From a bacterium (GTDB lineage: Bacteria; Hinthialibacterota; Hinthialibacteria; OLB16): a DNA stretch of 64,000 nucleotides. The notes beneath the pieces are model-generated. The model had not been told where the DNA came from. It did no database searches and saw only the letters and a program-made list of their open reading frames with translations. The translations under genes were made by a program, and so were the position numbers. Of the stretch, positions 1 to 64,000 are shown in pieces. Positions within the stretch are counted from its first letter, which is position 1. Every line of letters starts with the position of its first letter. The DNA is taken from positions 513,442 to 577,441 of the forward strand of contig JAJVIK010000007.1 in the NCBI GenBank assembly GCA_022072055.1. Direction: 5' to 3'.

Positions 1-1
1 G

Positions 2-679
2 GCGGCCTTTCAGAATGCGCATTACACCTTTGGGCCTTACCTCTCCCCCTTTTATTCCCCCGAAATCTTCGGGGATTCGCACCACGCCCTGTTTGGACCC
101 AAGCCGGGGTGGTGGCCGGGGTGGCTGCCGTTTTCGCCGGCCTTTCTGATCCTGTGGGCCCCAGCGGGTTTCCGCTTCACCTGCTATTACTATCGCGGGG
201 CCTATTACAAGGCCTTTTGGGCCGATCCGCCCAACTGCGCGGTGGGCGAACCGCGCAAATCCTATTGGGGCGAGAACTCCTTCCCGCTCATCATGCAGAA
301 CATTCACCGATACTTCTTCTATCTCGCCTTCGCGTTCATCGTGATTCTGGCTTATGACGCTTGGAAGGGGATGTGGTTCGAGGATCCCGCCACCGGGGCC
401 ACTTCCTTTGGGATCGGGATCGGCACTCTGGTCTTGATCGTGAATGTCCTGCTCCTGGGGAGCTACACACTGGGGTGCCACTCGCTGCGGCATTTGGTTG
501 GCGGTCGGTTTGATCATCTTTCGGCGCGGCCCGGGCGCATGAAGGCTTACCACTGTGTGAGCTGCCTTAACCGCAAGCACATGCTGTGGGCTTGGTTGAG
601 CCTTTTCTGGGTCGGGTTCACCGATGTCTATGTCCGGCTCTGTTCGATGGGGATCTGGACCGATTGGAGGATTCTCTGA
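2..679 (+). CDS. sdhC: Succinate dehydrogenase/fumarate reductase cytochrome b membrane subunit, 5'-partial (continues upstream of window)
   Basis: Frame open from window start to TGA at 677-679; hydrophobic helices with conserved His (HSLRHL); stop overlaps sdhA ATG (TGATG); ORF-track 242..679 is the same frame. Confidence 0.6.
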   Translation, partial: AAFQNAHYTFGPYLSPFYSPEIFGDSHHALFGPKPGWWPGWLPFSPAFLILWAPAGFRFTCYYYRGAYYKAFWADPPNCAVGEPRKSYWGENSFPLIMQNIHRYFFYLAFAFIVILAYDAWKGMWFEDPATGATSFGIGIGTLVLIVNVLLLGSYTLGCHSLRHLVGGRFDHLSARPGRMKAYHCVSCLNRKHMLWAWLSLFWVGFTDVYVRLCSMGIWTDWRIL

Positions 680-2502
680 TGGCCATCGACTATCAGACTC
701 ACGAATATGATGTGCTGGTGGTGGGCGCGGGCGGAGCGGGGTTGCGCGCGGCGATTGAAGCGGCGAACGCCGGGGTTCGGGTGGGTGTGATCTGCAAGTC
801 GCTGCTCGGCAAAGCGCACACGGTGATGGCGGAGGGGGGAGTCGCGGCGGCCATGGCCAATGTGGACGAACGCGACAACTGGCGGGTGCACTTCTCCGAC
901 ACCATGCGCGGCGGTCAATATTTGAACAATCCGCGCATGGCGGAGCTTCACGCCAAGGAGGCTCCGGATCGAGTCCGGGAGTTGGAGGCCTGGGGCGCGG
1001 TGTTCGACCGGACCGAGGATGGACGCATCCTCCAAAGGAATTTCGGGGGTCACCGCTATCCGCGCCTGGCGCATGTGGGCGACCGCACCGGCCTGGAGAT
1101 GATCCGCGTGCTTCAGGATCACGCCGTGCACCTTGGGATGACTTTTCACATGGAGTGCACGGTGGTGGATCTCCTCAAGGATGGGGACCGGGTCGCCGGG
1201 GCATTCGCCTATGACCGCGAGCGCGGGCGATTCATGGTGCTCAAGGCCAAGGCGGTGGTGCTCGCCACCGGCGGCATCGGGCGCGGGTTCAAGATCACCA
1301 GTAACAGTTGGGAATACACCGCCGACGGGCAGGCGTTGGCTTACCGCGCCGGGGCGGAGCTGATGGACATGGAGTTTGTCCAGTTTCACCCGACCGGGAT
1401 GGTCTGGCCCCCCAGCGTGCGCGGAATTCTGGTGACCGAAGGGGTGCGCGGGGAGGGCGGAGTCCTCAAGAACAGCAAGGGGGAGCGTTTCATGTTCAAC
1501 GACATCCCCGACCTGTACAAGAACCAGACCGCCGACAACGAGGAAGAGGGTTGGCGGTATGTGCTCGGCGACCGCAACGCGCGCCGTCCGCCCGAGCTCC
1601 TGACCCGCGACCATGTGGCGCGCTGCATCATGCGCGAAATCAAGGAAGGCCGCGGCAGCCCGCATGGCGGGGTGTTTTTGGACATCGCCTGGATCAAGAG
1701 TCGGGTCTCGGGAGGCGCGGAGCACATCAAAAGGAAGCTCCCGAGCATGTATCACCAGTTCAAGGAGCTTGCCGGCATCGACATCACCGAGGAGCCGATG
1801 GAAATCGGTCCAACCACCCACTATATGATGGGCGGCATTCGGGTGGACGCGGACACCCAGATGGCCCGGGTTCCGGGCTTGTTCGCCGCCGGGGAGTGCG
1901 CCGCCGGGTTGCATGGGGCGAACCGATTGGGTGGAAACTCCCTTTCCGATTTGCTCGTGTTTGGGAAGCGCGCCGGCGAATTCGCCGCAATTTTCGCCAG
2001 GGAGCGCGGCGACGCCAAGGTTCATGAATCCCAGGTCGAGGAGGCGGCCCGGCGCGCCTTGGCCCCCTTGGAGCGTCAAGCCGCCACGGGCTCGGAGGGA
2101 CCTTTCCAGGTTCAGCAATCGCTCCAAGACACCATGCAGAGCCTGGTCGGGATTGTCCGCACCGAGGCCGAGATGGCCCATGCGGTCGAGGAGATCGGAA
2201 AGTTGCGCGAACGGGCCGCGAAAGTTGCCGCCTATGGAAACCGGGAGTACAACGCGGGCTGGCACACCGCGCTGGACCTGGAGAACCTGCTCACCATATC
2301 GGAGGCCATCGCCCGCTCCGCGCTGGACCGCAAAGAGAGCCGTGGAGCGCATTTTCGCGAGGACTATCCCAACAAGGACCCGGAATTCGGTAAACTGAAC
2401 ACAATCCTCGAACGGGGCGCGGATGGGTCCATGAAGCTCCGTCGGGAACAGCTCCCCCCAATGGCCGAGGAGCTGGCGAAGGTGATTGAGGAGATGAAGT
2501 AG
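679..2502 (+). CDS. sdhA: Succinate dehydrogenase/fumarate reductase flavoprotein subunit
   Basis: N-terminal FAD fold VLVVGAGGAGLRAA, covalent-FAD His region, HPTG and RLGGNSL motifs, length about 607 aa; start MAIDYQ at 679. Confidence 0.9.
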   Translation: MAIDYQTHEYDVLVVGAGGAGLRAAIEAANAGVRVGVICKSLLGKAHTVMAEGGVAAAMANVDERDNWRVHFSDTMRGGQYLNNPRMAELHAKEAPDRVRELEAWGAVFDRTEDGRILQRNFGGHRYPRLAHVGDRTGLEMIRVLQDHAVHLGMTFHMECTVVDLLKDGDRVAGAFAYDRERGRFMVLKAKAVVLATGGIGRGFKITSNSWEYTADGQALAYRAGAELMDMEFVQFHPTGMVWPPSVRGILVTEGVRGEGGVLKNSKGERFMFNDIPDLYKNQTADNEEEGWRYVLGDRNARRPPELLTRDHVARCIMREIKEGRGSPHGGVFLDIAWIKSRVSGGAEHIKRKLPSMYHQFKELAGIDITEEPMEIGPTTHYMMGGIRVDADTQMARVPGLFAAGECAAGLHGANRLGGNSLSDLLVFGKRAGEFAAIFARERGDAKVHESQVEEAARRALAPLERQAATGSEGPFQVQQSLQDTMQSLVGIVRTEAEMAHAVEEIGKLRERAAKVAAYGNREYNAGWHTALDLENLLTISEAIARSALDRKESRGAHFREDYPNKDPEFGKLNTILERGADGSMKLRREQLPPMAEELAKVIEEMK

Positions 2503-2504
2503 CT

Positions 2505-2717
2505 ATGGCCAGCATACTTGTTAGGACTCGCGTGGAATCGGACACGCTCAGAATCCCCGAGCTATCGTCATTCATCGGCAAGAATGTCGATGTTTATGTG
2601 ACCGAAGCTCGGGCTGAGGAAATCGATCCCGCATGGAGGAATTTTTTCGACAACGCGGCTGAGGATACGATCGACCTCAACGCCGTGATCGAACTTCGCC
2701 AGGCCAGCATGACATGA
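2505..2717 (+). CDS. Putative antitoxin (AbrB/SpoVT-like VapB candidate)
   Basis: 70-aa ORF starting 2 nt after sdhA stop, stop overlaps the downstream PIN gene start (ATGA); lower GC than flanks. Confidence 0.45.
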   Translation: MASILVRTRVESDTLRIPELSSFIGKNVDVYVTEARAEEIDPAWRNFFDNAAEDTIDLNAVIELRQASMT

Positions 2718-3109
2718 CCGTTCTCCTGGACACGAACGTTCTCGTGGACCTCTGGCGGCAACCGTTCGAGAGCGCGCTGGACCGCCTTCCCATGGGGAGA
2801 GCTGCAATTTGTGGCGTGACACGGGCTGAGCTCCTCCAAGGGGCTCGTTCCGCGACGGACAAGGAAACCATCAATCGACGGTTGCGAATGTTCATCCAGA
2901 TTCCGATCACGGAGGACTTGTGGGGTGAGCTCGGCGATATCTTGGCCTGTCTTCGTAGGCAAGGGATTTCCGTCCCATTTCCTGATGCCCTCATTTCCAC
3001 GGTGGCATTGCATGAAGGGATCGCGCTCTGGACCAACGATTCTCATTTCGGGTTGATTCAGCGGGCCTTTCCCAATTTGGATTTATACATCCCCACGAGG
3101 AGCGAATAG
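2714..3109 (+). CDS. vapC: PIN-domain ribonuclease toxin VapC
   Basis: MTVLLDTNVLVD N-terminus with acidic residues typical of PIN; 131 aa; translationally coupled to the upstream small ORF. Confidence 0.75.
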   Translation: MTVLLDTNVLVDLWRQPFESALDRLPMGRAAICGVTRAELLQGARSATDKETINRRLRMFIQIPITEDLWGELGDILACLRRQGISVPFPDALISTVALHEGIALWTNDSHFGLIQRAFPNLDLYIPTRSE

Positions 3110-3111
3110 CA

Positions 3112-3852
3112 ATGCCCCCTGTAACCTTCAACATCTGGCGCGGCGGCGCCGAAGGCGGAGAATTCAAGGAGTATCGGACCGAGGTCACCGAGGGCATGGT
3201 GGTCCTGGATGCCGTGCACCAGATTCAGGCCGAGTCCGCCAATGACCTCGCGGTGCGCTGGAACTGCAAGGCCGGAAAGTGCGGCTCCTGCTCCGCCGAG
3301 ATCAACGGCAAACCGCGCCTGATGTGCATGACCCGCATGAGCGACCTCCCGGTCAATCAGCCCGTGCGCATCGAACCGATGCAGGCCTTTCCCTCAATCA
3401 AGGACCTGGTCACGGATGTCTCCTGGAACTTCGAGGTCAAGAAACGCCTTAAGAGGTTCAAGCCGCGCAAGCCGGACGCGCCGGATGGGTCTTGGCGCTT
3501 CGCGCAGGCCGACACCGACCGGGTCCAGGAGTTCCGCAAGTGCATCGAGTGCTTTCTGTGCCAGGATGTCTGCCATGTGTTGCGCGACCACCACAAGCAC
3601 GAGGAGTTCATCGGGCCTCGCTTCTTCGTTTACTCCGCCGCGCTGGAGATGCACCCGCTGGATGAAGAGGATCGCCTGGAGGACCTCAAGCGCGCGAACG
3701 GCATCGGCTACTGCAACATCACCAAGTGTTGCACCAAGGTCTGCCCCGAGCACATCACCATCACCGACAACGCGATCATCCCGCTCAAGGAGCGCGTGGT
3801 GGACCGCTTCTATGATCCCGTGCGGATGCTGCTCCGGGTGATTGGGGGATAA
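3112..3852 (+). CDS. sdhB: Succinate dehydrogenase/fumarate reductase iron-sulfur subunit
   Basis: Cys clusters CKAGKCGSCS, CIECFLCQDVC, CTKVCPE for 2Fe-2S/4Fe-4S/3Fe-4S centres. Confidence 0.9.
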   Translation: MPPVTFNIWRGGAEGGEFKEYRTEVTEGMVVLDAVHQIQAESANDLAVRWNCKAGKCGSCSAEINGKPRLMCMTRMSDLPVNQPVRIEPMQAFPSIKDLVTDVSWNFEVKKRLKRFKPRKPDAPDGSWRFAQADTDRVQEFRKCIECFLCQDVCHVLRDHHKHEEFIGPRFFVYSAALEMHPLDEEDRLEDLKRANGIGYCNITKCCTKVCPEHITITDNAIIPLKERVVDRFYDPVRMLLRVIGG

Positions 3853-3866
3853 CGGGAAACCCGAGA

Positions 3867-4898
3867 CTATTGCGCCTTCTTGATCTTCGCAGTGGCGAAG
3901 ATCTTGCGGTGGAGGGTCACGAAGTTGGCGGCGTAGGATTTCGGGTTCACCACGATTCTCAGTTCCGGATCGGAGCTGAAGGTGGTTCCCTCGTCGCTGG
4001 TTCGCATCGAGCCTTCAATCAGCAGGAAGCGGTCATAGGGGTGTTGCGGAGACATCATCCGCTGGATGTAATCCCGCGCCGCGCTGCTGGACACCGGGAT
4101 GCTTTTGAACTGGGAGTCGCTCGCGGTGATGATCTTCTCCTGGAGCTTGGGCTTGCGCTCCTTGTATTCCTTGGAGGTGGGAAGCAGGGACTCAAAAATG
4201 CCCCCGCCCGGAAGCCCCAGGATGGCGTCCAACCCCACCTTGTCCTCTTCCCCCTTGCGCGGAGTGGCCACCAGCTCGTTCAAGGTGACGTCGAGAATCG
4301 GAATGGCCGGTCGCTCGGCGCGATCCCTGCCGCGCCCCATGTTGGGGTAGTGGCGCTCCAGCCGCGAGACCTGATAGTTGGCGAGGAAAACCTCAACTCC
4401 CAAGAATGGGTCATAAAGGTAAGCGAGATCATCCTGGGCGGTCTCCATGTACTTCTTGAATTCCGGGGTGACAATCCAGGCGTATTCGGGAACAAGCAGC
4501 TCCGCGAAGGGGATGGTGTCGATGGCCTTGGCGGCCTCGCCCGGTTGGCGACCAAGCGCGAGGATCAGGGCCTGGCGGGCCTTCTGATGCGCCCAATACC
4601 AGTAGTCGGCGTTCTCTCCGCGGTTCTCATTCATGAATTTCTTGTCGCCCTCCGGATCACGCTGGAGGATTTCGGCCTTGTTCTTGGCGATGGTCCGGAC
4701 CGACTTACGGGTCATGAGGGTCACAAAAGCGTCGTTTTCCTCCAGGATCGCGGCTTCCTGTTCGCTAAGCTCCTTGGGAACATCGGCTTGGCGGACCTTG
4801 GAAAGGGCGGCGCCCTCTTGGGGTGTCGCCATCAGGACACAGGCGAACGCGGCAAGGATCGTGGGAAAGAAGTGGGGGAGAAGTCGGTGCGCTTCCAT
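3867..4898 (-). CDS. Hypothetical secreted protein (N-terminal signal-like hydrophobic segment)
   Basis: 343-aa ORF, non-repetitive composition, hydrophobic N-terminus; no recognisable catalytic motif. Confidence 0.5.
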   Translation of the reverse strand: MEAHRLLPHFFPTILAAFACVLMATPQEGAALSKVRQADVPKELSEQEAAILEENDAFVTLMTRKSVRTIAKNKAEILQRDPEGDKKFMNENRGENADYWYWAHQKARQALILALGRQPGEAAKAIDTIPFAELLVPEYAWIVTPEFKKYMETAQDDLAYLYDPFLGVEVFLANYQVSRLERHYPNMGRGRDRAERPAIPILDVTLNELVATPRKGEEDKVGLDAILGLPGGGIFESLLPTSKEYKERKPKLQEKIITASDSQFKSIPVSSSAARDYIQRMMSPQHPYDRFLLIEGSMRTSDEGTTFSSDPELRIVVNPKSYAANFVTLHRKIFATAKIKKAQ

Positions 4899-4969
4899 CG
4901 GGGATCAGATTTCCTCCAGGCAGAGCTATGGTGCCACTCCCGAGCGTCGCTTGGCAAGGCGGTCAGCGT

Positions 4970-5335
4970 TCAGGCGCTGTCCCGGTGGACTGTGGCGGGC
5001 GAAAAGGCCGGGACACACACCGCGATGTATTCCGCCCCCTCTTCGACTGGGGTGCTGTATTGGACCCATTCCCCGGCGTGGGCGATGACCGCCTGACCCG
5101 CGCTCACATCCAGGCTGCCTTCCTTGTGGGTTACTCGAAGCAGACCCTTGAGGACCACGGTGAACTCATCAAATTCGGGCGTTTGACCGGGTTCGACCCA
5201 GCCTGCGGGGCTGCGCATGTGGGCCACGCTCGCGGCTTCGATCCGGCTGTTCACCCGGCCAATGTACTCCTCGATAATCTTGGGTTTGTTCCCGGCGGCT
5301 TCGATCCGAGTCGGGGCGGCGATCAGGGTCGGCAT
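4970..5335 (-). CDS. Cupin-domain protein
   Basis: 121 aa; small beta-barrel-like pattern with conserved His/Glu positions. Confidence 0.5.
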   Translation of the reverse strand: MPTLIAAPTRIEAAGNKPKIIEEYIGRVNSRIEAASVAHMRSPAGWVEPGQTPEFDEFTVVLKGLLRVTHKEGSLDVSAGQAVIAHAGEWVQYSTPVEEGAEYIAVCVPAFSPATVHRDSA

Positions 5336-5449
5336 GGGGGTTCTCCTTCGCGGATTCGCGGGCGGATTGTCACCCGCGTTTCTCTCCCGGATACTACCAA
5401 TCCGAGTCGCGCTTGTCGCGTCCCCATTGCTTCATCAAAGGAAGCGTCC

Positions 5450-6124
5450 ATGCCTCGCCTTTTCTTCATTTCGATTGCCTTTGTGTGCCTGTGCGCGCTT
5501 TGCGGTTCGGGAAGGGCCGAGGCCCCCGACGGCGTCGAGTGGCCGGTGGTGTTCAAGGAGGATTTCTCCGCTCCCACCTCGGTGGAGCGTTGGGAATTCG
5601 CCGATCCTTCCGCCTGGAGGCTCGCGAGCGGGGAGGGTTTTCCGTTTCTCTCCACCTTCAAGGACAGCGCCCACAAGCCTCCGGTTCGCTCCCCCGAGAA
5701 CATTGCCTGGATCAAAGACCTCGAGGTGGGGAGTTTTGTGTTGGATGCCACCGCGCGGTCCACGGAGCGGGAGTATGGCCACCGGGATGTTTGCGTGCTA
5801 TTCGGAAGGCAGGACCCCGCTCACTTCTATTATGTCCATCTGGCCACCAAGGCCGATGAGCACGCGCACTCCATCTTTCTGGTGAATGGCGAGCCGCGCG
5901 TGTCCATCGCCCAAGCTCGGACGGATGGGGTTGCCTGGAACGAGAGCTGGCATCACATCCGGGTTGTGCGCAATGTTCAAGCGGGGGATATCGTGGTGTT
6001 TTTCGACAATATGGACACCCCGATCATGCGCGCGGTGGACACCCACTTCGCCAAGGGGCGCGTGGGCTTCGGCTCCTTCGACGACACGGTCGATCTGCGG
6101 GAGATCGTGATCCGTGGGGAGTAG
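5450..6124 (+). CDS. DUF1080 (3-keto-disaccharide hydrolase-like) secreted protein
   Basis: ATG at 5450 followed by signal peptide MPRLFFISIAFVCLCALCG; DUF1080-like C-terminal motif GRVGFGSFDDTVDLREIVIRG; long upstream extension in the ORF track rejected. Confidence 0.7.
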   Translation: MPRLFFISIAFVCLCALCGSGRAEAPDGVEWPVVFKEDFSAPTSVERWEFADPSAWRLASGEGFPFLSTFKDSAHKPPVRSPENIAWIKDLEVGSFVLDATARSTEREYGHRDVCVLFGRQDPAHFYYVHLATKADEHAHSIFLVNGEPRVSIAQARTDGVAWNESWHHIRVVRNVQAGDIVVFFDNMDTPIMRAVDTHFAKGRVGFGSFDDTVDLREIVIRGE

Positions 6125-6166
6125 GGCGCGTTTCGTTCAGCCTATTGCGCAAGCGCGAGGTGAGAC

Positions 6167-6961
6167 TTACAACTCCTCGAAGGTTTTCACGGTCACCTCG
6201 GCAATCTTCACTCGGTGAGTCCCGGCGCCAAGACCATGTGCGATGAGGATGAGTTCCAGACTGTTCATCTGCGTCCGCGTCCAAGCTCCCCCATACTCAC
6301 CGGCCCACTCGCCATACTCAAAAGTTAAAACCTGGGGACTTGTCAGTGGCGGAAAAGTCAGAGGGAGCGCAACGAAATAGGGTTCAGCGAAGGCCTGTCC
6401 CGCAATTCTCACGTTGACTTCGAGATCATCAATACTGCCATCGCGTTCAGCGACTAGTCGGACTTCGAGCTTCTTGATTCCCCAATCCTGATTTGGATTA
6501 TCGAAACCATAGATCTGAGGAACATCATTGTCCTCAGAACTCACACGCGCCTCAATATAGGTGCCAAGGCTATTGTCTCTCAGAAGGGCGTGGTCACTAA
6601 CATGCCATTCCTGTGTAACGCTGGCATTTGGACTGAGGGGATAGTTTGCGGCAGTCGTCGTAGAAATCGAATTCTGACTTTGATGGGTATTAAGATCACT
6701 CATCAGCTCCACGACTTTTATCCAATACTGGGTGTTCTCATTCAGTCCGGAAACAGTGCATGAGCCAGTCGTCTGACCTTGTACATACAGGGCATCAGCC
6801 CCTGGTTCCCATGGCCCGCTCGCGGAAGTTTGTGAGATGTAAACTGTCGCGCTTAGTGGGGAGATGCCCCCGGCTGGAGGTGTCCAATCCCACTGCACGG
6901 TCAGCGTGCCTGGCGTACGTTTCGTCACGGCCTCATTCGATAGCCATACACCCATTGTCAT
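6167..6961 (-). CDS. Hypothetical protein with fibronectin type III-like N-terminal region; lower-GC orphan gene
   Basis: 264-aa ORF; FN3-like pattern (TVQWDW...GLNENTQYWIKVV); visibly lower GC than the flanking atp genes. Confidence 0.5.
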   Translation of the reverse strand: MTMGVWLSNEAVTKRTPGTLTVQWDWTPPAGGISPLSATVYISQTSASGPWEPGADALYVQGQTTGSCTVSGLNENTQYWIKVVELMSDLNTHQSQNSISTTTAANYPLSPNASVTQEWHVSDHALLRDNSLGTYIEARVSSEDNDVPQIYGFDNPNQDWGIKKLEVRLVAERDGSIDDLEVNVRIAGQAFAEPYFVALPLTFPPLTSPQVLTFEYGEWAGEYGGAWTRTQMNSLELILIAHGLGAGTHRVKIAEVTVKTFEEL

Positions 6962-7084
6962 ACCCAGAGCTTCTCCTTCTCATTCCATAGCTGTGACGGA
7001 AAGTTCTTCCGTTGCCACGGAATTGTCAAGGGAAAAATTTGCCGTTACCCACTGCAATGAGGAAAGTCGGTGGAGCTGTCCGCC

Positions 7085-10124
<3,040 letters not shown>

Positions 10125-10140
10125 GATTGTGTTCGTGCTC

Positions 10141-10719
10141 CTACGAATTGGAGGTCGCGGCCAAGGCCCCGGCGGGGTCCGTCAGGGTCTCGCGCAACCG
10201 CTCCAGTTTGGTCTTGACGCTCGCGTCCAGGATGGAGTTCCCCATGCGAATCCGCACGCCCCCGATGATCGAGGGATCGAGAGTGAACTCCAGTTCGGGC
10301 TTCTTTCCGGTGATCTTGGCGACCACCTCGGCGATCTTTGCCTTGGCCGCTTCGTCCGCCGGCGCGGGCACGGTCACCTCGGCCTGAATCACTCCCGCCT
10401 CTCGTCGCCCGAGCTCATCGAAGGCCGCCACCATCTGCTCCAGGTGGGCGATGCGGCGTTTGCGGATCACCAGGCGCAGGAAGTTGTGGGTTATTTCGGA
10501 GAGGCCGAGCTTGGCGCGGAGGTCGCCGAGGAGTTCCAGACGGGTCTTGTTGTCATAGGCCGGGTCGAGCATGACCTCGCGCAGACGGCTCCCCTCGCCA
10601 AAGAGATCGAGAAAGGTGTGCAGATCGCGGGCAACCACCGGGAGTTGGTCGGTGCCGCGAACCACCCGCAGGAGCCCATCCGCGTAACGTTGCGCCAAGA
10701 CACTGGTGTAGGCCATCAA
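10141..10719 (-). CDS. atpH: F1 ATP synthase delta (OSCP) subunit
   Basis: 192-aa ORF immediately upstream of atpA with OSCP-like C-terminus ([18 protein letters not shown]). Confidence 0.8.
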
Positions 10720-10728
10720 TCTCTTCCG

Positions 10729-11022
10729 TTATTCCGAGGCGTTTTTCAAACACACGGATTCATTTTTGTATCGCAGCCCGATCAGCAGCAGGGAGAGCAG
10801 GTGTCCCGCCGCGAAGGCAACCACCGCCGAGTCCATCCGAATTCCCGGGATCAGCGCGCCCGCCGCAAGCAAGGCCCCCACGGCGAGGATTCGGATGAGC
10901 GAATCCAGGCGGAGTCTTGTGGAACCTCCCACGGTTCCGCGCTCGCGCGCTCCCAAGGCCCGCACAAGCAGGCCCGTGTGCAGGGCCGCCGCAACAAGCC
11001 CCCACAGCGCGCCCACGAGCAT
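10729..11022 (-). CDS. Small membrane protein (three hydrophobic segments; possibly AtpI/AtpZ-like)
   Basis: About 97 aa from internal Met MLVGALWG; sits where an Fo b-subunit gene would be expected but lacks the b-subunit coiled coil. Confidence 0.35.
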   Translation of the reverse strand: MLVGALWGLVAAALHTGLLVRALGARERGTVGGSTRLRLDSLIRILAVGALLAAGALIPGIRMDSAVVAFAAGHLLSLLLIGLRYKNESVCLKNASE

Positions 11023-11200
11023 TGAGAGAAACACCGAAACCCTCTTGCTGTATCGTCCGGGTTGCCAGTGGGCAAAGAGAAGCGACCGACCACCGGAAGG
11101 AATCGGGCCAAGCGCCGAAGGGGAGCGGAAAACCTCCCTCCGGCTGCACCGGGCGGATTGTGCGGTCCCCGGCGTTCCTGTCAAGTCCCCAGGAGGGGAC

Positions 11201-12946
11201 TTACCCGTTCACCCACTCGCTCTCCAGGTCCACTAGGCTCTTCCGGTAGGCGGTGGAAAAGGCATCTTCGATGCTCTCCCCGTCGCCAATCGCCTCAATC
11301 AACCGTCGCGCCTTGGGCCAGCCCCCTTTGTCCTCGATCAGGAAGCGGACGAATAGGAAGGATTCCAGGTATACCTGAGCGGCGATGGCGGAGTCGGAGA
11401 TCCCCGCAAACTCCCCCACCAGTTTGCTGGGCATCGGCAACCTCCCGGAGGCCAGCGAGTCCATCACTTGGCGGCGGAGCAGCGGGTTGTCCGGATTCTG
11501 GCCCGCCGCCATCTGCGCCAAGCCCTCATGCAGCCACACCGGAATCTTCGCGGGCGCGGTCCGGTTGTGCAGCAAGGCGTGGGTGTACTCATGGAAGACC
11601 AGCTCGGCCAGATACTGCCCGCCCGAAATCAGGTCGGATTCGCTGAGGTCCGAGAGCGGGAGGCGGATCTTCCCGTCATAGGCCCCGCCCGCCCAACTGT
11701 GGAGTCCGGTGATCTTGGAAAACTGGCCGCCACTGTAAATCACCACTGGGATGGTTCCCTTGGGGCGCAGGCCGAACTTGCGCCCGACCTCGCGCGCCGC
11801 CTGCTCCAGGAGCTTGCGGGTTTCCTTGGCCACATGCGCCACCTCGCGCCCCTCGAACGAAATCCGGAAGAAGCCCCGGTCTTGGGTCACAAAATCGCCC
11901 GCCTCGTCGATCTCCAAGCGGACCTTCTCGATCAGTTCGCCGAGCTCGGCCTGCGGGGCGCCCTCGTAGGCGCGCTCGAAGTAGTCCAGCGCGGTGTCGA
12001 GATCGTATTCCTGATAGGCCAACTGTCCGATCTGAAAAAGCGCGCCGGGATGATTGGGGTCATGCTCCAGCGCCTTCTTGAAGAGCATCTCGCGGCGACG
12101 GGTCTCGGTGGAGGGAAAACCGAGGGCCTGGTCCACATACAGCGAGGCGAGCGCGGAGCGCACCTGCGGCTCCAAATGCGTGTCGCCGCTTCCGGCAAGG
12201 AGCGAGAGGGCTTCCAGAAGTTTCCGTTCCCCGACCCCATAGTTCCCGGAGAGACGGAGCTCATTGCCGTTGCCCGCCACCGCGAAGGCCAGGTTCAGGC
12301 GAACCGCGGATTGCTCCGGCAGGTTCTGGTAGGCCTTTCGCAGAACCTGTTCGGCCTCCTCGAATTGGCGCGCCTCCGCCGCGCGGACCCCTTTTTCGTT
12401 ATAGAGGAAACCGAGGAGTTGAATGCGTTCCGTGGCGGAGAGGGATTGACCCTGCGGACTCTCCAGCACCAGGCGGATTTTCTCATCCACCGAGAGCTTC
12501 TCGAAGGCCGGCCCGAAGGGGTTGCGGATCAAGGCCACCCCGGCGGAATGCGGTTCAAAGGAGAGGCTCTCCTCGACGGGTTCGGGAAGCGGGGGCGCGG
12601 GGGCAGCGAACTCCCCGGAGAGGAGGACCTGGGTCACCTTCCCCGCCTCGAGGGTCAGGATCCCGCGCGAGTGTTCCAGTCCGGCGGCGAGCTTGTACTG
12701 ATAGATCCCGGGTTTGGGAACCTTGAACGAGGCAGTGGCGCTTTCCACCAGCTTCGAGGTGCGGATGAAACCCTTTCCGAGCACTGAGAAGTTGACCTCG
12801 CCGGGAACCTCGGAGCGGATGAGCACGGTGGGACGGGCGCTCGCGCTTTCAATCTGATGGAGGTGAACCTCCACTTCGGCGGAGGACCGTTGAGCGACGG
12901 CTAGCGCGACGAGGGTTGTAAGAAGGGCGAGCCGAGGCGCGCGCAT
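11201..12946 (-). CDS. Secreted TPR-repeat protein with HExxH zinc-metallopeptidase motif
   Basis: Signal peptide MRAPRLALLTTLVALAVAQ; TPR-like helical repeats; HEYTHALLH motif near C-terminus. Confidence 0.7.
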   Translation of the reverse strand: MRAPRLALLTTLVALAVAQRSSAEVEVHLHQIESASARPTVLIRSEVPGEVNFSVLGKGFIRTSKLVESATASFKVPKPGIYQYKLAAGLEHSRGILTLEAGKVTQVLLSGEFAAPAPPLPEPVEESLSFEPHSAGVALIRNPFGPAFEKLSVDEKIRLVLESPQGQSLSATERIQLLGFLYNEKGVRAAEARQFEEAEQVLRKAYQNLPEQSAVRLNLAFAVAGNGNELRLSGNYGVGERKLLEALSLLAGSGDTHLEPQVRSALASLYVDQALGFPSTETRRREMLFKKALEHDPNHPGALFQIGQLAYQEYDLDTALDYFERAYEGAPQAELGELIEKVRLEIDEAGDFVTQDRGFFRISFEGREVAHVAKETRKLLEQAAREVGRKFGLRPKGTIPVVIYSGGQFSKITGLHSWAGGAYDGKIRLPLSDLSESDLISGGQYLAELVFHEYTHALLHNRTAPAKIPVWLHEGLAQMAAGQNPDNPLLRRQVMDSLASGRLPMPSKLVGEFAGISDSAIAAQVYLESFLFVRFLIEDKGGWPKARRLIEAIGDGESIEDAFSTAYRKSLVDLESEWVNG

Positions 12947-12950
12947 CGGG

Positions 12951-13319
12951 CTAATCCTTCCTCGCGCGGCTGAGCGGCTCGGTGTCTTCGAGCTCGCCCC
13001 AGGTGACTCCGGGCTCCTCGACCCAATCGGGCCTTCGCTTGGGGTCGAACCGGTCGAGCTGGACTTCGAGGGGGGAGCGTTGGGGGCGCGGTCTCCCGGC
13101 GTTGCGCCACTTCTCGCGGTGCCACGCGCGGATGCGTCTCCGCGAGTTGTCGTAAACCGCGACACAGACCATGGCCAGGATCGAGACTCCAAACCCCAGC
13201 GCCCAATAGAGAGGCTCCACCGGACTCAGTCCCCCTTCGCCCTTTGGGGGAGTATATCGGAAGGGCGGGGGCGGGGGGAATAGAAGGGGGGAATCGGAAA
13301 CGCCTTCGCTTTCCGACAA
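12951..13319 (-). CDS. Small hypothetical single-pass membrane protein
   Basis: 122-aa ORF with Pro-rich N-terminus and one hydrophobic helix; abuts the downstream metalloprotease gene. Confidence 0.3.
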   Translation of the reverse strand: MSESEGVSDSPLLFPPPPPFRYTPPKGEGGLSPVEPLYWALGFGVSILAMVCVAVYDNSRRRIRAWHREKWRNAGRPRPQRSPLEVQLDRFDPKRRPDWVEEPGVTWGELEDTEPLSRARKD

Positions 13320-13324
13320 CCGGT

Positions 13325-13723
13325 TCAGCGCCTTGCCCAGTTCTCCAGTCGCAGATCCGGGATCCTTCCGAAGCGCTTCACATTGTTTGTGACCAAGCAG
13401 TAATCGAGCATGAGGGCGCTTGCGGCGATGATCAAGTCAAAGTCGTCGAGAACCTGGCCCTTCCGCGAAAGGTCTGCTTTCAGTGACGCGTAGGTTTCCA
13501 TCACGCCTCGAGTTATCCCGATCACCGGGAAAACTTCGATGAGTTGGCGAACATTTGCCGTGTTTTGGCGAGGGTTTTCCGATTTCTCCGCCCCATGCAG
13601 GAGCTCTCCGTAGCTGATCATCGAGATCGCTTTCGGGAAAGGTTCTTTCTCTTTGAGGGTCGCGAGAACAGACCTATTCCCTCGCAGGATGAAGACGAGG
13701 ATGTCGGTATCAATCAAAAACAC
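13325..13723 (-). CDS. vapC: PIN-domain toxin VapC (probable GTG start)
   Basis: VFLIDTDILV PIN N-terminus; no in-frame ATG, GTG at 13723 overlaps the antitoxin stop. Confidence 0.7.
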   Translation of the reverse strand: MFLIDTDILVFILRGNRSVLATLKEKEPFPKAISMISYGELLHGAEKSENPRQNTANVRQLIEVFPVIGITRGVMETYASLKADLSRKGQVLDDFDLIIAASALMLDYCLVTNNVKRFGRIPDLRLENWARR

Positions 13724-14024
13724 GAAGCATTTTCTCCCGCCGGGATGAAAACCGCCGGGCTTTCCGGATCGAATCCGCAATCTCCTCGGCCGACCTTGAA
13801 TCCTTCCAGGTCCCGGCCAGCTTCAAGAGCTCTCGCGTGGCCTTCGCTGGGTCCTCCTCCGGTCGCGAGAGGCCCTCCTGGATGAGTGTGACCACCTCCT
13901 GGCTGATGGACCGGTTGTTCCTTTTCGCCCTTGCCCCCAGGGCGCGATACAAGTTGTCGTCCATTCCCTTGACTTGCAGATTCGCCACGATGGTCTCCCA
14001 TTCCAATCCTGACCCCTCAATCAT
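13710..14024 (-). CDS. vapB: Ribbon-helix-helix antitoxin (VapB/FitA-like)
   Basis: N-terminal beta-strand then helices (ANLQVKGMDDNLYRALGARAKRNNRSISQEV), RHH-like; overlaps the PIN gene. Confidence 0.6.
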   Translation of the reverse strand: MIEGSGLEWETIVANLQVKGMDDNLYRALGARAKRNNRSISQEVVTLIQEGLSRPEEDPAKATRELLKLAGTWKDSRSAEEIADSIRKARRFSSRREKMLRVFD

Positions 14025-14210
14025 CCTATCGGGTCTTTCATGAGAAGGCAACCGAATTTCATGAAAGGGCATCCGAACCGCTCTGGAATCCTTCGTGGTT
14101 AAGGTTCACCAGGGTTCTTCGACACCGGCAAACTCGATATACTCTACCCTCACTTCCGCCGACCTCTCCAAGCCGCGAGGGACGCGGTGGTGGTGGCGGG
14201 CTAACCGAGG

Positions 14211-17051
14211 ATGGGCCAACCGATGCACGCAAAGACCCGCCGGATCCTTTTCAGCGCTGTGGTGACACTTCTCTCAACCCTCGGAGTCACGATGCGGGCC
14301 GAGTCCATGACACCCACCCATCTCCGCTGTGAATACCTGGTGAACCCGATCGGAATCGATACGGCCGTCCCACGCCTGAGCTGGCGACTCGCTTCCAGCG
14401 CGCGCGGCGCGCGGCAGAGCGCCTACCGGATTCTGGTGGCCTCCTCCACAGCCGAGCTGAGCAACGACCAAGGCGACCTGTGGGACTCCGGGAAGATCGA
14501 GTCCTCCGAGACCACGCAGATTGTCTATTCCGGAAAGACGCTTTCACACGGTCTTGAATGCCATTGGAAGGTCCGCGCCTGGGACAGCGCGGGGACCCCT
14601 TCCGGATGGAGCGAGGTCGCGCGCTGGTCAATGGGTCCGATGGAGAGCTCGGATTGGACCGCGAAGTGGATCGGCAACGAGGCGCCCTCCCCGCCCACCC
14701 AAGACCCGCTTCCGGCCCAGATGCTTCGCAAGGAATTCGCCCTTGCTTCCTCGCTCCGTCGCGCGGTGGTGCATGTTTCCGCCCTGGGCCTCTATGAGCT
14801 GCGCCTCAACGGCGCGCGCGTGGGGAACCAACTCCTCGCGCCCGAATGGACCGACTATCCCACCCGGGTTCAATATCAGACATACGAAGTGACTGGCTTG
14901 CTTCGCGCCGGAGAAAACGCGGTTGCGGCGCATCTCGGCGATGGGTGGTATTCGGGGCGGATCGGTCTTTCCAACATCGTTCCCGATGGACCGTTGCGCG
15001 GCATTTATGGTCCAAGACCCCGGTTGCTCGTTCAGCTGGAGATCGAATTCGAGGATGGACTTAAGGAGCGGGTGGTCAGCGATGGGAGTTGGCGGCTGAC
15101 CGATGAAGGCCCGATTCGCTCGGCGGACATCCTGGATGGGGAGGTGTATGACGCCCGCCGGGAAAAGCCCGGATGGGACCAGCCCGGTTTTGAGGATTCC
15201 GATTGGAAACCGGTCCAAGTTGAAGAGGATTTCCAGGGCAAGCTGGTGGCCCAGAGGAACGAACCGATCCGAGTGGTCGAGGAGCTGAAACCGATCGCGA
15301 TCACCGAACCGGCGTCCGGCGTGTACATCTTCGATCTCGGGCAGAACATGGTGGGCTGGTGCCGCGCGCGCCTCAGGGGCGAGGCTGGGCGCGCCATCCG
15401 GCTGCGTCACAGCGAGGCGCTGAAGCCGGATGGAACCCTCTATCGAGACAATCTGCGCATGCCGAGTGATGGAGGTCCCTTGGGAGCGCGTCAGGAGGAT
15501 CTCTACATCTGCCGCGGCGAAGGGCCGGAGTGGTTCGAGCCGCATTTCACCTACCATGGTTTCCGCTATGTCGAGGTGACCGGACTTGCGGAGCGACCCA
15601 ACCTCGATTCGCTTGTGGGGCGGGTGTTCTGCTCCTCCGCGCCGGAGACCGCGACCTTTGAGTGCTCCGAGCCGATGCTGAACCGGCTCATGAAGAACAT
15701 CCTCTGGACCCAGCGCGGCAATCTGATGAGTGTTCCGACCGACTGCCCGCAGCGGGATGAGCGTCTAGGTTGGATGGGGGATGCCGGAATCTTCTCTCCG
15801 GCGGCGTGCTTCAACATGGACATGGCCGCATTTTTCACCAAGTGGCTCCAGGATGTTCGGGATTCCCAGGCCGCGGATGGCCGCTTTCCGGATTTCGCGC
15901 CGCATCCGTTCGGTCCGAACGAACGTTTCTCCGGGGTTCCGGCTTGGGGGGATGCCGGGGTGATTGTCCCGTGGGTGGTTTATCGCTGGTATGGGGACAG
16001 TCGGCTGATCGAGACCCATTTCCAGGCCGCCGCGCGCTGGGTGGACCGGATCGCGGAGAAGAACCCGGATCGGATCTGGCGGAACTCTCGCGGCAACGAC
16101 TATGGCGATTGGCTGAATGGCGACACGCTGATCCGGGAGGGGTGGACGCGCGCTGGGGCGGCGATCCCGAAAGAGATCTTCGCGACCCTCCTGTTCGCCA
16201 ACTCGGCAACCCTGGTGGCCAAAATGGCGGCCGTGATCGGCAAGGAGCGGGAGGCCGAGAAGTACAGCGAACTGGCGAGGACCATCCGCGCCGCGTTTGT
16301 CCGGGAGTTTGTGGACAGCGAAGGGCGCATCCAGGGGGACACCCAGGCGGGGTATGCCCTCGCGCTCTCCTTCGAAATGCTCCCAGCGGAGCTCGAGGCG
16401 AAGGCGTTTACACACATGGTGGAGGCTATCGAGAAATATAACCAGCATCTCTCAACCGGGATTATCAGCACCCTTCACCTGATGAACGAGCTGGCGAATC
16501 GCGGCCAGGTCGAGCTGGCCTACCGTCTCCTTACTCAGCGGACCTTCCCTTCCTGGGGGTATGCCATCGAGCAGGGCGCCACCACGATCTGGGAGCGTTG
16601 GGATGGGTATGTGGAGGGCCGGGGATTTCAGGACCCCGGGATGAACTCCTTCAACCACTATGCCCTGGGGGCGGTGGGCGAGTTCATCCATCGAAACATC
16701 CTCGGGATCAACCCGGACACGGACCATCCGGGGTTTGCGCATGCGCGGATTCACCCTCGTCCCGGCGGGGGTTTGACCTGGGCGCGTGGAGCCTATGACT
16801 CGATCCGCGGTCCGATCCGGGTGAGCTGGAGAATCAACGACGCCGGTGGGTTCCGGTTGGAGGTGGAGCTCCCCGCGAACACGAGTGGGACTGTTTACCT
16901 CCCCGCGCGGGAAGCCGCCCAAGTGAGTGAAAGCGGCAAGTCGCTCCGGGAGGCGGAAGGGATTCTCGCGAGCAGGGCCGAGGGAGAGGTCACCGCCGTG
17001 GAGGTGGGTTCGGGGGCGTATGCCTTCGAGGTTTCTCACGCGCCAAGGTAA
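14211..17051 (+). CDS. Alpha-L-rhamnosidase (glycoside hydrolase family 78)
   Basis: 946 aa with signal peptide; GH78 blocks (DCPQRDERLGWMGDAG, six-hairpin region, C-terminal beta-sandwich). Confidence 0.85.
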   Translation: MGQPMHAKTRRILFSAVVTLLSTLGVTMRAESMTPTHLRCEYLVNPIGIDTAVPRLSWRLASSARGARQSAYRILVASSTAELSNDQGDLWDSGKIESSETTQIVYSGKTLSHGLECHWKVRAWDSAGTPSGWSEVARWSMGPMESSDWTAKWIGNEAPSPPTQDPLPAQMLRKEFALASSLRRAVVHVSALGLYELRLNGARVGNQLLAPEWTDYPTRVQYQTYEVTGLLRAGENAVAAHLGDGWYSGRIGLSNIVPDGPLRGIYGPRPRLLVQLEIEFEDGLKERVVSDGSWRLTDEGPIRSADILDGEVYDARREKPGWDQPGFEDSDWKPVQVEEDFQGKLVAQRNEPIRVVEELKPIAITEPASGVYIFDLGQNMVGWCRARLRGEAGRAIRLRHSEALKPDGTLYRDNLRMPSDGGPLGARQEDLYICRGEGPEWFEPHFTYHGFRYVEVTGLAERPNLDSLVGRVFCSSAPETATFECSEPMLNRLMKNILWTQRGNLMSVPTDCPQRDERLGWMGDAGIFSPAACFNMDMAAFFTKWLQDVRDSQAADGRFPDFAPHPFGPNERFSGVPAWGDAGVIVPWVVYRWYGDSRLIETHFQAAARWVDRIAEKNPDRIWRNSRGNDYGDWLNGDTLIREGWTRAGAAIPKEIFATLLFANSATLVAKMAAVIGKEREAEKYSELARTIRAAFVREFVDSEGRIQGDTQAGYALALSFEMLPAELEAKAFTHMVEAIEKYNQHLSTGIISTLHLMNELANRGQVELAYRLLTQRTFPSWGYAIEQGATTIWERWDGYVEGRGFQDPGMNSFNHYALGAVGEFIHRNILGINPDTDHPGFAHARIHPRPGGGLTWARGAYDSIRGPIRVSWRINDAGGFRLEVELPANTSGTVYLPAREAAQVSESGKSLREAEGILASRAEGEVTAVEVGSGAYAFEVSHAPR

Positions 17052-17060
17052 GGTTCATGG

Positions 17061-17228
17061 GCGGAGTCCAACTCCGCGGTCCGGTTCCGCCCAGGAGTCC
17101 AACTCCTGGGCGAGCGGAGGGTTAGAGCATTTCTCACTCGGATGTCGTGTTGGAGGGGCGCGGTCCCTCGCGTCCGGACACGACAGAGCTACGGGGGCGT
17201 CCGGACACGACAGAGCGTGTCCCTCCTG
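17061..17228. repeat. Mosaic GC-rich palindromic repeat, copy B1 (two TCCAA-loop hairpins, TTAGAGC module, GGACACG hairpins)
   Basis: Fills the convergent gap between rhamnosidase and rhaT; homologous to segments at 40720-40772, 53925-54020 (inverted) and 60552-60637. Confidence 0.6.
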
Positions 17229-17229
17229 G

Positions 17230-18285
17230 CTACGGGGTCGCGTCCTTCAGGTAATTCCCCACTCCAATGATGAGGGTGGAGAGGATCAACACCGCGATGC
17301 CGCCTTGGAGCAGCCCCTTGGCCTTCGGGCTGGTTCCGCTCCATTCACGCAGCCAGAGACCCCACAGATTGCTGAACACGATGATGAAGGCCATGTGGAG
17401 GGTCCAACTGGAGAAATCATACTCGCCCATGCGCGTGGTCCCCATCCCATAGAAGAAGAATTGCAAGTACCAGGTGACCCCGGCCAACGCGGAAAAGATG
17501 TAGTTCCGCGTCATCCCCGGCTTGGTGGTGTCGAGATATTCCCCGACCGTGCCGTTGGAATAGTGCAGCAGGGCGCACCAGATCAGGTTGGTCGTGAATC
17601 CGCCCAATAGAACCACCACGAGCACCGGGGTGTTTTGCCAGATGTCCGGCGTGCCCATCTCAATCGCCAGACCGGCGATGGGCTTGCCGGCCTGAAAGGC
17701 GAAGGCCATGCAGGCGCTCATGATCCCGCAGAAGACCGCCACCCAGACCCCCTTGGTGAACTGGTATTCGGCCACCGCGTTGGCCTTTTCGGCCACCGAG
17801 AGCTCCCGCTCCTTAAGGACCCCAGCCCAACCGCTGACCCCGATTCCCGCGATGCACACGCACACCCCGAGAAGAATGGCCCATCCGGAAGCTTGGGTGA
17901 GAAGAACTCCCAAGGTTCCCTCGAAGAGCGGCGGGAGAAGGGTCCCGAAGGTGGCGCAAAGTCCGAGCGCCAAGGCATACCCCAGCGAAAGCCCCAGATA
18001 GCGCATGGTCAACCCGAAGGTGAGTCCGCCCACGCCCCACAGAACCCCGAAGAGGTAAGTGTTGAAGAGCGCCGCCGCGGGGGCGCTGGAGAGGATCTCA
18101 AACAGACGCGGATTGAGCAGACTGGCCGCCACCAGCGGCGCGATGATCCAGGAGAACACCCCGCCCACCGCCCAGTAGGTCTCCCAGGACCAGCCCCGAA
18201 CCTTCTTGAACGGGAGGTAAAAGCTCCCCGCGGCCAGCCCCCCGACCGCGTGCAAAAACACACCCAGCATCGGATTCGCTTCCAT
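17230..18285 (-). CDS. rhaT: L-rhamnose-proton symporter
   Basis: About 351 aa, 10 TM helices, RhaT-like N-terminus MEANPMLGVFLHAVGGLAAGSFYLPFKKV; upstream extension in the ORF track rejected. Confidence 0.85.
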   Translation of the reverse strand: MEANPMLGVFLHAVGGLAAGSFYLPFKKVRGWSWETYWAVGGVFSWIIAPLVAASLLNPRLFEILSSAPAAALFNTYLFGVLWGVGGLTFGLTMRYLGLSLGYALALGLCATFGTLLPPLFEGTLGVLLTQASGWAILLGVCVCIAGIGVSGWAGVLKERELSVAEKANAVAEYQFTKGVWVAVFCGIMSACMAFAFQAGKPIAGLAIEMGTPDIWQNTPVLVVVLLGGFTTNLIWCALLHYSNGTVGEYLDTTKPGMTRNYIFSALAGVTWYLQFFFYGMGTTRMGEYDFSSWTLHMAFIIVFSNLWGLWLREWSGTSPKAKGLLQGGIAVLILSTLIIGVGNYLKDATP

Positions 18286-18311
18286 GTGTCCCTCGCTCGC
18301 TCGAAATTGTC

Positions 18312-19814
18312 TCAGCAGACACTTGCGAAGTCCCAATCCATCAATGCGGCCACCTTCCGGAATTGGGAACTGTTGTGGCCCACCGACATGGCCACATGGT
18401 GAGTGGGCCCCAGGGCGAACCACTCGTTCATGAACTGGGTCGGACCCTTGGGGAAGCGCACGGGGGTCATGGTGTTGCCGATGCGCAGAATCTCTCCATC
18501 CGTGGCCATCCCTTGATTGGAAATGGCGAGGAGTTTGCCCGCGCGGGTTTGGGTGATCCCCAAGTTGGTGATCGGTCCGGTTCGGACCTTGGCCTCCACC
18601 GAGACCCCGCTGCCCCACTTGCCATGGTAAAGCCCCATTCCCCGGAGGATCGGCTTACGGTCCGAGATGCCCACATGGAAGGGGCCATCATGCCCCATCA
18701 GGATGGTCTGATCGACAAAATCGGTGGCCACAATCTCGCTGTAGCTCCCCCCCACCCCCAAGGTGTCGCAGACCTTCATCGCCACCGCGGTCTTCATGTC
18801 CCCCTCCCCGGAACAGGGGATGCCGCTTCCGGTGAGGAGCGAATGGCCGAGGATGAAAGCCTCTTGCAGACGTTCGTATTCGTTGCCCTCGGCCCCACGG
18901 TAGTAATAGGTGAGCGCATCCAGGTCGAACTCGCGGACAAGCTTTTCCTGCGCCACCGCGACCGTGCAGGACCAATCGAGCTGCTCGGGAGTGGGCTTCT
19001 TGGCGAGGGGGTCGGCGGGAGAATCCTCGCTGATGATGAAGAAATCCTCCACCTCGCGGAGCTTGGTTTTCTTTTCCGCCTCGGTGACAGTCGGCAGGAG
19101 CTTCATCAGGTCGCACATTTCCAGGATTTCCACATGCAGCCCGGTCTTGGCCTGGATTAGGGTGAAGTCGCTGTACATGTCGAGCATGCCGGGGTAGGTG
19201 TGGCCGAGAAAACCCATCCGTCCATATTGAAGGGTGCGAGCCACCCCCGCCGCGCGGGCCCACTCTTCGATCTCCTTCCAGGCCGAAACGGCATCGGGAT
19301 GGGAGCGGGTGGCTTCGTTGGCCACCGAGATCGCGGGGGTGCTCTCCAGACCGAGCAACCCGCTCACCACATGGAACGGAATGCCGGAACGTTCAAAGGC
19401 GTTGGAGATCTCCGGCACACAGCAGGCGACGCAATGAGCCAGCCATTCGCCGGTGGCGGTCTTGGCGTAATTCATCCGTTCCGCGGGTTGGAGATTGAGG
19501 ACCACCACCGGGCGCCTGCAAATCTGGGAAACCGGGAGATGCGAGGCGCTCATGGCGTAGGTGGAGACATGGCAGAGGATCAGGTCCACATTGCGCTCGT
19601 TGAACCACTCCCCGGCCTTATGCGCCTTGGACTCCTCATCCACCATCCCGAAGTTGTGCACCTCGGCCCACTCGGAGAGACGTCCCTCCACAAACTTGCC
19701 ATACCCCGCCAAGCGGTCGAGCAGTCCCGGGAATTGAACCCAGTAATGGGGATGGCCGATTGAATAGAGTCCGATGCGACCTTTGAGGGGGGGCTTGATC
19801 CGTTGAAAAGTCAT
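18312..19814 (-). CDS. L-arabinose isomerase family sugar isomerase
   Basis: About 500 aa; blocks matching AraA (GEGDMKTA, HHVAMSVGHN). Confidence 0.7.
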   Translation of the reverse strand: MTFQRIKPPLKGRIGLYSIGHPHYWVQFPGLLDRLAGYGKFVEGRLSEWAEVHNFGMVDEESKAHKAGEWFNERNVDLILCHVSTYAMSASHLPVSQICRRPVVVLNLQPAERMNYAKTATGEWLAHCVACCVPEISNAFERSGIPFHVVSGLLGLESTPAISVANEATRSHPDAVSAWKEIEEWARAAGVARTLQYGRMGFLGHTYPGMLDMYSDFTLIQAKTGLHVEILEMCDLMKLLPTVTEAEKKTKLREVEDFFIISEDSPADPLAKKPTPEQLDWSCTVAVAQEKLVREFDLDALTYYYRGAEGNEYERLQEAFILGHSLLTGSGIPCSGEGDMKTAVAMKVCDTLGVGGSYSEIVATDFVDQTILMGHDGPFHVGISDRKPILRGMGLYHGKWGSGVSVEAKVRTGPITNLGITQTRAGKLLAISNQGMATDGEILRIGNTMTPVRFPKGPTQFMNEWFALGPTHHVAMSVGHNSSQFRKVAALMDWDFASVC

Positions 19815-19918
19815 GGGCCTTCTCCAGCTCTTGGGGGCGGCCAAGAAAGTGCGATTCCGCGGGGATGCGCTCCGCGAACGATTGAAGTCGGTATGCTACC
19901 GCCGGAGGTTTCGAGACT

Positions 19919-22135
19919 CTAGAGCTCGGCGGAGAGCATCAGCAGGAAGAAGGCGTTGTGAGGGAGCCAAGGCTCGCAGGTCTCCGCGCCGGGGAGGGAG
20001 CCGATCTTGTCACGGAAGTCAAACCAAGGTCGGTCCGAGTTGCCCGGCTCTCGCGCGATGCCGTTGGGAATCGCGCCCGGAACCGCGCCGCGCGGGTGGT
20101 CCGGCGACTCGGCCAAGAGGTGATGGTAGTGGATTCGAGCGGAGCTCCCGACACCTTCGAGCATGCACAGGTCCAGCGGATTCAGGCCCAGAACCCAGTG
20201 CACCTGGCTCGCGGCGTGCTCGCGGAGCAGTCCGGCGAAGGCGGGCTCATCCTCGAAGGTTCTTGCTGAGAGATAGGCGGCCCAGGCGGTGGAGAGATAG
20301 GCGCTGTTCGCGCCCCCGAACCAACTCGCCCGGCTGGGGAAAAACTGGGGCTCTCCACCCGCAAGATGGCGGATGAGACCGAACGGGTTGTCGGCCATCC
20401 GGAGACTCCATTCAAAATACAGTCGGAGCGCGGAGCGGATCCGGTCCCGGTGGATCGATTCGGGGTGGTGAAGCAGAACAAAAGCCAGCGCCGCCGGGGT
20501 CACCCCCTCATCCACCAGCTTGAATTCCGGCCCGGCGCCCGGAGTCCTCGCGAACCAGCCCTCTTTGTGTTGCAGTTCGAGGACTCGTGGAGCGAGGATG
20601 TCCGCGGCCGCGGCAAACTCCTCGCGCCGGGTTGTGCGATAGAGCTCCAACGCGGCGAACAGGGACCGAGGGTCGCGGCCCTCCAGCATCCTTTCGCGAT
20701 AGACCCGCCACAGGCTCTCCGCGCTCGTGAGGTAGCTCGACTCCGGGTGCTGACGCGCGAGGGCCGCCCACGAGGCGATCACCCAGGCCCCCAGATCGGC
20801 GGGGTCTCCGACCCCAATCACACGGTCATCGGCGGTTCCCGGGATGCCGTCGGTTTCCTGCTCCGGCAGACCATAGTATTCGATGTCGTTGGTGACATTG
20901 GCCCAGAGATGTCCGCTTTGAGGATCGACCATCTTCAGAAACCAGTCCGCGCCCCAGGCCGCCTCATCCAGCAGGTCCGCGCGCCCGTTTCCATCTCGGT
21001 CGAGGGTATCGAAGAAACCGGGCGCGCGCTCATGGGCGGAGACCATCCCATAGACCGAGATCGGCGCGTTGTCCCCCATGTGTTTGTGGGAGTCCCCCGC
21101 GCTGTGGAACCCGCCGCTCACATCCACATGCGTTCCATCCGGGAGCGCGCCATCATCCACATGGCAGGCCTCATGCCAGCCCTCCACCGCGCACCCGCAA
21201 CGCTGGACCGAGTAAAACCGGTAGGCGAGCTCCCCGGTGGTCCTCAGGCGCTGCGAGGGCCCGACCCGGATCCCCCCGCGCTCGGTTGAGGCGTTGTCGA
21301 TAAACGCCGCGAGATGGTAGGTCCCCGGACCCGGATCGGGGACAAGACCCTCGAAGAAATATCCACCCCAGTCCGTTTCGTGTTGACCGAGGGTTTTTCC
21401 GAGGGGAACCAGGTCGCCTCGATAGCGGAGTCCACCGGCGTCCGACACCTCAAAACGAGCTTGGCCTTCAACCGGAAGGAGGCTTGAGCGGACCAGGAAC
21501 CGGAGCGGTCCGGAGGCGTTATACCCACCCTGGTCGACCAGGATGCGGAGGTCGTGCCTTGGTGGACGGAGGCTCAAGAGCCCCACGGACCGAACTCGAT
21601 AGATTCCGGCCTCCGAGGGAAAAGAAAGGAACAGGCGCGCCTGCTTGGCATTCGGATCGAGAGGAATCGGGGGGGAGGTGATCTTTCTCTCCCGGCCTTC
21701 CATCACGACTTGATCGAAGCGCTCCTCCTTGAGCAGGCCCGTGCGCCCAAGCTGTTGGAGGAGGATTGTGGGAGACGGTCCGGTCATGTCGGTCAGTATC
21801 GCCTCGGCCACAAGCGGGCTGGAGGTGGAGCCCGGAACCACGGGCGCGGCGGACAGGACAAACTCCCCGACCGTTTTTTCGACTTCAAGAAAGCTCTGTC
21901 GTTGGACCTTCCGGACACGGAAGTCCGCTTCCGCCTCACTCCTCCGGTTGGCGCTGAAGTAGGCTCTCCGCCAGTCCCTCGGAATCTGTTCGACCGCGCC
22001 GCCGGACAACCCGCCGGATTCGGTCTCCTTGAATTCACTGTTGAGCAGGAGGGAGTCCGATCCCACGCCCGCCTCCGCCAGGAATAGAACTGCCATCGCG
22101 AGTCCCGCGAGGAGCGCGCGGCTGAGTGAGGTCAT
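19919..22135 (-). CDS. Glycoside hydrolase family 9-like secreted protein
   Basis: Signal peptide MTSLSRALLAGLAMAVLFLA; GH9-like motifs (GGFHSAGDSHKH, HHLLAESPDHPRGAVPG). Confidence 0.7.
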   Translation of the reverse strand: MTSLSRALLAGLAMAVLFLAEAGVGSDSLLLNSEFKETESGGLSGGAVEQIPRDWRRAYFSANRRSEAEADFRVRKVQRQSFLEVEKTVGEFVLSAAPVVPGSTSSPLVAEAILTDMTGPSPTILLQQLGRTGLLKEERFDQVVMEGRERKITSPPIPLDPNAKQARLFLSFPSEAGIYRVRSVGLLSLRPPRHDLRILVDQGGYNASGPLRFLVRSSLLPVEGQARFEVSDAGGLRYRGDLVPLGKTLGQHETDWGGYFFEGLVPDPGPGTYHLAAFIDNASTERGGIRVGPSQRLRTTGELAYRFYSVQRCGCAVEGWHEACHVDDGALPDGTHVDVSGGFHSAGDSHKHMGDNAPISVYGMVSAHERAPGFFDTLDRDGNGRADLLDEAAWGADWFLKMVDPQSGHLWANVTNDIEYYGLPEQETDGIPGTADDRVIGVGDPADLGAWVIASWAALARQHPESSYLTSAESLWRVYRERMLEGRDPRSLFAALELYRTTRREEFAAAADILAPRVLELQHKEGWFARTPGAGPEFKLVDEGVTPAALAFVLLHHPESIHRDRIRSALRLYFEWSLRMADNPFGLIRHLAGGEPQFFPSRASWFGGANSAYLSTAWAAYLSARTFEDEPAFAGLLREHAASQVHWVLGLNPLDLCMLEGVGSSARIHYHHLLAESPDHPRGAVPGAIPNGIAREPGNSDRPWFDFRDKIGSLPGAETCEPWLPHNAFFLLMLSAEL

Positions 22136-23385
22136 GGCGTCTCCTCGATGGCAAGATTTCCGGTTTGCCAAGGGTCGTGACGTCTTGTCGGCCAGGGGAA
22201 ACGGGAACGGTTCCAGGCGCCTCCGAGCGACAAGCAGTGCAGGACCCCATTGTGGTCGGCGATCAGGATTTCGGTCTCCCCATCGCCGTCCGTGTCCGCC
22301 AAGGTGGGGGTGGCGGAGATGCGTTTTCCGGTGGCGTAGCTCCACTCCAGGTCACCTTCCGCGGAGAGGCAGTAGGCGTGGCCATCCGCCGACGCGCAAA
22401 CCACCTCGAACGCCCCATCTCCATCCACATCTCCGACCGTGGGGGCGCTTTCGATCCAATCCCCGGCCTTGAACCACCAGAGTTCCACACCACGCGAGTC
22501 GAGACAGTACAGGTTCCCAAAATAATCGCCGTACAGGACCTCGGGGGTTTCATCGCCGGTAAGGTCGGCGACAGCGAGGGTGGTGTCGATCCGGCAGGGG
22601 GTGGTGCGGTGGTTCCAGATCGGTTCTCCCGATCTTCCATCCAGGCAAAAGAGCGCCCCATCCCCGGAGGCGATCAGAACCTCGAGGGCCATGTCTCCCG
22701 TGAGGTTGGCGAGCACGGCCCCGCAGTCGAAGGCGGCGTTCCCCATGAAGCGCCATTCCACGCTTCCATCGTGGTTGACACACACCACCGCGCCGTTCCC
22801 GCTTCCGCTCACCACCTCCGCAAGGCCATCCCCATCCGTATCCCCCAATGCCGGCGGCCCCATCGGTCCCTTGGCGCCCAAATCCAAGCTCCAGCGCGGG
22901 CCTCCGTCAGGGTTGCGGCATTCCAGGAGGCCCGCGAGAGAAACCCAGTAGATCTCCTTTCCGCCATCGTTGTCGGCATCCGCAACCACGGGGTTCCCCC
23001 AAGGGATGTCCTGCCCCTCGGAAGCCCTCCAAAGCAGCTGCCCCTCGGTGGAGAGGCATGCGATTCCCTGCTTCCGCGTGGCGATCAGGATTTCGGGTCC
23101 GCCATCGGAGTCCAGGTCGGCGAGCGTGGGGGTGGAGGTCACCCGGAGGGTGAAATCATCCTGGGTCCAGCGGACCTTTCGCTCGGAGTTCAGGCACAGA
23201 ATCTTCCTTTCGGCGCTGGAGACCAACACCATCTCCGGACCGGGATCGGGGAGCAGGTCGGCCACCACCGGGGCTGAGTAGACCCGGCTCCCGCAGGAAA
23301 AGGTCCATTCCAACCGCGGCTCCGCGCCCGCCACTTGGAGCGACGCGATGAGGAGGGTCAGGATCACGCCGACCATCCGGTTCAC
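22132..23385 (-). CDS. FG-GAP/VCBS repeat beta-propeller protein, secreted
   Basis: Repeated DxDxDGxxE motifs (DLDSDGGPEIL, DTDGDGLAEVV, DVDGDGAFEVV); signal peptide; 4-nt overlap with the GH9 gene start. Confidence 0.7.
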   Translation of the reverse strand: MNRMVGVILTLLIASLQVAGAEPRLEWTFSCGSRVYSAPVVADLLPDPGPEMVLVSSAERKILCLNSERKVRWTQDDFTLRVTSTPTLADLDSDGGPEILIATRKQGIACLSTEGQLLWRASEGQDIPWGNPVVADADNDGGKEIYWVSLAGLLECRNPDGGPRWSLDLGAKGPMGPPALGDTDGDGLAEVVSGSGNGAVVCVNHDGSVEWRFMGNAAFDCGAVLANLTGDMALEVLIASGDGALFCLDGRSGEPIWNHRTTPCRIDTTLAVADLTGDETPEVLYGDYFGNLYCLDSRGVELWWFKAGDWIESAPTVGDVDGDGAFEVVCASADGHAYCLSAEGDLEWSYATGKRISATPTLADTDGDGETEILIADHNGVLHCLSLGGAWNRSRFPWPTRRHDPWQTGNLAIEETP

Positions 23386-25004
23386 TTGGGGACCACCGCG
23401 CCCTTGCCGCTCGCGCTTTTTTCAGCCGCCTCGATCACCGCGATGGCTCGGCGCGCCTCCTCGGCCTTGACCGCGAGCTCCTCGCCCATCGTGAGATGGT
23501 CGGCGATGTTCCGGTAGTAGGCGTCCCAATCCCCCTTCTGGAAGGGAACCTTGCCGCTGATCGGAGCGCCGCCGGAGTGGCTGGTCAGGGTCCAGCCCGT
23601 GTCGGAGTAGTCTTTCATCGTGGCCGCGCCCAAGGTCCCGAGCACGCGCCAGCGATCCTTGGGGGCGGCGGCGAGGGAGCTGATCTCGGCGGTGGCCAGC
23701 GCGCCATTCTCGAATCGAATCATCGCCACGGTGTGATCCTCGTTGGTGACCCCATGCCAGACCCTCTTCTGAAACGACCCGGTGACACTCGCCGCCGGGG
23801 AGGGGATCAGATTCAGAATCCAGTCGATGAAATGCGCGCCCCAATCATAAAGGCAGCCGCCGGAAATCGCCTTGTCCGAGCGCCACCACCAGCCCGGATG
23901 GCCGTAATTTCCTCCAAAAAGCTCCACCTGGAACACCTCTCCAATGAGTCCGTCGGCGATGAGCTTGCGGAGCGCCAAGTAGTCTCCATCCCAGCGGCGG
24001 TTATGGAACACGCTGAGCAAGACGCCGCTCTTGCGCGCGGCGGCGATCATCGCATCCGCCTCGCGGGTGTTGAGGCACATCGGCTTCTCGGTGATGACAT
24101 GCTTCCCGGCCCGCGAGGCCCGGACCGAGAGCGCTGCGTGGGTGTTGTGGGGAGTCACCAGGACCACCAGATCAAGGTCTTTTTTCCTGAGCAGACGGCT
24201 CACGTCATTGAAAGTCTCAACATGGGGGAAATCGGCCTGGGCGGCGGCTGTTCGGGCGGGATCGAGATCGCAGACCGCGGTCAGCTCCAGCCCCTCGATC
24301 CGGGTGATGGCGTCCGCGTGGGTCTTGCCCATGTTGAAGGCCCCGCCATAACCGATCACGCCGCAACGAACCGGCGGTTTCTCTTGGTCGCCCGTGGCCC
24401 AGCGAAGGGAACGAGCCACCAGTTTTCGGAAATCGGGGTGGTTGAACGCCGCGATCCCATGCCCAAGGGCGAGATACACAATCCGCCCCCGGCCCTCCTC
24501 GCGGACATACGCCATCGGCTGGAGCGCGCCCCTCCAGGGGGAGGTCATCAACGTGGTCCGGCGCGAGGCATCCCCGTCCAGGAGATACAGCTCATCCTCG
24601 ACCGTGAAGGGGCTCATGCGTCGCGTGATGAAGTGGGGTGGGCCCGTTGCCGAGACCTCGAAGGGATGCACCGGACCGTGCCCCACAAACTCCCCGCCGA
24701 GGAGAAAGACCCACTCCCGATGGTTCCGGAACGAATCCGAGGCGCAGTGCAGGCCCACCAGCGCGCCTCCCGCGCGAGTCCAGGCCTCAAGCTCCGCCAC
24801 CTGTTTGCGGCTGAGCCCATCCCCTTGAGTGTAGACCAAGAGGGCATCGTGTTTGTCGAGGAAGTCTCTTCGGATACAGCCGCGGTCCTCGACGCGCGTG
24901 ACCTTGAAACCCAGTTCGGAAAGGAATCCATCGAGGATTCGCCCGCAGGTCTCGAAGTCGTGGTAGCCGCCGCCGGTGAGTAGGAGAACTTTCTTGGGTG
25001 TCAT
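23382..25004 (-). CDS. Fusion protein: ThuA-like domain plus Gfo/Idh/MocA oxidoreductase
   Basis: N-terminal ThuA-like region; C-terminal Rossmann VRCGVIGYGGAFNMG and EKPM motif. Confidence 0.75.
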   Translation of the reverse strand: MTPKKVLLLTGGGYHDFETCGRILDGFLSELGFKVTRVEDRGCIRRDFLDKHDALLVYTQGDGLSRKQVAELEAWTRAGGALVGLHCASDSFRNHREWVFLLGGEFVGHGPVHPFEVSATGPPHFITRRMSPFTVEDELYLLDGDASRRTTLMTSPWRGALQPMAYVREEGRGRIVYLALGHGIAAFNHPDFRKLVARSLRWATGDQEKPPVRCGVIGYGGAFNMGKTHADAITRIEGLELTAVCDLDPARTAAAQADFPHVETFNDVSRLLRKKDLDLVVLVTPHNTHAALSVRASRAGKHVITEKPMCLNTREADAMIAAARKSGVLLSVFHNRRWDGDYLALRKLIADGLIGEVFQVELFGGNYGHPGWWWRSDKAISGGCLYDWGAHFIDWILNLIPSPAASVTGSFQKRVWHGVTNEDHTVAMIRFENGALATAEISSLAAAPKDRWRVLGTLGAATMKDYSDTGWTLTSHSGGAPISGKVPFQKGDWDAYYRNIADHLTMGEELAVKAEEARRAIAVIEAAEKSASGKGAVVPK

Positions 25005-25143
25005 CGCGTGTCGCCCCTTGGTGGGAATCAGGATGGGGGGAATTGTCTCACCTGGGGGAGGCTCGATAAAGGAGAGAGGGAAACCCTCCCAAACCGCCTC
25101 TACAGCGTCATCGAAAGGGGGCGGAGCTCTTGATTCATCGGAT

Positions 25144-25449
25144 TCAGAACCCGTTCCATGGCCTCAAGGGCTTTCGCGCCGAGCAGGTTCCCGGCACTCC
25201 ACAAATCACCGGGGCGGCCCCGCCCGCGCCGCGATATTCGAAATAAGCGTCACTCAGCTCGCGCGTAATTTCCTCGCCATTGGCAAGAGAAGCGGTTCGC
25301 TTTCGGTACGGTCGAATCCCCAGTCCCTCAAGCAAGTCCCTTGGCGCCACCGAGTACACCGCGCCTGAAGCGACCAGAAAGGCAACCCTCTTCCCCGGTT
25401 TTGTGCCATGCCTCTTCTTGATCAACACGTGCACTTTGATCAGTCCCAT
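25144..25449 (-). CDS. Retropepsin-like (clan AA aspartic protease fold) protein lacking the catalytic Asp (DTGA replaced by ASGA)
   Basis: 101 aa; pattern GKRVAFLVASGAVYSVAPRDLLEGLGI matches the bacterial retropepsin-like core except at the catalytic residue; starts 12 nt after lepB stop. Confidence 0.4.
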   Translation of the reverse strand: MGLIKVHVLIKKRHGTKPGKRVAFLVASGAVYSVAPRDLLEGLGIRPYRKRTASLANGEEITRELSDAYFEYRGAGGAAPVICGVPGTCSARKPLRPWNGF

Positions 25450-25460
25450 GATCAACTTCG

Positions 25461-26225
25461 CTACCCCTGAAGCGCGCGCTCCCCGAGATTGGAGATGACC
25501 CGCGGGGTTGAAGGCTCCGGCGGGATCGGGTTGACGCTCTCCCCGTGGATCGGTCCCAAACGCGAAAGCGGCCAGAAACGCACAAACGCCTTTCCGATAA
25601 TGGCATCCTCCGGGATCGGCCCCCAGTAGCGCCCATCATAGCTGTTCCCGGAGTTGTCTCCAAACACCAGCACATGCCCTTCGGGAACCACCATCTCATG
25701 GAAGACCTGGCCGTTCTGGAGACGGTCGTAATATGGGTTCCTGCGGAAGAACGGGGGGTCGGAGACCTTCCTGCCGTTGACCACCAGGTGGTTGTCCACA
25801 ATTGCCACACGGTCCCCGGAGACTCCGACAATCCGCTTGATCCAGATCGGTTTCGCCGGATCGTAGTCTGGGATGGTCTTGGGAACCTTAAACACCACGA
25901 TGTCCCCCACGCTCGGCTCCTCAAACAGGTACGCGAGCCGGAACACAAACACCCGGTCGTTGATTTTGAGGGTGTCGAGCATCGAGGGGCTGGGGATGTA
26001 GAAGGCGGTCACCACCGTGCTGCGCAGGAGGATCACCAGGGCGATGGTAAGGGTAAGCGACCAGGCCTGGCTGTAAAAACCAAGCCGCTGGACCACGTGT
26101 TCGACTACCCGCTTCCCGCGAGGGGATTTCTCCAAACGGAGGGCGAGCCACCCAAAAAACACCGCGGAAAGGGTCCTCCGTGGCGGTTTGGCTTCGGGTG
26201 ATTCGACTGTCTTCTCTTCGGGCAT
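25461..26225 (-). CDS. lepB: Signal peptidase I
   Basis: Catalytic boxes SPSM, KRIVGVSGD, GDNSGNSYDGRYWG; N-terminal TM anchor. Confidence 0.85.
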   Translation of the reverse strand: MPEEKTVESPEAKPPRRTLSAVFFGWLALRLEKSPRGKRVVEHVVQRLGFYSQAWSLTLTIALVILLRSTVVTAFYIPSPSMLDTLKINDRVFVFRLAYLFEEPSVGDIVVFKVPKTIPDYDPAKPIWIKRIVGVSGDRVAIVDNHLVVNGRKVSDPPFFRRNPYYDRLQNGQVFHEMVVPEGHVLVFGDNSGNSYDGRYWGPIPEDAIIGKAFVRFWPLSRLGPIHGESVNPIPPEPSTPRVISNLGERALQG

Positions 26226-26474
26226 GAACTCGGAAAACCTCCCTGGAAGGTGCGCTTCGGCGCTTGGATCATTATATGTGGAACGTTTGGAATGTCACCG
26301 GGTGATTCCGCGCGCCTTCGGCCCAAGTCCCGGAGCGATGGTCGGTTGGGCTGTAAGCTTGACGGGTCCCGGGATCATTTCTAGCATGAAGTCCAACGGG
26401 CTGGCGCTAGGCCGATGGGGGAGCGCCCCGCGGCGGCTAGGCCGGATTCGAGCGCGGGTATAGGCGGCGATCTC

Positions 26475-28115
26475 ATGGCCCATGTGGCTTTTGTATCCCT
26501 TTTTGATGAGTGGTGCCTGGGTGTCCGGAGCATGTCCTCGATCTTGAGGAGCAAGGGGCACCGGGTTTCCATCACCTATTTCCGCGACATGGCCGCCCTC
26601 AACGACACCGAGGGGGAGTCGGACCCGGAGGGGTACCACAATCCCCCAGGCAGCGTGAGCGGCCGGGATGTCGCCGCGCTCCTTGGTCATGTTCGCACCC
26701 TCGAACCCACATTGATCGGGTTCACCTTCATGTCCAACTTCCACGGTCTGGCCAAGTTCCTGACCGAGCGTCTCAAGAAGGAATTTCCGAATACTCCGAT
26801 CATTTGGGGTGGGTCCGACTCCACGGTCAACCCGGATTTGGGCGCGCGCATCGCGGACTACCTCTGCCAAGGCGAGGGGGAAGAGGCGATTGTGGAACTG
26901 GTCGACGCGCTTGACCGGGCAGGCGACACGCGCGCCATTCCCAACATCTGGGTCAAGACCGGCGAGGGATTCATCAGCAATTCTCCACGATCCTCGGAGA
27001 AGGACCTGGACCAGTACCCATTCACCGATTTTGAGCAGAGAGACAAGTACTATCTGCGTTCCGGCAATGTCGAGCGGGGTGTCTATCCCCCCGCCAGCCA
27101 TCTGCACACCAACTACCCGACTCTGACCTCGCGCGGCTGCCCATACAATTGCAGCTTCTGCTGCAACTCGAACTATCGCGATCTGTATGGCCCGGCCCAC
27201 TATGTCCGCCGGCACAGCGTGGATTATGTGATCCGCGAGCTCAAACGCCGCAAGGAGACCTTTCCCGGATTGCGATTCATTGAGTTTCATGATGATGTGT
27301 TTACTTTCAAGTCGCAGTGGCTCCAGGAGTTTTCCGTTCGCTACAAGGAGGAAATCGATCTCCCGTTTTTTGCCTACACCCACCCCTCGATGTGCAAGAA
27401 CGAGGACCTGGAGGCCCTTCGGCGCGCGGGCTGGGCCACCACCGTGATGGGTGTGCAATCCGGCAGCGAGGAGATCCTCAAGATGTACGACCGCAAAACG
27501 GCGCGCCGGCGAATGATCGACACAGCGCACCTCTTGCAGCGCATCGGGGTCCAGCTGGTGATTGACCTGATCGGAAACAACCCCATGGAATCCGAGGACA
27601 ACATGCGGGAGACCTTTGAGATGCTGCTGGAGTTTCCGCGCGACTTCACCATGCACGAGGTCAACCCGCTCGCCATGTACAGGAATTTCGAGATTGCGCG
27701 CATCGCCAATGAGCGCGGGATACTCGGAACCTTCTTGGAGGGGCGCAACGCCGCCCTCGCGCCGGTCATTCCGGCCTACCGTTTCTGGAACGCGATGTGG
27801 ACCATGACCCAGGTGGGGCAGATTCCCCGGGAGACCCTTCGCGCCATGGCCGATGATCCCTATCTTCACGATCACCCGGAGGTGGTGGAAGGGTTAGCCC
27901 AAGCTTTCCTCAGCACTTCTTATGTCCCGGGAACCATGGTCAAAAAGGACCGCCGTCTCCAGGAACTGGAGGAAGAGCGCGGTCGCCTGGTGGGCAGTCG
28001 CGCCTACCGCTGGGCGAACAAACTGCGAAAAGCTCACACTTTTGTCATCTCACACCTTGCCATCAAGAACGGCAACACCAACCAGCCTCCCGCCCGGACC
28101 ACCCAAACGGTCTGA
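26475..28115 (+). CDS. B12-binding domain radical SAM protein
   Basis: N-terminal B12-binding-like domain then CxxxCxxC (RGCPYNCSFCC); ATG at 26475. Confidence 0.8.
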   Translation: MAHVAFVSLFDEWCLGVRSMSSILRSKGHRVSITYFRDMAALNDTEGESDPEGYHNPPGSVSGRDVAALLGHVRTLEPTLIGFTFMSNFHGLAKFLTERLKKEFPNTPIIWGGSDSTVNPDLGARIADYLCQGEGEEAIVELVDALDRAGDTRAIPNIWVKTGEGFISNSPRSSEKDLDQYPFTDFEQRDKYYLRSGNVERGVYPPASHLHTNYPTLTSRGCPYNCSFCCNSNYRDLYGPAHYVRRHSVDYVIRELKRRKETFPGLRFIEFHDDVFTFKSQWLQEFSVRYKEEIDLPFFAYTHPSMCKNEDLEALRRAGWATTVMGVQSGSEEILKMYDRKTARRRMIDTAHLLQRIGVQLVIDLIGNNPMESEDNMRETFEMLLEFPRDFTMHEVNPLAMYRNFEIARIANERGILGTFLEGRNAALAPVIPAYRFWNAMWTMTQVGQIPRETLRAMADDPYLHDHPEVVEGLAQAFLSTSYVPGTMVKKDRRLQELEEERGRLVGSRAYRWANKLRKAHTFVISHLAIKNGNTNQPPARTTQTV

Positions 28116-28180
28116 TTGGTCCCACCTTAGGTCCAAAAAGTCCCAATTCTCGTCGTTGGTCCGTCCCAATGGAATCGGAC

Positions 28181-28210
28181 TTGACTAATCATATAAAAAT
28201 GATTTATGAT
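28181..28210 (+). promoter_or_regulatory. Candidate sigma70-type promoter (TTGACT-N18-TATGAT) upstream of the two-component operon
   Basis: Hexamers in a locally AT-rich stretch about 40 nt upstream of the kinase start; sequence match only. Confidence 0.25.
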
Positions 28211-28251
28211 GATTCGGGGCTGGAGAATCACATCGAGGGAGATGGCGGAGA

Positions 28252-29697
28252 GTGGCTCAAAAGAACACGGAAAGCGCCCGTCAGCGGACTTTTGTGCTTC
28301 CCTTGATGGTGGCTCTGCCGGTTTTCTTCCTGATCTTTGCCCTCACCGAGGGCTGGTACCTGGTCAGTCTGATTGAGCATGGTTGGGATAGCGGACACGG
28401 CAATGTCTGGCAGACCCTGCGATCGGTGGACAAGGTTGTGTGGGTGTTTGGGGGGGTTGCGGCGCTGGCCGGGTGTATCTGGGCCTGGGTGATTCTCCTC
28501 CCGATCAAGCGCTACAAGGCCTTCCTGGATCGTCTCGCGGAGGAAGGCGCCGGGGAACCGCCGGAATTGGATCAATCCTCGGAGCTCGCGGCGGTCGCGG
28601 CTTCCTTCAACCGGGTCCTGCAGGAAATGGCCGCGCCGCTTCCGAAACGCGCGCGGGCGGTCCTGGACACGATTTCGAGCGGAGTCCTGCTCTTGGATGG
28701 GTCCGGGAATGTCGAATGGATGAATCCGACCGCCTCGCGTTTGCTGGAGGCTCCGGGCGAGCGATTGAAGGGAACCCCTTACGGCGAAGTCTTCGCCCGT
28801 TGCCCGGCGATGGTCGATGTGATCCGTCGCGCGCTGGAGAGCGGTTCGGACTTCCCCGAGGAGTCGGTCGAACTCATCGACCGCTTCGACGAGAAGCGCG
28901 CGGTGGGGACCCGCGCGGCCTGGGTCCGGGATTCGGATGGGAAGCCGTTGGCGCTGGCGCTCACATTGGTGGATGTCACGCGCCTCGAATCCTTCGCCTC
29001 CGGAATCCGCACCGCCGGGCGGCTCTCTTCCCTTGGGAAGGTCGCCGCGGGGATCGCCCACGAGGTCCGCAATCCGCTGGCTTCCATCCGCGGCTTGGCG
29101 CAGCTCCTGGAATCCGCCGAGAGCATCCAGGAAGACAAAGTCCGCGCGTACACCAAGGTCATGATTTCCGAGGTGGACCGGGTCAATCGAGTGGTGGACC
29201 GCCTATCGCTCCTGGTCTCGATGGCCGAGGAGCAGCCCGCGCTCACTTCGATCAAGTCCCTCTTTGACTCGGTGGTGGAGATGGCGGGCCACTTGGCCCG
29301 GCGGCGGAATGTGCGCCTCGAAACCGCGCTGGAGGATGCGGACCTTGCCGTGGAGCTGCGCCCCCAACACATGACCCAGGCGGTCTTGAACATGGTGATC
29401 AACGGGGTCGAGGCGGCGCCCGCGGGGGCCTGGGTGCGTCTCGGGGCGAGGCGCAACAGCGAAAGGGGGGAAGATGTCGCCATTGAGGTTGAGAACGAGG
29501 GACCGTCGATTCCGCCCAGCGAGCTCGATGACCTGTTCCAACCGTTCCACACCACCAAGCAGCACGGCACCGGGCTGGGGCTCGCCATCACCGAATCGAT
29601 TGTCCGCGAGCATGGCGGCGAGGTTTCCGTGCGCAGCGGCGGCAACCGGACCCTGTTCACCGTGCTGCTGCCGGCGTCCGGCGGAACGAAAGCGTGA
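28252..29697 (+). CDS. Sensor histidine kinase (PAS-containing, NtrB/AtoS-like)
   Basis: TM helices, PAS-like region, H-box AAGIAHEVRNPLASIRG, HATPase G-boxes (TGLGLAI). Confidence 0.8.
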   Translation: MAQKNTESARQRTFVLPLMVALPVFFLIFALTEGWYLVSLIEHGWDSGHGNVWQTLRSVDKVVWVFGGVAALAGCIWAWVILLPIKRYKAFLDRLAEEGAGEPPELDQSSELAAVAASFNRVLQEMAAPLPKRARAVLDTISSGVLLLDGSGNVEWMNPTASRLLEAPGERLKGTPYGEVFARCPAMVDVIRRALESGSDFPEESVELIDRFDEKRAVGTRAAWVRDSDGKPLALALTLVDVTRLESFASGIRTAGRLSSLGKVAAGIAHEVRNPLASIRGLAQLLESAESIQEDKVRAYTKVMISEVDRVNRVVDRLSLLVSMAEEQPALTSIKSLFDSVVEMAGHLARRRNVRLETALEDADLAVELRPQHMTQAVLNMVINGVEAAPAGAWVRLGARRNSERGEDVAIEVENEGPSIPPSELDDLFQPFHTTKQHGTGLGLAITESIVREHGGEVSVRSGGNRTLFTVLLPASGGTKA

Positions 29698-29717
29698 CAA
29701 GGGAGAACTGGGGATCG

Positions 29718-31202
29718 ATGGAAGACAACGGCCGGCATGTTCAGGTGTTGCTCGCGGATGATGAGGAGAATGTCCGCTTCGCGATGAAGGAGACTCTCGC
29801 GCCGATGGGCTGCGACTGCCGCGAGGCCGCCAACGGGCGCGAGGCGGTGGAGATGTTCGCGGCGGGGAGCTACGACCTGGTCGTCCTGGATTATCGCATG
29901 CCGGAACTGGATGGGATCGAGGCCCTTAAGGAGATCCACCGGGTGAACCCGGACGTGCCGGTTCTGTTTGTGACCGCCTACGGGACCAAGGAGCTCGCGC
30001 TGGAGGCGATGCGCGAGGGGGCCTATGACTATTTCACGAAGCCCTTCGATGTGGAGGAGATGCGGGTGGTGGTGCGACGCGCGCTGGAGCGCCGACTGCT
30101 CCGCCGCAGGCTGCAAATCCTCTCGCGCCAGATGGACTCCTCGCTCGGGTTCGACCAGATCATCGGCTCCACCGCCGAGATGCGCGAGATCTTCCGCCTG
30201 ATCCAGAAGATCGCGGGTCAGGATGTGACCGTGCTGATCCTCGGCGAGTCGGGCACCGGCAAGGAGCTGGTCGCCTCGGCGATCCACCGCCATAGCAAAC
30301 GTCGCAACGGCCCCTTTGTGGCGATCAACTGCGCGGCGATTCCGGCGACCCTGCTTGAGAGCGAGCTGTTCGGGCATGAGCGCGGGGCCTTCACCGGGGC
30401 CTTCGCCCAGAAGGTGGGCAAGTTCGAGCACGCCCATGGCGGTACTATCTTCCTGGATGAGATCGGGGACATGGACGCCCTGCTGCAGGCCAAGATGCTC
30501 CGCATCCTCCAAGAGCGTCAATTCCAGCGCGTGGGCGGCAACAAGAATGTCCAGGTGGATGTGCGGATCATCGCCGCCACGAACAAGGACCTGGCCCAGG
30601 AGGTCGCCAAGGGGAATTTCCGCGAGGACCTCTATTTCCGCCTTAACGTGATCCCGATCTTCCTCCCTCCGCTCCGCAATCGGAAGGCCGATGTTCCCTT
30701 GCTCATCGAGCATTTTGTGCGCAAGGCCAACGCCCAATACGGAAAGGCCATCTCCGGAATCTCGCGGGAGGTCATGGAGCGCTTTCTCGCGCACCCCTGG
30801 CCGGGGAATGTCCGCGAGCTGGAAAATGTGATTTCCCGCGCGGTCATCCTGTCGCATGGGGCCCAGATCACCTCAACCGATCTCCCACTGGGGTTCAGCG
30901 ACCTCCAATCCGGGGCGGTGGAAGATCGAGCGGGGGGCGCGGAGTCCGTGCGCGCGACCATCGAGCTCGCTCCGGAAGGGGGCGGAGACCCTCGCCAAGG
31001 CTTGATCGCCTCGGTGATGAAACAAATCGAAGCCGGAAAATCCCTCCAGGATGCCGTGGAGGAGGAGATTCAGCGAGTGGAGAAGGATGTCATTCTGGCC
31101 TCGCTGGAGCGCAACCGCTGGCGTCGCGGGCTGACCGCCACCTTCCTCGGAATCAGCCGGAGGAACCTGCTGCGTAAGATGCAGAAACTGGGGATCGAAT
31201 AA
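29718..31202 (+). CDS. Sigma-54-dependent response regulator (NtrC family)
   Basis: Receiver domain, AAA+ sigma54 activator domain (GESGTGKE, GAFTGA), C-terminal HTH. Confidence 0.9.
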   Translation: MEDNGRHVQVLLADDEENVRFAMKETLAPMGCDCREAANGREAVEMFAAGSYDLVVLDYRMPELDGIEALKEIHRVNPDVPVLFVTAYGTKELALEAMREGAYDYFTKPFDVEEMRVVVRRALERRLLRRRLQILSRQMDSSLGFDQIIGSTAEMREIFRLIQKIAGQDVTVLILGESGTGKELVASAIHRHSKRRNGPFVAINCAAIPATLLESELFGHERGAFTGAFAQKVGKFEHAHGGTIFLDEIGDMDALLQAKMLRILQERQFQRVGGNKNVQVDVRIIAATNKDLAQEVAKGNFREDLYFRLNVIPIFLPPLRNRKADVPLLIEHFVRKANAQYGKAISGISREVMERFLAHPWPGNVRELENVISRAVILSHGAQITSTDLPLGFSDLQSGAVEDRAGGAESVRATIELAPEGGGDPRQGLIASVMKQIEAGKSLQDAVEEEIQRVEKDVILASLERNRWRRGLTATFLGISRRNLLRKMQKLGIE

Positions 31203-31211
31203 GACCAACGC

Positions 31212-32183
31212 ATGAACCGAAACGACTCCGAACCTCGACCGCGAGTCCTTTTCTGTGGAACCCCGGATTTCGCGGTTCCTTCGCTGCGAGCCTTGCTGGA
31301 TTCGCCCTATTGTCCCATTCTGGTGGTGACCCAGCCGGATCGCCCACGCGGGCGAGGTCAGCGGGTCTCCCCTTCCCCGGTGAAGCAGGCGGCCCTGGAA
31401 GCCGGCTTGCCGGTCCTCCAGCCCGAACGATTCAACTCGGAGGAGACCCTCGCGCGCATCCGGGAGGCTCGCCCGGACCTCGCGGTGGTTGTGGCTTATT
31501 CAGCCAAGATCGGAAAGCGAGCCCTTGAAATGGTCCCGGAGGGGTGGCTGAACCTGCACCCCTCGCTCCTTCCGGCCTATCGAGGCGCCGCCCCGCTTCA
31601 GTGGGCGCTCATTCGCGGAGAGACCCGGACCGGAGTCAGCACGTTTTTCCTCAACGAGGCCTGGGATGCCGGTCCCATCTGTCTTCAGGAGGAGCTCGCG
31701 ATCCGGCCGGAGGAGGATTACGGGACTCTCTCGGCCCGCGCGGCTGAAGTGGGAGCGGCATTAATCCTGCGTTCGGTTGAGGCGGTGGCGGAGGGGGTCG
31801 CCCCGAGAGGGCCTCAAGACGATTCCCGGGCGACTTTCGCCCCCTTGCTCAAGCCGGAAGACTCGCGCCTGGCTTGGGAAAGCTCAGCTTCGGACATCCA
31901 CAATCGCGCGCGCGGTCTGTCTCCCCAGCCGGGCCTCTTCGCCCGTTGGGGGGGTAAGCTATTGCGGGTTGAAAAGACCGGCCTCCTCGCGGAGCAGGGG
32001 ACCGGCGCGGCTCCAGGTCAAGTGCTTCGCGCCGACAAAGGCGGTTTGGTGGTTCAGACGGGCCACGGGGCGATTGAGCTCCTGCGGGTCCGTCCGGAAA
32101 GCAAAGGCTCCATGTCCGGGCGTGACTTTGTGAACGGCGCGCGGCTCAAGCCTGGCGACTTTCTCGAAAACGGCCCACCCTGA
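31212..32183 (+). CDS. fmt: Methionyl-tRNA formyltransferase
   Basis: Formyltransferase motifs (HPSLLPAYRGAAPLQWAL) plus C-terminal domain. Confidence 0.9.
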   Translation: MNRNDSEPRPRVLFCGTPDFAVPSLRALLDSPYCPILVVTQPDRPRGRGQRVSPSPVKQAALEAGLPVLQPERFNSEETLARIREARPDLAVVVAYSAKIGKRALEMVPEGWLNLHPSLLPAYRGAAPLQWALIRGETRTGVSTFFLNEAWDAGPICLQEELAIRPEEDYGTLSARAAEVGAALILRSVEAVAEGVAPRGPQDDSRATFAPLLKPEDSRLAWESSASDIHNRARGLSPQPGLFARWGGKLLRVEKTGLLAEQGTGAAPGQVLRADKGGLVVQTGHGAIELLRVRPESKGSMSGRDFVNGARLKPGDFLENGPP

Positions 32184-32263
32184 CCGATTTCCGGTTGGCG
32201 CGCCCGCCAGGCAGCCGTAACATGCGCCAGGGATGACGCAAAACGGGAACGAGGGACCCAGCC

Positions 32264-34348
32264 ATGCAAGAAAAGGTTCCACCAGCCACGGACCGAAGCA
32301 TCCTGAAGCGAATCCTGTTTCGGGCCTCCTTGATCGCGTGTGGGCTCCCGCTCCTGATCGCCGCCGCGCTCCTCGCGCTCCCCTCCGCAACCAGGGGGCA
32401 GCTGGGTTGGCCCACGGTCCTGACCCTCTCGGTCACCGCGACCTGCTCGGTCTTGGGGTTGTACCTCTTGATTGAAATCCTCTTTCGGTTCTTCCCCTTG
32501 TCGAAGGGGCTTAAACGCCTGCTCGAGTCGACCGATGACGGGGCGGAGCACCCCTCCCGGATGACTGAGGTGTCGAAGAAGATCGACACGCTCGGAATGA
32601 TCACCGAGGACTTCCGGCAAAGCGCGCTGGAGCTCCACGGATTAATCCGCCAACTGGCCACCCTGGGGGAGGTTACCGAACTCACCTCGCGCATCCCGGA
32701 CCTTAAGGGTCTCCTCGGCGTGGTGCTTCGCAAGGCGCTGATGGCCACCCGGGCGACCAAGGGAACGATCCTGGTTCAGGAGGAGGAAGGGGGGGGATTG
32801 CATGTCCTGGCCGCCGAGGGGTGGTCCCCCAACATCGTCGGTCCGATCGATCCCGCGGACACGCTGGCGAGCAAGGTGATCGCGACCGGCAAACCGCTCT
32901 TGGCCCTCGATGAGGAGGGGGTCTTGGCCGCGGGCGGGGCCAACGATCCTCATCGCTACGCCTCCTCCTCGTTCCTGATCATGCCGCTCAGCACAACCCG
33001 CGGGACCATCGGCGCGCTGTGCCTTTCCGAGCGGGTGGGAGGGGCCTCGTTCACCGACCACGACCAACAGTTCCTCGCCGCGCTTCTCGCGCAAGTCGGG
33101 TTCGCCATGGAAAACGCCCGAATGATCCAGCAGATGCGCGAGGCCATGAACCACCTTGAGGAGACCGTCCACCGTCAGGAAACCCTGCTGCGGGATGCGC
33201 GCCGCAAGGTGCTTCACGCCAACCGTCTCTCCGAACTCGGACAACTCATCGCCGGAGTGGCTCATGAACTCAACAACCCGCTCACCTCGGTGCAGGGATA
33301 CGCGCAGCTCCTGCTCGAGCGGGATGAGGCGGCCCGGGACAACCGTTGGCTGAGGACTGTGTTCGATGAATCCACGCGCGCCACCGCGATTGTCCGGAAT
33401 CTCCTCAATTTCGCCCATGAGAGCAGCCCCGGAACCTCCCCCGCCGATCTCAATGAGGTTGTGGAGACCGTGGTCCGACTCCGCCGCTATGACCTGCGCA
33501 TGCGCAACATCGACATCTCCACCGATCTCGATCCCAGCCTTCCGGCGGTCATGGGGGAGCCGGCTCGCTTCCAGCAGGTCCTCCTCAACCTCATCAACAA
33601 TTCGGTTCAGGCGATGCCGCCGGAGGGGGCGCGGAAGATCCGCCTGGGGACCACTCACTCAGACCAGGAGGTTTCCATCTGGATCGCGGACACCGGACGC
33701 GGCATCCCCGAGGATATCCGCGACAAGGTGTTTGAGCCATTCTTCACCACGCGGACCGACCTTGCCCATACGGGTCTCGGACTGACCATCTCTCGCGCGA
33801 TCATCGAGGACCTCGGCGGGGCGCTCGACATCCTGAGCGTGGAGGGGCAGGGAACACGGGTCACCATCCGTCTCCCGCTGGTCGAGGCCCCCGAGGCCAC
33901 GGCCGAGGTTCGCTCGCTCCTCGCCCCACTCCCCCTCCGATTCGACCACCTCTTCGCGCTCTCGGTGGATGACGAGCCGGCCAACGCCGAGCTGGTTGCC
34001 TCGATCCTCCAGGAAATCGGTTTCCGGGTGGAAATCGCCACCAGCGGGAATGACGCCAAGACTCGCCTGTTGCACGAATCCTTCGACCTGGTGGTGTGCG
34101 ACCTGCGCATGCCGCAAATGGATGGGCGACTGCTCTTTCGGGACCTCAAGCGAACTCGCCCGAGTTCGATCAAGCGGATTCTCTTCACCACCGGGGATGT
34201 GTTTGATCCGGAGGCGCGTCTCTTCGCCCAGAACAACCAGCTACGGCTGGTGGCCAAACCCTTCGTGAAGGAGGATCTCCTGGCCGCGGTCCGTGAGGTC
34301 TTCGCGCGGGAACCCGCTATCCTTCGCCATGTGGCGGGACGCCGATAG
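32264..34348 (+). CDS. Hybrid sensor histidine kinase with GAF domain and C-terminal receiver
   Basis: N-terminal TM, GAF-like region, H-box GVAHELNNPLT, HATPase, receiver (DDEP...DLVVCDLRMP). Confidence 0.8.
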   Translation: MQEKVPPATDRSILKRILFRASLIACGLPLLIAAALLALPSATRGQLGWPTVLTLSVTATCSVLGLYLLIEILFRFFPLSKGLKRLLESTDDGAEHPSRMTEVSKKIDTLGMITEDFRQSALELHGLIRQLATLGEVTELTSRIPDLKGLLGVVLRKALMATRATKGTILVQEEEGGGLHVLAAEGWSPNIVGPIDPADTLASKVIATGKPLLALDEEGVLAAGGANDPHRYASSSFLIMPLSTTRGTIGALCLSERVGGASFTDHDQQFLAALLAQVGFAMENARMIQQMREAMNHLEETVHRQETLLRDARRKVLHANRLSELGQLIAGVAHELNNPLTSVQGYAQLLLERDEAARDNRWLRTVFDESTRATAIVRNLLNFAHESSPGTSPADLNEVVETVVRLRRYDLRMRNIDISTDLDPSLPAVMGEPARFQQVLLNLINNSVQAMPPEGARKIRLGTTHSDQEVSIWIADTGRGIPEDIRDKVFEPFFTTRTDLAHTGLGLTISRAIIEDLGGALDILSVEGQGTRVTIRLPLVEAPEATAEVRSLLAPLPLRFDHLFALSVDDEPANAELVASILQEIGFRVEIATSGNDAKTRLLHESFDLVVCDLRMPQMDGRLLFRDLKRTRPSSIKRILFTTGDVFDPEARLFAQNNQLRLVAKPFVKEDLLAAVREVFAREPAILRHVAGRR

Positions 34349-34527
34349 ACATGGGTCCACCGAGGGGAACCTGGCTGTCCCGCTCCGGCGGAGGCGGGTG
34401 TCTTTCACCACAAGCCGATCATCCCCCTCCGTGTCTTCCCCACGACCAAGGGATTTCGGCGGGTCCCCGGGAAAGACCGATTGGCCCCGCGCTTGACTCA
34501 AGGGCGCTCTCCGGATAAGCGTACCGC

Positions 34528-35232
34528 ATGAAAAGAACCCGTGGACCCCAGTTTCGCGAATTTGCCCAGCCGCTTTTCACCCTGTGGCTTCTGACGGGCT
34601 TGATGATTGCTCCCGCGGCCGCCGAGGACCCCACGCCGAGCGCCTTGGAGGCGGACCCCTCGGGTTGGGAGGATCTGTTGCCGTCGGCGGACCTCAAAGG
34701 CTGGTCGCGGGTCCCGGTCCCACCCGGGGATCCGTTGGGCCGGCCTCAATGGACCATCGAGGAGTCCGACAAGGTCCTGGTGTGTAGCGGCGAGGGAGGG
34801 CATGACATGCTCCTGTGCGACCGGGAATTCGGGGATGCGATTTTCCACGTGGAGTTCCGGTACGCCAAGGTCGAGGGGAAGACAGGCTACAACAGCGGAA
34901 TCTACGCGCGAAACTCGAATGACGGAGCGCTTTGGCATCAGGCCCAGATCGGCGATGGAAACGGCGGCTATCTGTTCGGAGAGACCCCAACCCCTGAAGG
35001 GAAAAAGAAGTTCTTCACCACCATGAACGAGGTTGGGAATGGCCGGGTCAAGCCGGCGGGGGAATGGAACACCCTCGAAATCACCGCCCTGGGGAAGACC
35101 TTGTCATTGTGGGTCAACGGGGCGGTCACCTGCCGCTTCGGCGAGTGCGGAAGCCCCAAGGGCCTGGTGGGCGTTGAGGGCGAGGGATATCGGATTGAGT
35201 TCCGCAACCTCAAGATCAAGGAGCTGAAGTAA
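34528..35232 (+). CDS. DUF1080 (3-keto-disaccharide hydrolase-like) secreted protein, second paralog
   Basis: Signal peptide; beta-sandwich motifs resembling the 5450-6124 ORF (GEGYRIEFRNLKIKEL). Confidence 0.7.
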   Translation: MKRTRGPQFREFAQPLFTLWLLTGLMIAPAAAEDPTPSALEADPSGWEDLLPSADLKGWSRVPVPPGDPLGRPQWTIEESDKVLVCSGEGGHDMLLCDREFGDAIFHVEFRYAKVEGKTGYNSGIYARNSNDGALWHQAQIGDGNGGYLFGETPTPEGKKKFFTTMNEVGNGRVKPAGEWNTLEITALGKTLSLWVNGAVTCRFGECGSPKGLVGVEGEGYRIEFRNLKIKELK

Positions 35233-35303
35233 CCCCTCCTTGTCGTCGAGGCCGAGGCTCCTCCGCAACCCGGAAACATCCGACCTCAGGGAGTGAGGCA
35301 CGC

Positions 35304-37004
35304 TCATTCGGCGGGGTTCCAGAGGGACTCCCGGAGCCTTTCGATCACCCATCGGGTGTCCTCCAGGCGGCTCTTCATCTCCTCCTCGCCGAAGGCCGCC
35401 ACGAACCATTTCCGGATTTCGCTGTTTTGGGGCGCGGCCAGGGTGGTGTAGGCCAGGGATACATTCTTCCGGTCGCCGATATTCGGGAAATAGTCGGGCA
35501 TTCTTGTGCCTGGGGCCAACTCCTGCGGCTCGATCAGCCAGTCCCTCAGCCAGTCATGCCGCAAGCGGGACCGAACCAGGGACAAGGGCGGGGCCAGGTT
35601 CAGCTTATCCGGCATGACGTGGAGTTCGGATTCGTGGGTCGGGTGGCAGGAGGCGCACTGAAACGCCTCCGCCAATTTCCGCCCGGCCTCAAGGTCCAGG
35701 TCTTGAACAGGCCCCGGAGCGGGCGGGGTGTCCTCCGAAGTCACTCCCTCCAGCGCGCGGAAGTAGCGGACAAGCGCCTCGGTTTCTCCCTCCGCGAAGG
35801 CGTAGGTCGGCATCCGAACCTTGAGCCAGAGACGGATCGCAGAAGGCTCCTTCAGGTAAGTCGCAAGCCATGCCGCTTGCACCTTGCGGCCCTCTCCAAC
35901 GAGTGTGGGCGGGTGGTGGCCGGGGTCCTCGATCCGCGCGCGCAAGTCCCCTCCCCAAGCGCCTTGTTCCGCCATCCGCTCCACCGTGTGGCAGCCGATG
36001 CAGTTCAACCGTCGCACCGACAGGCGACCCGCAGCCACTTCCGCATCCGCTCCCTCTTTGGGAGCGGGCTTATTCGCGGCCGCCACAAGGGCCTCCACTT
36101 CACTTTCCGGAAGGTTGAACTGGGGGACCAGGAGGTCTTCGGTCTCCCCGGTCTGATGGATGCCCATAAAATCTTCCCCAGTCCAATCCGAGATCGCGGA
36201 GCCGATCCGCTCAGCCTCCTCAAATCCGGGAATGCCGTGGCACCCGAAGCATCCCTTTTCCTCGATGAGCTGCTTCCCCTCCTCAATCCGATCCTGGTCG
36301 GAAGTCGCCTCCGATATCTCGGTCGGGATACTACCCTTGAGGGTGAGCAGATACGCGGTGATGTCGAGCGCCTCTTGGTCCGAGAGCCGCAAGCTCGGCA
36401 TGGGGGTTTCCGGGTCCCAATCCGCCGGATTCTTCAGCCAATGAAACAGCCACGCGGGGGATGTCTTGGACCCGAGGGCGGAGAGATTCGGACCCGCGAC
36501 CGCGGGCGGCGCGGCCTCACCGGTTTCGAGCGAATGGCAAGCCAGGCAGCCGATCTCCGCCACCAACGCCTGGCCGTTTTCGGCGCGGCCTTTGGCGGGG
36601 TCCACTGTTTCAAACGATGTCGGGGTGGATGAGTGGAGGAGGTAAGCGGCGATGGCCTGGCTCTGTTCCGCGCTCAGCCCGAAATCCGGCATGAGGCGGT
36701 GAGCGGATAACTCGGGAGAACCATTGAGCCATCGGATCAGCCAAGACATGCTGACCTTCGAGGCGACCCTTGAAAGCGGCGGGCCGTTCTTTTTCCAGGT
36801 GGTTCCGGGGATATCATGGCACCCCACGCATCCGTGCTGATGGAGAAGGTGTCCGCCAAGCTCCTCCGGCGACCCGATGGCGGGCGCGGAGTCCGCCGGG
36901 CGGATGGATGCGAGTTCCGCGGCCATGAAAACGACCGCGGCGAGAAGCAGCGAAGCGGGAGTCGGATGGCGCGACTCAAGGGGCGGTCTTCTCGGAGATC
37001 CCAT
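35304..37004 (-). CDS. Multihaem c-type cytochrome (five CxxCH motifs)
   Basis: CVGCH, CLACH, CFGCH, CIGCH, CASCH; N-terminal signal sequence; start could alternatively be 37022. Confidence 0.75.
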   Translation of the reverse strand: MGSPRRPPLESRHPTPASLLLAAVVFMAAELASIRPADSAPAIGSPEELGGHLLHQHGCVGCHDIPGTTWKKNGPPLSRVASKVSMSWLIRWLNGSPELSAHRLMPDFGLSAEQSQAIAAYLLHSSTPTSFETVDPAKGRAENGQALVAEIGCLACHSLETGEAAPPAVAGPNLSALGSKTSPAWLFHWLKNPADWDPETPMPSLRLSDQEALDITAYLLTLKGSIPTEISEATSDQDRIEEGKQLIEEKGCFGCHGIPGFEEAERIGSAISDWTGEDFMGIHQTGETEDLLVPQFNLPESEVEALVAAANKPAPKEGADAEVAAGRLSVRRLNCIGCHTVERMAEQGAWGGDLRARIEDPGHHPPTLVGEGRKVQAAWLATYLKEPSAIRLWLKVRMPTYAFAEGETEALVRYFRALEGVTSEDTPPAPGPVQDLDLEAGRKLAEAFQCASCHPTHESELHVMPDKLNLAPPLSLVRSRLRHDWLRDWLIEPQELAPGTRMPDYFPNIGDRKNVSLAYTTLAAPQNSEIRKWFVAAFGEEEMKSRLEDTRWVIERLRESLWNPAE

Positions 37005-37012
37005 GTCCAGTC

Positions 37013-38002
37013 CTAATCCCACCCGCCGGGGCGTATGCCCTCCACTTTGGTCCGAACCTGGTAGACCGAGGTTTTCGCGGTGATAAACAGGGTCTTTCCA
37101 TCCTCACCCCCAAAGGCGCAGTTGGCCGGTTGCTCGGGGGTCTTTAAGAGCCCCACCCAGTTCCCCTCACGGTCCCAAATCCAAACCCCCTCCGGCCCGG
37201 TGACATACACATTCCCCTCCTTGTCCACCTTCATCCCATCCGCGCCGGGACCATCGAGGCGACTGAACACAATCGGCTCCCCGAAAGTCCCATCCGGGCT
37301 GACCGGGAAGGCGTTGACCAGCATCGCCACGGTGTCGGCCACATACAGGATGGTTTCATCGGGGGAAAGGGCGAGTCCGTTGGGGCGGTTCATGGCGCGA
37401 GAGCCAAGATGGAGCTCGCCGTCGGGAGTGACACAGAACACCCCCTGGAAGTCGAGTTCGCGCTCGGAGTCGGACGAGAGTCCATAGGGGGGATCGGTGA
37501 AATACACTCGACCATCGGAGGCCACGACCACATCATTGGGGCTGTTGAGACGCTTTCCCATGAAGGTTTCGGCCACCACTTCCACGGTTCCATCGGAAAG
37601 GGTCCGTGAAACCCGCCGCGCGGAATGCTCACAGGCGATCAGGCTCCCGCGACGATCGAAGGTGAGGCCGTTGGAGTTCCGGCTCGGCTCGCGGAAGACG
37701 CTCGCCTCCTTGCCCGGCTCCCAGCGGAGAATACGGCTCCCGGGAATATCGGAAAAGAGCAGATAGCCCGAGGGATGCCAGAGGGGACCCTCGGTGAACT
37801 GGTGGCCAGTTGAGATTCTCTCAAGCGTCTCGACCTCGACCAGTTTTTCCGGTTGGCCGGGTGGCTGCGCCAGAGTTCCGGGGGGATTTCCCATGAGCCC
37901 CAATGGCCCCACTAGGGTCAGAATCCTGAACCAACCCCTGAGCTTGTCCCTCGACCCCTGTTCCACCCGGTCCGCCACACACCGCATTGTTGACCCTCCC
38001 AC
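37013..38002 (-). CDS. SMP-30/gluconolactonase/LRE family protein
   Basis: Six-bladed propeller motifs (EGPLWHP, NGLTFD, NDVVVASDG, NGLALSPD). Confidence 0.8.
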   Translation of the reverse strand: MGGSTMRCVADRVEQGSRDKLRGWFRILTLVGPLGLMGNPPGTLAQPPGQPEKLVEVETLERISTGHQFTEGPLWHPSGYLLFSDIPGSRILRWEPGKEASVFREPSRNSNGLTFDRRGSLIACEHSARRVSRTLSDGTVEVVAETFMGKRLNSPNDVVVASDGRVYFTDPPYGLSSDSERELDFQGVFCVTPDGELHLGSRAMNRPNGLALSPDETILYVADTVAMLVNAFPVSPDGTFGEPIVFSRLDGPGADGMKVDKEGNVYVTGPEGVWIWDREGNWVGLLKTPEQPANCAFGGEDGKTLFITAKTSVYQVRTKVEGIRPGGWD

Positions 38003-38110
38003 CCAAACGCACTAGCCTAAACAAGAGTTCATGGGGGCCATACTTTCCTCTGGAATCCGGGCGGCGTCCAGTCTCAGCCGCGCGAGGAACTTGAAGGAGG
38101 AGTCCACGCC

Positions 38111-39658
38111 ATGCGGGAAGTCATCCGTCCTGTTCGAGCGGCGAAGCATCGCCTGTGGGTCGGCGCGTTCCTCGCGGGAACTGTCCAGGGGCTACTGGTT
38201 CTTGCCGCCTTGGTGATCCTCCCCGCGGCCGCCATCCGCCTGTGGGAGTTTCCCTGGAACCCGTTTGCGCTCCTTTCGGCCTTGTTGCTGGCTCCGGCAT
38301 GGGGTCTGTATCGTTTGTGGCGCGCGCGGATCAATGACGCCGCCGCGTCGGTCGAGGTGGACCGCCGTTTTCGCCTCGCGGAGCGTCTCTCCAGCGCCTA
38401 TCTCCTCCGTGAGCGACACGACCCGATGGTGGAGCTCTTGAAGGAGGACGCCTCCCGTCACGCCGCCACGCTCCAGGTCCCGAGCCGTTTCCCCATCGAG
38501 CCGCCCAAGCGAACCCCCATCGTGGCCGCGGAGCTGGCCGCTTTCTGCGCGGTGGCGCTCTGGCTTCCGCCCTTTCCCAAGGAGGCCGAAGAACCTGTCC
38601 GTGTCGTTCGCGAGCAGCCTCTTTCGGAGAAGAAGGAAGAGGAGCTCGCCAAGCTTCTGAAGAAGCGCGAGGAGAATCTTCGCAAGCATGAAATCCCCGA
38701 GGCGGCCACGGGGGGACTGGAGCTCAAGGACCCGCTCTCGCTACTGGCCGAACAACTCAAGAAGGAGAAGCTCTCCCAGAAGGAGGCCATGACCCTGCTC
38801 TCCGAGGGGGAACGGGAGCTGCGCGAGAAGAAGGAGAAGCTCGACCGGATCGAGCAGGCCCGGAACCGGATTGCGCGCAACCTGGAGGACCAGCGGTTTA
38901 CCAAGGATGTTCGCGAGTCCCTCTCCGCCGGGGACTATGAAAAGGCCGCCGAGGCGCTGAAGGAGCTTTCCAGTCAACTGGCTTCGTCCGAGCTCTCTCC
39001 GGAGGACATGAGCAAGCTGACCCGTGAGCTGGAGAACTTGGCCAACGATCTGGAGGGAAACCCGGAAATCGCCCAGGCGATCCGTGATGCCCTCAAGGGT
39101 CTGAAGGAGTCCAGCTCCGGCCAGGGTTCTCCCAAGCTTTCCGGCGAAAACCTCGCCAAGGCGCTCTCGGGTCTTTCCAAGGCGGGCGCGAGCCTCTCGG
39201 AGCTCAAGCGCTTGGCCGAACGGAGCGGCGATTTGAACCGTCTGCTCCAGGACGCCGAGCTGGCGAAGCTCGCGCTTGGGGACGCCAGCAAGCAATGCAA
39301 GGCCTGCGGGAAGATCTGTTCCGGCACGATGTGCGCGAAGTGCGCCGGGGGCTGTAATTCGGGCATGGGCGGACCGGGACAAGGGCGCGGCAACACCGCC
39401 AATCCCTATGAGAATCCAAATGCCGGCTTCCAGGATGAAAAGGTCTCCAGCGCCTGGCATCCGGGGCGGATTCTCGGCGTGGTGGAGACCGAAGCGGAAA
39501 ACAGCCCGGCGGTTTCGACCCTGGGGACCGGAGTCGTGTTTGTCGAGGCGGGCGCCCGTGAGCAGGCGGTTGTCCAGGAGGAGATCCCGCCCGGATATGA
39601 AGAAATTGTGCGCGGGTATTTCGACCGAGAGACTCAGCCGCCCGCGACCTCGCCTTGA
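38111..39658 (+). CDS. Membrane-anchored coiled-coil protein with C-terminal Cys-rich (C-x2-C...C-x2-C) motif
   Basis: Two N-terminal TM helices, long K/E-rich coiled coil, CKACGKICSGTMCAKCAGGC. Confidence 0.55.
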   Translation: MREVIRPVRAAKHRLWVGAFLAGTVQGLLVLAALVILPAAAIRLWEFPWNPFALLSALLLAPAWGLYRLWRARINDAAASVEVDRRFRLAERLSSAYLLRERHDPMVELLKEDASRHAATLQVPSRFPIEPPKRTPIVAAELAAFCAVALWLPPFPKEAEEPVRVVREQPLSEKKEEELAKLLKKREENLRKHEIPEAATGGLELKDPLSLLAEQLKKEKLSQKEAMTLLSEGERELREKKEKLDRIEQARNRIARNLEDQRFTKDVRESLSAGDYEKAAEALKELSSQLASSELSPEDMSKLTRELENLANDLEGNPEIAQAIRDALKGLKESSSGQGSPKLSGENLAKALSGLSKAGASLSELKRLAERSGDLNRLLQDAELAKLALGDASKQCKACGKICSGTMCAKCAGGCNSGMGGPGQGRGNTANPYENPNAGFQDEKVSSAWHPGRILGVVETEAENSPAVSTLGTGVVFVEAGAREQAVVQEEIPPGYEEIVRGYFDRETQPPATSP

Positions 39659-40485
39659 GCCTCGCCCGTTTGGTTCTCCTTGTGGTGGTCTGTTTCCTCC
39701 TGTCGGGAGGGGTGCATCTCCTTTCGAGACGTTTCGGGTGGACACGTCCCCGGCGTCTGGGAAGAAACAAATCCCTCGATCCTCCCACCTCCGAGGGGGG
39801 GGTGGCGTTCCTGCTCGCGTTCTTGGTTTGCCTCGCGGCCTCGGTTCCCTATCTGGAGAGTGACCTGCTGCTTTCCCCGGAGGAGATGCGCGCCCATCAC
39901 CTCGGCCTCGGGGCCGCTTTGGTTTGCCTCTTTGCGGTTGGCCGCTGGGGGGATGGCAAGTCTCACTCCCATTGGATCCATTTGTGCGCCCTATTGGTTG
40001 CGGGACTGATCCTGGCGCTCTCGGGGTTTGCGATCGAGACCCTGCGCGTGGGTTCCACGGTCCATGCGCTGGGGGTGCTGTCGGTTCCGGCCACCATTCT
40101 GTGGCTGATTGTGATCTCCGAGTTCTTCCGTCTTTTTGATGGACTCGATGGGCTGTTGGTGAGCTTGGTGTTGGGGGTGATCGCGCTTCAACTTGGATTT
40201 GTGCTTGAGGCGGAGGAGGGGTATGCGCGGGCGCTGTGTCTGGCCGCGGTCCCCGCGCTGCTCGGATTGCTCCCCTGGCGGATTTACCCGGCGAGGATTG
40301 AGCTCCGAGGTATCGGGGCGTTTCTCCCGGGGTTTGTGGTGGGGGCGATCTCGATGGCTGGGCGCGAGAAGGCCTTCACCACCAAGGCGGTGGTGGCCCC
40401 CACCATCGCCGCCATCGCGGTGTTCTCATTGTTCTGTCTGTGGCTGCTGGAGCAGCATTTGTTTTTGCCGAAGAGGAAGGGTTAG
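39655..40485 (+). CDS. MraY/WecA-like polyprenyl-phosphate sugar-phosphate transferase family membrane protein, apparently C-terminally short
   Basis: Multiple TM helices; FDGLDGL matches the NxxNxxDGxDGL motif; TTG start; ends where the repeat-disrupted region begins. Confidence 0.55.
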   Translation: MSLARLVLLVVVCFLLSGGVHLLSRRFGWTRPRRLGRNKSLDPPTSEGGVAFLLAFLVCLAASVPYLESDLLLSPEEMRAHHLGLGAALVCLFAVGRWGDGKSHSHWIHLCALLVAGLILALSGFAIETLRVGSTVHALGVLSVPATILWLIVISEFFRLFDGLDGLLVSLVLGVIALQLGFVLEAEEGYARALCLAAVPALLGLLPWRIYPARIELRGIGAFLPGFVVGAISMAGREKAFTTKAVVAPTIAAIAVFSLFCLWLLEQHLFLPKRKG

Positions 40486-40722
40486 AATTTCCGGCAAGAG
40501 GCCACGATCATACGGGAACTTGAGATTAGGAAAAACGAGATCGAGAAGCTGTGCACGAAGCATTCTGTCCGACGCCTGGAAGTATTTGGCTCCTCGGTGG
40601 AAGGCCGGTTTGACCCCGAGGCCAGTGACCTAGTAGTCTTGGATTCCCGCTTTCGCGGGAATGACGAATATCAGGGACTCCTTCAAGAGCTCGCGCGTCT
40701 TCTGCAGTCATCTTCGCCGTAG
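40486..40722 (+). pseudogene. Remnant of an MNT-type nucleotidyltransferase (HepT/MNT antitoxin family), no start codon, C-terminus replaced by repeats
   Basis: Open frame encoding IRKNEIEKLCTKHSVRRLEVFGSSVEGRFDPEASDLVVLD, then the repeat-encoded DSRFRGNDE; absent from the ORF track. Confidence 0.55.
40641..40669. repeat. Short palindromic element, family A copy 1 (GGATTCCCGCTTTCGCGGGAATGACGAAT)
   Basis: Perfect 7-bp-stem hairpin; identical 29-mer at 59506-59534. Confidence 0.6.
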
Positions 40723-40772
40723 AGCATCTCTCAACCCGAATGTAGCGTCGGAGGGACGCGCTCCGTCGCGTC
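40720..40772. repeat. Mosaic GC-rich palindromic repeat, copy B2 (TAGAGC module plus GGAGGGACGCG hairpin)
   Basis: Aligns with 17122-17175 and with the reverse complement of 53960-54020. Confidence 0.5.
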
Positions 40773-40849
40773 ATGTTGCCCCGGAAGACCCACCACGATT
40801 GGGCGTGGCCCTCCGAGGATTTGCAGGATATCATTAACCGCTCAAGTGA

Positions 40850-41818
40850 TCACACATAGTCTGGGGACCTCCGGAGGCCCCCCTTTTTGAACCTCAGCAG
40901 TAGCGACCTCCCGCCCAGCAGCATCCCTAGCCGTTGGGTCCAGCGCATGTCATAACGGTCCACGGTCCCCTGGTGGGCCACTCTGGAAGCGATCCAGACA
41001 AAGAGCGCGAGCGGCAATAGGAACCATTGCTTGCGACGCGGCATGAGCGAATCCATCTCAACCAGCTCCAGCCCGGCATAATCCCCCGCGAGCTTCCAGT
41101 GGGAGGCTGAGAACACTGAAAGATGAGGGGGACTCGCAAGCTTGTCCGCTCCACGGTCCTTGTTCGCCGGTGGCCGCGCGGCGGAGCCTTTGAGGAGATA
41201 CCCCACCCGGCGCTCGATGCTCGAGTAATTCGGGGTGCAGACCACCAGCTCCCCGCCCTTCTTCAGAACCCGCGCAAACTCCCGAAAAGCAAGCCAAGGG
41301 TTCTCCAGATGCTCCACCCCCTCGGCGGAAACAACCACATCAAAGCTCTCATCCGGGAGCGGGAAGGGCTGGTTCATGTCCACTCGGACCGCGGACGCGC
41401 CCCGGCCCTGATAGTGCTCAGGAAAGAGGTCGGCGGCGGTCACCTCAAAACCCTTTCCGCGAAGCTCATGGGTCAGCCACCCCGGGCCGCACGGGAGATC
41501 GAGGATGTGACCGCCGGGGGGAAAAGGAATCCGCGCAAGGAGTTCATCCAGGATCCCCGCCCGCGAGGACCGCTTGGGGGCATGCCCCGCCTCATTCAAT
41601 CGTTCCTCGAACCAACGAGACACCTGGGGCGGCGGTGCGAGCTCTCCCGCCTCAATCCGGCCCAAGTCCGAGTCCGAAATCCGAAGCATCCGAGCCAACA
41701 CCGGCCGCAGGGCATGCTCACCCGGTTGACGTTTCCGCATGAAGCGGAGTTGACGCCCGAATTCGGGTTGGGACAGGGCCCCGGAATCCTCTGTTTGGGG
41801 TGAATCGGTCGCGGTCAT
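40850..41818 (-). CDS. XRE-type HTH domain fused to class I SAM-dependent methyltransferase
   Basis: N-terminal HTH-like segment (LARMLRISDSDLGRIEAGE); SAM-binding motif ILDLPCGPGWLT. Confidence 0.7.
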   Translation of the reverse strand: MTATDSPQTEDSGALSQPEFGRQLRFMRKRQPGEHALRPVLARMLRISDSDLGRIEAGELAPPPQVSRWFEERLNEAGHAPKRSSRAGILDELLARIPFPPGGHILDLPCGPGWLTHELRGKGFEVTAADLFPEHYQGRGASAVRVDMNQPFPLPDESFDVVVSAEGVEHLENPWLAFREFARVLKKGGELVVCTPNYSSIERRVGYLLKGSAARPPANKDRGADKLASPPHLSVFSASHWKLAGDYAGLELVEMDSLMPRRKQWFLLPLALFVWIASRVAHQGTVDRYDMRWTQRLGMLLGGRSLLLRFKKGGLRRSPDYV

Positions 41819-41885
41819 CGACGAGGGGCTTTCGTTTTCCTATGCTCCCGGCAAGTCTCCCATTCTAAACCAGTTTCGGCGGATC

Positions 41886-43046
41886 ATGCACGGACTCAAG
41901 CCGGAAACACCCCTCAGGATCGCCTTGCTGATGGGGAACCGTCTCAACAAATGGCACACCCGCATCTACCTGGAGGCCAGAAACCACGGCGTGGACATCC
42001 GCGCCTTCACCTACCGCCCCTTTCGCTATCCCCTGGATGAAGTCGACCTTCCCCACGAGGTGGTCCCCACCGAGGCTGAGCTTCGTGGCCTGCCGCGAAG
42101 GATTCTCGAAGGGGTGGAAAACCGTCTTTTCGGCGCCGAGATCAGCGAACGCCCCAGCGGGTTGGTGGAGCGCCTCGAGGCTTTCGACCTGATCCACTCA
42201 TGGGAGCTGTTCACCTCGGACACCGAGGATGCCCTTGAAGCGCGCGCCCGGTGGGGGACCCCGGTGTTGGTGACTGTCTGGGACAACATCCCCTTTCACC
42301 GCGAGGAGGACCCAATCTTCGCCGCCCGCAAGGCGCGCGCTCGGGAGGAGGCGGCCGGCTTTCTGGTTTACACGCGCGAGAGCGCCAGGACCTTGATCGC
42401 CGAAGGGATCGAGGAAACGCGCATCCACCAGGTCTTCCCCGGCATCGACCTTGAGACTTTCAAACCGGCTCTTTCCACGCCGAACCCACCCTGCATCTTG
42501 GGAATCGGCCGGATGGTCGAGGAAAAAGGGTTCGAGGACCTCCTCCAAGCCGCCGCGCTGCTTGCCAGACAGCAGCCCCAGTTGGATTTCACCCTCCGCC
42601 TTGTGGGGGAGGGTCCGCTTGGTTCGAGACTGGATCAGCTGGCGAGAGCGGCGGGGCTCGGACAGCGCTACCGACGAATCCCCTCGGCCCCGCACCGCGA
42701 CCTTCCCGATATCCACCGCGCCGCCTCCATCCTGGCGCTCCCCTCGCGTCCCACCTCCGACTGGAAGGAGCAGTTCGGAATGGTCCTTTTGGAGGCGATG
42801 GCCTCGGGGGTCCCGGTGGTGGCATCACGCTCGGGGGGGATTCCTGAAATCGTGGGAGAGGCCGGTCTGCTCTTCGACCCCGGAGACTTTGTGGGATTGG
42901 CGGATTCCCTCGAACGCCTCCTGCTCTCACAAGCACGGTGGCAAAAATTTCGCCAAGCCGGATTGGAGCGCTGTCGGGCACGTTTTGATGTCCGAACAAA
43001 CGCGAAGGAACTAGTAACCATCTACAAAAAGTTCCGCTCGACCTGA
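41886..43046 (+). CDS. Glycosyltransferase family 4 (GT-B, RfaG-like)
   Basis: C-terminal GT1/GT4 signature (EQFGMVLLEAMASGVPVVASRSGGIPEIV). Confidence 0.8.
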   Translation: MHGLKPETPLRIALLMGNRLNKWHTRIYLEARNHGVDIRAFTYRPFRYPLDEVDLPHEVVPTEAELRGLPRRILEGVENRLFGAEISERPSGLVERLEAFDLIHSWELFTSDTEDALEARARWGTPVLVTVWDNIPFHREEDPIFAARKARAREEAAGFLVYTRESARTLIAEGIEETRIHQVFPGIDLETFKPALSTPNPPCILGIGRMVEEKGFEDLLQAAALLARQQPQLDFTLRLVGEGPLGSRLDQLARAAGLGQRYRRIPSAPHRDLPDIHRAASILALPSRPTSDWKEQFGMVLLEAMASGVPVVASRSGGIPEIVGEAGLLFDPGDFVGLADSLERLLLSQARWQKFRQAGLERCRARFDVRTNAKELVTIYKKFRST

Positions 43047-43082
43047 CCCCTCAATTGGGCTACTCTGTCCTTCAGGTTCACT

Positions 43083-46000
43083 ATGAGAATCCGCCCATTC
43101 TCGCTCTTGGCGTTTCCTCCGTTGCTTTTTTGCCTCCTTGTGCCTGGGGCGCGAGCCGCCACGTTCACGGTCACCAACACGAACAACAGTGGGGCGGGAT
43201 CCCTGCGTCAGGCGATCCTGGAGGCCAACAGCGTGCTGCCTCCAGAAGCGGTGTTTATTCATTTTAACATTATCGGAATGTTCGTGTTCCCGATTATCAA
43301 TCCCTCTTCTCCGCTTCCCAACATCCTTCGTCCGGTCACCATCGATGGAACCACTCAGCCGACTTCCAACAACCGCGTGGCCATCCAAGGCATTAACGCG
43401 GGGGCCAACGCGGATGGTCTCCATTTCGGTCCCAACTCCGATGGCAGCGTGGTCCGCGGTCTGGTTATCAACAGTTGGAGCGATGACGGCATCGAGCTTG
43501 AGCAGAGCGATGGCACGGTGGTGGCCAGGAATTGGATCGGAGTCGATTTCGCCTTGGGGATGGTCGATCTGGGTAACGGCGCGGCTGGAGTTCATGTCAA
43601 TAATTCGTCCCACACAAGTATTGGTGGACTCACCGCCGCGGACCGAAACGTGATTTCAGGAAACAACGGAAACGGTGTATGGATCATTAATGGCTCCACT
43701 GGGACTCATGTGATCGGAAACTACATCGGAATTGGCGCTGATGGAGCCACCGCCGTCCGCAACACGAACACGGGGGTCCTTATTGCGGCCTGCTCCGACA
43801 ATTATGTCGGTGGTCCGACAGTCGGGGAAAGAAACATCATTTCCGGCAACGGAAACGGAGTGACTGTGCTGGGGGCCAACGCCAGGAACAATGTGATCCA
43901 AGGAAACTGGATTGGAACCAGCGCGAATGGTTCTGCCGACTTGGGGAATGTGGTGGATGGCGTTCGGATCGAATCGGCGCAAAACACGCTGATCGGAGGG
44001 GATGCATCGTTTGAAGGCAACCCGCCGGGGAATGTCATTTCGGGAAACGACATGGCGGGAGTCCACATTCTGGGGGCAAGCCGCACCTTCATCCAGGGAA
44101 ACGCCATCGGGAAGGATGGCAGCGTGGTGGTCGCGATCCCCAACGGAGGGGATGGAGTTCTCGTTGAAGCCGAGACGCTGGGAGCATGGCCCCGACACAC
44201 GGTCATCGGCGGCAGGGGAGGACTCGGCAACGACATCTCACACAATCAGCTGAGCGGGATCGCGATCGAGGATGGAACCGGTGTGCTGATCCAAGGAAAC
44301 AGCCTCTCCGGGAACGGCCAATATGGCGTACGCCTTCGTAGCGACGACAATGTCGTGGGCGGCCCCAGCCCCGAGGACGGCAACGTGATCGCCTTCAACG
44401 GCCGAAGCGGAGTCTATGTAAACGCATCGAGTGGAAATTTGATCGGCGGGGCCACCGAGGAAAGCGGGACCTTCATCTTTGGGAATCAGGAACATGGCGT
44501 CCTGATCAGCGGTCTCACTGGAGAGAACAATCGGATCGAGGGGTGCAATATCGGACGCACCGTGGGGGGGGGCGCATCGGGAAACCTCCGAAACGGCGTC
44601 CGAATCAGCATGTCAAGCAACAACATCGTGGGGGGAACGGAGCCCCACAAGGCCAACGTCATTGTCGCCAACCAGGAGGGGGGCGTGGCGATTCTCAGTG
44701 AGCTCACCCACGGCAACCGAGTTCAAGGAAACGGGATCGGGGTCAGCCTCGAGATTGTAAACAAAGGGACCTACTCCAACTCTGTTGGGGTGTTGATCGA
44801 TGGCGCCAAGAACAACCTGATCGGCGGAACCGAGCCGGGCGCGAGGAATCTGATCTCAGGTAATGACGGGGATGGCATCCTTCTTCGCAACTCCGCCTCA
44901 AACAACCGCATTCAAGGCAACCTGATCGGCCTCGCGGGGGATGGAGTCTTCGGTGTCGGCAATGGCGCAGCGGGGATCGAAATCCTGAATTCCCCCAACA
45001 ACCTCATCGGCGGCACCATGCCCGGCGCGCGCAATGTGATCGCGGACAACAGCGACGGCATCTTTATCCTCGGAGGAGCCCTCTCCGCGAACAATGTCAT
45101 CCGGGGGAATTACATTGGGACCGATGTCTCCGGCGCGCTGGCTCGAGGGAATCATGTTAACGGGGTCTTCGCCCAAGCGGCGGAATTTGTGGTCGGCGGG
45201 ACCGAACCGGGCGCCGGAAATCTGATTTCCGCGAACAGGCTGCGAGGAGTGTTTCTCTCCAGCTTCGATTCCACTCACTGCCGGGTCCAAGGCAATCGGA
45301 TCGGAACCGACGCCTCCGGCATGGCCGCGCTGGGGAATGGAGGCGACGGGGCCCTCCTGGAGAGCACGATCCAGTGCGCCATCGGCGGAACCGCGCCGGG
45401 CGCGGGCAACCTCATCTCCGGGAATGGCGGGAATGGTGTCTGGCTGGTCACCGGAGCAAGCGGAAATGTTGTCGCGGGCAACTTCATCGGCACGAATATC
45501 ACTGGGGACACAAGTCTCGGGAACGGCCAGAGCGCGGTCCTTATCGAGGACGCCCAATTGAACCGGATCGGGGGAAACCAGCCCGGCGCCGCCAACATCC
45601 TCTCCGGCACCAACCAATATGGGGTCCACATCAATCATCCGCTGGCCAAGGAGAATCGCATCGAGGGCAACTTCATCGGGACCGACATCACGGGCTCATT
45701 GCCCCTCGGCAACAGGTTCGGCGGAGTGTTGATTGTGGACGCCTCGGACAACTATATCGGCGGGACAACACCCGGCGCGGGGAACTTGATCTCCGGAAAC
45801 GGAGGCTCCGGCATCCGCCTGTTCAAGACCATGAACACCCCCGGAAGAACCTTCATTCAGGGCAATCGGATCGGAACCGACGTCACCGGAGTGTTGCCGC
45901 TGGGGAACATGAGTCGAGGCGTCGACCTTTCCGCGACAGTCGGAGTGGAGATCGGAGGGATCACCGAGGGCGCGCGAAACCTGATCTCCGGGAACGGGTT

Positions 46001-47342
46001 CTCCGGAATTCTGTTCCACGATGAGGCGCGCGAAACCCTGGTCCAGGGGAATTTCATCGGGACCGACATCACCGGGCTTCTGCCGGTTCCGAATGGTCTT
46101 GATGGGGTCTTCATCGAAAACGCCCCAAGCAATCTGGTCGGAGGCGCCACTCCCGGCGCGGGAAACCTGATCTCCGGGAACGCCCGCTATGGCGTCTATC
46201 TCCTCGATAGCAAGGCGGTCGGGAACCGTGTCCAGGGGAATCGCATCGGCACGGATCTCACCGGTTCCTCGGATATCGGCAACGCCTCGGCGGGGATGTA
46301 CATCAAAGCCGCGACCGGCAATGCTCTAGGCGGAACCGGAGCGGGCGAGGGGAATCAAATCGCCTTTAACCTCGCCGGGGTGACCATCCTTTCCGGCTCG
46401 ATGAACCCCATCCTCTCCAACTCGATCTTCTCCAATGATGGCCTTGGAATCGATCTTGGCGAGGACGGAGTCACCGCCAACGACGAGATCGACTCCGACA
46501 CCGGCGCGAACGATTTCCAAAACTATCCGATCCTCACCGACGCTCGAATCGCCGAGGCCCAACCGGACAACATCCTGTCGATCACAGGAACCCTGCACAG
46601 CGCCACAGCCACGGAGTTCCTGCTTCAGTTCTTCGCAAGCGAGATCTGCGATGCTTCCGGTTTCGGTGAAGGAAGGGTCTTCATCGGTTCGGCCACTGTT
46701 GTGACCAACGCCTCCGGAGACGTCACATTCACATTCGATTTTCCCATCCAACTTACTGGAGCTCTCCAGCTCACCTCAACCGCCACGGACCCCATCGGCA
46801 ACAGCTCGGAGTTCTCCCAGTGCCTGGAGGTGGTCGGCATTCCGACCCCCACTCCGACCGCGAGCGCCACGCTCACCCCCACCTCGACCCCATCGCCGAG
46901 CGCCTCGCCCACGGAGACCGCGACAGACACGCCAAGCGCCTCTCCGACTCAATCGTCCTCTCCCTCGGCGACCTTCACCGGGCAACCGACCGTCACCGCG
47001 AGCGCAACCCCCTCGGCGACCGCCACGGGACAGCCAACATCCACGCCGACCGCGACCTCCTCATCCGCTCCGAGCGCAACTCCCACTCCCACAACCACGG
47101 GTAGCCTACCGGCGACGTCAACTCCCACTCCCACCACGACCGGCAGCCAAGCGGCCACCCCCACGGCCACTTCCACCTGCGCGCCGGACTACAACCTGGA
47201 TGGGCTGGGGGCGATCGACGCGCGGGACCTTCTGCAGCTCCTCGCCGCGATCCGCTCAGGCGACCCCCAAGCGGACTTCAATTGCGATGGCGCGGTGGAT
47301 GGGGATGATCTGCTCGAGTTCAGTGGGAGGTGGAAGGAATAG
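43083..47342 (+). CDS. Giant secreted right-handed parallel beta-helix repeat protein with Pro/Thr-rich linker and C-terminal dockerin-like domain
   Basis: Signal peptide; tens of PbH1-like repeats (NxIxGNxIGxxxxG); dockerin-like Ca-binding loops DYNLDGLGAIDARDL and DFNCDGAVDGDDL. Confidence 0.8.
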   Translation: MRIRPFSLLAFPPLLFCLLVPGARAATFTVTNTNNSGAGSLRQAILEANSVLPPEAVFIHFNIIGMFVFPIINPSSPLPNILRPVTIDGTTQPTSNNRVAIQGINAGANADGLHFGPNSDGSVVRGLVINSWSDDGIELEQSDGTVVARNWIGVDFALGMVDLGNGAAGVHVNNSSHTSIGGLTAADRNVISGNNGNGVWIINGSTGTHVIGNYIGIGADGATAVRNTNTGVLIAACSDNYVGGPTVGERNIISGNGNGVTVLGANARNNVIQGNWIGTSANGSADLGNVVDGVRIESAQNTLIGGDASFEGNPPGNVISGNDMAGVHILGASRTFIQGNAIGKDGSVVVAIPNGGDGVLVEAETLGAWPRHTVIGGRGGLGNDISHNQLSGIAIEDGTGVLIQGNSLSGNGQYGVRLRSDDNVVGGPSPEDGNVIAFNGRSGVYVNASSGNLIGGATEESGTFIFGNQEHGVLISGLTGENNRIEGCNIGRTVGGGASGNLRNGVRISMSSNNIVGGTEPHKANVIVANQEGGVAILSELTHGNRVQGNGIGVSLEIVNKGTYSNSVGVLIDGAKNNLIGGTEPGARNLISGNDGDGILLRNSASNNRIQGNLIGLAGDGVFGVGNGAAGIEILNSPNNLIGGTMPGARNVIADNSDGIFILGGALSANNVIRGNYIGTDVSGALARGNHVNGVFAQAAEFVVGGTEPGAGNLISANRLRGVFLSSFDSTHCRVQGNRIGTDASGMAALGNGGDGALLESTIQCAIGGTAPGAGNLISGNGGNGVWLVTGASGNVVAGNFIGTNITGDTSLGNGQSAVLIEDAQLNRIGGNQPGAANILSGTNQYGVHINHPLAKENRIEGNFIGTDITGSLPLGNRFGGVLIVDASDNYIGGTTPGAGNLISGNGGSGIRLFKTMNTPGRTFIQGNRIGTDVTGVLPLGNMSRGVDLSATVGVEIGGITEGARNLISGNGFSGILFHDEARETLVQGNFIGTDITGLLPVPNGLDGVFIENAPSNLVGGATPGAGNLISGNARYGVYLLDSKAVGNRVQGNRIGTDLTGSSDIGNASAGMYIKAATGNALGGTGAGEGNQIAFNLAGVTILSGSMNPILSNSIFSNDGLGIDLGEDGVTANDEIDSDTGANDFQNYPILTDARIAEAQPDNILSITGTLHSATATEFLLQFFASEICDASGFGEGRVFIGSATVVTNASGDVTFTFDFPIQLTGALQLTSTATDPIGNSSEFSQCLEVVGIPTPTPTASATLTPTSTPSPSASPTETATDTPSASPTQSSSPSATFTGQPTVTASATPSATATGQPTSTPTATSSSAPSATPTPTTTGSLPATSTPTPTTTGSQAATPTATSTCAPDYNLDGLGAIDARDLLQLLAAIRSGDPQADFNCDGAVDGDDLLEFSGRWKE
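46839..47177 (+). repeat. Low-complexity Pro/Thr/Ser-rich linker-coding repeat inside the beta-helix gene
   Basis: About 113 codons of T/P/S/A with a reiterated TPTPTTTGS unit. Confidence 0.6.
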
Positions 47343-47373
47343 GGGAGTCTCCAGACGGTGGATATCGAAAATC

Positions 47374-47628
47374 TCAATAGTGGTACCTGCAGGCAATAAT
47401 GGTCAGTGTTTCACCCTCCACTTCATAAACGAGGCGGTGTTCACGGTCGATTCGCCTTGACCAACAATTCCTCAGCTGCCAACGAAGAGGCTCAGGTTTT
47501 CCGATTCCCTGGAATGGGTTTCGCTGGGTGTCTTTGATGAGCTCATTGACTCGCTTGAGCATCGCTTTGTCGGTCCGTTGCCAGTGGAGATAATCCTCCC
47601 AAGCCGCCTCCGTGAAGAGGATTCTCAA
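47374..47628 (-). CDS. yoeB: YoeB toxin (Txe/YoeB family mRNA interferase)
   Basis: Near-consensus YoeB sequence (WEDYLHWQRTDK...WSRRIDREHRLVYEVEGETLTIIACRYHY). Confidence 0.9.
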   Translation of the reverse strand: MRILFTEAAWEDYLHWQRTDKAMLKRVNELIKDTQRNPFQGIGKPEPLRWQLRNCWSRRIDREHRLVYEVEGETLTIIACRYHY

Positions 47629-47631
47629 ACT

Positions 47632-47889
47632 CTACTCCTCCTCCGCAAGTTGCCGCTCCTCAGCCTTTCCCGAGCGAGCATCGGCCAACGACTTCATCAA
47701 CCTCTCCTCATTCCTTGGACACCGCAACAGGTACGCCGTCTCCTCCATTGACTCGTAATCCGAAAGAGAAAGGAGTACGGCTGGCGGATGGCCTGAACGC
47801 GAAATGATCACCGGCTCGCAGTCCGCCTCGATACGATCCAGGACGGTCGTGAGGTTCTTCTCGAACTCCGCAAGAGATACAGTTTCCAT
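47632..47889 (-). CDS. yefM: YefM antitoxin (Phd/YefM family)
   Basis: 85-aa ORF 3 nt upstream of yoeB with Phd/YefM-like N-terminus (PVIISRSGHPPAVLLSLSDYESMEET). Confidence 0.85.
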   Translation of the reverse strand: METVSLAEFEKNLTTVLDRIEADCEPVIISRSGHPPAVLLSLSDYESMEETAYLLRCPRNEERLMKSLADARSGKAEERQLAEEE

Positions 47890-48175
47890 TCCGCTCTCCC
47901 ATCGTCTTTCGCCATTCGGTTGTCAAACCAAATCGCGCATCCCCCTGGATACCGGCACCCTCCGGTATGACGGGTGAGGCGCATGACGAGAACAGGGTTT
48001 GTGGCGCATCCGACCACCGGGATGACCGCCTCATTTCCATCCTAAAGCCAGTCTGGCCGGATGCAAAGGCCCCGTGTGTGAGGGACTGGGTGATTGCTCT
48101 CGGGACTTAAGTTGACAGTCGTTCTCTCGCCCACCATTCTGATTACGTAAGGCGACATCCACCCCCTACAAAACC

Positions 48176-48628
48176 ATGCCCGCCCTCACCATCCGCCCTT
48201 ACCAAGACCCCGAAGAAGCCTCGGTGGTCGCGCTCTGGGGCGAGCTGCTTGACGATGGCTCCCCGCACAACGATCCCCTCACCTCCCTTCGCCGTAAACT
48301 GGCGCTGAGTCGGGAATTACTTTTCGTCGCGCTTCTGGATGACCTTGTGGTTGGAACCGCGATGGGCCGATACGATGGGCGCCGGGGATGGATCCATTCG
48401 GTCGCGGTCAAGCCGGAATTCCAGCGCCACGGGATCGGGACCGCCCTCATCCGGAGGGTCGAGGAGGATCTCAAGTCCTTGGGTTGCCCCAAAGTCAACC
48501 TTCAAATCCGCGCCTCGAACAGCGGAGTCGCGGGTTTTTACCAACGCCTTGGTTACACGGTGGAGGAACGGATCAGCATGGGAAAACGCCTCCATGACCG
48601 AGCAGTTCCCCCTCCCTCCACGCCTTGA
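48176..48628 (+). CDS. GNAT family N-acetyltransferase
   Basis: Acetyl-CoA binding motif region (RRGWIHSVAVKPEFQRHGIGTALI). Confidence 0.75.
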   Translation: MPALTIRPYQDPEEASVVALWGELLDDGSPHNDPLTSLRRKLALSRELLFVALLDDLVVGTAMGRYDGRRGWIHSVAVKPEFQRHGIGTALIRRVEEDLKSLGCPKVNLQIRASNSGVAGFYQRLGYTVEERISMGKRLHDRAVPPPSTP

Positions 48629-48691
48629 CCCCTGGGCGCGCCGCCGGTAGCCTCAAACCCACCAATCCCAAGCGCGGCGGAGGTGTTTTCC

Positions 48692-49171
48692 ATGAAAGGC
48701 CATCCCGAGGTCATCGAGGTCCTCAACGAGGCGCTCTGCGCCGAACTCACCGCCATCAACCAGTTCATGATCCACTCCAAAATGTGCCAGAACTGGGGCT
48801 ACCGGAGGCTCTTCAAGAAGTACTACCACGAGTCCATCGAGGAGATGAAACACGCCGAAACGGTGATCGACCGGATCCTCTTCCTCGAAGGCGTTCCCAA
48901 CATGCAGAAGTACCACAAGATCTGTGTCGGGGCCTCCCCCAAGGAACAGTTTGAAAACGACCTCCAGCTCGAGCTCGACGCCGTGGCGCTATACAACCGA
49001 GGGGTCCAGGTCGCCGCCAAGGTCGGCGACAACGGCAGCCGCGATCTGCTGGAAACCCTGCTCCGCGACGAGGAAGAGCATGTGGATTGGATCGAAACCC
49101 AACTTCACATGATCGAGGAGCTCGGCATCCAGCATTTCCTCGCCCAGCAGATGCACGCGGAGGCGGAATAG
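48692..49171 (+). CDS. bfr: Bacterioferritin
   Basis: MKGHPEVIEVLNEAL start, ferroxidase-centre Glu/His pattern, about 159 aa; GGAGG RBS upstream. Confidence 0.9.
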   Translation: MKGHPEVIEVLNEALCAELTAINQFMIHSKMCQNWGYRRLFKKYYHESIEEMKHAETVIDRILFLEGVPNMQKYHKICVGASPKEQFENDLQLELDAVALYNRGVQVAAKVGDNGSRDLLETLLRDEEEHVDWIETQLHMIEELGIQHFLAQQMHAEAE

Positions 49172-49202
49172 GCGTGAGAGCAAGCGCACCCGTGGAGCCT
49201 CC

Positions 49203-50270
49203 ATGAAGAAAGACCAACTCGAATTTCTGAAAACACTCCTCGCCGCGCATGGCCCCTCAGGCTATGAGGAAACCATCCGCGCGGCGTGGCGCAAGCGCGT
49301 GGAGAAGTTCGCAGACACGGTGACCACCGATGTCATGGGGAACTGCATCGCCACCCTCAATCCCAACGGCTCCCCCAAGGTCCTGCTCGCCGGTCACTGC
49401 GATGAGATCGGGTTTCAAGTCTCCCACATCGACGACAAGGGGTTCCTGTTCTTCCGTCAGATCGGCGGGCACGACCTATCCATCGTTCCGGGCAGACGAG
49501 TGCTGATCCACACTCACAAGGGACCGCTCGCCGGGGTGACCGGCAAGAAAGCCATCCACCTGATGTCTCCGGAGGATCGCAAAAAGGTCCCCGAGGTCCA
49601 TGAGCTCTGGATCGACATCGGCGCCAAGGACAAGGATGAAGCCGCCTCGCTCGTCGAGCTCGGGGACAGTGTGACTCACGACCTCGGTTATCAGGAACTG
49701 CGCAACAACCTGGTGGCCTCGCGCGCGCTGGACAACCGCACCGGGGCGTTTGTCGCGGCGGAGACACTGGTCACTCTCGCGCGTGGGAAGGGCAAGCTCG
49801 CGGCATGCGTGGTGGCGGTGGCCACAGTCCATGAAGAGATCGGTCTGCGCGGCGCGATCACCGCCGCTTACGGAACGAACCCGGACATCGGAATCTGCAT
49901 CGATGTGACCCACGCCACGGACAGCCCCGGACTGGATCCTAAGAAGGATGGCGTGGTCAAGCTCGGCGCGGGGCCGACTCTCACCAGGGGAGCGGCGGTG
50001 AACGCGAAGCTCACGCGCCATCTGATCGAGCTGGCGAAGAATGAGAAGATTCCTTACCAGATCGAGGCCAACCCGGGACGGGTCGGGAATGACACCTGGA
50101 GCATTCAGGTCGCCCGCGCGGGTGTGACCACCGCCGACATCGGGATCCCGTTGCGCTACATGCACACCCCCAGCGAGGTCGGATCGCTCGAGGACCTGGC
50201 CGCGGCGGTGAAGCTCCTGAGCGCCTTCTGCGGCGGACTCAAGAAGGGCGCGCGATTCGGAGTGGAGTGA
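49203..50270 (+). CDS. M42 family metallopeptidase (FrvX/CelM-like aminopeptidase)
   Basis: Conserved M42 blocks (LAGHCDEIGF, metal-binding His/Asp/Glu pattern), about 355 aa. Confidence 0.85.
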   Translation: MKKDQLEFLKTLLAAHGPSGYEETIRAAWRKRVEKFADTVTTDVMGNCIATLNPNGSPKVLLAGHCDEIGFQVSHIDDKGFLFFRQIGGHDLSIVPGRRVLIHTHKGPLAGVTGKKAIHLMSPEDRKKVPEVHELWIDIGAKDKDEAASLVELGDSVTHDLGYQELRNNLVASRALDNRTGAFVAAETLVTLARGKGKLAACVVAVATVHEEIGLRGAITAAYGTNPDIGICIDVTHATDSPGLDPKKDGVVKLGAGPTLTRGAAVNAKLTRHLIELAKNEKIPYQIEANPGRVGNDTWSIQVARAGVTTADIGIPLRYMHTPSEVGSLEDLAAAVKLLSAFCGGLKKGARFGVE

Positions 50271-50285
50271 GGGCGCGATGCCTGC

Positions 50286-51839
50286 ATGGAAGAGATTCCG
50301 CCTCTCCGGTATCCTCCCCACATGCGCGAGCACCTGCGCCGCTACCGTTTACCGCTGGCTTTTCTAACCGCCGCGCTTGCCCTGGCGCTTCCTCCCAGCG
50401 ACCGGGAGTGGCTCACCAAGATGTATTACCCGATCCTCTTCGGAAGGTATTCGACCGCCCGTGTCGCCTGGATTCTTTCCCTCCTCTTGATGTCACTCAC
50501 CGCGCTCCTCCGCGCGGAAAGCCTCTTGCATTCGCTTCCGCGGGAACAGAGGTGGGCGCGGTTCCGGGTAAACCTGCTGATCCCCGCCTACACCCTCGCG
50601 GCGGCGTTCGGGATGGTGGAGTTCTACTTTCAGCACAACCCCTCCAGGGTTTCCGGTCGCCATGATGAAACCTGGGTGGAGTCCATCGTTTTCCAGAGAA
50701 TGGCGGAGCGGCCCAAGGATGAGGAATTGGGAATTCTCGGGACTCCCAACATGGAGAAGGACAATAGCGAACTCCTGGAGTATTCGGTCCCGCTGCTCTA
50801 CGCCCCCGCCGAATGGAACCGACTCCCCTTCCCGCGCGTCCGCTACAGGTCGGACTCGGACGGCTTCCGCAACGACACTCAAGTGAACCAGGCCGACCTG
50901 GTCGTGATCGGGGACTCCTTCACTCACGCTCCCATGATTGAGCGCTCCGAAATCTGGTCCTCGGTGCTGGCGAGCCGATTGGGAATCTCGGAACTCAACC
51001 TCGGAATCTGCGGGTATGGCCCGCAACAAGAGGCCCGGGCCCTGTGGCGATATGGAATCAAACGCGGGCCGAAGCTGGTCGTGATGCAGGTCTTCCTCGG
51101 AAATGATGTTCAAGACTCGCTTGTGTTCAAACGATGGAAGACCTCCGGAATGGGATATGTGGAATTCCAGCGCGAACAACATGGGGTCCGACCGATCGTG
51201 CCGACCTGGGTGTTCCTGGCCAACCTGGCGCGACAAGTCCTTCCGGCGCCCGGGAAAGAGAAATGGGACAAGACCCCCGGCTGGTTTCGTCCCGTGGAGC
51301 TCCAATTGCGGGACAGGAGAATCCCCGTGGGATTCGACCCCGACCTAAGGCGCCTCCTCCGCTCCGAGAGAGAGTGGTCCCGAAGCGAGGGGCTGGACAC
51401 CCTCATCCTGTCGATCATGGAGGCGCGCGCCATCACCACCCGCGCGCGAGCGAAATTCGCGGTGATGCTCATCCCCACGAAAACCAGGGTCCTGTACGAC
51501 TTCATCGCGGACCAGGAAAACCGCTCGCGTTTCTACACGCAACAGGCCACCTTCCTGTCCGACTTCGATCCGGACGAACTGGAGCGCCTCCACCTGGAAA
51601 ACAGGGACTCGCAGGCGACTGTCCTCGGCGAATTCCTGGATCGCCAGCGAGTCGCGCGCTTTGATTTCACCCAACCCTTTGTGGATCGAACTCGAACGGA
51701 CGGGGAACTGCTTTACTACGCGCTGGATGCCCATTGGACCCCCGAGGGGCATCGGTTCGCGGGTGAGACTCTCGCTCAGTGGGTCCGGGATCGAGGGCTT
51801 CTTCCCGCCGAGGGGACCCCGTTTGCCGGACCCCACTGA
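50286..51839 (+). CDS. Membrane-anchored SGNH-like DHHW-motif protein (AlgJ/AlgX-like putative O-acetylation protein)
   Basis: N-terminal TM segments; GDSFTH and DAHW motifs. Confidence 0.6.
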   Translation: MEEIPPLRYPPHMREHLRRYRLPLAFLTAALALALPPSDREWLTKMYYPILFGRYSTARVAWILSLLLMSLTALLRAESLLHSLPREQRWARFRVNLLIPAYTLAAAFGMVEFYFQHNPSRVSGRHDETWVESIVFQRMAERPKDEELGILGTPNMEKDNSELLEYSVPLLYAPAEWNRLPFPRVRYRSDSDGFRNDTQVNQADLVVIGDSFTHAPMIERSEIWSSVLASRLGISELNLGICGYGPQQEARALWRYGIKRGPKLVVMQVFLGNDVQDSLVFKRWKTSGMGYVEFQREQHGVRPIVPTWVFLANLARQVLPAPGKEKWDKTPGWFRPVELQLRDRRIPVGFDPDLRRLLRSEREWSRSEGLDTLILSIMEARAITTRARAKFAVMLIPTKTRVLYDFIADQENRSRFYTQQATFLSDFDPDELERLHLENRDSQATVLGEFLDRQRVARFDFTQPFVDRTRTDGELLYYALDAHWTPEGHRFAGETLAQWVRDRGLLPAEGTPFAGPH

Positions 51840-51907
51840 CCCTGTACACTCGCGTTCGCGTCCTTGGGCGCATCCATTCAGTCATAAGGAGGGAGTTCAC
51901 ACTCCCC

Positions 51908-53899
51908 ATGAAAGCAAAGAGTTCCATGACAAAGCGACCGGCTCGTTTGATCACGGACCTGGTCGCGCTTTCCCGCAAGTATGGAAACGATCCGAGCCAC
52001 ATCATCGCCGGCGGCGGAAACACCTCGGTGAAGCTCGGCGAGCGGATGTGGATCAAGGCCAGCGGCCACTCCCTTGCCACCATCGGTCCCGAGGGGTTCC
52101 TCGAACTGCGGATGCCCGAGGTTCTCGGCATCCTGGCGCGAAAGGACTGGAGCGCCGACCGCGACGAGCGCGAGGCGCAGATTGTCCGGGTGTTGCTCAA
52201 TGCCCGCGTGAACCCGCCTTCACCGAATGTGCGCCCCTCGGTCGAGTCGACCCTGCACGCCCTCATGCCGCAGGCGTTCGTGCTGCACACGCATGGGGAA
52301 CTCGCCAACGGTGTCACCTGCTCGCGGAAAGGCGAGGCGGCCTTCAGACGTCTTCCCTTGCCGCGCAAGGTCCGAGCGGTGTGGATTCCCTATGTCGATC
52401 CCGGCATGCCCCTGGCCCAAGCGCTCGCGAAGGCGCTTAAGGGATACCAAGCCAAGCATGGGGTCCCGGCCAACACGGTGTTCATGGGCAAGCACGGTAT
52501 CCTGGTCGCCGCCGATGAGGCCGCCGAGGCGGACTCCCTCATGCAGGCGTGCGATGAGACCATCCGCGGGGAATTGCGGCGCGGCGCGAGGAAGCGCCGA
52601 ACCGAGATTCAAGTGGTGGATCGCGACCTGGAGGCGGCGGTGGTTCCGGCGCTCCGCTCACTCCTACCGGACCCGACCTGGCTCGTCCGAAGAATCGAGG
52701 AGCCCGCGCTCGATGCCCTGCTCTCGAAAGACCTTGCGAGCCGCGCGGCGCTGCTGCCCGACCAGGTGGTCTATTGCGGGACCTTTCCGCTCTGGGTTCC
52801 GCGCCCGCGGTCCCTTGAACCCGAAGTGGTCCGAGCCGCCGCTGGAGAGGCGCTACAGAGGTTTGTCGAGAAGCACGCGCGCGCGCCGCAAGTCTATCTG
52901 ATCGAAAACCTCGGGGCCTACGCGGGCGGGGCGACTGAGAAGGACTTGCGTAACACCTCCGAGATGTTCGCCTCGGCGATGCGCATGACGGTCAACACCC
53001 GCCCCTTTGGCGGACCCAACCCGCTCACGAAGCGCGAGTACGCTTTCATCGACACCTGGAATGTCGAACAGTACCGTCGCGGCCTGGCCGCCGGAAAATC
53101 CGCCACGGGACGGGCCCAAGGGAAGGTCGCGCTGATCACCGGGGCCGGCCAGGGGGTCGGCAAGGAGATCGCCGAAGGGCTTGCCGAAGAGGGCGCGCGC
53201 CTGGTGCTCGTGGACCTGAATTCGGCGACCTTGAACGAGACTGTTCGGGAGATCAACGCGCGTCACGGCGCGGGCCGCGCGGTCGCAGTCCAGGCCAATG
53301 TCGCCATGGAGGAAGACCAACGCGCCGCGGCGCGTCTTGCGGTGCGAACCTTCGGCGGCTTGGACATCGCCATCGCCAACGCGGGCATTCTCAAGGCCTA
53401 CAAGGTGACTCAGTTTCCCGCCGAGGCGTGGCGCTCCATCATCGATGTGAACCTGGTGGGGGCTTTCCTGTTGGCCAAGGTCGCGGCGGAGGTGATGCAA
53501 TACCAGCGCTCCGGCGACATCATCCAGATCAACTCCAAGTCCGGAAAGTCCGGCAGCAAGTACAATTCCGCCTACGCCGCCTCCAAGTTCGGGGGCATCG
53601 GCCTGGTTCAGAGCTTGGCGCTCGATCTGATCGAGGATGGCATCCGGGTCAACGCGATCTGTCCGGGGAATTTTCTCGATCTGCCGCTCTGGTCCGCGCC
53701 GGGCGGGCTGTTCGACCAATATCGCGCCAAGTACGACAATGCAACGCGCGAGGAGGTCCGCCGGATCTACGAAAGCAAGGTGCCGATGGGACGCGGGTGC
53801 CGTGTTTCCGATGTGGTCCGGGCGATCCTGTACATCTTGGAACAAGACTATGAGACCGGCCAGGCCTACAATGTCACCGGCGGCCAGGAGATGCGCTAG
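51908..53899 (+). CDS. Bifunctional rhamnulose-1-phosphate aldolase / short-chain dehydrogenase
   Basis: N-terminal class II aldolase-like domain; C-terminal SDR (GAGQGVG, YNSAYAASK); ATG at 51908. Confidence 0.85.
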   Translation: MKAKSSMTKRPARLITDLVALSRKYGNDPSHIIAGGGNTSVKLGERMWIKASGHSLATIGPEGFLELRMPEVLGILARKDWSADRDEREAQIVRVLLNARVNPPSPNVRPSVESTLHALMPQAFVLHTHGELANGVTCSRKGEAAFRRLPLPRKVRAVWIPYVDPGMPLAQALAKALKGYQAKHGVPANTVFMGKHGILVAADEAAEADSLMQACDETIRGELRRGARKRRTEIQVVDRDLEAAVVPALRSLLPDPTWLVRRIEEPALDALLSKDLASRAALLPDQVVYCGTFPLWVPRPRSLEPEVVRAAAGEALQRFVEKHARAPQVYLIENLGAYAGGATEKDLRNTSEMFASAMRMTVNTRPFGGPNPLTKREYAFIDTWNVEQYRRGLAAGKSATGRAQGKVALITGAGQGVGKEIAEGLAEEGARLVLVDLNSATLNETVREINARHGAGRAVAVQANVAMEEDQRAAARLAVRTFGGLDIAIANAGILKAYKVTQFPAEAWRSIIDVNLVGAFLLAKVAAEVMQYQRSGDIIQINSKSGKSGSKYNSAYAASKFGGIGLVQSLALDLIEDGIRVNAICPGNFLDLPLWSAPGGLFDQYRAKYDNATREEVRRIYESKVPMGRGCRVSDVVRAILYILEQDYETGQAYNVTGGQEMR

Positions 53900-53924
53900 A
53901 GCGGGTAACGTCAGCGTGTGGCAC

Positions 53925-54020
53925 CTGGAGGGACACGCTCCGTCGTGTCCGGGCGCGAGGGGCCAAGGGACGCGACGGAGCGCGTCCCTCCAACGCAACA
54001 TCCGAGTGAGATAGGCTCTA
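53925..54020. repeat. Mosaic GC-rich palindromic repeat, copy B3 (inverted orientation; long imperfect hairpin)
   Basis: Reverse complement aligns with 17122-17225; about 24-bp stem pairing GGAGGGACACGCTCCGTCGTGTCC with GGGACGCGACGGAGCGCGTCCCTCC. Confidence 0.6.
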
Positions 54021-54030
54021 AGTTGGGGTG

Positions 54031-55311
54031 TCAGTTCCCGACCGGATCGAGCAGAAACGCGCGGTATTTCCCGTTAATCGTTCCCTCTCCCACAATCTGG
54101 CCCTTGTTGTTGATGTCCTTCGCGATCAAAAGGACCCAGCCTTTCCCATCCACAAGCTGGTTGGTCAGATCATAGAGCGCTCCATCTTTCCACAGGACCG
54201 CGGAGCTTTTCGCGCCGATCCGGTCACTGATCTGGTTCCAGAGTTGACGGACCCAGCGGAACTGCTTGAATCTGTTGTAGAACTTTTGCGCGAGGGGAAT
54301 GTCGATTCCGTCCCCGACAATTTCACCTCGATCATTGAGGGCGAGCGGCCGACAACTCTCGAAAGACTTCATCGCAAGGAAAGCATGGGTTCCGTTGTCC
54401 CAGAGGAAAGGTTCGTATTCGTCAAAATCTCCACCGGTGGGGAAAGCCCCCGCCACTTGACCGCGCTGGTTTAAGGCCGCCGCCGAGCTGCCCTTCATGC
54501 CGCTTAGATGAATGTCCCGCATCCCTTTGTCCGGAGTCCAAACAAAGGCGTGCTGCTCGCCGCTTGCGGTGGAGCCGTATCCGGCGATCCAGCCGGAGGA
54601 GTTTACCGCGGCAGGGTGGACAACGGGGCCTCCGAGATCACCCAAGTCCTCAAAACCACATTCCGAGGTCCATCGGAAGAGGCGTCGATAGGGCCGAGGG
54701 GGCGCCCTTTTCGGACCCTCCATGTCCTGCGCGGCCACCACGAAGGCTCCTCCCGATCCGAAAAGAACGTCCTCGATGGAGGTGAATCCCGTGATGGAAA
54801 GAACAACCTCCTCGGCTGAGGCAGACCGGATGAGGTGAATTCTCTTTGGCTGTCTCAGCGGCGCGCCCGCGCCATACACTCCGAAGGCGCCGCCATAGAC
54901 CGAAGGACCACCCGGCGTGAACTCCTCCACAGTTTCCACAACGAGGATTCTCCCGAGGGGGTCGATTTCGACCGCTGTTCCCGTGGTCCCCTGGGAGAGG
55001 CCCAGGTCTTTCATTCCCGATTCTCTTGTCCACAGAAAGGGATGGGTGACGAAGGGTGGAACAAACTGTTGCATGTTGCCGGGAGACGAATCTTTGGGGC
55101 GCGGAACCGCGGCGCTCCCGACCACCTCGCCTCGATCATTGATGGCCACGGCACGCACTTGCGCGTGCTTGGAGAGAACCCCCAGATCGGTGATGCGATA
55201 ACGAGGTCCCGAGGGCCAGGCCAACAACCACCACAAGAAAAGCGCCCCGAATGCAAAGACCGCCGCCTGGAGGAACGTCTTACGCTGGGTTATTGATTTC
55301 CCCTCAGCCAT
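54031..55311 (-). CDS. HAF-repeat family extracellular/anchored protein, paralog 1
   Basis: N-terminal hydrophobic anchor, PSGPRYRITDLG, HAF-like repeats (INDRGEVVG, QHAFVWTP), C-terminal GKYRAFLLDPV. Confidence 0.7.
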   Translation of the reverse strand: MAEGKSITQRKTFLQAAVFAFGALFLWWLLAWPSGPRYRITDLGVLSKHAQVRAVAINDRGEVVGSAAVPRPKDSSPGNMQQFVPPFVTHPFLWTRESGMKDLGLSQGTTGTAVEIDPLGRILVVETVEEFTPGGPSVYGGAFGVYGAGAPLRQPKRIHLIRSASAEEVVLSITGFTSIEDVLFGSGGAFVVAAQDMEGPKRAPPRPYRRLFRWTSECGFEDLGDLGGPVVHPAAVNSSGWIAGYGSTASGEQHAFVWTPDKGMRDIHLSGMKGSSAAALNQRGQVAGAFPTGGDFDEYEPFLWDNGTHAFLAMKSFESCRPLALNDRGEIVGDGIDIPLAQKFYNRFKQFRWVRQLWNQISDRIGAKSSAVLWKDGALYDLTNQLVDGKGWVLLIAKDINNKGQIVGEGTINGKYRAFLLDPVGN

Positions 55312-55347
55312 GATCCAAGGCCCTGTATTTCGGGATAAACGGTTCCT

Positions 55348-55740
55348 CTATATCACTTGAACACACGGTCCTGAATCGAGCCGCGACGCTCTCCTGGCGA
55401 ACCCTCGGTCGAAGGTGGCGAACGCCTCGGAACACGAGCTGCTTCCCCAGTGAAGCGCGTCGGCAAAATCAATCCCCCGTTCATAGGCCTCCAGCGCGGA
55501 CACGACCGCGATGGGGTCTTCCAGCACAACCTGAGAAAGCCCGCAGAGCCTTCTGAACGATTCGAGGATCACCGTTCTCGGCAGCTCGTAAGTGTATCGG
55601 AGCACCCATTCGCACTCGAGGAGGACTGTCTTCGGGATGTGGATGGAATTGGCTTCAAAGAGCTCAGTCGCTCGGCGCGCCTGCGCGGGATCATCCCGTG
55701 TCAGGAGGCGAACCAGAATGTTGGTATCGACCGAGATCAT
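55348..55740 (-). CDS. vapC: PIN-domain toxin VapC
   Basis: MISVDTNILVRLL start; 4-nt overlap with the upstream antitoxin gene. Confidence 0.75.
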   Translation of the reverse strand: MISVDTNILVRLLTRDDPAQARRATELFEANSIHIPKTVLLECEWVLRYTYELPRTVILESFRRLCGLSQVVLEDPIAVVSALEAYERGIDFADALHWGSSSCSEAFATFDRGFARRASRLDSGPCVQVI

Positions 55741-55988
55741 CTTTGTCTCGACACACCCTTGCGGATCGCGCCCTCCATTTCGGCGAGCGACTTGCGCGCT
55801 CCGGTGTAGCCCGTGCAGCCGATCACTTCGCGGAGCGTGGTGGCGGGGAAAGGTTGGGTGGGGCGAAGCAGGACCCCCCCGGAGTGCTCCTCCACCAGGA
55901 ATTCGACCCCCGGGCCCCATCCGTGACTTACCCGGATGGCCTTGGGGATGATGATCTGCCCCTTGCTGGAGAGTCGCGTGGTTTCCAT
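55737..55988 (-). CDS. vapB: AbrB/MazE/SpoVT-type antitoxin VapB
   Basis: SpoVT/AbrB swapped-hairpin signature (SSKGQIIIPKAIRVSHG). Confidence 0.75.
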   Translation of the reverse strand: METTRLSSKGQIIIPKAIRVSHGWGPGVEFLVEEHSGGVLLRPTQPFPATTLREVIGCTGYTGARKSLAEMEGAIRKGVSRQR

Positions 55989-56062
55989 GTTCCCCCTCCT
56001 TGGTAAGATTACGGTAAGATGATCCTACCGGCGGCGGACAGTTCGGTCAATGCGAAGAGAAG

Positions 56063-57316
56063 TCACTCCACCGGGTCAAGCAGGAACGAGCGCGTGTTTC
56101 CCTGGAAGGTCCCCTCGCCCACAATCTGTCCCTTGTTGTTGATGTGCCTGGCGGACCAAAGGACCCAGTCGTCCCCGTCCACAAGCTGGTTGTTCAGATC
56201 ATATAACTCCCCATCCTTCCACAGGAGCGCGGAAGCCCTCTCCTCGAGCCAGTTCTCGCCCCAGTCTTCGAGCCAAGGGACAGCCCAGGCGGCCCAAGGT
56301 CGCTGCATGAGCGCTGTCAAAATCCTCTGGGTGGCGGGACGGTACGATCCGCCCCCGACTATCTCTCCAGGATCGTTGATATCTTGGGCCTCGCAACGTT
56401 CGAAATGCTCCACGGGGAGCGGGGTGTAGGTTTCCTTCTCCCAGAGGAAGGGTTTCGACCCACCCCACCCGCCGCGTGACCAGGAAAATCCCACGACCTG
56501 ACCTCGGTTGTTCAACCCCTGTGCGTGGCTGATCCGCTCGTCGGTCGGATGGATGTCCCGCATCCCTTGAACCGGAGTCCAGATAAACGCGTGCTGTTCC
56601 CTGCTCGCCGTGAGGGCATATCCGGCAATCCAACCGTTTTCGTTCGCCGATTCTGGAATGACTTGGTTGCCCCCCAAGTTCCCGAGACTTTCATATCCCT
56701 TCTCCGCGCTCCACCGAAGAAGGTCTTCAGACTGGGTCCCCACCGTGGTCAGGCCGCTCGCCGGCATCAGCAGGGTCTCATTCGGTCCGAGGGCGACCTG
56801 ACCCAAGGAGATGGCGCGAGTTTCGGTCAGGATGATGTGCGCGCCGGTGGCCGAATGGATCACATAGGTGCGCTTTATGGGTTGTGGTCGGGGAGTCCCA
56901 TAACCTCCCGGCCCACCGTAAGGTTGCACGGCGGATGGGGAGAGGTCTTGATGGTGCTCAACGACCAGAATCCGGCCGCGTTCGTCAATGTCCCGGGCGG
57001 AGCCGGAATTGCCCTCCAAGAGGCCGAGGTCCCTTATCCCCGACTCGCGGGTCCAGAGAAAGGGGTGTGTGACATAACTCCGGCGTCGTCCCCCCTCGGA
57101 AGGGGTGGCGGATTCAACCGGAAGGGGAACCGCCATGCCGCCAACCACCTCGCCACGCTCATTGAGGTCGGCCACTTGATCCGCCACCCTGCTCGCCCCG
57201 ATTTGGAGGTCGGTGATGCGATAGCGGGGACCGGAGGGCGGAGATGAAAGGAGCAGGAGGGCAAGCGCGCCGAGGGCGACAATGGCTGAAAGGAGGAACG
57301 CGATTCGCTTCGGCAT
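56063..57316 (-). CDS. HAF-repeat family extracellular/anchored protein, paralog 2
   Basis: Same architecture as 54031-55311 (PSGPRYRITDL, HPFLWTRESGIRDLG, QHAFIWTP, C-terminal RSFLLDPVE). Confidence 0.7.
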   Translation of the reverse strand: MPKRIAFLLSAIVALGALALLLLSSPPSGPRYRITDLQIGASRVADQVADLNERGEVVGGMAVPLPVESATPSEGGRRRSYVTHPFLWTRESGIRDLGLLEGNSGSARDIDERGRILVVEHHQDLSPSAVQPYGGPGGYGTPRPQPIKRTYVIHSATGAHIILTETRAISLGQVALGPNETLLMPASGLTTVGTQSEDLLRWSAEKGYESLGNLGGNQVIPESANENGWIAGYALTASREQHAFIWTPVQGMRDIHPTDERISHAQGLNNRGQVVGFSWSRGGWGGSKPFLWEKETYTPLPVEHFERCEAQDINDPGEIVGGGSYRPATQRILTALMQRPWAAWAVPWLEDWGENWLEERASALLWKDGELYDLNNQLVDGDDWVLWSARHINNKGQIVGEGTFQGNTRSFLLDPVE

Positions 57317-57356
57317 TCGAGCAGCTCACGCTCCAGCAAAACGAATGAAGGCGATG

Positions 57357-57545
57357 TTAGTCCTTGGTCGCCATGGGGGCGCCGGGGTGAACAATCCGCT
57401 CGGGATGTTCACGCTCCGCCTCGCGGAGTTTCTCGCAGAATGTGTGCAGATCAGACCCGGCCTCCCTGAAAAGGTCCGCCCCGGCCCGGCGAGTCTCCTC
57501 CACAATAGGGTCATCCCACGTGTAAACCTCATCGTTGGGCATCAT
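57357..57545 (-). CDS. Small acidic hypothetical ORF downstream of the disrupted PIN gene
   Basis: About 62 aa (MMPNDEVYTWDDPIVEETRRAGADLFREAGSDLHTFCEKLREAEREHPERIV); start uncertain. Confidence 0.25.
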   Translation of the reverse strand: MMPNDEVYTWDDPIVEETRRAGADLFREAGSDLHTFCEKLREAEREHPERIVHPGAPMATKD

Positions 57546-58033
57546 CAAGCAGTTCCTCCGGTGTACAGATCGTCGGTGTTGAGAATCCTTCTCTTTGGTT
57601 AATTTGCCGCACTCGACGGCGAATATGACCGTTGGCGATATGCCTGCAGTTCCATGTTGCCAGAAACATCGTGCCCCAAACAGAGGCAGGGGCAATGTGA
57701 AGGGCATCACGCGCGGCATCCGTGGGCAGGTCAGATTTCCTCGAGATAGACACTGGCCAGCCGCTCCACTTCGGCGGACACATGGAGTTCTGAAAACCCG
57801 CGCAGCGAGGCCAGTCGCTTTCTCGCCGCATCCTGGTCACCGCGTGACGCCTCGGCCAGGACTACCTCGGATATGAAGACCTCGTACCCCGGAAGCGCCT
57901 CCTTCCACCACCGACGAGTGATCTCTTGGTGGGCCAGAACAAGGATGTCCCTCGACGAGCGGGCTTCGAGATAGCCGACAACTGAAGTTTCGAGGTACAG
58001 GCGTGGCTTATCAGCCATTATCGATGGTTCCAC
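57529..58033 (-). pseudogene. PIN-like nuclease gene split by an apparent frameshift near 57731-57745
   Basis: N-terminal part (RLYLETSVV...YEVFISEVV) ends at stop 57731; C-terminal part (DALHIAPA...FLATWNCRHIANG) continues in another frame. Confidence 0.5.
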
Positions 58034-58059
58034 CTTTCATCTGCGTCATACTTGGAGGA

Positions 58060-58437
58060 TCACTCGACCGGGTCAAGAATGAACCCCGCGTCTTTCCCCT
58101 TGTACTTTCCCACGCCGATGATCTGGCCGTTGTCGTTAATGTCGTTCACACCCTTCGCGTTTCCCTCTTGGCCCACCGCAAAACCGAGATTCTTCATTCC
58201 GCTTTCGTGAGTCCACAGGAAGGGGTGAGTAATCTCATCCGTGCCGGACTCGACCCCGTAGTGGCCGACCACAACCCCATCGCTATTGATGCTGGTCGGC
58301 CAGATCTCGCCATCCCCCAATTGCTCCAGCTCCGTGATCCGATACCTCGGCCCTTCCGGCGCCCGCCGAAGGTAATAGAACGAGGCAAGGGCGGCGGACA
58401 GGAGAACAAGGATGAGGAGGAGATTTCGCTTGGGCAT
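58060..58437 (-). CDS. HAF-repeat family protein, short paralog 3
   Basis: About 125 aa from MPKRNLLLILVLLSAALA; keeps the N-terminal PEGPRYRITEL, one repeat and C-terminal GFILDPVE. Confidence 0.6.
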   Translation of the reverse strand: MPKRNLLLILVLLSAALASFYYLRRAPEGPRYRITELEQLGDGEIWPTSINSDGVVVGHYGVESGTDEITHPFLWTHESGMKNLGFAVGQEGNAKGVNDINDNGQIIGVGKYKGKDAGFILDPVE

Positions 58438-58459
58438 CGGAATTCCTCGTTGCACAACC

Positions 58460-60241
58460 TCAATTCGCCGCTTCTCCCAGCCCGGACCGCCCCTGTCCCT
58501 GCTCCAGGACCCAATCGCGGATGAACTGCGGTGGGAGCTGGTGCAGCGAGAAAAGCCGCTCCCCGCGATAGGCCACTGTGGCCAGCGCCGGGAGCTCCGC
58601 CAAGACCTTCCGCGCCGCCGGATGAAGGTCGCTATAGCGGCTCCCGATGCACGCGAAGACCTGAAGGCCGGGATTGGCGAGCTCCGCCGAGAGCTCGAAC
58701 CGAAACACTTGCAGCCCCTCCGGAATCGCGGGCCAGCCCTCCGGGCCCTCGCGATAGACCGCAGCCGCTCCGCCCTCCAGCAGCAGCACATCCCCCGGAC
58801 GCGCGAGTTCCTGCAGTTTCGGATTGAGCCGATGCATCGAAACCCCCAGGTAATCCAGATCAAACCCCAAGTGTTTCGCCCCGGAGGGCCCGCCGATCAA
58901 GGGCGTGTAGTAGATCAAGTTGTGCGGGTAAACGCGCAGAGATGGAAACAACACAGCCGTCCCCAATGCGGCGAACAGGCTCCACCGAATCGGGCCGGAG
59001 AAACCGGGGTTCCACCGCGACAAGGCCCAACGCCAACCCTCGCGCAGCTCCATCGCGGCGAGCGCACACATCGGGCCATAGGCCGGCAGCAGCAAGCGGA
59101 CCCCATCGAACTTGGGCACGCTCGGAATCGAACTGATCGCGAGCGGCAAGGCGAACGCCACCCACAGCAAACCTTCCTCGCTTCCCCAACCGATCTCGCG
59201 TGTTCGGAACAGGCGCGCGAGTTTCCGAAGCGCGCGCACCGCCACGGGAACCACCAGAAGTGGCGGGAGCGCGAGGGCCGTGAACACCCACGGGTAATGC
59301 CAGGGGGCAAGATTCCAGTGGTTGTAAACGACTCCGAAATAATAGACCGGGATCTTCAGGTGGTTTCCGATGAAGTCGGCGTACTCCTTTATCCCCTTGG
59401 GGAAATCCAGCCACAACGCGGGCCAGAGCAGAAAGGCCGCGAGCAGCGCAAGGAGAGAGAGGAGAAGCGCCATGAGCGCTTCCCTGAGGCTCCGTCGGAG
59501 CGGCTCGCCGCTCCTGGATTCCCGCTTTCGCGGGAATGACGAATCTTCAAGGGGCAGGGATTCCTCATTGTTCCCGCCGCGCCCGTCATCCCCGCGAAAG
59601 CGGGGATCCACGCCCATCGCGGCAAGCTGTGTGGAGAGCACCCAGAACCCAAGGAGTGCGACCAGGTACATCCCCTGCACCTTGGTGAGCAGCGCGAGCA
59701 CAAACAGGACCAGCGCCACGACCTTCCACGCATGGCTTCTGTTCCAGCCCATGAGCGCGAGCGTGGCAAGGCCATACAGCGCGCCAATCAGCCCATCGAT
59801 TCCGAATCGAACCCCATGCAGCACAAAGCGCGGGCTGCCCAGGAACAGCAGCGCCGCAATCAATCCCGCCTTTCGGCCCATCCGCGACGCGAGAAAGGCA
59901 TACGAGGCCGCGCACCAGATTGAGGTGACCAAGGCCACAAACACACGACACGACCCAAGCTCGCCAAGGCTTCGTCGAAACAGGGCGTTGCAGAATCCGC
60001 CCCCGATTTCCATCAGCGGCGGGTGGCGGTGCGCGTCGGGGAAGTACGCGCGCGGCTCGAAAAGACTCGGGGCCGATTCAGCGGTCCACCAGGACTCCAG
60101 CCAGCGACTCCAAGGGACCGCGCGGTTGTAGAACAGCCAGGAATCCCAGTAGGGTCCGAACCCAGGACTGAGTAGGATGAGTCCCCAGAGGATGATGGCG
60201 CCAAGGAGAGTGGCCTCAAGGCCAAGCCGACTTCGGATCAT
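58460..60241 (-). CDS. Polytopic membrane glycosyltransferase, GT39/PMT-ArnT-like, carrying a repeat-encoded hydrophilic insertion
   Basis: 593 aa, many TM helices N-terminally and a soluble C-terminal domain; family assignment from architecture only. Confidence 0.55.
   Translation of the reverse strand: MIRSRLGLEATLLGAIILWGLILLSPGFGPYWDSWLFYNRAVPWSRWLESWWTAESAPSLFEPRAYFPDAHRHPPLMEIGGGFCNALFRRSLGELGSCRVFVALVTSIWCAASYAFLASRMGRKAGLIAALLFLGSPRFVLHGVRFGIDGLIGALYGLATLALMGWNRSHAWKVVALVLFVLALLTKVQGMYLVALLGFWVLSTQLAAMGVDPRFRGDDGRGGNNEESLPLEDSSFPRKRESRSGEPLRRSLREALMALLLSLLALLAAFLLWPALWLDFPKGIKEYADFIGNHLKIPVYYFGVVYNHWNLAPWHYPWVFTALALPPLLVVPVAVRALRKLARLFRTREIGWGSEEGLLWVAFALPLAISSIPSVPKFDGVRLLLPAYGPMCALAAMELREGWRWALSRWNPGFSGPIRWSLFAALGTAVLFPSLRVYPHNLIYYTPLIGGPSGAKHLGFDLDYLGVSMHRLNPKLQELARPGDVLLLEGGAAAVYREGPEGWPAIPEGLQVFRFELSAELANPGLQVFACIGSRYSDLHPAARKVLAELPALATVAYRGERLFSLHQLPPQFIRDWVLEQGQGRSGLGEAAN
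59506..59599. repeat. Family A composite palindromic element (29-mer plus inverted partner CGTCATCCCCGCGAAAGCGGGGATCC) inside the glycosyltransferase ORF
   Basis: Left arm identical to 40641-40669; right arm is its reverse complement with compensatory changes; translated in-frame as a loop. Confidence 0.6.
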
Positions 60242-60265
60242 GATGGGCGCGCCGGGTCCGCGCGG

Positions 60266-60523
60266 CTACTTGATCTCCCGCCAGACCGCATCCTCGGCAT
60301 CTCGACTGGGAGGGATCGGTTTAGCCGTCCAGTAGATCCGCCAAGCCAGACCCACCAAGGCGAACCCTCCCAGGAAGCAGAACGCCGCGACCGCCACCGC
60401 GAGGATCAGAGGGAACAAGAGGATCAGGAGACCCAGGGCAAGGAGAAACAGGCCGCCCGAGAGGAACTTCCATGCAACCGCCCGCGACAGCGCCTCGCTG
60501 GATGTGAGATGGACAAACCGCAT
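60266..60523 (-). CDS. Small hypothetical membrane protein (two hydrophobic helices)
   Basis: 85-aa ORF with ATG at 60523. Confidence 0.4.
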   Translation of the reverse strand: MRFVHLTSSEALSRAVAWKFLSGGLFLLALGLLILLFPLILAVAVAAFCFLGGFALVGLAWRIYWTAKPIPPSRDAEDAVWREIK

Positions 60524-60551
60524 GGGTTTCCCTCTCCTCGTACGGATCTGC

Positions 60552-60637
60552 GTGAGTGCAACTCACCTTACCGGCTCCGCCCCGGAGTGCAACTCCCGGG
60601 CGAGCGTGGGGCCGCGACGGAGCGCGGCCCTCCTCAC
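60552..60637. repeat. Mosaic GC-rich palindromic repeat, copy B4 (two TGCAA-loop hairpins plus GGCCGCG hairpin)
   Basis: Aligns with 17061-17121; stems differ by compensatory substitutions while loops are conserved. Confidence 0.55.
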
Positions 60638-61018
60638 TCAATCATGAACAATGCCGCGATAGGCCGTGGCATCCAGGAGCGTGTCGAGGTCCGCCGAATT
60701 GGCCGGAGCAATCCGGAACAGCCATCCTTTTTCATACGGGGATTGATTGATCCAATCGGGGTGTGTGGCCAGGTCGGCGTTGATCGCGGTCACCGTCCCT
60801 CCCACCGGGGCGTAGACATCCGAGGCCACCTTGGTCGATTCGACCACACAGCAAGCCTCCTTGGCCGCGACCGCGCGCCCGACCTCGGGGAGCTCCACGA
60901 ACACAATGTCGGTGAGTTCATGCTGGGCGAAGTCGGTGACCCCCACCACCACTTGGCCGTCTTCCAGGCGAGCCCATTCGTGAGTTTCGGAATATTTCAA
61001 GGTTTCCGGGACAATCAT
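60638..61018 (-). CDS. gcvH: Glycine cleavage system H protein
   Basis: Lipoyl-lysine region ESTKVASDVYAPVGGTV; 126 aa. Confidence 0.9.
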   Translation of the reverse strand: MIVPETLKYSETHEWARLEDGQVVVGVTDFAQHELTDIVFVELPEVGRAVAAKEACCVVESTKVASDVYAPVGGTVTAINADLATHPDWINQSPYEKGWLFRIAPANSADLDTLLDATAYRGIVHD

Positions 61019-61226
61019 CGTTTAATCAGCCTTTCCAGGAGTAAGCACTGGCGTCTCCAAGACCCCCTCAGCGCGGGATGGGACACTTGCGGACCGGAGA
61101 GTATTCTCATTCCCCCGGGGGGTCCGTCAAGGTGTCGGGATGCCACCGGACCCGAAAGGTCTTGGAGAATCGCGAAATCCTCTTCAGAATGAGAGATCAA
61201 TCGAAAGGACTCCCCTCGCCACTCCC

Positions 61227-62678
61227 ATGTTTTTTTCGCGCGTTGGGTTCAATCCCGCCAGAGTCGCTGTCTGTGGGGTTCTGTGCTTGAGCGTGGCGGT
61301 GTTCGGCCAGCCGGGTGGAGGACCGCCGCTGTTCAGCGTGCAGGTCACCCCGGCGATTGAGAAGGAGATCGCCGCGAGCTTGGAGTTCACCGGGTCGATC
61401 AATCCCTGGCGGGAGATCGCGCTTTCCTCCCAGGTCGGGGGTCTTGTGGAGCGAATCCCGATTGAGGCGGGGGATTTTCTTGAAGGCGGGCGGGAGGTTT
61501 GTTTTCTGAACACCGAGGCGGCGGAGATCGAAGTGCGCCGTCAACAGGCCCTGGTCGCCGCCGCCAGCGCGGAGTACTCCCGGCTCGCGGCGGGATTCCG
61601 TCGGGAGGAAATCGAGGAGACTCGCAAGAAGGTCGAGATGGACCGAGCCCGATTCAAGCGCGCGGAGGATGAATGGAACCGGCGCCGACCGCTTGTCGAG
61701 CAGGGGGTGATCACCCAGAGCGAGGGAATCACGCTCGAGATGGCCTTCATGGAACTGGAGGCGGCCCTGCACAGCTCCGAGGCGCGCCTGAGGCTGCTTG
61801 AGGCCGGGTACCGCAAGGAGGAGGTCGCGGCCGCGAAGGCCAAGCATGAGATGCAGCGGGCCGAGCTCGCCGAAGCCGAGCGCAAGCTGAAGGAGCATAC
61901 GATCTCCACGCCGATGCTCGCCGCCGTGGTGTCGCGATTGGTCGAGCCGGGGGAATGGGTCAAGGAGGGGGATTCGGTCGCGAGCTTGGTGGTCCTCGAT
62001 CCGCTTCGCGTCCGCATCGAGATCCCCCAGGTGTTTTTCTCCAAGGTGAGTCAGGGTCAGGAGGCGACCATCGAAGTGGATGGCCTGCCCGAGCGGCGCT
62101 TCACCGCCACGGTGGACCATGTGGTTCCGGGCGCGGGAGCCGGGACTCGCAATTTCCCCGTGCTCATGAAACTCGACAACACGGATGGGGCTTTGATGAG
62201 CGGGCTCTTCGCGCGCGTGCGCCTCAAACTCGGCGAGAAAGCTCCCGCCGTGCTGGTTCCGCGCCAAGCGGTGTTGGTGCGCGGGGAATCCACCGTGGTC
62301 CTGGTGGCCGAGCCGCTCAAGGCCGCGCCGCCCTCTCCGGCGCAATCCGACCGGTCGCCCTCCGACACAACGCAGACGAAACCCTCCGGGGGCGGCAATC
62401 CCGCCCAAGCGGGACCCCCGGGAGCGGGCGGACCGCCCGGCATGCCCGCGCCCATGCCGGACGCCACCATTCGGGAGGTGACTGTCCGAACCGGGGGCGA
62501 GGAGGGGGATTGGGTCGCGGTCGAGGTGATCGGCGCCGAACCGATTCGGGCGGGCGAGCTGATCGTTTCGCTGGGCGGGATCCGGCTGCAGAACGGCATG
62601 CCGGTTCGGATCCTCAACCGGGAGACCTCCACGGCCGAGGCGCCGGCGGCGAATCCCCCCGCTGAGTCCGTTCGATGA
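61227..62678 (+). CDS. Efflux RND transporter periplasmic adaptor subunit (HlyD family)
   Basis: Signal/anchor segment, coiled-coil hairpin, beta-barrel and MP domains; ATG at 61227; stop overlaps the next gene start (ATGA). Confidence 0.85.
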   Translation: MFFSRVGFNPARVAVCGVLCLSVAVFGQPGGGPPLFSVQVTPAIEKEIAASLEFTGSINPWREIALSSQVGGLVERIPIEAGDFLEGGREVCFLNTEAAEIEVRRQQALVAAASAEYSRLAAGFRREEIEETRKKVEMDRARFKRAEDEWNRRRPLVEQGVITQSEGITLEMAFMELEAALHSSEARLRLLEAGYRKEEVAAAKAKHEMQRAELAEAERKLKEHTISTPMLAAVVSRLVEPGEWVKEGDSVASLVVLDPLRVRIEIPQVFFSKVSQGQEATIEVDGLPERRFTATVDHVVPGAGAGTRNFPVLMKLDNTDGALMSGLFARVRLKLGEKAPAVLVPRQAVLVRGESTVVLVAEPLKAAPPSPAQSDRSPSDTTQTKPSGGGNPAQAGPPGAGGPPGMPAPMPDATIREVTVRTGGEEGDWVAVEVIGAEPIRAGELIVSLGGIRLQNGMPVRILNRETSTAEAPAANPPAESVR

Positions 62679-64000
62679 TTCTGATTTCCGCCTCGCTCAA
62701 GAACGGCACCGCGGTTGTCGTGGGGATCTTGCTGGTGATCCTGTCGGGGTACCTTGCGTTCACCCGAATTCCTATTCAGCTCAACCCGACCATCGATTCC
62801 CCGTTCATCACGGTCGAAACCCTCTACCCGGGGGCGTCCGCGCTGGAGGTCGAGCAGGAGATCACCAACCGGTTGGAGGAGAAGCTCGCGGCGGTGGAGA
62901 ACTTGCGCGAGATGCGCTCCAGCTCCCGCGAGGGGGTCTCCGAGGTCGTGCTCAAGTTCGATTGGGGGATCAACAAGGACCTCGCGCAACTCGATGTTCT
63001 CCAGAAGATCAACCTCGCGGAGGAGCTCCCCGAGGACGCCGAGGAGCCGCAGATTCTCACGGTCAACCGTCGCGAGCAGTCCACCGTGATGTGGCTGTTC
63101 CTTAAGACCAACTCCCTCGATGTCAACCAGCTTCGACGTCTCGCGGACGATGTCATCATCCCTCAGATCGAACGAGTGCCGGATGTCGAGACTGTGCGAC
63201 GGTTCGGGGGCGCCGAGCGCGAGATCCATGTGCTGGTGGACCTGGCCGCCATCGCCGCGCGCGACCTGGCGCTCAACGATGTCGCCCGCGCGCTCGCGCG
63301 CGAAAATCGCAATGTGCGCGGCGGCAATATCGACCGCGGCCCCTCGCGTCTGGTGGTCCGGACCCTGGGCCAATACGACCACCTCGAACAGATCCGGGAA
63401 ACCGCGGTCACCAACGGTCCGAACGGACCGGTCCGCATCCGCGACATCGGGGAGGTCAGGGACGCCAACGAGGATCTGGAGGTGTATGTCCGAGTCAACG
63501 GCCAGCCCACGATCTCGCTCGGAGTGGTGCAACGCATCGGCTCGAACACCCTCAAGATCGCGGAGGATGTGAAGAAGCTCCTTGAGCGGATGAACGAATC
63601 GCTCGCCTCGCGCGGGGTGGAGATCAAGGTCTCCTACGACTCCTCGGTGTACATCTGGGGGGCGATTGACCAATTGATCCGCAACCTCTTGGTGGGCGCG
63701 GCGCTCGCCACGATGATCCTGTGGTTCTTCCTGCGCTCGATGACCTCGACCCTGATCGTGGGACTGACCATTCCGATCTGCATGATGGCGACCTTTGTCT
63801 GCCTGATTGTGTTCGGGCGCTCGGTCAATGTGGTGTCGCTTGCGGGCTTGGCCTTCGCGGGCGGAATGATCGTGGACAACGGCATCGTGGTGGTGGAGAA
63901 CATCTATCGCCACCGCACCGAGCTGGGCAAGTCGATCCTGATCGCCGCGCGGGATGGAGCCCGCGAGGTCTGGGCGCCGATTGTGGCCTCGACTCTAACC
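62675..64000 (+). CDS. Efflux RND transporter permease subunit (AcrB/HAE1 family), 3'-partial at window end
   Basis: Open frame from ATG 62675 to window end; AcrB-like N-terminus (TM1, large periplasmic loop, GLAFAGGMIVDNGIVVVENI). Confidence 0.85.
   Translation, partial: MILISASLKNGTAVVVGILLVILSGYLAFTRIPIQLNPTIDSPFITVETLYPGASALEVEQEITNRLEEKLAAVENLREMRSSSREGVSEVVLKFDWGINKDLAQLDVLQKINLAEELPEDAEEPQILTVNRREQSTVMWLFLKTNSLDVNQLRRLADDVIIPQIERVPDVETVRRFGGAEREIHVLVDLAAIAARDLALNDVARALARENRNVRGGNIDRGPSRLVVRTLGQYDHLEQIRETAVTNGPNGPVRIRDIGEVRDANEDLEVYVRVNGQPTISLGVVQRIGSNTLKIAEDVKKLLERMNESLASRGVEIKVSYDSSVYIWGAIDQLIRNLLVGAALATMILWFFLRSMTSTLIVGLTIPICMMATFVCLIVFGRSVNVVSLAGLAFAGGMIVDNGIVVVENIYRHRTELGKSILIAARDGAREVWAPIVASTLT

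Follow-up and report, generated by a model that had tools for sequence, protein, structure and literature searches.

The locus described here raises the question of what purpose a secreted beta-helix protein of 1419 residues might serve when it ends in a dockerin-like module, and whether that module is a dockerin at all. The window, which is the whole stretch of 64,000 nucleotides that was analysed, contains the gene as a single ORF on the forward strand (43083-47342), with an ATG start and a stop-free translation; it appears on the ORF list. Against the orthologue in a related MAG, dN/dS lies between 0.09 and 0.31 in each region with enough changes for an estimate, and for this reason the ORF is taken as a real gene. 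It is under purifying selection. A sequence-only reading had described the product as a secreted parallel beta-helix with a dockerin-like tail, possibly an adhesin or a polysaccharide-active surface protein. The parts of the protein follow one another in this order:

43083..43157, forward strand: Sec-type signal peptide, residues 1-25, read by eye from the sequence, with cleavage predicted between ARA and A.
43158..43532, forward strand: N-terminal cap region, residues 26-150, with the family motif ATFTVTNTNNSGAGSLRQAILEAN (CSLREA-like GSLRQA).
43533..46442, forward strand: right-handed parallel beta-helix, residues about 151-1120, from Pfam Beta_helix and NosD, the period and the repeat layout.
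46443..46529, forward strand: conserved acidic terminal loop of the helix, LGIDLGEDGVTANDEIDSDTGANDFQNYP, residues 1121-1149, from the family alignment.
46530..46838, forward strand: Ig-like beta-sandwich cap, residues 1150-1252, ending with the family motif TSTATDPIGNSSEFS, from AF2, Foldseek and a profile.
46839..47177, forward strand: Thr/Ser/Pro/Ala linker of 113 aa, residues 1253-1365, from composition and TRF.
47178..47339, forward strand: C-terminal dockerin module of 54 aa, residues 1366-1419, from NCBIfam, PDB matches, AF2, Foldseek and Cys co-variation. Cys1366 precedes Ca loop 1, DYNLDGLGAIDARD (residues 1369-1382, a 14-residue variant); helix 1 spans about 1380-1392; the canonical Ca loop 2, DFNCDGAVDGDD (1398-1409), contains Cys1401; helix 2 spans about 1407-1414 and is followed by the FSGRW end.

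Secretion, as proposed earlier, is borne out by the signal peptide. Read by eye, MRIRPFSLLAFPPLLFCLLVPGARA, which is followed by ATF, has two Arg (R2/R4), a 15-residue hydrophobic core FSLLAFPPLLFCLLV and an A-x-A site; a lipobox is absent from the signal peptide when the sequence is read directly. The N-terminal motif ATFTVTNTNNSGAGSLRQAILEAN is common to most of the 120 best homologues. Its form here is GSLRQA instead of CSLREA, and the NCBIfam TIGR04214-type CSLREA model matches neither the full protein nor residues 26-153 at E values up to 10.

The beta-helix exceeds the cut-offs of two Pfam models, Beta_helix (PF13229; 76.4 bits against 25.9, 2.5e-21, 6 stretches) and NosD (PF05048; 66.2 bits against 23.6, 5 stretches). 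Autocorrelation gives a period of 62-63 aa. Twelve aligned super-repeats of 62-65 aa share a mean column identity of 50% and the consensus VQGNxIGTDxxGxxxLGNxxxGVxIxxAxxNxIGGTxPGAxNLISGNxxxGVxL. Within residues 165-1118 the motif N-x-x-x-G-[VI]-x-[IVL] occurs 26 times, at a spacing of 28-34 aa. From these repeats we infer a helix of roughly 32 units of 28-34 aa, probably without an active-site cleft, in agreement with the "tens of repeats" claimed before. In a 40-sequence family alignment the acidic loop that closes the helix has nearly invariant columns at G28, I29, D30, L31, G35, V36, N39 and D40, and further ones at D43, D45, G47, N49, Q52, N53 and P55. Its low AF2 confidence is due to the segment having been excised from its context.

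The NosD score, together with a Sec signal unaccompanied by any recognisable outer-membrane export signal, could be taken to indicate a NosD-type periplasmic protein, accessory to an ABC-type or maturation system and not displayed at the surface. Nor does the gene have a linked outer-membrane secretion system, so that a periplasmic location is possible. The NosD match, however, is confined to generic PbH1 coils (residues 384-493; positions 54-149 of the 212 in the profile), no nosF, nosY, nosZ or ABC partner lies nearby, and a length of 1419 aa, a long T/P spacer and a dockerin are not NosD features. Comparison with a near-identical MAG also bears on this point: nucleotide identity is 100% in the flanks and 99% in the dockerin region, but 85-88% in the helix and 85-92% over helix and cap. 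Such divergence between conserved ends suggests an exposed passenger, and a helix this variable between alleles is what an exposed protein would show. We regard a NosD-type accessory as highly improbable. A beta-helix adhesin of the autotransporter or two-partner-secretion (TPS) type was also considered and rejected: Pfam searches at E up to 1 returned only Beta_helix and NosD, with neither a C-terminal beta-barrel translocator nor an N-terminal TPS domain, and the C-terminus is a dockerin.

The Ig-like cap that follows the helix has six predicted strands (AF2 pLDDT 81-94), and 70 of the 120 homologues were found to have it. In Foldseek it matched 8wm1_A at 2.2e-6, and CARDB and GH2 Ig-like domains also matched. 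A family cap profile matched the Ig repeats of Bap (7dm0_A) at 2.9e-6 and 8wm1_A at 1.4e-8, with cap positions 53-152 corresponding to chain residues 395-483; single-sequence searches did not detect 8wm1_A. No other solved structure is related to the family-specific cap. The 484-aa chain bears the deposition name "3-dehydroshikimate dehydratase (DHS dehydratase)" and has weak PbH1-like matches upstream of the cap. It is much shorter than the 1419-aa protein, and neither a linker nor a dockerin is seen on it.

The name of 8wm1_A speaks for an enzyme, and an enzymatic passenger deserves consideration on other grounds as well. Many beta-helix proteins are carbohydrate-active, and genes for glycan use are plentiful in the window (GH78, GH9, RhaT, DUF1080). 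Glycosyltransferase genes do adjoin the locus, as had been observed: a GT1-family gene (41886-43046) ends 37 nt upstream, and a MraY/WecA-type PF00953 gene lies at 39655-40485. The beta-helix could then act on a polysaccharide or other polymer as a lyase, hydrolase or epimerase, and its dockerin would recruit it to a multi-enzyme complex resembling a cellulosome or the cohesin/dockerin "planctosome" for peptide degradation, put forward as a hypothesis for freshwater Planctomycetes (PMC6461901). Nevertheless, Pfam, NCBIfam and PHROG revealed no catalytic match, with no lyase, hydrolase or phage family among the results, and the suggestion of a polysaccharide-active protein found no backing from any carbohydrate-active family. 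Only the generic Beta_helix and NosD models match and the repeats are very regular, which argues for a non-enzymatic helix; the sole long irregular stretch (residues 337-546) consists of canonical PbH1 coils, those of 23-28 aa lying at about 384-546. The link to the glycosyltransferases is likewise not conserved: the neighbours are unrelated at four homologous loci. As for 8wm1, no paper was found behind its enzyme name, which may be an inherited automatic annotation. Taken together, an enzyme appears rather unlikely.

Both calcium-type loops reported in the tail are present. Loop 2 is canonical with respect to the Ca2+ ligand positions (1, 3, 5, 9 and 12); loop 1 can be read either as a 14-residue loop or as the 12-residue N-L-D-G-L-G-A-I-D-A-R-D with Leu at ligand position 5; the alignments disagree. 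Domain searches gave a divided answer to the proposal of a dockerin. Pfam Dockerin_1 (PF00404) stayed below threshold on the isolated 55 aa (15.1 bits against 22.9, E = 0.026) and did not match in the full-length protein, and the EF-hand Pfam models were also sub-threshold on the tail, whereas the more sensitive tests all pointed to a dockerin. NCBIfam NF041540 (dockerin_GC) scored 31.9 bits on the isolated 59-aa tail and 25.4 on the full-length protein, for a cut-off of 29. When the single tail sequence was compared with the PDB by phmmer, dockerins came top, the R. flavefaciens dockerin 5lxv_B at 2e-6. With a 26-sequence tail profile, 17 solved dockerin entries (2y3n_B at 3.1e-11, 5lxv_B at 4e-10, also 6kg9, 4fl4, 1daq, 1ohz and others) ranked first, ahead of calmodulin-type EF-hands; more than 15 dockerins besides 2y3n_B preceded the first EF-hand protein to match over the full length. 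Structure prediction, which had been recommended as a check, gave an AF2 model with pLDDT 91.9, helices at model residues 22-34 and 49-56 and a dockerin fold: the model superposes on dockerins at TM 0.61-0.68 and rmsd 1.8-2.6 A, and EF-hand proteins reach TM 0.2-0.3. The top 13 Foldseek matches are all dockerins (TM up to 0.68, rmsd 1.8-2.0 A). The Foldseek E-values of only 0.01-0.8 reflect the small size of the domain. By sequence, profile and predicted fold, the tail is a real dockerin homologue. Its two cysteines, Cys1366 and Cys1401, co-vary across homologues and probably form a disulfide that locks the module.

The linker in front of the dockerin is, as stated before, exactly 113 aa long. 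Thr makes up 34% of it, Ser and Pro 19% each and Ala 15%, and TRF shows 2.4 copies of a 42-nt tandem repeat at its 3' end (47077-47177). Linker and dockerin are modular. The cassette "T/P linker + Cys...NCDG...FSxxW" also ends the complete small secreted proteins P0155, P0211, P0241, P0245, P0250 and P0259, and because their N-terminal domains are unrelated, it represents a portable tag. The beta-propeller protein P0229 finishes in a related cassette that lacks the Cys pair. A search with the tail profile retrieved 7,377 representative proteins, many with 5-39 tandem copies.

The absence of a cohesin-like partner from the window, noted earlier, was confirmed by a Pfam scan of about 50 ORFs in which unannotated ORFs were rescanned down to E = 1; nor was a cohesin found near four homologues in the precomputed Pfam lists of their loci. 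This absence at every locus examined, together with the tandem copies, which are unlike one-to-one docking modules, would suit a tail that is a Ca2+-stabilised terminal knob and does not bind cohesin. Such a knob might bind the cell's own envelope glycan or matrix, self-associate, or serve folding and stability only, and the protein would be a released component of matrix or biofilm. Non-cellulosomal dockerin-like modules without known partners are described where PMC6461901 cites Peer et al., and among the dockerin-type giants of Omnitrophota (bioRxiv 10.1101/2023.11.21.568195). Against this, the best structural matches of the tail model are all cohesin-bound dockerins, the module sits strictly at the C-terminus behind a long spacer on varied passengers, as is classic for anchoring modules, and the related model goes under the NCBI name "dockerin domain-anchored protein". 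A terminal knob is a reading of rather low probability.

The evidence favours, with moderate confidence, a non-enzymatic surface or extracellular fibre that is tethered by its dockerin to a cohesin-like or other partner. The probably non-catalytic fibre would be exported through Sec and fold into a rigid right-handed rod of about 32 rungs, perhaps 15-20 nm long. The 113-aa T/S/P/A spacer is probably extended and possibly O-glycosylated. The C-terminal dockerin is expected to bind Ca2+ and to work as a non-covalent plug, holding the fibre to a cohesin-like protein or another component of the envelope or matrix. The rod would thus serve as an adhesin or spacer on the cell surface or beyond it, presumably after crossing the outer membrane by some route. 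More speculatively, and with a rather low probability, the cassette might be a general surface-display tag of the Omnitrophota-labelled lineage and its relatives, using a new kind of receptor without a recognisable cohesin, and its passenger an allelically hypervariable exposed fibre targeted in phage, predator or partner recognition.

Taken alone, the protein matters little, as one well-dissected example in a huge annotated beta-helix family. What is useful is that a sub-threshold tail has been established as a real dockerin, that a portable linker-plus-dockerin cassette has been defined with its co-varying Cys pair and 14-residue first loop, and that 8wm1 has been pointed out as the only solved relative of the family cap. 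Finding what such non-cellulosomal dockerins bind would explain how large surface proteins are displayed by many uncultured PVC-type and Omnitrophota-labelled bacteria.

Compared with known systems, the protein is unexceptional within its family, a very large group of bacterial surface proteins that already has annotation and for which the literature yielded no member with a tested function. More than 7,549 relatives were detected, in Planctomycetota, Verrucomicrobiota, Omnitrophota-labelled MAGs, Acidobacteriota and others. They are named "right-handed parallel beta-helix repeat-containing protein" by NCBI and, for several homologues, "CSLREA domain-containing protein" by JGI. The N-terminal motif, the 62-aa super-repeat and the acidic loop with the Ig-like cap are common to the family and to this protein, and the family plan is a helix and cap with an interchangeable C-terminal add-on. 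Among the best 120 relatives, 22 end at the cap, about 7 have dockerin-type loops and one has a TM segment and basic tail. A dockerin is present in only a minority of the family; the tails of other members are of the C25 peptidase, Calx-beta, cadherin-like or TM kind. The closest members are P0001 (93% identity, from a "Candidatus Omnitrophica"-labelled MAG) and P0002 (62%, with the same tail); P0014 and P0030, at 43-44% identity, also have dockerin tails.

Cellulosomal type I dockerins (PF00404), such as R. flavefaciens 5lxv_B, B. cellulosolvens 2y3n_B, C. acetobutylicum 6kgc_B and C. thermocellum 1daq/1ohz, resemble the tail in their length of about 55 aa, their pair of Ca-type loops with a helix after each, and their C-terminal position behind a Thr/Pro linker. 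The tail differs from them in its sub-threshold Pfam score, 14-residue loop 1 and co-varying Cys1366/Cys1401. Its passenger is something other than a carbohydrate-active enzyme, its host does not belong to the cellulolytic Firmicutes, and the search for a cohesin or scaffoldin gave nothing. A cellulosome component was accordingly rejected: the protein matches neither a CAZyme nor a CBM family, and the scan of the window showed no cohesin. Among curated models, NF041540, "GC-type dockerin domain-anchored protein", gives the tail its highest score. In the alignment, the Cys that precedes loop 1 by three residues falls in the column of the Cys of ...W-G-x-C type sequences, but the tail ends in FSGRWKE without their terminal Cys, and its second Cys lies inside loop 2 (NCDG), which implies a different disulfide topology. 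The same lineage label is carried by the "dockerin-type" giant proteins of Omnitrophota, extracellular proteins with dockerin/EF-hand repeats for which a role in attachment has been proposed (West-Roberts et al., bioRxiv 10.1101/2023.11.21.568195). Those giants, of 30,000 aa or more, have TM anchors, an antiparallel beta-helix and numerous repeats of the dockerin and thrombospondin types, whereas the protein described here combines 1,419 aa, a parallel PbH1 helix and one terminal dockerin.

The open reading frame at 43083-47342 on the forward strand has 1419 codons, starts with ATG and is the longest of its region. Its GC content at the three codon positions (0.58/0.51/0.73) resembles that of the remaining genes in the window, which has 60-65% GC. 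No database record matches the exact protein sequence, and scans for promoters and terminators around the gene gave no more matches than expected by chance. The N-terminus, MRIRPFSLLAFPPLLFCLLVPGARA followed by ATF, carries two Arg residues, a 15-residue hydrophobic core and A-x-A; inspection of the signal peptide found no lipobox, and as read from the sequence it is a textbook Sec signal.

Most of the protein is a parallel beta-helix. The Pfam models Beta_helix (PF13229; 2.5e-21, 76.4 bits, 6 stretches) and NosD (PF05048; 3.7e-18) match it, and nothing else does at E up to 1. The NosD match would fit a periplasmic NosD-like factor, a reading considered very improbable beside that of an exported fibre. 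Autocorrelation of hydrophobic and Gly/Asn positions gave a periodicity of 62-63 residues. Anchoring on [IV]xGNxIG cuts residues 210-1076 into units of 62-65 aa, plus one irregular stretch of 210 aa (337-546), which consists of canonical 23-28-aa PbH1 coils and holds the best Pfam model matches. An alignment of twelve units has 50% mean column identity and the consensus VQGNxIGTDxxGxxxLGNxxxGVxIxxAxxNxIGGTxPGAxNLISGNxxxGVxL. Residues 165 to 1118 contain 26 strict occurrences of the core motif N-x-x-x-G-[VI]-x-[IVL], and their spacing of 28-34 aa indicates that each 62-aa super-repeat comprises two related half-units, hence about 32 units in total. The tens of repeats counted in the sequence-only reading therefore hold whether a rung has about 31 or about 21 aa; at either length the rod would measure roughly 15-20 nm. 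Neither the super-repeat profile nor, as a single sequence, a mini-protein made of the N-cap, the first and last repeats and the cap matched any structure in the PDB. A phage depolymerase was also considered and dropped, as a PHROGs search matched no tailspike-like family.

The protein ends in a dockerin. Both Ca-type loops that had been proposed, DYNLDGLGAIDARD and DFNCDGAVDGDD, lie within the last 54 residues. Curated models are borderline: Pfam Dockerin_1 reaches 15.1 bits, its cut-off being 22.9, EF-hand models give E 0.01-0.1, and NCBIfam dockerin_GC gives 25.4 bits with the whole protein and 31.9 bits with the isolated tail (cut-off 29). The proposed dockerin assignment fell short in Pfam, lay on either side of the cut-off in dockerin_GC, and stood in the more sensitive sequence, profile and fold comparisons, which are mutually consistent. 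With phmmer against the PDB, the R. flavefaciens dockerin 5lxv_B came first (2e-6), followed by C. acetobutylicum dockerins, with EF-hand proteins at 0.09 or worse. Searching a word index for homologues of the 61-aa tail returned zero candidates, and an exhaustive profile search was used in its place; a profile of four tails, run against 1.84 billion proteins, found 7,377 representative ones (E up to 1e-3). The closest of these went into a 26-sequence profile, which ranked solved dockerins first in the PDB (2y3n_B, 3.1e-11; 5lxv_B, 4.4e-10; then 6kg9, 4fl4, 1daq, 2mte, 1ohz, 2ccl, 3ul4 and 2vn5), with matches spanning the full length; calmodulin-type proteins, which showed no significant single stretch, did no better than 1e-6. 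Structure prediction agreed. The AlphaFold2 model of the tail has two helices (pLDDT 91.9), and dockerins, mostly cohesin-bound, make up all of its 13 best Foldseek matches in the PDB (TM 0.50-0.68; rmsd 1.8-4.3 A, with the two best at 1.8-2.0 A), against TM 0.2-0.3 for EF-hand proteins. The Foldseek E-values are weak (best 0.013) because the domain is tiny.

The first loop departs from the canonical form. MAFFT placed a two-residue insertion after DxNxDG, while HMMER and a second MAFFT run started the loop at Asn1371, with Leu in ligand position 5. The same loop, D-[YF]-N-L-D-G-[LI]-x-x-[IV]-D-A-R-D, occurs in the tail carriers P0155, P0245 and P0259, and it is therefore regarded as a conserved variant rather than as decay. 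In the sequences examined, Cys1366 and Cys1401 show perfect co-variation: nine tails have both and five have neither, which argues for a disulfide clamp. Compared with tails of the ...W-G-x-C type, Cys1366 aligns with their N-terminal Cys, whereas the partner Cys is placed elsewhere.

The linker ahead of the dockerin (residues 1253-1365) has exactly the 113 aa and the Thr/Pro-rich character first ascribed to it (T 34%, S 19%, P 19%, A 15%). A tandem repeat with a 42-nt unit (2.4 copies, 77% matches) fills its last 101 nt at 47077-47177, codes the final TPTPTTTGSxxATx units and is a likely site of length variation. The succession of T/P linker, Cys, dockerin and FSxxW also ends six small secreted proteins (P0155, P0211, P0241, P0245, P0250 and P0259), all complete and with unrelated N-terminal domains, and a 460-aa beta-propeller protein, P0229, carries the cassette at its end without the Cys pair. 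The linker and dockerin behave as a portable anchoring tag. Among these carriers, P0155, P0245, P0250 and P0259 have in common about 80 N-terminal residues that form an uncharacterised domain (NGNG-x-x-WVSAS-x-EAWSG...LH-x-AGAFDSSVD-x-TN), and P0211 and P0241 another small domain.

Relatives of the whole protein are numerous, with more than 7,549 among the 8,000 candidates scored. The closest, P0001, is a partial protein with 93% identity from a MAG labelled 'Candidatus Omnitrophica', and the source organism bears this label too: the AtpA of the window matches a 'Candidatus Omnitrophica bacterium' protein at 100% identity. P0002 (62% identity) has an identical architecture, P0003 (64%) is devoid of a dockerin, and P0014 and P0030 (43-44%) bear canonical dockerins, one of which is called by Pfam. 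Remoter members come from MAGs of Planctomycetes-like bacteria, Verrucomicrobia, Acidobacteria, Eisenbacteria, Chloroflexi and Gammaproteobacteria, and GTDB representative genomes hold only distant relatives (30-44% identity). In the 120 best homologues, a single-sequence search detected the cap in 70, with 0 to 2,108 residues beyond it. The protein ends at the cap in 22 of the 120, about seven have dockerin-type loops near the C-terminus, and one or two a transmembrane segment with a basic tail; others among them add C25 peptidase, Calx-beta or cadherin-like domains. From these varied ends, the family unit consists of N-cap, helix and cap, and the C-terminal add-on is interchangeable.

The most conserved part of the family comprises residues 1121-1149 (LGIDLGEDGVTANDEIDSDTGANDFQNYP) and the next 100 residues or so. 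In a 40-sequence family alignment, 28 columns of the cap region are nearly invariant, among them those of a T-A-T-x(5)-T-S-E-F motif at the end (here TSTATDPIGNSSEFS). AlphaFold2 with this alignment predicted a six-strand beta-sandwich for residues 1150-1252 (pLDDT 81-94). Foldseek related the model to generic Ig-like sandwiches (CARDB, GH2 Ig-like domains, WzmWzt CBM), the best being 8wm1_A, and the family profile matches residues 395-483 of this chain (E = 1.4e-8) as well as the Ig repeats of the biofilm-associated protein Bap (7dm0_A, 2.9e-6). Weak PbH1-like profile matches lie upstream in 8wm1_A, a 484-aa protein that unites PbH1-like coils with the family's cap and was deposited as '3-dehydroshikimate dehydratase'. 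That name would speak for an enzyme recruited into a complex, which is judged quite unlikely; it may be a propagated automatic annotation, and no literature on 8wm1 or on a beta-helix 'DHS dehydratase' was found. NCBI and UniProt give the same name to P0098, a family member of 1983 aa from Aquisphaera giovannonii.

The gene lies next to glycosyltransferase genes, as the sequence-only reading had it: a GT1-family gene ends 37 nt upstream, preceded by MraY/WecA-type and methyltransferase genes. A functional tie to these, such as a linker-glycosylation operon, is unsupported. P0002 lies beside CbiX, thioesterase and radical SAM genes, P0014 beside FeoB and a hibernation factor, and P0030 beside SurA-like and RelA genes, and no conserved neighbours were found at the P0003 locus. 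Since all four neighbourhoods differ, the adjacency is incidental, and the gene behaves as a stand-alone unit. A cohesin-like partner had been placed outside the window, in line with a Pfam scan of about 50 window ORFs, in which no cohesin was detected, even at E = 1 for ten unannotated or weakly matched ones; nor was there one beside P0002, P0003, P0014 or P0030. The tail could instead be a dockerin-like knob binding a non-cohesin, or merely stabilise a released matrix fibre. This is unlikely beside a tether to a partner, and the solved dockerins that resemble the tail are mostly in cohesin complexes. The following pair lies 31 nt downstream in convergent orientation, and also occurs in the related contig L017:

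47374-47628 (-), YoeB toxin (TIGR02116, 8e-36)
47632-47889 (-), YefM antitoxin

A PMT_2 gene (GT-C, protein-mannosyltransferase-like; 58460-60241, -) is found about 11 kb downstream, and another, weak one (L001 1-67) precedes the orthologue P0002 by about 10 kb. PMT_2 could O-glycosylate the Thr/Ser-rich linker; such genes are common, and coincidence is possible.

The contig L017 (JABWAZ010000264.1 of GCA_013360775.1) starts inside the gene and aligns to 44031-51516. Its identity, computed in 300-nt windows, is a mosaic.

Nucleotide identity to L017 by region
44031-45230, helix: 85-88%
46131-46430, last repeats: 99.7%
46431-47030, cap and linker: 89-92%
47031-47630, dockerin and YoeB: 99%
48831-51516, downstream genes: 99.7-100%

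Nei-Gojobori dS is 0.42 in the main helix, 0.06 in the last repeats, 0.35 in the cap, 0.13 in the linker and 0.03 in the dockerin, which has zero non-synonymous changes. In the four regions with enough changes for an estimate, dN/dS is 0.09-0.31, and the gene is therefore under purifying selection. The mosaic reflects either a passenger exchanged between otherwise identical genomes or a MAG assembled from a strain mix; exchange of the passenger is the pattern expected for an exposed surface protein.

The rest of the window encodes succinate dehydrogenase, F-type ATPase subunits, GH78, GH9, RhaT, ThuA-GFO and DUF1080 proteins, and two-component and sigma-54 regulators. Several other loci may be listed:

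7085-8725 (-), F-type ATPase beta-like subunit, with an ATP-synt_VA_C match at the C-terminus
8574-10124 (-), F-type ATPase alpha
10141-10719 (-), F-type ATPase delta
14211-17051 (+), 17230-18618 (-), 18312-19844 (-) and 51779-53899 (+), rhamnose-utilisation-like genes
38111-39658 (+), 515-aa ORF without family match
54031-55311, 55348-55920 and 56063-57316 (-), two paralogous repeat proteins flanking a PIN-domain gene

The ATPase delta, alpha and beta-like genes (7085-10719) are adjacent, leaving no space for a gamma gene between the latter two, and the neighbouring ORF 6167-6961 has only a weak fn3 match. The rhamnose-like set comprises a GH78 alpha-L-rhamnosidase, RhaT, an isomerase-like ORF (weak AraA and fucose-isomerase matches) and a class II aldolase-SDR fusion. 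For the RhaT ORF, an overlap of about 300 nt with its neighbour and a Pfam match that begins at residue 115 make a true start further downstream probable. The 515-aa ORF has transmembrane segments at the N-terminus, a long middle part that is Lys/Glu-rich and coiled-coil-like, and a Cys-rich motif (CKACGKICSGTMCAKCAGGC); at its stop it shares 4 nt with the start of the MraY/WecA-type gene. The paralogues have an N-terminal membrane anchor, weak DUF3466 matches and repeated '...GQIVG...' motifs.

Taken as a whole, the protein is somewhat more probably than otherwise a non-catalytic beta-helix fibre, exported by Sec and tethered by its dockerin at or outside the cell surface. The dockerin would hold the fibre to some partner there, the long linker, possibly glycosylated, would act as a spacer between the two, and the tethered fibre might serve as an adhesin or spacer. 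In Acinetobacter, the type II system secretes a 'CSLREA domain-containing protein' (PMC9245377); the CSLREA model does not match the present protein, for which type II secretion is therefore only a lead. Homologues of identical architecture are already in databases under generic names. The Cys-clamped cassette with its putative 14-residue loop, the 62-aa super-repeat without a solved relative and the allelic mosaicism are apparently undescribed, minor additions. Dockerins outside cellulosomes were already known (Peer et al., as cited in PMC6461901), a hypothesis for Planctomycetes proposes a cohesin/dockerin 'planctosome' (PMC6461901), and dockerin-bearing giant proteins have been described in Omnitrophota (bioRxiv 10.1101/2023.11.21.568195).

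Follow-up and report, generated by a model that had tools for sequence, protein, structure and literature searches.

The window analysed here, a 64-kb stretch of DNA, carries on its minus strand a co-directional run of genes in which a polytopic glycosyltransferase of the GT-C fold is followed by three HAF-repeat genes (HAF1, HAF2 and HAF3), with genes of the toxin-antitoxin type placed between them (Table 1). All of the open reading frames named in the first-pass annotation are present in the ORF list of the window, exactly where it had placed them. The gaps, which it had given as about 20-75 nt, measure 22-74 nt (22, 26, 40, 74 and 36 nt in the order from the GT-C gene to HAF3). The annotated neighbours are gcvH, an RND/HlyD efflux pair, an aldolase-SDR fusion, an M42 peptidase and an AlgX-like SGNH protein. 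Toxin-antitoxin genes are frequent in this area, with a YefM-YoeB pair at a distance of 6 kb. A search of the window by tblastn and with the HAF profile HMM returned no HAF genes beyond these three.

Table 1. Genes and sequence elements of the glycosyltransferase-HAF locus (positions in the window).
Feature	Position	Strand	Basis or remark
REP-like hairpin, single copy	60610..60633	.	between gcvH stop and 85-aa ORF
85-aa hydrophobic ORF	60266..60523	(-)	ORF call; 24 nt upstream of glycosyltransferase
GT-C fold polytopic glycosyltransferase, 593 aa	58460..60241	(-)	PMT_2 superfamily, uncharacterised branch; soluble C-terminal domain of ~150 aa
Palindromic element, 96 nt, within glycosyltransferase gene	59515..59610	.	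inverted-repeat arms
HAF1s, 125 aa, in-frame deletion allele of 387-aa form	58060..58437	(-)	HAF_rpt 30.0 bits
Frameshifted vapC-family PIN toxin gene	57529..58033	(-)	overlapping frames 57731-58033 and 57529-57840
62-aa ORF, presumed PIN partner	57357..57545	(-)	inside 57357-57719 ORF; overlaps PIN gene end by 17 nt
HAF2, 417 aa	56063..57316	(-)	HAF_rpt 76.9 bits
vapB antitoxin, 83 aa, AbrB/MazE/SpoVT fold	55737..55988	(-)	PF04014 29 bits; TIGR01439 36.8 bits
vapC PIN toxin, 130 aa	55348..55740	(-)	PF01850 E 4.3e-10; start overlaps vapB stop by 4 nt
HAF3, 426 aa	54031..55311	(-)	HAF_rpt 81.8 bits
Double GC-rich hairpin, REP-like palindrome	53926..53992	.	between HAF3 end and convergent aldolase/SDR gene

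Two Logan assemblies, obtained from other sequencing runs, match the window at 100% identity over 58778-57872 and 58138-54382. Logan contig L028 contains the short HAF1 allele and Logan contig L029 the PIN frameshift, also at 100% identity; since these exact matches come from independent assemblies, neither feature is an artefact of the MAG assembly.

All three HAF proteins clear the 22.65-bit curated cutoff of HAF_rpt model TIGR02913, which confirms their earlier assignment to this family of extracellular repeat proteins (overlapping Pfam DUF3466), on which there is almost no literature. They agree with the family in this score, in tandem repeats of about 40 aa that form an all-beta domain (as modelled for HAF2), in the consensus of their ends and in the predicted beta-propeller. 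They differ from it in two respects: some relatives in the match list carry a PEP-CTERM signal (PF07589) where the window proteins have an N-terminal hydrophobic helix instead, and the tandem triplet seen here corresponds to a single copy in each of the three other contexts examined. HAF2 and HAF3 align end to end at 45% identity (tblastn E 1e-94 to 1e-105) and HAF1 is 34-38% identical to the other two paralogs, while the nearest homologs outside the species reach at most 32%. HAF3 is identical to MCG3197274.1 / GHCLOJNM_01759. The proposal that the paralogs differ in repeat number applies to the 125-aa HAF1 only, a deletion allele (see below); HAF2, HAF3 and the full-length HAF1 of strain L001 (GCA_013360775.1; flank 99.3% identical to the window at the nucleotide level) are colinear, with about seven repeats each as judged by eye from the IN(D/N)xGxVVG motifs. 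Likewise, the ends PxGPRYRIT(D/E)L and FLLDPVE are indeed shared, but they follow a consensus found throughout the HAF family (N-terminal Y..TDLG and C-terminal HAFLLTP, both carried by the window paralogs), and the actual C-termini read FILDPVE, FLLDPVE and FLLDPVGN. These termini form the beta-strands with which the predicted propeller begins and ends, and are not cluster-specific anchoring signals.

The AlphaFold model of HAF2 (pLDDT 86) consists of a helix (residues 2-23) followed by an all-beta propeller. Its Foldseek matches (E 1e-6 to 1e-5) are 6-7-bladed propellers, namely the Photorhabdus lectins PLL/PHL, Pizza, the PknD sensor domain, propellers of S9 peptidases and TolB. The most plausible role of the HAF propeller is to bind a ligand or a carbohydrate. 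The first-pass annotation had described the proteins as anchored. The only anchor-like element is the N-terminal hydrophobic helix; none of the three gave a PEP-CTERM (PF07589) match, and each chain stops right behind its last HAF motif. In a full-length HAF protein this helix would act as a signal anchor or an uncleaved signal peptide, and the roughly seven-bladed propeller would face the periplasm or the exterior. Low-confidence loops rich in Pro/Ser/Thr/Gly are present in HAF2 (residues ~65-80 and 125-150) and in HAF3, and could in principle, as modelled, serve as O-glycan acceptors.

The history of the array is best seen by comparison with L001. As this near-identical strain encodes a HAF1 of the full 387 aa, the 125-aa form in the window is a deletion allele; it lacks 780 nt in frame, with a 7-nt microhomology (GAACGAC) at the junction between two repeats, where VND of an early repeat is joined to IND of the last. 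This paralog would have lost five repeats by the deletion. A different vapBC-like pair, contained in a 763-nt insertion, lies between the glycosyltransferase and HAF1 in L001 only, whereas of the two only the window has the PIN module with the frameshift, in the spacer that separates HAF1 from HAF2; the first 22 codons of HAF2 have been replaced together with this module. The divergence between the two strains ranges from 0-1 nucleotide differences in gcvH, the 85-aa ORF and hlyD, through 21 in the glycosyltransferase (clustered in its 3' third), to a dS of 0.069 (omega 0.41) in HAF2. The full-length HAF1 of L001, the microhomology deletion and the differing positions of the cassettes bear out the earlier suggestion that the paralogs arose by duplication and recombination.

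Of the two cassettes in the window, vapBC forms one bicistronic unit whose products match MazE/AbrB and PIN models, respectively. As far as sequence can tell, it resembles type II VapBC modules in the order of an AbrB/MazE antitoxin followed by a PIN toxin; its 130-aa PIN gene is also called in L029. The other PIN gene, a second member of the vapC family with a close relationship to many annotated VapC toxins, encodes, when its two frames are joined, 168 aa with 1875 protein matches, and aligns with intact VapC/PIN proteins of 157-166 aa at 50-64% identity and 92-96% coverage. Together with the recurrence of the frameshift in L029, this establishes it as a genuine frameshifted gene, as originally described. 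The accompanying 62-aa ORF, likewise called as a gene in L029, had no family match and is presumed from its position to be the cognate partner. In two ways the cassettes depart from typical VapBC modules: the second toxin is frameshifted with its small partner ORF downstream rather than upstream, and the spacers that hold the cassettes are not the same in the two near-identical strains. At the orthologous locus L003, two ORFs beside the glycosyltransferase read as PIN-type by eye. An integron gene-cassette array was considered and rejected, as neither the attC core GTTRRRY nor attC-like inverted repeats were found in any of the spacers (22-74 nt).

The glycosyltransferase matches Pfam PMT_2 (PF13231) at a borderline 26.4 bits (cutoff 26.1), and more distant relatives retrieved by profile search reach 27-46 bits. 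In the predicted model a polytopic helical module is accompanied by a conserved acidic residue of the first extracytoplasmic loop, both hallmarks of a GT-C enzyme. The earlier description as GT39/PMT-like therefore stands as regards a GT-C glycosyltransferase with a borderline PMT_2 match, while the GT39 label derives from the generic PMT_2 model only. The protein has no match to PF02366 (PMT) at E ≤ 0.1 and no MIR domain match in Pfam; compared with the PMTs (GT39; yeast Pmt1/2/4 and actinobacterial Pmt), it has a C-terminal soluble domain and no loop-5 domain, and in the Foldseek search Pmt1/2 appear at rank 26, aligned over ~317 columns or half of the length. An identity as GT39 protein O-mannosyltransferase is not supported: the PF02366 match is missing, and PMTs are not the closest structural neighbours. 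In the model comparison the enzyme falls closest to those using polyprenyl-monophosphate sugars (ALG12, ArnT, PMT and AftA); as the predicted fold is about equally close to ALG12, ArnT and the PMTs, it assigns no acceptor. ArnT itself (GT83, undecaprenyl-phosphate-L-Ara4N:lipid A transferase; PDB 5F15/5EZM) is only 13-14% identical, with TM-scores of 0.44-0.49. There is no NCBIfam ArnT match, a profile search of the PDB sequences gave no match at E ≤ 10, and no arn-operon (Ara4N synthesis) genes were recognised among the annotated flanking ORFs; an ArnT/GT83 identity is likewise unsupported.

In three-component periplasmic glycosylation, a GtrA flippase and a GtrB polyprenyl-phosphate sugar synthase act with a GT-C enzyme of the GtrC type. 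The window enzyme recalls such GtrABC-type systems by its proximity to the polyprenyl-monophosphate-sugar enzymes, and a GT2 gene lies two genes downstream of one homolog (L002). In contrast to them, neither a GtrA-like nor a GtrB-like gene was recognised beside the window enzyme, whose adjoining 85-aa ORF has no family match. A further peculiarity of the enzyme is the 96-nt palindrome, an in-frame insertion in a loop (~aa 212-244). Its 27-nt arms are 93% complementary, its RNA folds at -63.8 kcal/mol (z = -4.27), and the model has a pLDDT below 50 across the encoded loop. The stretch is also carried by L001 and occurs in none of 13 aligned glycosyltransferase homologs; an identical arm lies at 40641-40665.

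The 85-aa ORF, for which a Pfam search gave no match, recurs unchanged in L001 as well as on a number of short Logan contigs, in each case followed by the glycosyltransferase, and is absent beside more distant glycosyltransferase homologs in a comparison covering ORFs of at least 80 aa. It is probably the first gene of the run. REP-like elements, of which the window has six matches (at 6 positions) where 0.01 would be expected, form hairpins on both sides of the run and none inside it. The downstream double hairpin (25-nt arms, 92% complementary) is likely the end of the transcription unit, and the upstream one is a plausible boundary at the other side. Transcription would probably start upstream of the 85-aa ORF and read through the genes between the two hairpins. 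A separate promoter for vapBC may exist in addition; the promoter-like site at 56050-56022 is not above chance. The Shine-Dalgarno sequence of vapB (AAGGAGG) is strong.

The glycosyltransferase family comprises two paralog clades, and several genomes, including that of the window (P0007), carry one of each, in gene contexts that vary from valyl-tRNA synthetase and LptD to a GH42-like gene and a GT2 gene. Homologs of the enzyme (42-54% identity) were examined at 17 other loci, and neither tblastn nor the HAF profile HMM found a HAF gene near any of them. These 17 include the orthologous clade-A loci L003, L004 and L007, with useful downstream sequence for true orthologs at L003 and L007 only, a small comparative sample. 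Conversely, no called neighbour with a PMT/PMT_2 Pfam match occurs at any of four loci with HAF homologs (three distinct contexts). The co-occurrence of GT39 and HAF genes that had been proposed as a check thus gave no conserved linkage in related genomes, an outcome that the first-pass annotation had itself named as refuting its module, and the link of enzyme and propeller is an adjacency in one species only. The 22-nt gap and the shared strand give the glycosyltransferase and HAF1 the look of a functional operon, and their same-strand order is kept in both strains compared.

Our best explanation, to which we give a probability of about 0.65, is that in this uncultured, Omnitrophota/OLB16-like bacterium three HAF paralogs form a tandem array, specific to the species, directly downstream of a GT-C glycosyltransferase that functions independently of them. 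The latter would be a housekeeping-type membrane enzyme, most likely moving one sugar from a polyprenyl-phosphate carrier to a periplasmic acceptor without involvement of the HAF proteins. The array would occupy a recombination-prone, dispensable stretch in whose spacers PIN-type toxin-antitoxin cassettes settled, one of them decaying by frameshift. The analysis shows the gene identities, the paralogy, the folds predicted by AlphaFold, the ways in which the strains differ in structure and the missing conservation of linkage; membrane topology, co-transcription, the type of donor and the functional independence of the enzyme from the HAF proteins are inferred.

It is unlikely that the HAF genes and the cassettes arrived together downstream of the glycosyltransferase as a horizontally acquired island retained by its addiction modules. 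The slightly lower G+C across 54-58 kb (0.590-0.607 against 0.636-0.667 in the flanks), the distance of the HAF homologs outside the species, the flanking REP-like palindromes and the variable toxin-antitoxin content are consistent with such an import. On the other hand, equally low G+C occurs elsewhere in the window, no integrase, transposase, tRNA or direct-repeat boundary is seen in the region, the spacers lack the attC core, and each of the three paralogs has its closest relatives in the other two, pointing to local duplication and not to import of a ready-made array. More doubtful still is the dedicated surface-protein glycosylation module of the first-pass annotation, in which a periplasmic-face GT-C enzyme would glycosylate co-transcribed, tethered HAF propellers and duplication would yield variant glycoprotein surfaces. 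The counts above (0/17 glycosyltransferase loci, orthologs included, and 0/4 HAF loci) speak against it, as do the missing PF02366 match, the half-length alignment with Pmt1/2 and the 763-nt insertion that parts the enzyme from HAF1 in L001. Very improbable, finally, is a link via the product, with lectin-like propellers binding an envelope glycan or lipid-linked sugar made or modified by the enzyme: the best HAF2 matches are seven-bladed sugar-binding lectins (PLL/PHL, E 1.4e-6 to 8e-6), and enzyme paralogs elsewhere adjoin LptD, GH42-like, GT4, GT2 and phosphomannomutase genes, suggesting an envelope-glycan role of the family, but the TM-scores are modest (0.40-0.50), the non-lectin propellers match equally well and conserved linkage is missing here too.

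Overall, we see nothing out of the ordinary in the locus: it is a paralog array peculiar to its lineage, at a site prone to recombination. The missing linkage is nevertheless compatible with a recently evolved functional coupling, and there is a slim chance that the enzyme and the propellers have lately become one working unit, either with a sugar placed on juxtamembrane or Pro/Ser/Thr-rich loops or with the propellers reading the glycan product. If so, the repeat deletions, the swaps of the paralog 5' ends and a hypervariable patch in HAF2 would translate into strain-level variation of glycosylated envelope proteins, and the toxin-antitoxin cassettes would hold this envelope protein set in place.

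All the ORFs listed in the first-pass annotation were recovered by ORF calling as described there, on the minus strand and separated by spacers of 22, 26, 40, 74 and 36 nt along the run. HAF3 is 100% identical to MCG3197274.1 (GHCLOJNM_01759); the locus tags of the cluster run from 01759 to 01766, and those checked (01759, 01761, 01762 and 01764-01766) are deposited as "hypothetical protein". The nearest relative is GCA_013360775.1, a "Candidatus Omnitrophica" MAG, and the comparison with its corresponding contig (L001) is the most informative result of this analysis. The two strains share 99.3% identity in the block running from the efflux genes up to and including the glycosyltransferase, and 97.1% from HAF2 into vapBC; three structural differences fall between these blocks. 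First, HAF1 encodes 387 aa in L001, and the window is without 780 nt of it. The junction (slash) reads GTGAACGAC/ATTAACGAC in the window, and L001 has ...GTGAACGAC/GCGGG... at the left end of the deletion and ...GCGAACGAC/ATCAACGAC... at the right; the deletion is in frame, with a 7-nt microhomology, and leaves the VND of an early repeat fused to the final repeat's IND. Second, a 763-nt insert separates the glycosyltransferase from HAF1 in L001, where the window has 13 nt. It carries a vapBC-like pair absent from the window (a 79-aa ORF and a 134-aa PIN toxin, the latter resembling the tRNA(fMet)-specific VapC model below its cutoff, 129 vs 140 bits). Third, the interval from HAF1 to codon 22 of HAF2 spans 811 nt in the window (the frameshifted vapC and the 62-aa ORF) vs 82 nt in L001, with the breakpoint immediately 5' of the conserved segment encoding GPRYRITDL, the longest DNA stretch common to the paralogs.

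Features of the array, its surroundings and the compared loci
Feature	Sequence	Position
85-aa ORF	window	60266-60523
Glycosyltransferase (593 aa)	window	58460-60241
96-nt palindromic element	window	59515-59610
Second arm copy of the palindrome	window	40641-40665
HAF1 (125 aa)	window	58060-58437
Frameshifted vapC (PIN)	window	57529-58033
62-aa ORF	window	57357-57545
HAF2 (417 aa)	window	56063-57316
Hypervariable patch of HAF2	window	56759-56877
vapB	window	55737-55988
vapC	window	55348-55740
HAF3 (426 aa)	window	54031-55311
REP-like hairpin site (doublet, after HAF3)	window	53926-53992
REP-like hairpin site (after gcvH)	window	60610-60633
REP-like hairpin site	window	17152-17226
REP-like hairpin site	window	40750-40773
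517-aa protein	window	50286-51839
YefM-YoeB pair	window	47374-47889
1419-aa ORF	window	43083-47342
Cluster of strain differences in the RND transporter gene	window	62857-63405
vapBC-like pair	L001	7131-7771
Other-clade glycosyltransferase-LptD site	L005	4667-5725
Other-clade glycosyltransferase-LptD site	L009	1448-3877
Other-clade glycosyltransferase-LptD site	L011	852-3314
Other-clade glycosyltransferase-GH42-like site	L013	3820-5502
Other-clade glycosyltransferase-GH42-like site	L010	2466-4148

An assembly artefact behind the short HAF1 and the PIN frameshift was ruled out, since two independent Logan assemblies of other runs (SRR10609168 and SRR10609163) match the window exactly, with 100% identity to 58778-57872 and 58138-54382. 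The two overlapping frames of the PIN gene, when joined, encode 168 aa with 1875 protein matches, the best of which are intact VapC/PIN toxins of 157-166 aa (50-64% identity, 92-96% query coverage). The frameshift proposed in the first-pass annotation is therefore genuine, on the evidence of both these homologs and the identical Logan assemblies; the homolog search decided the identity of the gene, which had nothing in PDB or NCBIfam and a sub-threshold match in Pfam. Family searches identified the intact pair as an AbrB/MazE protein (vapB) and a PIN protein (vapC), whose genes overlap by 4 nt. A complete YefM-YoeB pair (YoeB E 1e-39, Phd_YefM E 6e-24) lies 6 kb from the array, so that this part of the genome has frequent toxin-antitoxin modules. 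An integron cassette array was rejected for the lack of attC core sites and the shortness of the spacers, and an Rfam scan of the whole window returned zero matches.

Divergence between the strains is uneven across the aligned blocks. There are 0-1 nt differences in gcvH, the 85-aa ORF and hlyD, and 21 in the glycosyltransferase, all in its 3' third (omega 0.38), while HAF2 has a dS of 0.069 and an omega of 0.41. A hypervariable patch of HAF2 (residues about 147-186) accumulates 29 differences in 119 nt vs ∼1.4% for the remainder of HAF2; these mostly change amino acids, and the patch coincides with the region of lowest confidence in the propeller model. Gene conversion between paralogs or a diversity-generating retroelement is an improbable source of the patch, with no second or donor copy found in the window or in L001. 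Within 550 nt of the RND transporter gene there are 16 substitutions, in a flank otherwise nearly identical to L001. Mosaic divergence is thus not unique to the array, and this cluster suggests patchy recombination between strains beyond it.

Each of the three HAF genes scores above the curated cutoff of TIGR02913. Between HAF2 and HAF3, which are colinear, identity is 45%, and HAF1 shares 34-38% identity with them. In the predicted model of HAF2 (pLDDT 86, pTM 0.85), residues 2-23 form an N-terminal helix, and an all-beta domain comes after it. The predicted fold is a beta-propeller, matched best by seven-bladed Photorhabdus lectins, designed Pizza propellers, the PknD sensor domain, S9-peptidase propellers and TolB. 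The PxGPRYRIT(D/E)L and FLLDPVE ends, regarded earlier as shared marks of these paralogs, reflect a consensus of the HAF family at large (initial Y..TDLG, final HAFLLTP), and in the HAF2 model they form the first and last propeller strands. The suggested difference in repeat number did not hold for the full-length paralogs, each of which has about seven (IN(D/N)xGxVVG motifs, counted by reading). A Pfam search found no PEP-CTERM match in the HAF proteins; their tethering, if any, would be via the predicted N-terminal helix, cleaved or uncleaved. Elsewhere in the window, a 1419-aa ORF with right-handed beta-helix/NosD-like repeats is a candidate large secreted or surface protein.

The PMT_2 score of the glycosyltransferase is barely over the cutoff (26.4 vs 26.1 bits), with no match to any NCBIfam model, and its assignment to a solved structure at the sequence level failed, as the family profile gave no PDB matches. 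Its predicted model is good (pLDDT 79.6, pTM 0.81), and Foldseek gave ArnT as the top match (E 4.6e-8), then STT3, ALG9/12 and AftA, and placed Pmt1/2 26th. By these matches the predicted fold is GT-C. The donors of the top matches are polyprenyl-monophosphate sugars; the modelled fold does not reveal the acceptor class (lipid, glycan or protein). An exhaustive profile search, at the level of 50%-identity clusters, retrieved only a few full-length relatives, and ∼3,500 further, more remote proteins align with its membrane module alone (8 of 10 sampled match PMT_2 or PMT, none NCBIfam). The close family comprises two clades, and four genomes hold one member of each, among them the source genome, whose second paralog is GHCLOJNM_03757 (P0007). 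This small, two-paralog family was seen only in Omnitrophota/OLB16-type or unclassified MAGs; beyond the nearest relative, more distant homologs of the glycosyltransferase are from Omnitrophota/OLB16 ("Hinthialibacteria") MAGs.

The first-pass annotation named a lack of conserved linkage in related genomes as grounds for refuting the proposed module for glycosylation of the HAF proteins. Using the HAF proteins as tblastn queries and a HAF profile HMM against every stop-to-stop ORF, we searched 17 non-self loci with glycosyltransferase homologs (16 from a glycosyltransferase-alignment scan of genome and metagenome contigs, plus L002). HAF genes were found near the glycosyltransferase only in the window and the near-identical L001, and at none of the 17 loci, of which only two orthologous ones extend >1.5 kb downstream. 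In the reverse check, HAF homologs at four loci (three distinct contexts, in which they are single genes) had no neighbour matching PMT or PMT_2. Across the loci compared, such linkage is thus lacking, the outcome that the first-pass annotation set as counting against the module. The contexts of the glycosyltransferase itself differ among loci. A divergent valyl-tRNA synthetase adjoins its orthologs of the same clade (L003, L004 and L007), an LptD homolog lies directly downstream of the other-clade paralog in three MAGs, and a GH42-like gene, again next to the other-clade paralog, overlaps the glycosyltransferase start in L013 and lies directly upstream in L010; genes for GT2, GT4 and phosphomannomutase are nearby in L002 and L013. 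The LptD and GH42-like neighbours hint at a possible role of the family in outer-envelope glycans. We also observed that the 517-aa protein encoded ∼2 kb past the array end, on the opposite strand, has weak AlgX-like SGNH (polysaccharide acetyltransferase-type) matches, and that an ORF upstream of the L005 paralog has, as judged by eye, a similar N-terminus.

Two kinds of palindromic elements were found. The first, of 96 nt with 27-nt arms (RNA fold -63.8 kcal/mol), is inserted in frame in a glycosyltransferase loop and adds ∼31 residues (DPRFRGDDG...SSFPRKRESRSGEPL) found in no homolog. It is present in both strains with the ORF intact (omega as above, 0.38), and the enzyme tolerates it. At the same loop, homolog P0011 carries a "DSRLRGND" insert, and another loop of P0012 carries a "VILSEAKDL..." insert; this suggests that small palindromic repeats have colonised loops of this family in frame, repeatedly. 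The second kind, GC-rich REP-like hairpins (GGGACGCG-ctccgt-CGCGTCCC), has six matches in the window (6 positions, 4 sites) vs 0.01 expected. One site lies on either side of the cluster, and none inside the gene run. These hairpins may be terminators or repeat elements, and their placement is consistent with, without proving, one unit from the 85-aa ORF to HAF3. A promoter/terminator consensus scan was not above chance and says nothing on operon structure; within that limit, a promoter-like site lies upstream of vapB, which also has the strongest ribosome-binding site.

Overall, HAF propeller genes have expanded locally, at the species level, downstream of a GT-C enzyme, and the array occupies a dispensable, recombination-prone spot colonised by toxin-antitoxin cassettes. 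Of the earlier interpretation, duplication and recombination are borne out by the L001 comparison; the glycosylation module has adjacency as its sole support. The evidence points to ordinary genome plasticity: local paralog expansion, transient toxin-antitoxin cassettes and deletion between repeats. The public labels "hypothetical protein" and "GT39" can now be refined. The HAF-repeat family is large (>1,300 matches in our search) and almost unstudied, with essentially no literature; if the glycosyltransferase served the HAF proteins, it would provide the first functional handle on this family and add a new case, among bacteria, of a GT-C enzyme that has dedicated protein substrates.

Follow-up and report, generated by a model that had tools for sequence, protein, structure and literature searches.

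In the window, the 64,000-nt stretch of bacterial DNA analysed here, a two-gene cassette of toxin-antitoxin type has probably had its toxin gene broken by a genuine, recent insertion of a single nucleotide. The insertion, placed within minus-strand positions 57742–57733, would have hit a VapC-like PIN gene and spared the small acidic partner gene beside it. As the sequence stands, translation of the PIN gene stops at codon 95. The truncated product lacks the C-terminal 67 residues, and with them D104, which is invariant in the family, the motif WNCxHI and two of the five PIN β-strands; it would probably be unable to form a nuclease active site. The intact partner gene has its own Shine-Dalgarno (SD) sequence and is presumably still expressed, so that the locus may be described as an 'orphan antitoxin plus toxin remnant'. 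Toxin remnants with orphan antitoxins are the usual decay route of chromosomal toxin-antitoxin modules.

The PIN-like gene lies on the minus strand. Its N-terminal half (57731–58018) runs for 95 codons from the ATG at 58018 through the ATC at 57736–57734, encodes 95 aa, and ends at a premature TGA stop codon (57733–57731). The likely SD sequence is AAGGTGG (58036–58030), 11 nt 5' of the ATG. The C-terminal half (57529–57732) is in the +1 frame and extends from the GAC at 57732–57730, which encodes D96, to R162 and the TGA stop codon at 57531–57529. It opens with the codons GAC CTG CCC ACG GAT GCC and contains no plausibly placed start codon for separate translation. The two frames meet in GAG GAA ATC TGA C (57733–57742, minus strand), where the junction falls after the T of TGA and one nucleotide is surplus. 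The sequence-only reading had given the gene an extent of 57529–58033, with halves in different frames meeting at about 57731–57745. The frame change held and could be narrowed to a surplus base within 57742–57733; so did the 57529 end, but position 58033 is an upstream in-frame GTG, and both the NCBI and the Logan gene calls start at the ATG at 58018. The site quoted in that reading, GGAAATCTGA, is 57740–57731 on the minus strand. At NCBI the 95-aa product of the N-terminal half is MCG3197279.1 (GHCLOJNM_01764), named 'MAG: hypothetical protein [bacterium]' and encoded on a contig of 646,555 bp. A literature search on SRR10609163, GHCLOJNM and MCG3197279 found no paper.

Alignments and a structural model indicate that the two halves are parts of one VapC-type PIN-domain protein. 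Conceptual removal of one base within 57742–57733 joins the halves into a protein of ~161 aa, for which 746 homologues were found, the full-length ones being 152–171 aa long. The split pattern is not due to chance: the best homologue, found among 5.8 billion database sequences, covers 96% of the query at 64% identity (E = 1.8e-59). When the joined protein was aligned with 20 full-length homologues, and likewise with a set of 119 homologues, the junction was crossed without a gap. In the 20-homologue alignment the N-terminal half keeps the family-invariant residues E10, Y16, S22-R23-D24, H30-Q31, W38 and G60, and the C-terminal half keeps the invariant P98, D104, H107, W122-N123-C124-x-H126-I127 and C151-T152-P153-E154-E155. 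Against the Pfam profile PF01850, the separate N-terminal half scored E = 0.024 and the C-terminal half had no match, while the joined protein scored 17.2 bits (E = 0.0079), the gathering score being 23.6 bits. With the same profile and a threshold of E <= 0.01, matches were found in 19 of 21 aligned family members (best E = 1.6e-6), and several relatives carry the NCBI name 'VapC family toxin'. Compared with VapC toxins, then, the PF01850 sequence signal is weak but consistent among relatives.

The AF2 model of the joined protein, which was built on the homologue alignment, had a pLDDT of 92.1 and a pTM of 0.87. It contains the five β-strands of a PIN fold (E6-9, E46-50, E76-78, E118-120 and E149-151), interleaved with helices. 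When the model was compared with the PDB by Foldseek, VapC toxins ranked first (3zvk, 6a7v, 5x3t, 5wzf, 3tnd and others), with probability 1.0 and TM scores of 0.6–0.7 on the target; the VapC alignments spanned ~150–160 columns, that is, both halves, and the top 30 matches were almost all VapC or PIN proteins. Over its whole length the joined protein is thus predicted to have the fold of VapC toxins such as Rickettsia felis VapC2 (3zvk), M. tuberculosis VapC11 (6a7v) and VapC20 (5wzf), and Shigella VapC (3tnd). With invariant columns on both sides of the junction and a VapC fold extending across both halves, the halves do not come from different families, and the sequence-only description of a PIN-like nuclease split by a frameshift agrees with the gap-free alignment to single-frame homologues of ~160 aa and with the modelled fold.

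Of the acidic active-site positions, two (E10 and D104) show no variation in the 20-homologue alignment and a third, E56, almost none. The fourth acidic position expected from VapC toxins appears in this family to be the N of the invariant WNCxHI, a mapping made by spacing and by a weak hhalign match (probability 0.93%). That match came from comparing the family profile with the window's own canonical VapC (13325–13780), and at a probability of only 0.93% the comparison was discarded as evidence. The canonical VapC belongs to a pair that, by eye from the sequence, is intact (13325–14072); in it a small antitoxin-like ORF precedes the canonical-looking PIN/VapC-like ORF. The window's PIN-like copy differs further from VapC toxins in being frame-broken and below the Pfam gathering score. 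No characterised family member was found: the family profile had no sequence match in the PDB, and there is no NCBIfam or PADLOC model for the PIN-like protein.

The lesion is best described as a 1-nt insertion, because taking out one base restores the gap-free alignment. Homology is in the N-terminal frame through E94 and in the C-terminal frame from D96/L97, which confines the surplus base to 57742–57733. Dropping c57734 or t57733 gives YLEEIDLP (E-E-I-D-L-P), which fits the E-I-x-L-P of the closest relatives, and dropping one A of GAAA gives E-E-S-D-L-P. At position 95, 64 of the 119 homologues carry L, 22 carry G and 20 carry I, and none carries S, and E-I-x-L-P is frequent among the nearest genomic relatives; the surplus base is therefore most likely a T or C in ATC-T-GAC, where there is no homopolymer, and less likely an A. 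S at position 95 is present in a distant cyanobacterial branch, so an extra A keeps some probability. The junction with the extra base reads GAAATCTGACC, and the alternatives shorter by one base read GAAATCGACC, GAAATTGACC and GAATCTGACC. Since no relative exceeded 64% identity in any searched collection, we infer the ancestral state from distant homologues only. An exact-DNA scan of JGI metagenome contigs for GTCTATCTCGAGGAAATC N{0,1} GACCTGCCCACGGATGCC, i.e., the site with or without the extra base, gave 0 matches.

The partner gene (57357–57545, minus strand; MCG3197278.1) is intact and overlaps the 3' end of the PIN-like gene by 17 nt. Its SD sequence, GGAGG (57559–57555), lies 9 nt 5' of its ATG. 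The sequence-only reading had noticed that a small acidic ORF follows the PIN-like gene; this ORF, 57545–57357, encodes 62 aa with a pI of 4.78 and proved to be a member of a conserved partner family. A homologue search with the 62-aa partner gave only three relatives, the query being short, and was replaced by an HMM iterated over the downstream regions of 80 related loci. The 80 loci were taken from GTDB genomes and had the highest scores among at least 594. A partner-family ORF of 55–80 aa lies directly 3' of the PIN-like gene in 76 of these best 80 loci, often overlapping it, with an offset that is typically -43 to +6 nt. Three of the four loci without a separate partner are at contig ends, and in the fourth, L056, the partner is fused in frame to the PIN-like protein. 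The partner motif is (M)W-x-D-P-I-V-E-E-[VI]-R-x-x-R-E-E-x-A-x-x-F-N-Y-D-L. The possibility that the invariant C-terminal P-E-E codons are conserved as the partner's SD sequence (CCG GAG GAA) was rejected, as GGAG or GAGG is found there in only 20 of 79 loci.

Natural in-frame PIN-partner fusions occur in several lineages (L056:3001-3666; P0145, P0204, P0207, P0208, P0210 and P0236). The fusions are Rosetta-stone-type evidence suggesting that the PIN-like protein and the partner act together, and they would be unusual if the partner were a classical labile antitoxin. Neither the window's partner nor five relatives matched any model in Pfam, NCBIfam or PADLOC, and no AbrB, RHH, Phd/YefM or MerR DNA-binding domain was recognisable in the partner with these collections. 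The cassette shares with VapBC loci the small size of the PIN-like protein (~160 aa), a coupled or overlapping small partner gene, and variable genomic contexts. Tight linkage in the same operon is seen in 76 of the 80 loci and, in the window, as the 17-nt overlap. Unlike in VapBC, the order is reversed, the PIN-like gene being first and the partner second; in the window there is no upstream antitoxin gene, as the partner is downstream and the interval between the PIN start and the preceding HAF gene is only 41 nt. The most economical reading of the cassette is that of a VapC-like toxin with a downstream antitoxin, a reversed-order analogue of VapBC, in which the partner would be given its antitoxin role by linkage and by the natural fusions only. 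Toxin-first pairs of a PIN gene and a 'hypothetical' antitoxin have been predicted in Synechocystis, e.g., slr1383-ssr2317 (Table 1, PMC4963859). The window cassette resembles slr1383-ssr2317 in having a PIN gene and then a small unannotated partner, a likeness that is a literature lead only.

The PIN-like family is large: at 50% identity it comprises 4,401 clusters when the cut-off is E <= 1e-10, and 496 when it is E <= 1e-30. Its members are spread over cyanobacteria, where they are frequent, Planctomycetota, Acidobacteriota, Bacteroidota, Nitrospirota and many other phyla. The two closest homologues have unrelated gene contexts, P0002 and P0004 lying beside LeuRS and GH31 genes and beside UDG and two-component genes, respectively; they are thus not positional orthologues. 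Such unrelated neighbourhoods are as expected of a mobile cassette. The PIN-partner cassette appears to be widespread and uncharacterised.

Loss of the toxin has occurred repeatedly in this family. Four of the 80 homologous PIN-like genes (again, the best of at least 594) contain internal stop codons, at independent positions in otherwise well-conserved genes: TGA at residue 42 (L016:1040), TAG at residue 37 (L027:3091), TAG at residue 51 (L026:2673) and TAA at residue 63 (L035:3178). Each stop codon is a single nucleotide change from the consensus residue, and in each locus the partner is intact. A further homologue, P0242, is frameshifted near residue 136. Because the 80 loci are the best-scoring of at least 594, the true damaged fraction is probably higher than 4 of 80. 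The window copy would be another case of this recurrent outcome, in which the harmful component is lost and the partner kept. That only the toxin is lost, in the window and in 4 of 80 loci, points indirectly, on genetic grounds, to the PIN-like protein as the harmful partner. The window locus resembles known decayed or orphan toxin-antitoxin loci in combining one disabling lesion in the toxin gene with an intact partner that has its own SD sequence, an outcome reached independently in 4 of 80 loci; it differs from those known loci in that its partner is assigned the antitoxin role from linkage and natural fusions only.

Given that real disabling mutations are found in 5% of homologous loci (the best 80 of at least 594), a genuine lesion in the window is not unexpected. 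The extra base might instead have come from the reads or from polishing, the gene being intact in the organism. Such a sequencing or consensus error would account for a C-terminal half that is perfectly conserved at 21 of 21 positions and for a lesion that is single; the source is a MAG, and the short A run GAAA is one possible site of the extra base. We nevertheless regard an error as unlikely. Logan contig SRR10609163_21746 (3,757 bp), which comes from a de Bruijn-graph assembly made separately, matches 54382–58138 at 100% identity, junction included. The Logan assembly of SRR10609163 thus serves as a check on the assembler but not on the reads. Logan discards k-mers seen only once (PMC12424806), and each k-mer of the identical 3,757 bp was thus present at least twice in the raw run. 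Further, no other frame-broken gene was found in ~55 kb of window coding sequence, nor among the ten large genes checked: the large ORFs of the window are open (1419, 946 and 808 aa), and nine of ten match Pfam, mostly over the profile from end to end (1-414/414, 1-213/213, 2-339/339). The assembler is an improbable source of the extra base, given that a second, independently made de Bruijn assembly reproduces the site exactly and that no other gene in the window was seen to be frame-broken. The residues of close relatives also speak against an error in the A run, since they favour an extra T or C, outside the homopolymer. The alignment and the Logan assembly together give what is expected of a pseudogene, namely a frame disruption relative to intact homologues that is present in the underlying reads. 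A variant of the genuine-insertion explanation is that the population is mixed, the assembly representing the broken-toxin allele of a polymorphic locus in which intact-toxin cells coexist. The recent age of the lesion would suit a mixed population, as would the repeated origin of toxin-inactivating alleles in the PIN-like family, but the Logan contig is unbroken through the site, and a collection of 15 billion proteins held no intact 161-aa allele, the best full-length match being 64%. We consider a mixed population quite improbable, and in any case it is a sub-case of the genuine insertion, not an alternative to it.

Programmed +1 frameshifting was considered as a further explanation. In the manner of prfB or antizyme, the ribosome would pause at the weak UGA-C in AUC UGA C (57736–57730), skip the U, and make full-length PIN protein with the residues E-I-D-L-P. 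The stretches considered as candidate shift sites were GAGGAAAUCUGAC and CUCGAGGAAAUCUGACCUGCC. The prfB (RF2) +1 site is SD-N3-CUU UGA C, and programmed frameshifting of the +1 type is essentially not known in bacteria outside prfB. Like the prfB site, the window junction has an in-frame UGA-C with a short SD-like GAGG just 5' of it, 2 nt from the AUC codon. The zero-frame stop lies exactly at the frame junction, skipping of the U gives the residue pattern of close relatives, and the C-terminal half is fully conserved. These features fit recoding, yet the comparison with homologues does not. None of the 80 related loci (GTDB, the best of at least 594) has a shift, each being one tblastn segment covering residues ~4–158 and hence in a single frame across the junction. 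Similarly, none of the 119 full-length top protein matches is shifted and the closest homologues are single ORFs, and among the best 150 cluster representatives (50% identity), nearly all full length, there is no truncation near profile position ~95. The site itself also differs from that of prfB. The P-site codon AUC is non-slippery: when worked out by hand, tRNA-Ile on AUC cannot re-pair on UCU, where the third position only could wobble-pair, in keeping with the sequence-only view that the junction is not an obvious slippery site. The SD match is 4 nt long with a spacing of 2 nt, compared to 3 nt in prfB, and it consists of Glu-Glu codons at positions where the family commonly has E, D or K. 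For the 151-nt RNA at the site, folding was no stronger than for shuffled sequences (z = 0.02). Finally, it is not unusual for a random insertion to land within one codon of a stop in this frame, which has five in ~68 codons, or ~7% per codon. We thus find programmed frameshifting highly improbable as an explanation of the junction. Equally remote is the chance that AUC-UGA-C with its upstream GAGG functions as a +1 recoding site giving full-length toxin only when UGA termination is inefficient (low RF2, stress). If recoding were true, the site would be a translational switch on a toxin, with the dose set by termination efficiency, and the first prfB-like +1 frameshift outside prfB. Reassignment of UGA was rejected as well, because homology continues in the +1 frame and not in the zero frame, which meets TGA and then TAA within ~45 codons. 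The earlier judgement that a 1-nt indel pseudogene or a sequencing error was likelier than programmed frameshifting is thus upheld, given an alignment that becomes gap-free on removal of one base and a site that is unconserved in homologues.

The genuine insertion would be very recent, because the C-terminal half keeps the conserved positions, has no stop, and shows a normal C/N identity ratio. In comparison with the 119 homologues, the C-terminal half has retained 21 of 21 positions that are >=90% conserved and 17 of 17 that are >=95% conserved. No stop occurs in its 67 codons, and the zero frame has five stops over the same stretch. In its ratio of C-terminal to N-terminal identity the window copy ranks 19 of 119, as an intact gene might. 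The C-terminal half, with its open frame and its full set of highly conserved positions, thus gives no evident sign that selection was relaxed once the lesion had arisen. A sequencing error at the extra base, or bypass of the frame, would leave the C-terminal half just as undamaged. Unusual residues do occur just before β-strand 4, at 57667–57678 (residues 114–118), where the window copy has D117M, Y118F and H114W. Position 117 is D in 84% of the 119 homologues and M in none. D117M and H114W are the only hints of relaxation; the three changes may reflect early relaxation or a lineage-specific change predating the frameshift.

The window locus is, in sum of these comparisons, most probably an ordinary pseudogene in a toxin-antitoxin-like cassette, and very unlikely to be a recoding signal. 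The lesion itself matters little, being one more toxin gene caught just after inactivation. For annotation, 57529–58018 should read as a pseudogene rather than as a 95-aa hypothetical protein. There is modest wider value in the cassette, with its unusual E/E/D/N motif set (WNCxHI) and a 55–80-aa partner without a family model, and this is the only part worth a separate look.

The cassette sits between genes for HAF-repeat proteins, all on the minus strand. Directly upstream, across a 41-nt spacer, is a short HAF-repeat protein of 125 aa (58060–58437; TIGR02913, 30.0 bits), which consists of the N-terminal and C-terminal ends only. Directly downstream, across a 40-nt spacer, is a HAF-repeat protein of 417 aa (56063–57316; 76.9 bits). 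A third HAF-repeat paralogue, of 426 aa, is found at 54031–55311 (81.8 bits) and is ~45% identical to the 417-aa protein. All three exceed the TIGR02913 cut-off of 22.65 bits, and the placing of the PIN-like gene between HAF paralogs in the sequence-only reading is thereby confirmed. Between the two long paralogues lies a second toxin-antitoxin pair, which is intact and consists of an AbrB/MazE-type antitoxin gene (55737–55988, minus strand; TIGR01439, 36.8 bits; PF04014 in the Logan gene calls) and a canonical PIN toxin gene (55348–55740, minus strand; PF01850 in the Logan gene calls). The same-strand array of 54031–58437 thus reads HAF, PIN pseudogene plus partner, HAF, AbrB plus PIN, HAF, with spacers of 36–74 nt, so that toxin-antitoxin cassettes alternate with genes for HAF-repeat surface proteins. 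Promoter and terminator scans of 53900–58700 gave no more sites than shuffles.

Several other features of the window were noted. A YoeB/Txe-like toxin with a Phd/YefM-like antitoxin (47374–47889) is, by eye from the sequence, another intact pair. Positions 43083–47342 encode a secreted protein of 1,419 aa with dozens of 'N-x-I-x-G-N / G-x-x-G-V' β-helix-like repeats, which are followed by a Thr/Pro/Ser-rich linker and then a short dockerin-like C-terminus. A palindromic element of ~96 nt (59515–59610) lies in frame within an ORF for a 593-aa membrane protein (58460–60241). Its arms, TGGATTCCCGCTTTCGCGGGAATGACG and CGTCATCCCCGCGAAAGCGGGGATCCA, are 27 nt long, 93% complementary and 42 nt apart, and the element encodes DPRFRGDDGRGGNNEESLPLEDSSFPRKRESRSGE. 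A further exact copy of its 18-nt core is found at 40643–40660, giving 3 matches compared to 0.21 expected, and the element looks like a REP/MITE-type insertion tolerated in a coding gene.

Follow-up and report, generated by a model that had tools for sequence, protein, structure and literature searches.

The DNA analysed here (a 64-kb stretch, referred to below as the 'window') contains, on its minus strand, a gene for a predicted membrane glycosyltransferase whose reading frame is traversed by a pair of inverted palindromic repeats, together with two further, unpaired repeat units that lie in intergenic DNA (Table 1).

Table 1. The host gene and the repeat units of the window, with repeat units written as tag, stem, loop, stem and tail.
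Feature	Position	Strand	Details
Host gene	58460..60241	-	GT-C-fold (GT39/PMT_2-like) integral-membrane glycosyltransferase with C-terminal soluble domain, 593 aa (assigned from Pfam, AF2, Foldseek)
Whole REP heterodimer, head-to-head, REPIN-like	59515..59610	-	96 nt = 32 codons
REP arm A	59515..59541	-	CGTC-ATTCCCGC-GAAA-GCGGGAAT-CCA on the minus strand (8-bp stem, 4-nt loop)
Spacer between the two CGTC heads	59542..59583	.	AATCTTCAAGGGGCAGGGATTCCTCATTGTTCCCGCCGCGCC, 42 nt; in the gene frame GRGGNNEESLPLED
REP arm B	59584..59610	+	CGTC-ATCCCCGC-GAAA-GCGGGGAT-CCA
Solo copy of arm A	40640..40669	-	CGTC-ATTCCCGC-GAAA-GCGGGAAT-CCA, ATT 5' of the tag; intergenic
Variant unit of CGTC-1 architecture	47946..47972	-	CGTC-ATACCGGA-GGGT-GCCGGTAT-CCA, 7/8 pairs; intergenic

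The host protein, annotated at source as a 'glycosyltransferase family 39 protein', is a GT-C-fold glycosyltransferase as judged from its Pfam PMT_2 match (marginal, at 26.4 bits against a cut-off of 26.1) and from structural matches of its AF2 model. The latter (pLDDT 83, pTM 0.85) is confident on both sides of the repeat-derived segment and is matched by Foldseek to ArnT (5f15/5ezm; E 1.4e-6 for ArnT), STT3, ALG9, AftA and PglB. The first loop of the protein displays an invariant F-G-x-Y-W-D motif (F28, G29, Y31, W32, D33), which includes the N-terminal loop Asp.

The 29-mer GGATTCCCGCTTTCGCGGGAATGACGAAT is found exactly twice in the window, at 40641-40669 and 59516-59544, and no copies are expected by chance (100 shuffles). 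Within the composite, the two arms (27 nt each, 42 nt apart) are 93% complementary, and each forms eight of eight possible Watson-Crick pairs (ATTCCCGC/GCGGGAAT and ATCCCCGC/GCGGGGAT) around a GAAA loop. They differ from one another by a T>C and an A>G change in two bases that are partners inside each hairpin, which bears out the description of the second arm, in an earlier sequence-only reading of this DNA, as a 'compensatorily mutated' copy. That reading had also recognized both copies of the 29-mer, the first at its correct position, and an inverted partner about 40 nt away from the second; its coordinates for the second copy (59506-59534), for the partner (59574-59599, where the arm actually spans 59584-59610) and for the composite (59506-59599 and 94 bp, rather than 59515-59610 and 96 nt) were displaced by approximately 10 nt.

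Arm A is identical to nucleotides 40640-40666 of the solo copy, and both match the 20-mer ATTCCC-N8-GGGAAT (dRS3), while arm B reads ATCCCC-N8-GGGGAT. A structure-aware scan (specifying the tag, an 8-bp stem beginning with AT and a loop of 4-5 nt) recovers exactly three units in the window, namely the two arms and the solo copy, versus zero in shuffled sequence; relaxing the stem to seven of eight pairs adds the variant unit as a fourth, for a total content of one dimer and two solo units. The CGTC tag opens both arms and the solo copy, and CCA ends all three as well as the variant. The solo copy is situated between convergent reading frames at 39655-40485 (+; Glycos_transf_4) and 40850-41818 (-; a methyltransferase), and the variant between divergent reading frames at 47632-47889 (-) and 48176-48628 (+). 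In its minimum free energy structure the composite folds as a single long hairpin in which arm pairs with arm, with an energy of -63.8 kcal/mol as RNA (z -4.3) and -33.8 kcal/mol as DNA (z -4.5). A search of the whole window against Rfam at gathering thresholds produced no match; to our knowledge, REPs are absent from that database.

The dimer corresponds to nucleotides 632-727 of the gene and to residues from about V211/D212 to S242/R243 of the protein. The reading frame stays open across it, as the sequence-only reading had stated, and is translated as ...MGVDPRFRGDDGRGGNNEESLPLEDSSFPRKRESRSG... between hydrophobic helices. Residues 212-244, with pLDDT values below 50, form the only internal low-confidence segment of the AF2 model, and the loop to which they belong (209-245) is probably on the cytoplasmic side, according to a hand-made topology of 11 transmembrane segments that follows the positive-inside rule. 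Over the composite, three of six frames are open (two of the three on the gene strand are without a stop), and the 27-nt REP unit itself is stop-free in five of six frames.

An alignment of 21 sequences (the host protein, one relative that is 98-99% identical to it and 19 orthologs of 42-50% identity) shows that this segment is an insertion into the glycosyltransferase gene. Its 32 residues (rather than the roughly 35 first estimated) are present only in the host protein and its close relative, and all 19 orthologs are gapped exactly there. Arms and spacer are missing together, and the host loop minus 32 residues is as long as the loop of the orthologs. The opposite scenario, in which an ancestral segment was lost from the orthologs, was rejected both by parsimony and by the fact that the segment consists of repeat DNA. 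The reading frame appears otherwise well preserved, with all 79 invariant alignment columns, which flank the insert on both sides and extend into the C-terminal domain, retained. In an independent MAG of the same species (L240; 97-99% nucleotide identity) the 96 nt are unchanged and the frame is intact; elsewhere in the gene there are 21 differences (10 synonymous, 11 non-synonymous and none that shifts the frame), all of them 3' of nucleotide 1178. The junctions (...ATGGGCG before TGG...CCA, then GGAGCGG...) display no direct repeat, no target-site duplication and no conserved target. A classical MITE, derived from a DDE transposase, was considered and rejected, in that inverted termini are present but the target-site duplication is absent.

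One ortholog without the insert (P0004, assembly CAYRBI01) comes from a genome that contains the exact 29-mer elsewhere, within a head-to-head dimer; a second ortholog (P0011) has acquired an independent repeat insertion in the same loop, in the form of a solo, TGTC-tagged REP; and a third (P0012) harbors a different palindromic dimer in the next cytoplasmic loop. By the same hand-made topology, the GT-C family would have received three independent insertions in cytoplasmic loops (the host gene, P0011 and P0012).

The repeat belongs to a known family. CGTC-tagged REPs were surveyed by Di Nocera, De Gregorio & Rocco (2013, BMC Genomics 14:522; PMC3733652), who defined CGTC-1 by an unpaired 5' tag (CGTC, with the variants TGTC and CCTC), an 8-bp stem with A and T as its first bases, a 4-nt loop and a short unpaired tail that CCA fits, and who found that most of these units are paired head to head, with 20-100 bp between them. 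The present units agree in tag, AT-initial 8-bp stem, 4-nt loop, CCA tail and head-to-head arrangement, and the 42-nt spacer falls within the published range; solo units between convergent genes, and in-frame intragenic units encoding the same peptides, are likewise shared. They differ in that the host phylum, Omnitrophota, lies outside the five from which CGTC repeats were reported (Proteobacteria, Chlorobi, Bacteroidetes, Spirochaetes and Thermotogae), in that the host gene encodes a GT-C glycosyltransferase whereas DNA-repair or tRNA genes were highlighted in the survey, and in that a heterodimer is found here while the dimers described there are mostly homodimers (PMC3733652). Intragenic, in-frame CGTC-1 monomers and dimers were already catalogued in 2013 (main text and Additional file 3), and the peptides listed in that supplement (SFPRKRES, DSRFRGND, CHSRESGNP, VIPAKAGI and WMPAFAGMT) are of the types encoded by the three open frames of the composite. 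A full-text literature search for the repeat-encoded peptides returned no paper; they appear in that supplement alone (PMC3733652).

In Rickettsia, the palindromic element RPE-1 is reportedly the subject of 'Selfish DNA in protein-coding genes of Rickettsia', by Ogata and colleagues in 2000 (refs 13/14 of PMC3733652). The resemblance to the Rickettsia palindromic elements is that those, too, lie in frame within essential or housekeeping genes and add translated segments to the surface or loops of the proteins; the present host differs in being free-living, with a G+C content of 62% and few copies per 64 kb. A direct connection is provided by RPE-6, which is CGTC-1 and encodes the same peptides (for example, SFPRKRES...DSRFRGND in RC0332; PMC3733652). 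The order of the modules is DPRFRGDD...SFPRKRES here, with heads inward, as opposed to SFPRKRES...DSRFRGND in the listed Rickettsia dimers. Together with the 19 orthologs that are without the segment, this membership in one family supports the original comparison with selfish palindromic elements inserted in frame.

Two further systems offer comparisons. In Neisseria, dRS3 (ATTCCC-N8-GGGAAT) is known to serve Nf1/MDA prophages as a site of integration and has been proposed as a substrate for recombination (PMC3898611), and CGTC-1 of that genus was equated with it by Di Nocera et al. (PMC3733652). Its pattern is reproduced exactly in arm A and in the solo copy, whereas arm B departs from the strict form, and neither arrays of RS elements (NIMEs) nor an Nf prophage are found here. 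REPINs, as described by Bertels and Rainey (2011; PMC3116915), resemble the composite in consisting of two inverted REPs of about 100 nt in total that form one long hairpin. They are further characterized by a within-genome population of near-identical sisters and by a cognate, single-copy RAYT (an HUH/Y1 transposase), usually flanked by REPs (PMC3116915). The present element differs in being intragenic rather than extragenic, and the 64-kb window contains one dimer and no RAYT. The REPIN of Neisseria shares the core ATTCCCGC....GCGGGAAT and has been linked to a Group 2 RAYT; the Neisseria REPINs, which are built on ATTCCCGCGCAGGCGGGAATC, are tied to that enzyme and decay upon its loss (bioRxiv 10.1101/2021.07.10.451892).

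Far from being confined to two loci, the exact 29-mer occurs in at least 119 stretches of GTDB species genomes and in at least 13 phylum-level groups, and the general repeat pattern recurs in more than 120 contigs from viruses or prophages; the contigs of relatives each carry CGTC-1 units. The idea of an inserted, widely distributed repeat has thus held up, because the orthologs are gapped at the segment and the repeat is present in very many genomes. Apparently intragenic copies are mostly spurious: 22 of 122 examined copies of the 29-mer fall within long stop-to-stop reading frames, nearly all of which are wrong-frame junk in DNA of high G+C content, and the only convincing case among those 122 is a Rickettsiales IleRS. 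Eight dimers from metagenomes share both arms with the composite, but their spacers, of 36-54 nt, are unrelated to each other and to that of the window, so that they provide no sister copies of this particular 96-nt unit, and nothing is conserved in their flanks beyond TGG/CCA; a role for the spacer as a conserved part of the mobile unit was therefore dropped as unsupported.

No RAYT or other transposase was detected in the 64-kb window by tblastn with E. coli RayT, by a RayT HMM applied to all reading frames or by Pfam (40 reading frames). The HMM, built from 120 homologs that are all enterobacterial, is narrow; when it was run, together with the tblastn query, over 250 loci, the sole match was a contig of a distant relative (L242), in which a fragment of a RayT-family reading frame adjoins a CGTC-1 REP. 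A weak match on another contig (L133) was rejected as a membrane protein. The same L242 contig displays a GTAG palindrome and a 'SEAKDL' repeat, both absent from the window.

With the identity of the repeat, its status as an insertion, the intact frame and the disordered loop established, the composite is very probably a head-to-head dimer of CGTC-1-type REPs, that is, a REPIN-like, non-autonomous element that was inserted whole into loop-coding DNA of the glycosyltransferase gene and is carried there as a passenger. Arms and spacer are absent together from the orthologs and the loop lengths match, and therefore a single 96-nt event is favored. The dimer would have entered as one unit, in DNA encoding the loop between two transmembrane helices, within the Omnitrophota lineage and after its split from all sampled orthologs; we infer that a RAYT-type HUH/Y1 transposase, with its gene at another place in the genome, acted on it in trans and moved it in the form of a single-stranded hairpin. 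Survival of the gene would have been favored by length (96 nt being 32 codons, and the 27-nt REP and 42-nt spacer each a multiple of three), by the two stop-free frames of three on the gene strand, and by a site in a disordered loop that would lie far from the extracytoplasmic active site. Because length, frames and site tolerate the insert, its 32 extra residues (DPRFRGDD...SFPRKRES) would constitute a passenger rather than a functional domain, and are presumed to be neutral.

A rival account concerns the manner of placement. Genuine CGTC-1 REPs might have been positioned otherwise than by RAYT-type transposition of a pre-formed dimer, either through two separate insertions of monomers or through a site-specific recombinase that acts on REPs by recombination (or by integration and excision). 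A model for the latter is the Piv/IS110-like enzyme of the Neisseria Nf1 prophages, which targets dRS3. By either route, the scar would consist of two REPs separated by arbitrary DNA. The known use of dRS3 as a prophage target and proposed recombination substrate (PMC3898611) fits such a route, as do dimers that have identical arms but spacers without common sequence or length (36-54 nt), the lack of a dedicated transposase for CGTC REPs in the 2013 survey (PMC3733652) and the lack of a RAYT in the window. We nevertheless regard it as unlikely: the orthologs are without arms and spacer jointly and the loop length minus 32 residues fits, no remnant of a recombinase, prophage or IS was seen close to the host gene, and the correlation of REPINs with RAYTs in Neisseria speaks for a RAYT with this type of repeat.

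Passenger status, for its part, could be questioned if the charged, 32-residue loop, or a stable mRNA hairpin, had been co-opted, for instance to regulate how the mRNA is translated, how stable it is or how the glycosyltransferase enters the membrane. Two genomes that differ at 21 positions elsewhere in the gene have the same insert, its hairpin is strong (-63.8 kcal/mol, z -4.3), the same loop was struck independently in P0011, and many REPs have been argued to act as RNA elements (Di Nocera et al., PMC3733652). Yet the absence of changes in 96 nt is uninformative between genomes that are about 1% diverged and differ only 3' of nucleotide 1178, the segment is predicted to be disordered, its peptides are fixed translations of the REP consensus that also occur in unrelated proteins, and tolerance alone would also yield repeated insertions in loops; co-option is accordingly considered highly improbable. 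Even less credence is given to the possibility that the host frame belongs to a pseudogene in decay, or was annotated in error, and is read through by accident. The marginal PMT_2 score is in keeping with it, and three of six frames are open in any case, such that an open frame alone is weak evidence; but the invariant columns are kept on both sides of the insert as far as the C-terminal domain, the AF2 model is confident on either side (pTM 0.85), and the frame is intact in a second genome despite 10 synonymous and 11 non-synonymous differences, with no frameshift.

In-frame read-through of intragenic REPs was described between 2000 and 2013, and the insertion of a REPIN-like dimer reported here is a further example, which leaves the current understanding of REPs unaltered. 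What is new is modest: the host phylum, with Omnitrophota added to Rickettsia, Proteobacteria and Verrucomicrobia as hosts of the phenomenon; REP insertions that arose independently in two orthologs, in the same or a neighboring loop; and the presence of the exact 29-mer in so many phylum-level groups. The case is also a clean one: the site is empty in 19 orthologs and filled in two genomes, and the structural model shows a disordered loop. The wide occurrence of the 29-mer bears on a possible horizontal movement of CGTC REPs and on the identity of their mobilizer. A far bolder proposition, for which we see little likelihood, is that CGTC-1 REPs are a single pan-bacterial element with a stop-poor design adapted to survival in genes, spreading horizontally with an unrecognized mobilizing enzyme, contrary to the picture of REPIN-RAYT systems as strictly vertical and lineage-specific; if true, membrane proteins in general would repeatedly gain new loop segments from inserted REPs, as in the three insertions counted for the GT-C family. 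For annotation, the presence of FPRKRES, DSRFRGND, IPAFAGMT or HSRESGNP in a predicted protein is a mark of underlying REP DNA, which affects alignments and domain boundaries.

The membrane glycosyltransferase gene at 58460-60241 (minus strand; 593 aa) carries a 96-nt repeat composite (nt 632-727 of the gene, 32 codons) that was gained as an in-frame insertion. This reading had been advanced from the sequence alone, and it is borne out by an alignment of the protein with clear relatives (21 were identified): the 32-residue segment is common only to the host protein and P0001 (98% identical), and 19 other relatives, at 42-50% identity, display a gap at this position. Once the 32 residues are removed, the host loop has the same length as the loop of these 19 proteins (TQLAAMG / RSGEPLRRSLRE), which argues that arms and spacer arrived together. 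P0001 is encoded on a contig annotated as Candidatus Omnitrophica (GCA_013360775.1). Over 10 kb shared with the window this contig is 97-99% identical, so that it represents the same species, assembled independently; in it the 96 nt are unchanged, which rules out an assembly artefact, and the rest of the gene shows 21 differences (10 of them synonymous and 11 non-synonymous, with no frameshift). An insert-less ortholog, P0004, comes from a metagenome-assembled genome (CAYRBI01) that harbors the exact 29-mer of the repeat at another locus, in a head-to-head dimer whose second arm has decayed, so that a genome with the repeat family keeps an empty site in its glycosyltransferase gene.

The window has two exact copies of the 29-mer (GGATTCCCGCTTTCGCGGGAATGACGAAT), at 40641-40669 and 59516-59544, where chance would predict none. 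The sequence-only reading had located the first copy correctly and set the start of the second 10 nt too low; the inverted partner that it described about 40 nt from the second copy is present, with 42 nt between the arms, and completes a composite of 96 nt. Two positions distinguish the arms (27 nt each, 93% complementary), and in each arm these two bases pair with each other in its hairpin (ATTCCCGC/GCGGGAAT versus ATCCCCGC/GCGGGGAT); the local hairpin of each arm thus stays perfect, and pairing between the arms has two extra mismatches or wobbles. Because both differences fall on partners within the same hairpin, they are compensatory, as originally proposed.

Read on the other strand, each arm has the form CGTC-ATYCCCGC-GAAA-GCGGGRAT-CCA. 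In the CGTC-1 family of ‘CGTC-tagged REPs’ that Di Nocera, De Gregorio and Rocco defined (PMC3733652), a unit has a CGTC tag at its terminus, a stem of 8 bp that opens with A and T, a 4-nt loop and a CCA tail; most units form head-to-head dimers, their spacers measuring 20-100 bp. The composite corresponds to that description feature for feature (tag, stem, loop, tail and dimer arrangement) and, with two CGTC heads facing each other across 42 nt, is therefore a head-to-head heterodimer; it can be assigned to CGTC-1 on every sequence-level trait. The same family includes Neisseria dRS3 and Rickettsia RPE-6 (PMC3733652), and the dRS3 pattern, ATTCCC(N8)GGGAAT (PMC3898611), is the hairpin that the sequence-only reading had picked out. 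The solo copy occupies the location that is usual for REPs (PMC3733652). A structure-aware scan of the window found only three perfect-stem CGTC-1 units (none in shuffles); relaxing it to 7 of 8 pairs added a fourth with the same architecture and another stem, flanked by divergent ORFs, one small and antitoxin-like, the other for a GNAT acetyltransferase. Rfam holds no model for the repeat.

Repeat units and related features in the window and in the contigs of glycosyltransferase orthologs
Feature	Location	Sequence or form	Setting
Composite	window 59515-59610	two arms and spacer	host gene
Composite, arm A	window 59515-59541		host gene
Composite, arm B	window 59584-59610		host gene
Solo copy	window 40640-40669		between convergent genes
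Variant unit of CGTC-1 architecture	window 47946-47972	CGTC-ATACCGGA-GGGT-GCCGGTAT-CCA	intergenic
Second repeat family	window 17100-17250(-), 53900-54040(+), 40715-40835(-), partial 60600-60640	~100-120 nt
Solo REP of P0011	L241 ~10700-10727	TGTC-ATTCCCGC-GAAG-GCGGGAAT-CCA, 27 nt	gene 10001-11782
In-frame inverted pair of P0012, different repeat	L242 2707-2787	GTCATCCTGAGCGAAGCGAAGGAT ... ATTCTTCGCTCCGCTCCGAATGAC	gene 1705-3525
RayT-family ORF fragment	L242 6484-6900	C-terminal half only (…FWQRNYYEHIIRN…)

The host protein has a marginal Pfam match (PMT_2, 26.4 bits against a cut-off of 26.1). The AlphaFold model derived from the alignment has good confidence (pLDDT 83, pTM 0.85) and matches ArnT, STT3, ALG9/12, AftA and PglB, on which basis the protein is predicted to be a membrane glycosyltransferase of GT-C fold whose C-terminal domain is soluble. 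The sole internal low-confidence stretch of the model, residues 212-244, is the insert, situated between helices 188-208 and 246-271. A topology drawn by hand from the positive-inside rule (with the weakly hydrophobic helices 32-53 and 76-92 taken as juxtamembrane) has 11 transmembrane segments that run from an N-terminus inside to a C-terminal domain outside, and would make loop 209-245 cytoplasmic. In GT-C enzymes such as ArnT and PglB the active site is extracytoplasmic, and by analogy the loop probably points away from it. The ORF stays open across the composite, as had been claimed, its frame reading through as MGVDPRFRGDDGRGGNNEESLPLEDSSFPRKRESRSG. The lengths of a CGTC-1 unit (4+8+4+8+3 = 27 nt), of the 42-nt spacer and of the 96-nt dimer are all divisible by 3. 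The monomer is open in five of its six frames (the lone stop lies in ...GFPLSRE-stop), as is the dimer in two of its three frames on the gene strand, by direct reading of the sequence, and the element as a whole in three of six. With part lengths and frames of this kind, read-through follows, and an intact ORF is likely rather than surprising once the element has been inserted in a tolerant loop.

Insertion of repeats has recurred in this glycosyltransferase family. An ortholog at 46% identity (P0011) carries a single REP, read in frame as LDSRLRGND (…FPLDSRLRGND…), in the same loop as the insert of the window and independent of it. Another (P0012) carries an inverted pair of a different repeat, absent from the window, that encodes the peptides VILSEAKDL...ILRSAPNDR in the next cytoplasmic loop, a strongly basic one. 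Truly intragenic copies of the 29-mer are rare: among the 122 copies listed, the only convincing case is in an uncultured Rickettsiales genome (CAYXYU010000001.1; L122 ~5500-5900), where an isoleucyl-tRNA-synthetase-like ORF of 1055 aa contains two in-frame REP pairs (…RHSRESGNP…DSRFRGND… and …RHSREGGNP…DPRLRGGD…).

When single-stranded, the 96-nt element makes a single long hairpin (gene-strand RNA, -63.8 kcal/mol, z -4.3; DNA, -33.8 kcal/mol, z -4.5), which is the geometry of a REPIN; a REPIN in the strict sense would also require a population and a cognate RAYT. In Neisseria, where a repeat shares this core (ATTCCCGCGCAGGCGGGAATC, 241 copies), REPIN maintenance was tied by Bertels and Rainey to a Group 2 RAYT, and REPINs decay where that RAYT is frameshifted (bioRxiv 10.1101/2021.07.10.451892). 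Because of this hairpin and this link, mobilisation by a RAYT-type HUH/Y1 enzyme, which would have been supplied in trans, appears to be the best mechanism; no transposase of any kind was found within the 64-kb window. The absence of a target duplication at the junctions of the composite rules out a classical MITE and is compatible with IS200/IS605-like chemistry, without proving it. The main rival takes either of two routes: recombination or integration-excision at REP sites, for which the Nf1 prophages that act at dRS3 (PMC3898611) provide a precedent, or the separate landing of two monomers. In eight metagenomic dimers whose two arms are identical to those here, the spacers (36-54 nt) are unrelated.

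For RAYT-type mobilisation, the clade's sole RAYT-related evidence is the ORF fragment on the contig of P0012 (E 4.9e-5 to the RayT HMM; weak, 0.098, to Pfam Y1_Tnp), with a perfect palindrome of GTAG type, GTAGGGGCGACGCATGCGTCGCCCCTAC, and a CGTC-1 unit immediately before it. Its homologues are named ‘REP element-mobilizing transposase RayT’, many by JGI, and among the 120 matches listed all are just 66-133 aa, which suggests frequent splitting or truncation by palindromes in this RayT clade, or else systematic mis-calling.

Rickettsia RPEs have reportedly been described since 2000. A 2013 catalogue (PMC3733652, Additional file 3) lists REP monomers and dimers read in frame, with examples in R. 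conorii RC0332 (SFPRKRES...DSRFRGND) and S. wittichii (...IPAFAGMT); the likening of the composite to a selfish palindrome inserted in frame was apt, and the phenomenon already on record. New here are the host phylum, the host protein family and a well-documented empty versus filled site. The exact 29-mer is far from unique to its two loci in the window, a possibility that the sequence-only reading had entertained: it is found in at least 119 stretches of GTDB genomes and, including the 3 nt past the CGTC tag, in at least 13 phylum-level groups, a host range far wider than the five phyla of the 2013 survey (PMC3733652). Among the matches listed, the hosts include Alpha-, Beta- and Gammaproteobacteria, Rickettsiales, Dehalococcoidia/Chloroflexota, Nitrospirota, Gemmatimonadota, Elusimicrobiota, Bdellovibrionales, Binatia, Campylobacterales, Vampirovibrionales/Obscuribacter, Thermodesulfobacteriota/Desulfatiglans, Terriglobia, Bacteroidota and Phycisphaerae; the general pattern occurs in more than 120 stretches of viral contigs. 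That this is a pan-bacterial, horizontally spreading element, with a stop-free 27-nt design that acts as a general source of loop insertions, seems improbable. In Gallionellaceae/Nitrosomonadales-type genomes the 29-mer typically supplies the second arm of tail-to-tail dimers (spacer ~20 nt), and in some Alphaproteobacteria it lies in head-to-head dimers (spacer ~60 nt).

The second repeat family of the window, unrelated to the REP units, consists of two G+C-rich hairpins (GGAGGGACACGCTCCGTCGTGTCC, GGGACGCGACGGAGCGCGTCCCTCC) followed by AACGCAACATCCGAGTGAGAAATGCTCTAA, and looks like a MITE or REP-like element; every copy is intergenic, one of them ~65 nt away from the solo REP, and the contig of P0012 has similar hairpins. 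In the segment just downstream of the glycosyltransferase gene, two paralogous ORFs (54031-55311 and 56063-57316; 426 and 417 aa, with stretches of 71-79% nucleotide identity and no Pfam match) are interspersed with ORFs of PIN-domain and small antitoxin-like type; the arrangement of this segment differs between the window and the contig of P0001. The ORF at 43083-47342 encodes a 1419-aa beta-helix (NosD/Beta_helix) protein; its coding sequence contains ~9 tandem repeats of 186-189 nt, and the product resembles an ordinary surface protein or adhesin.
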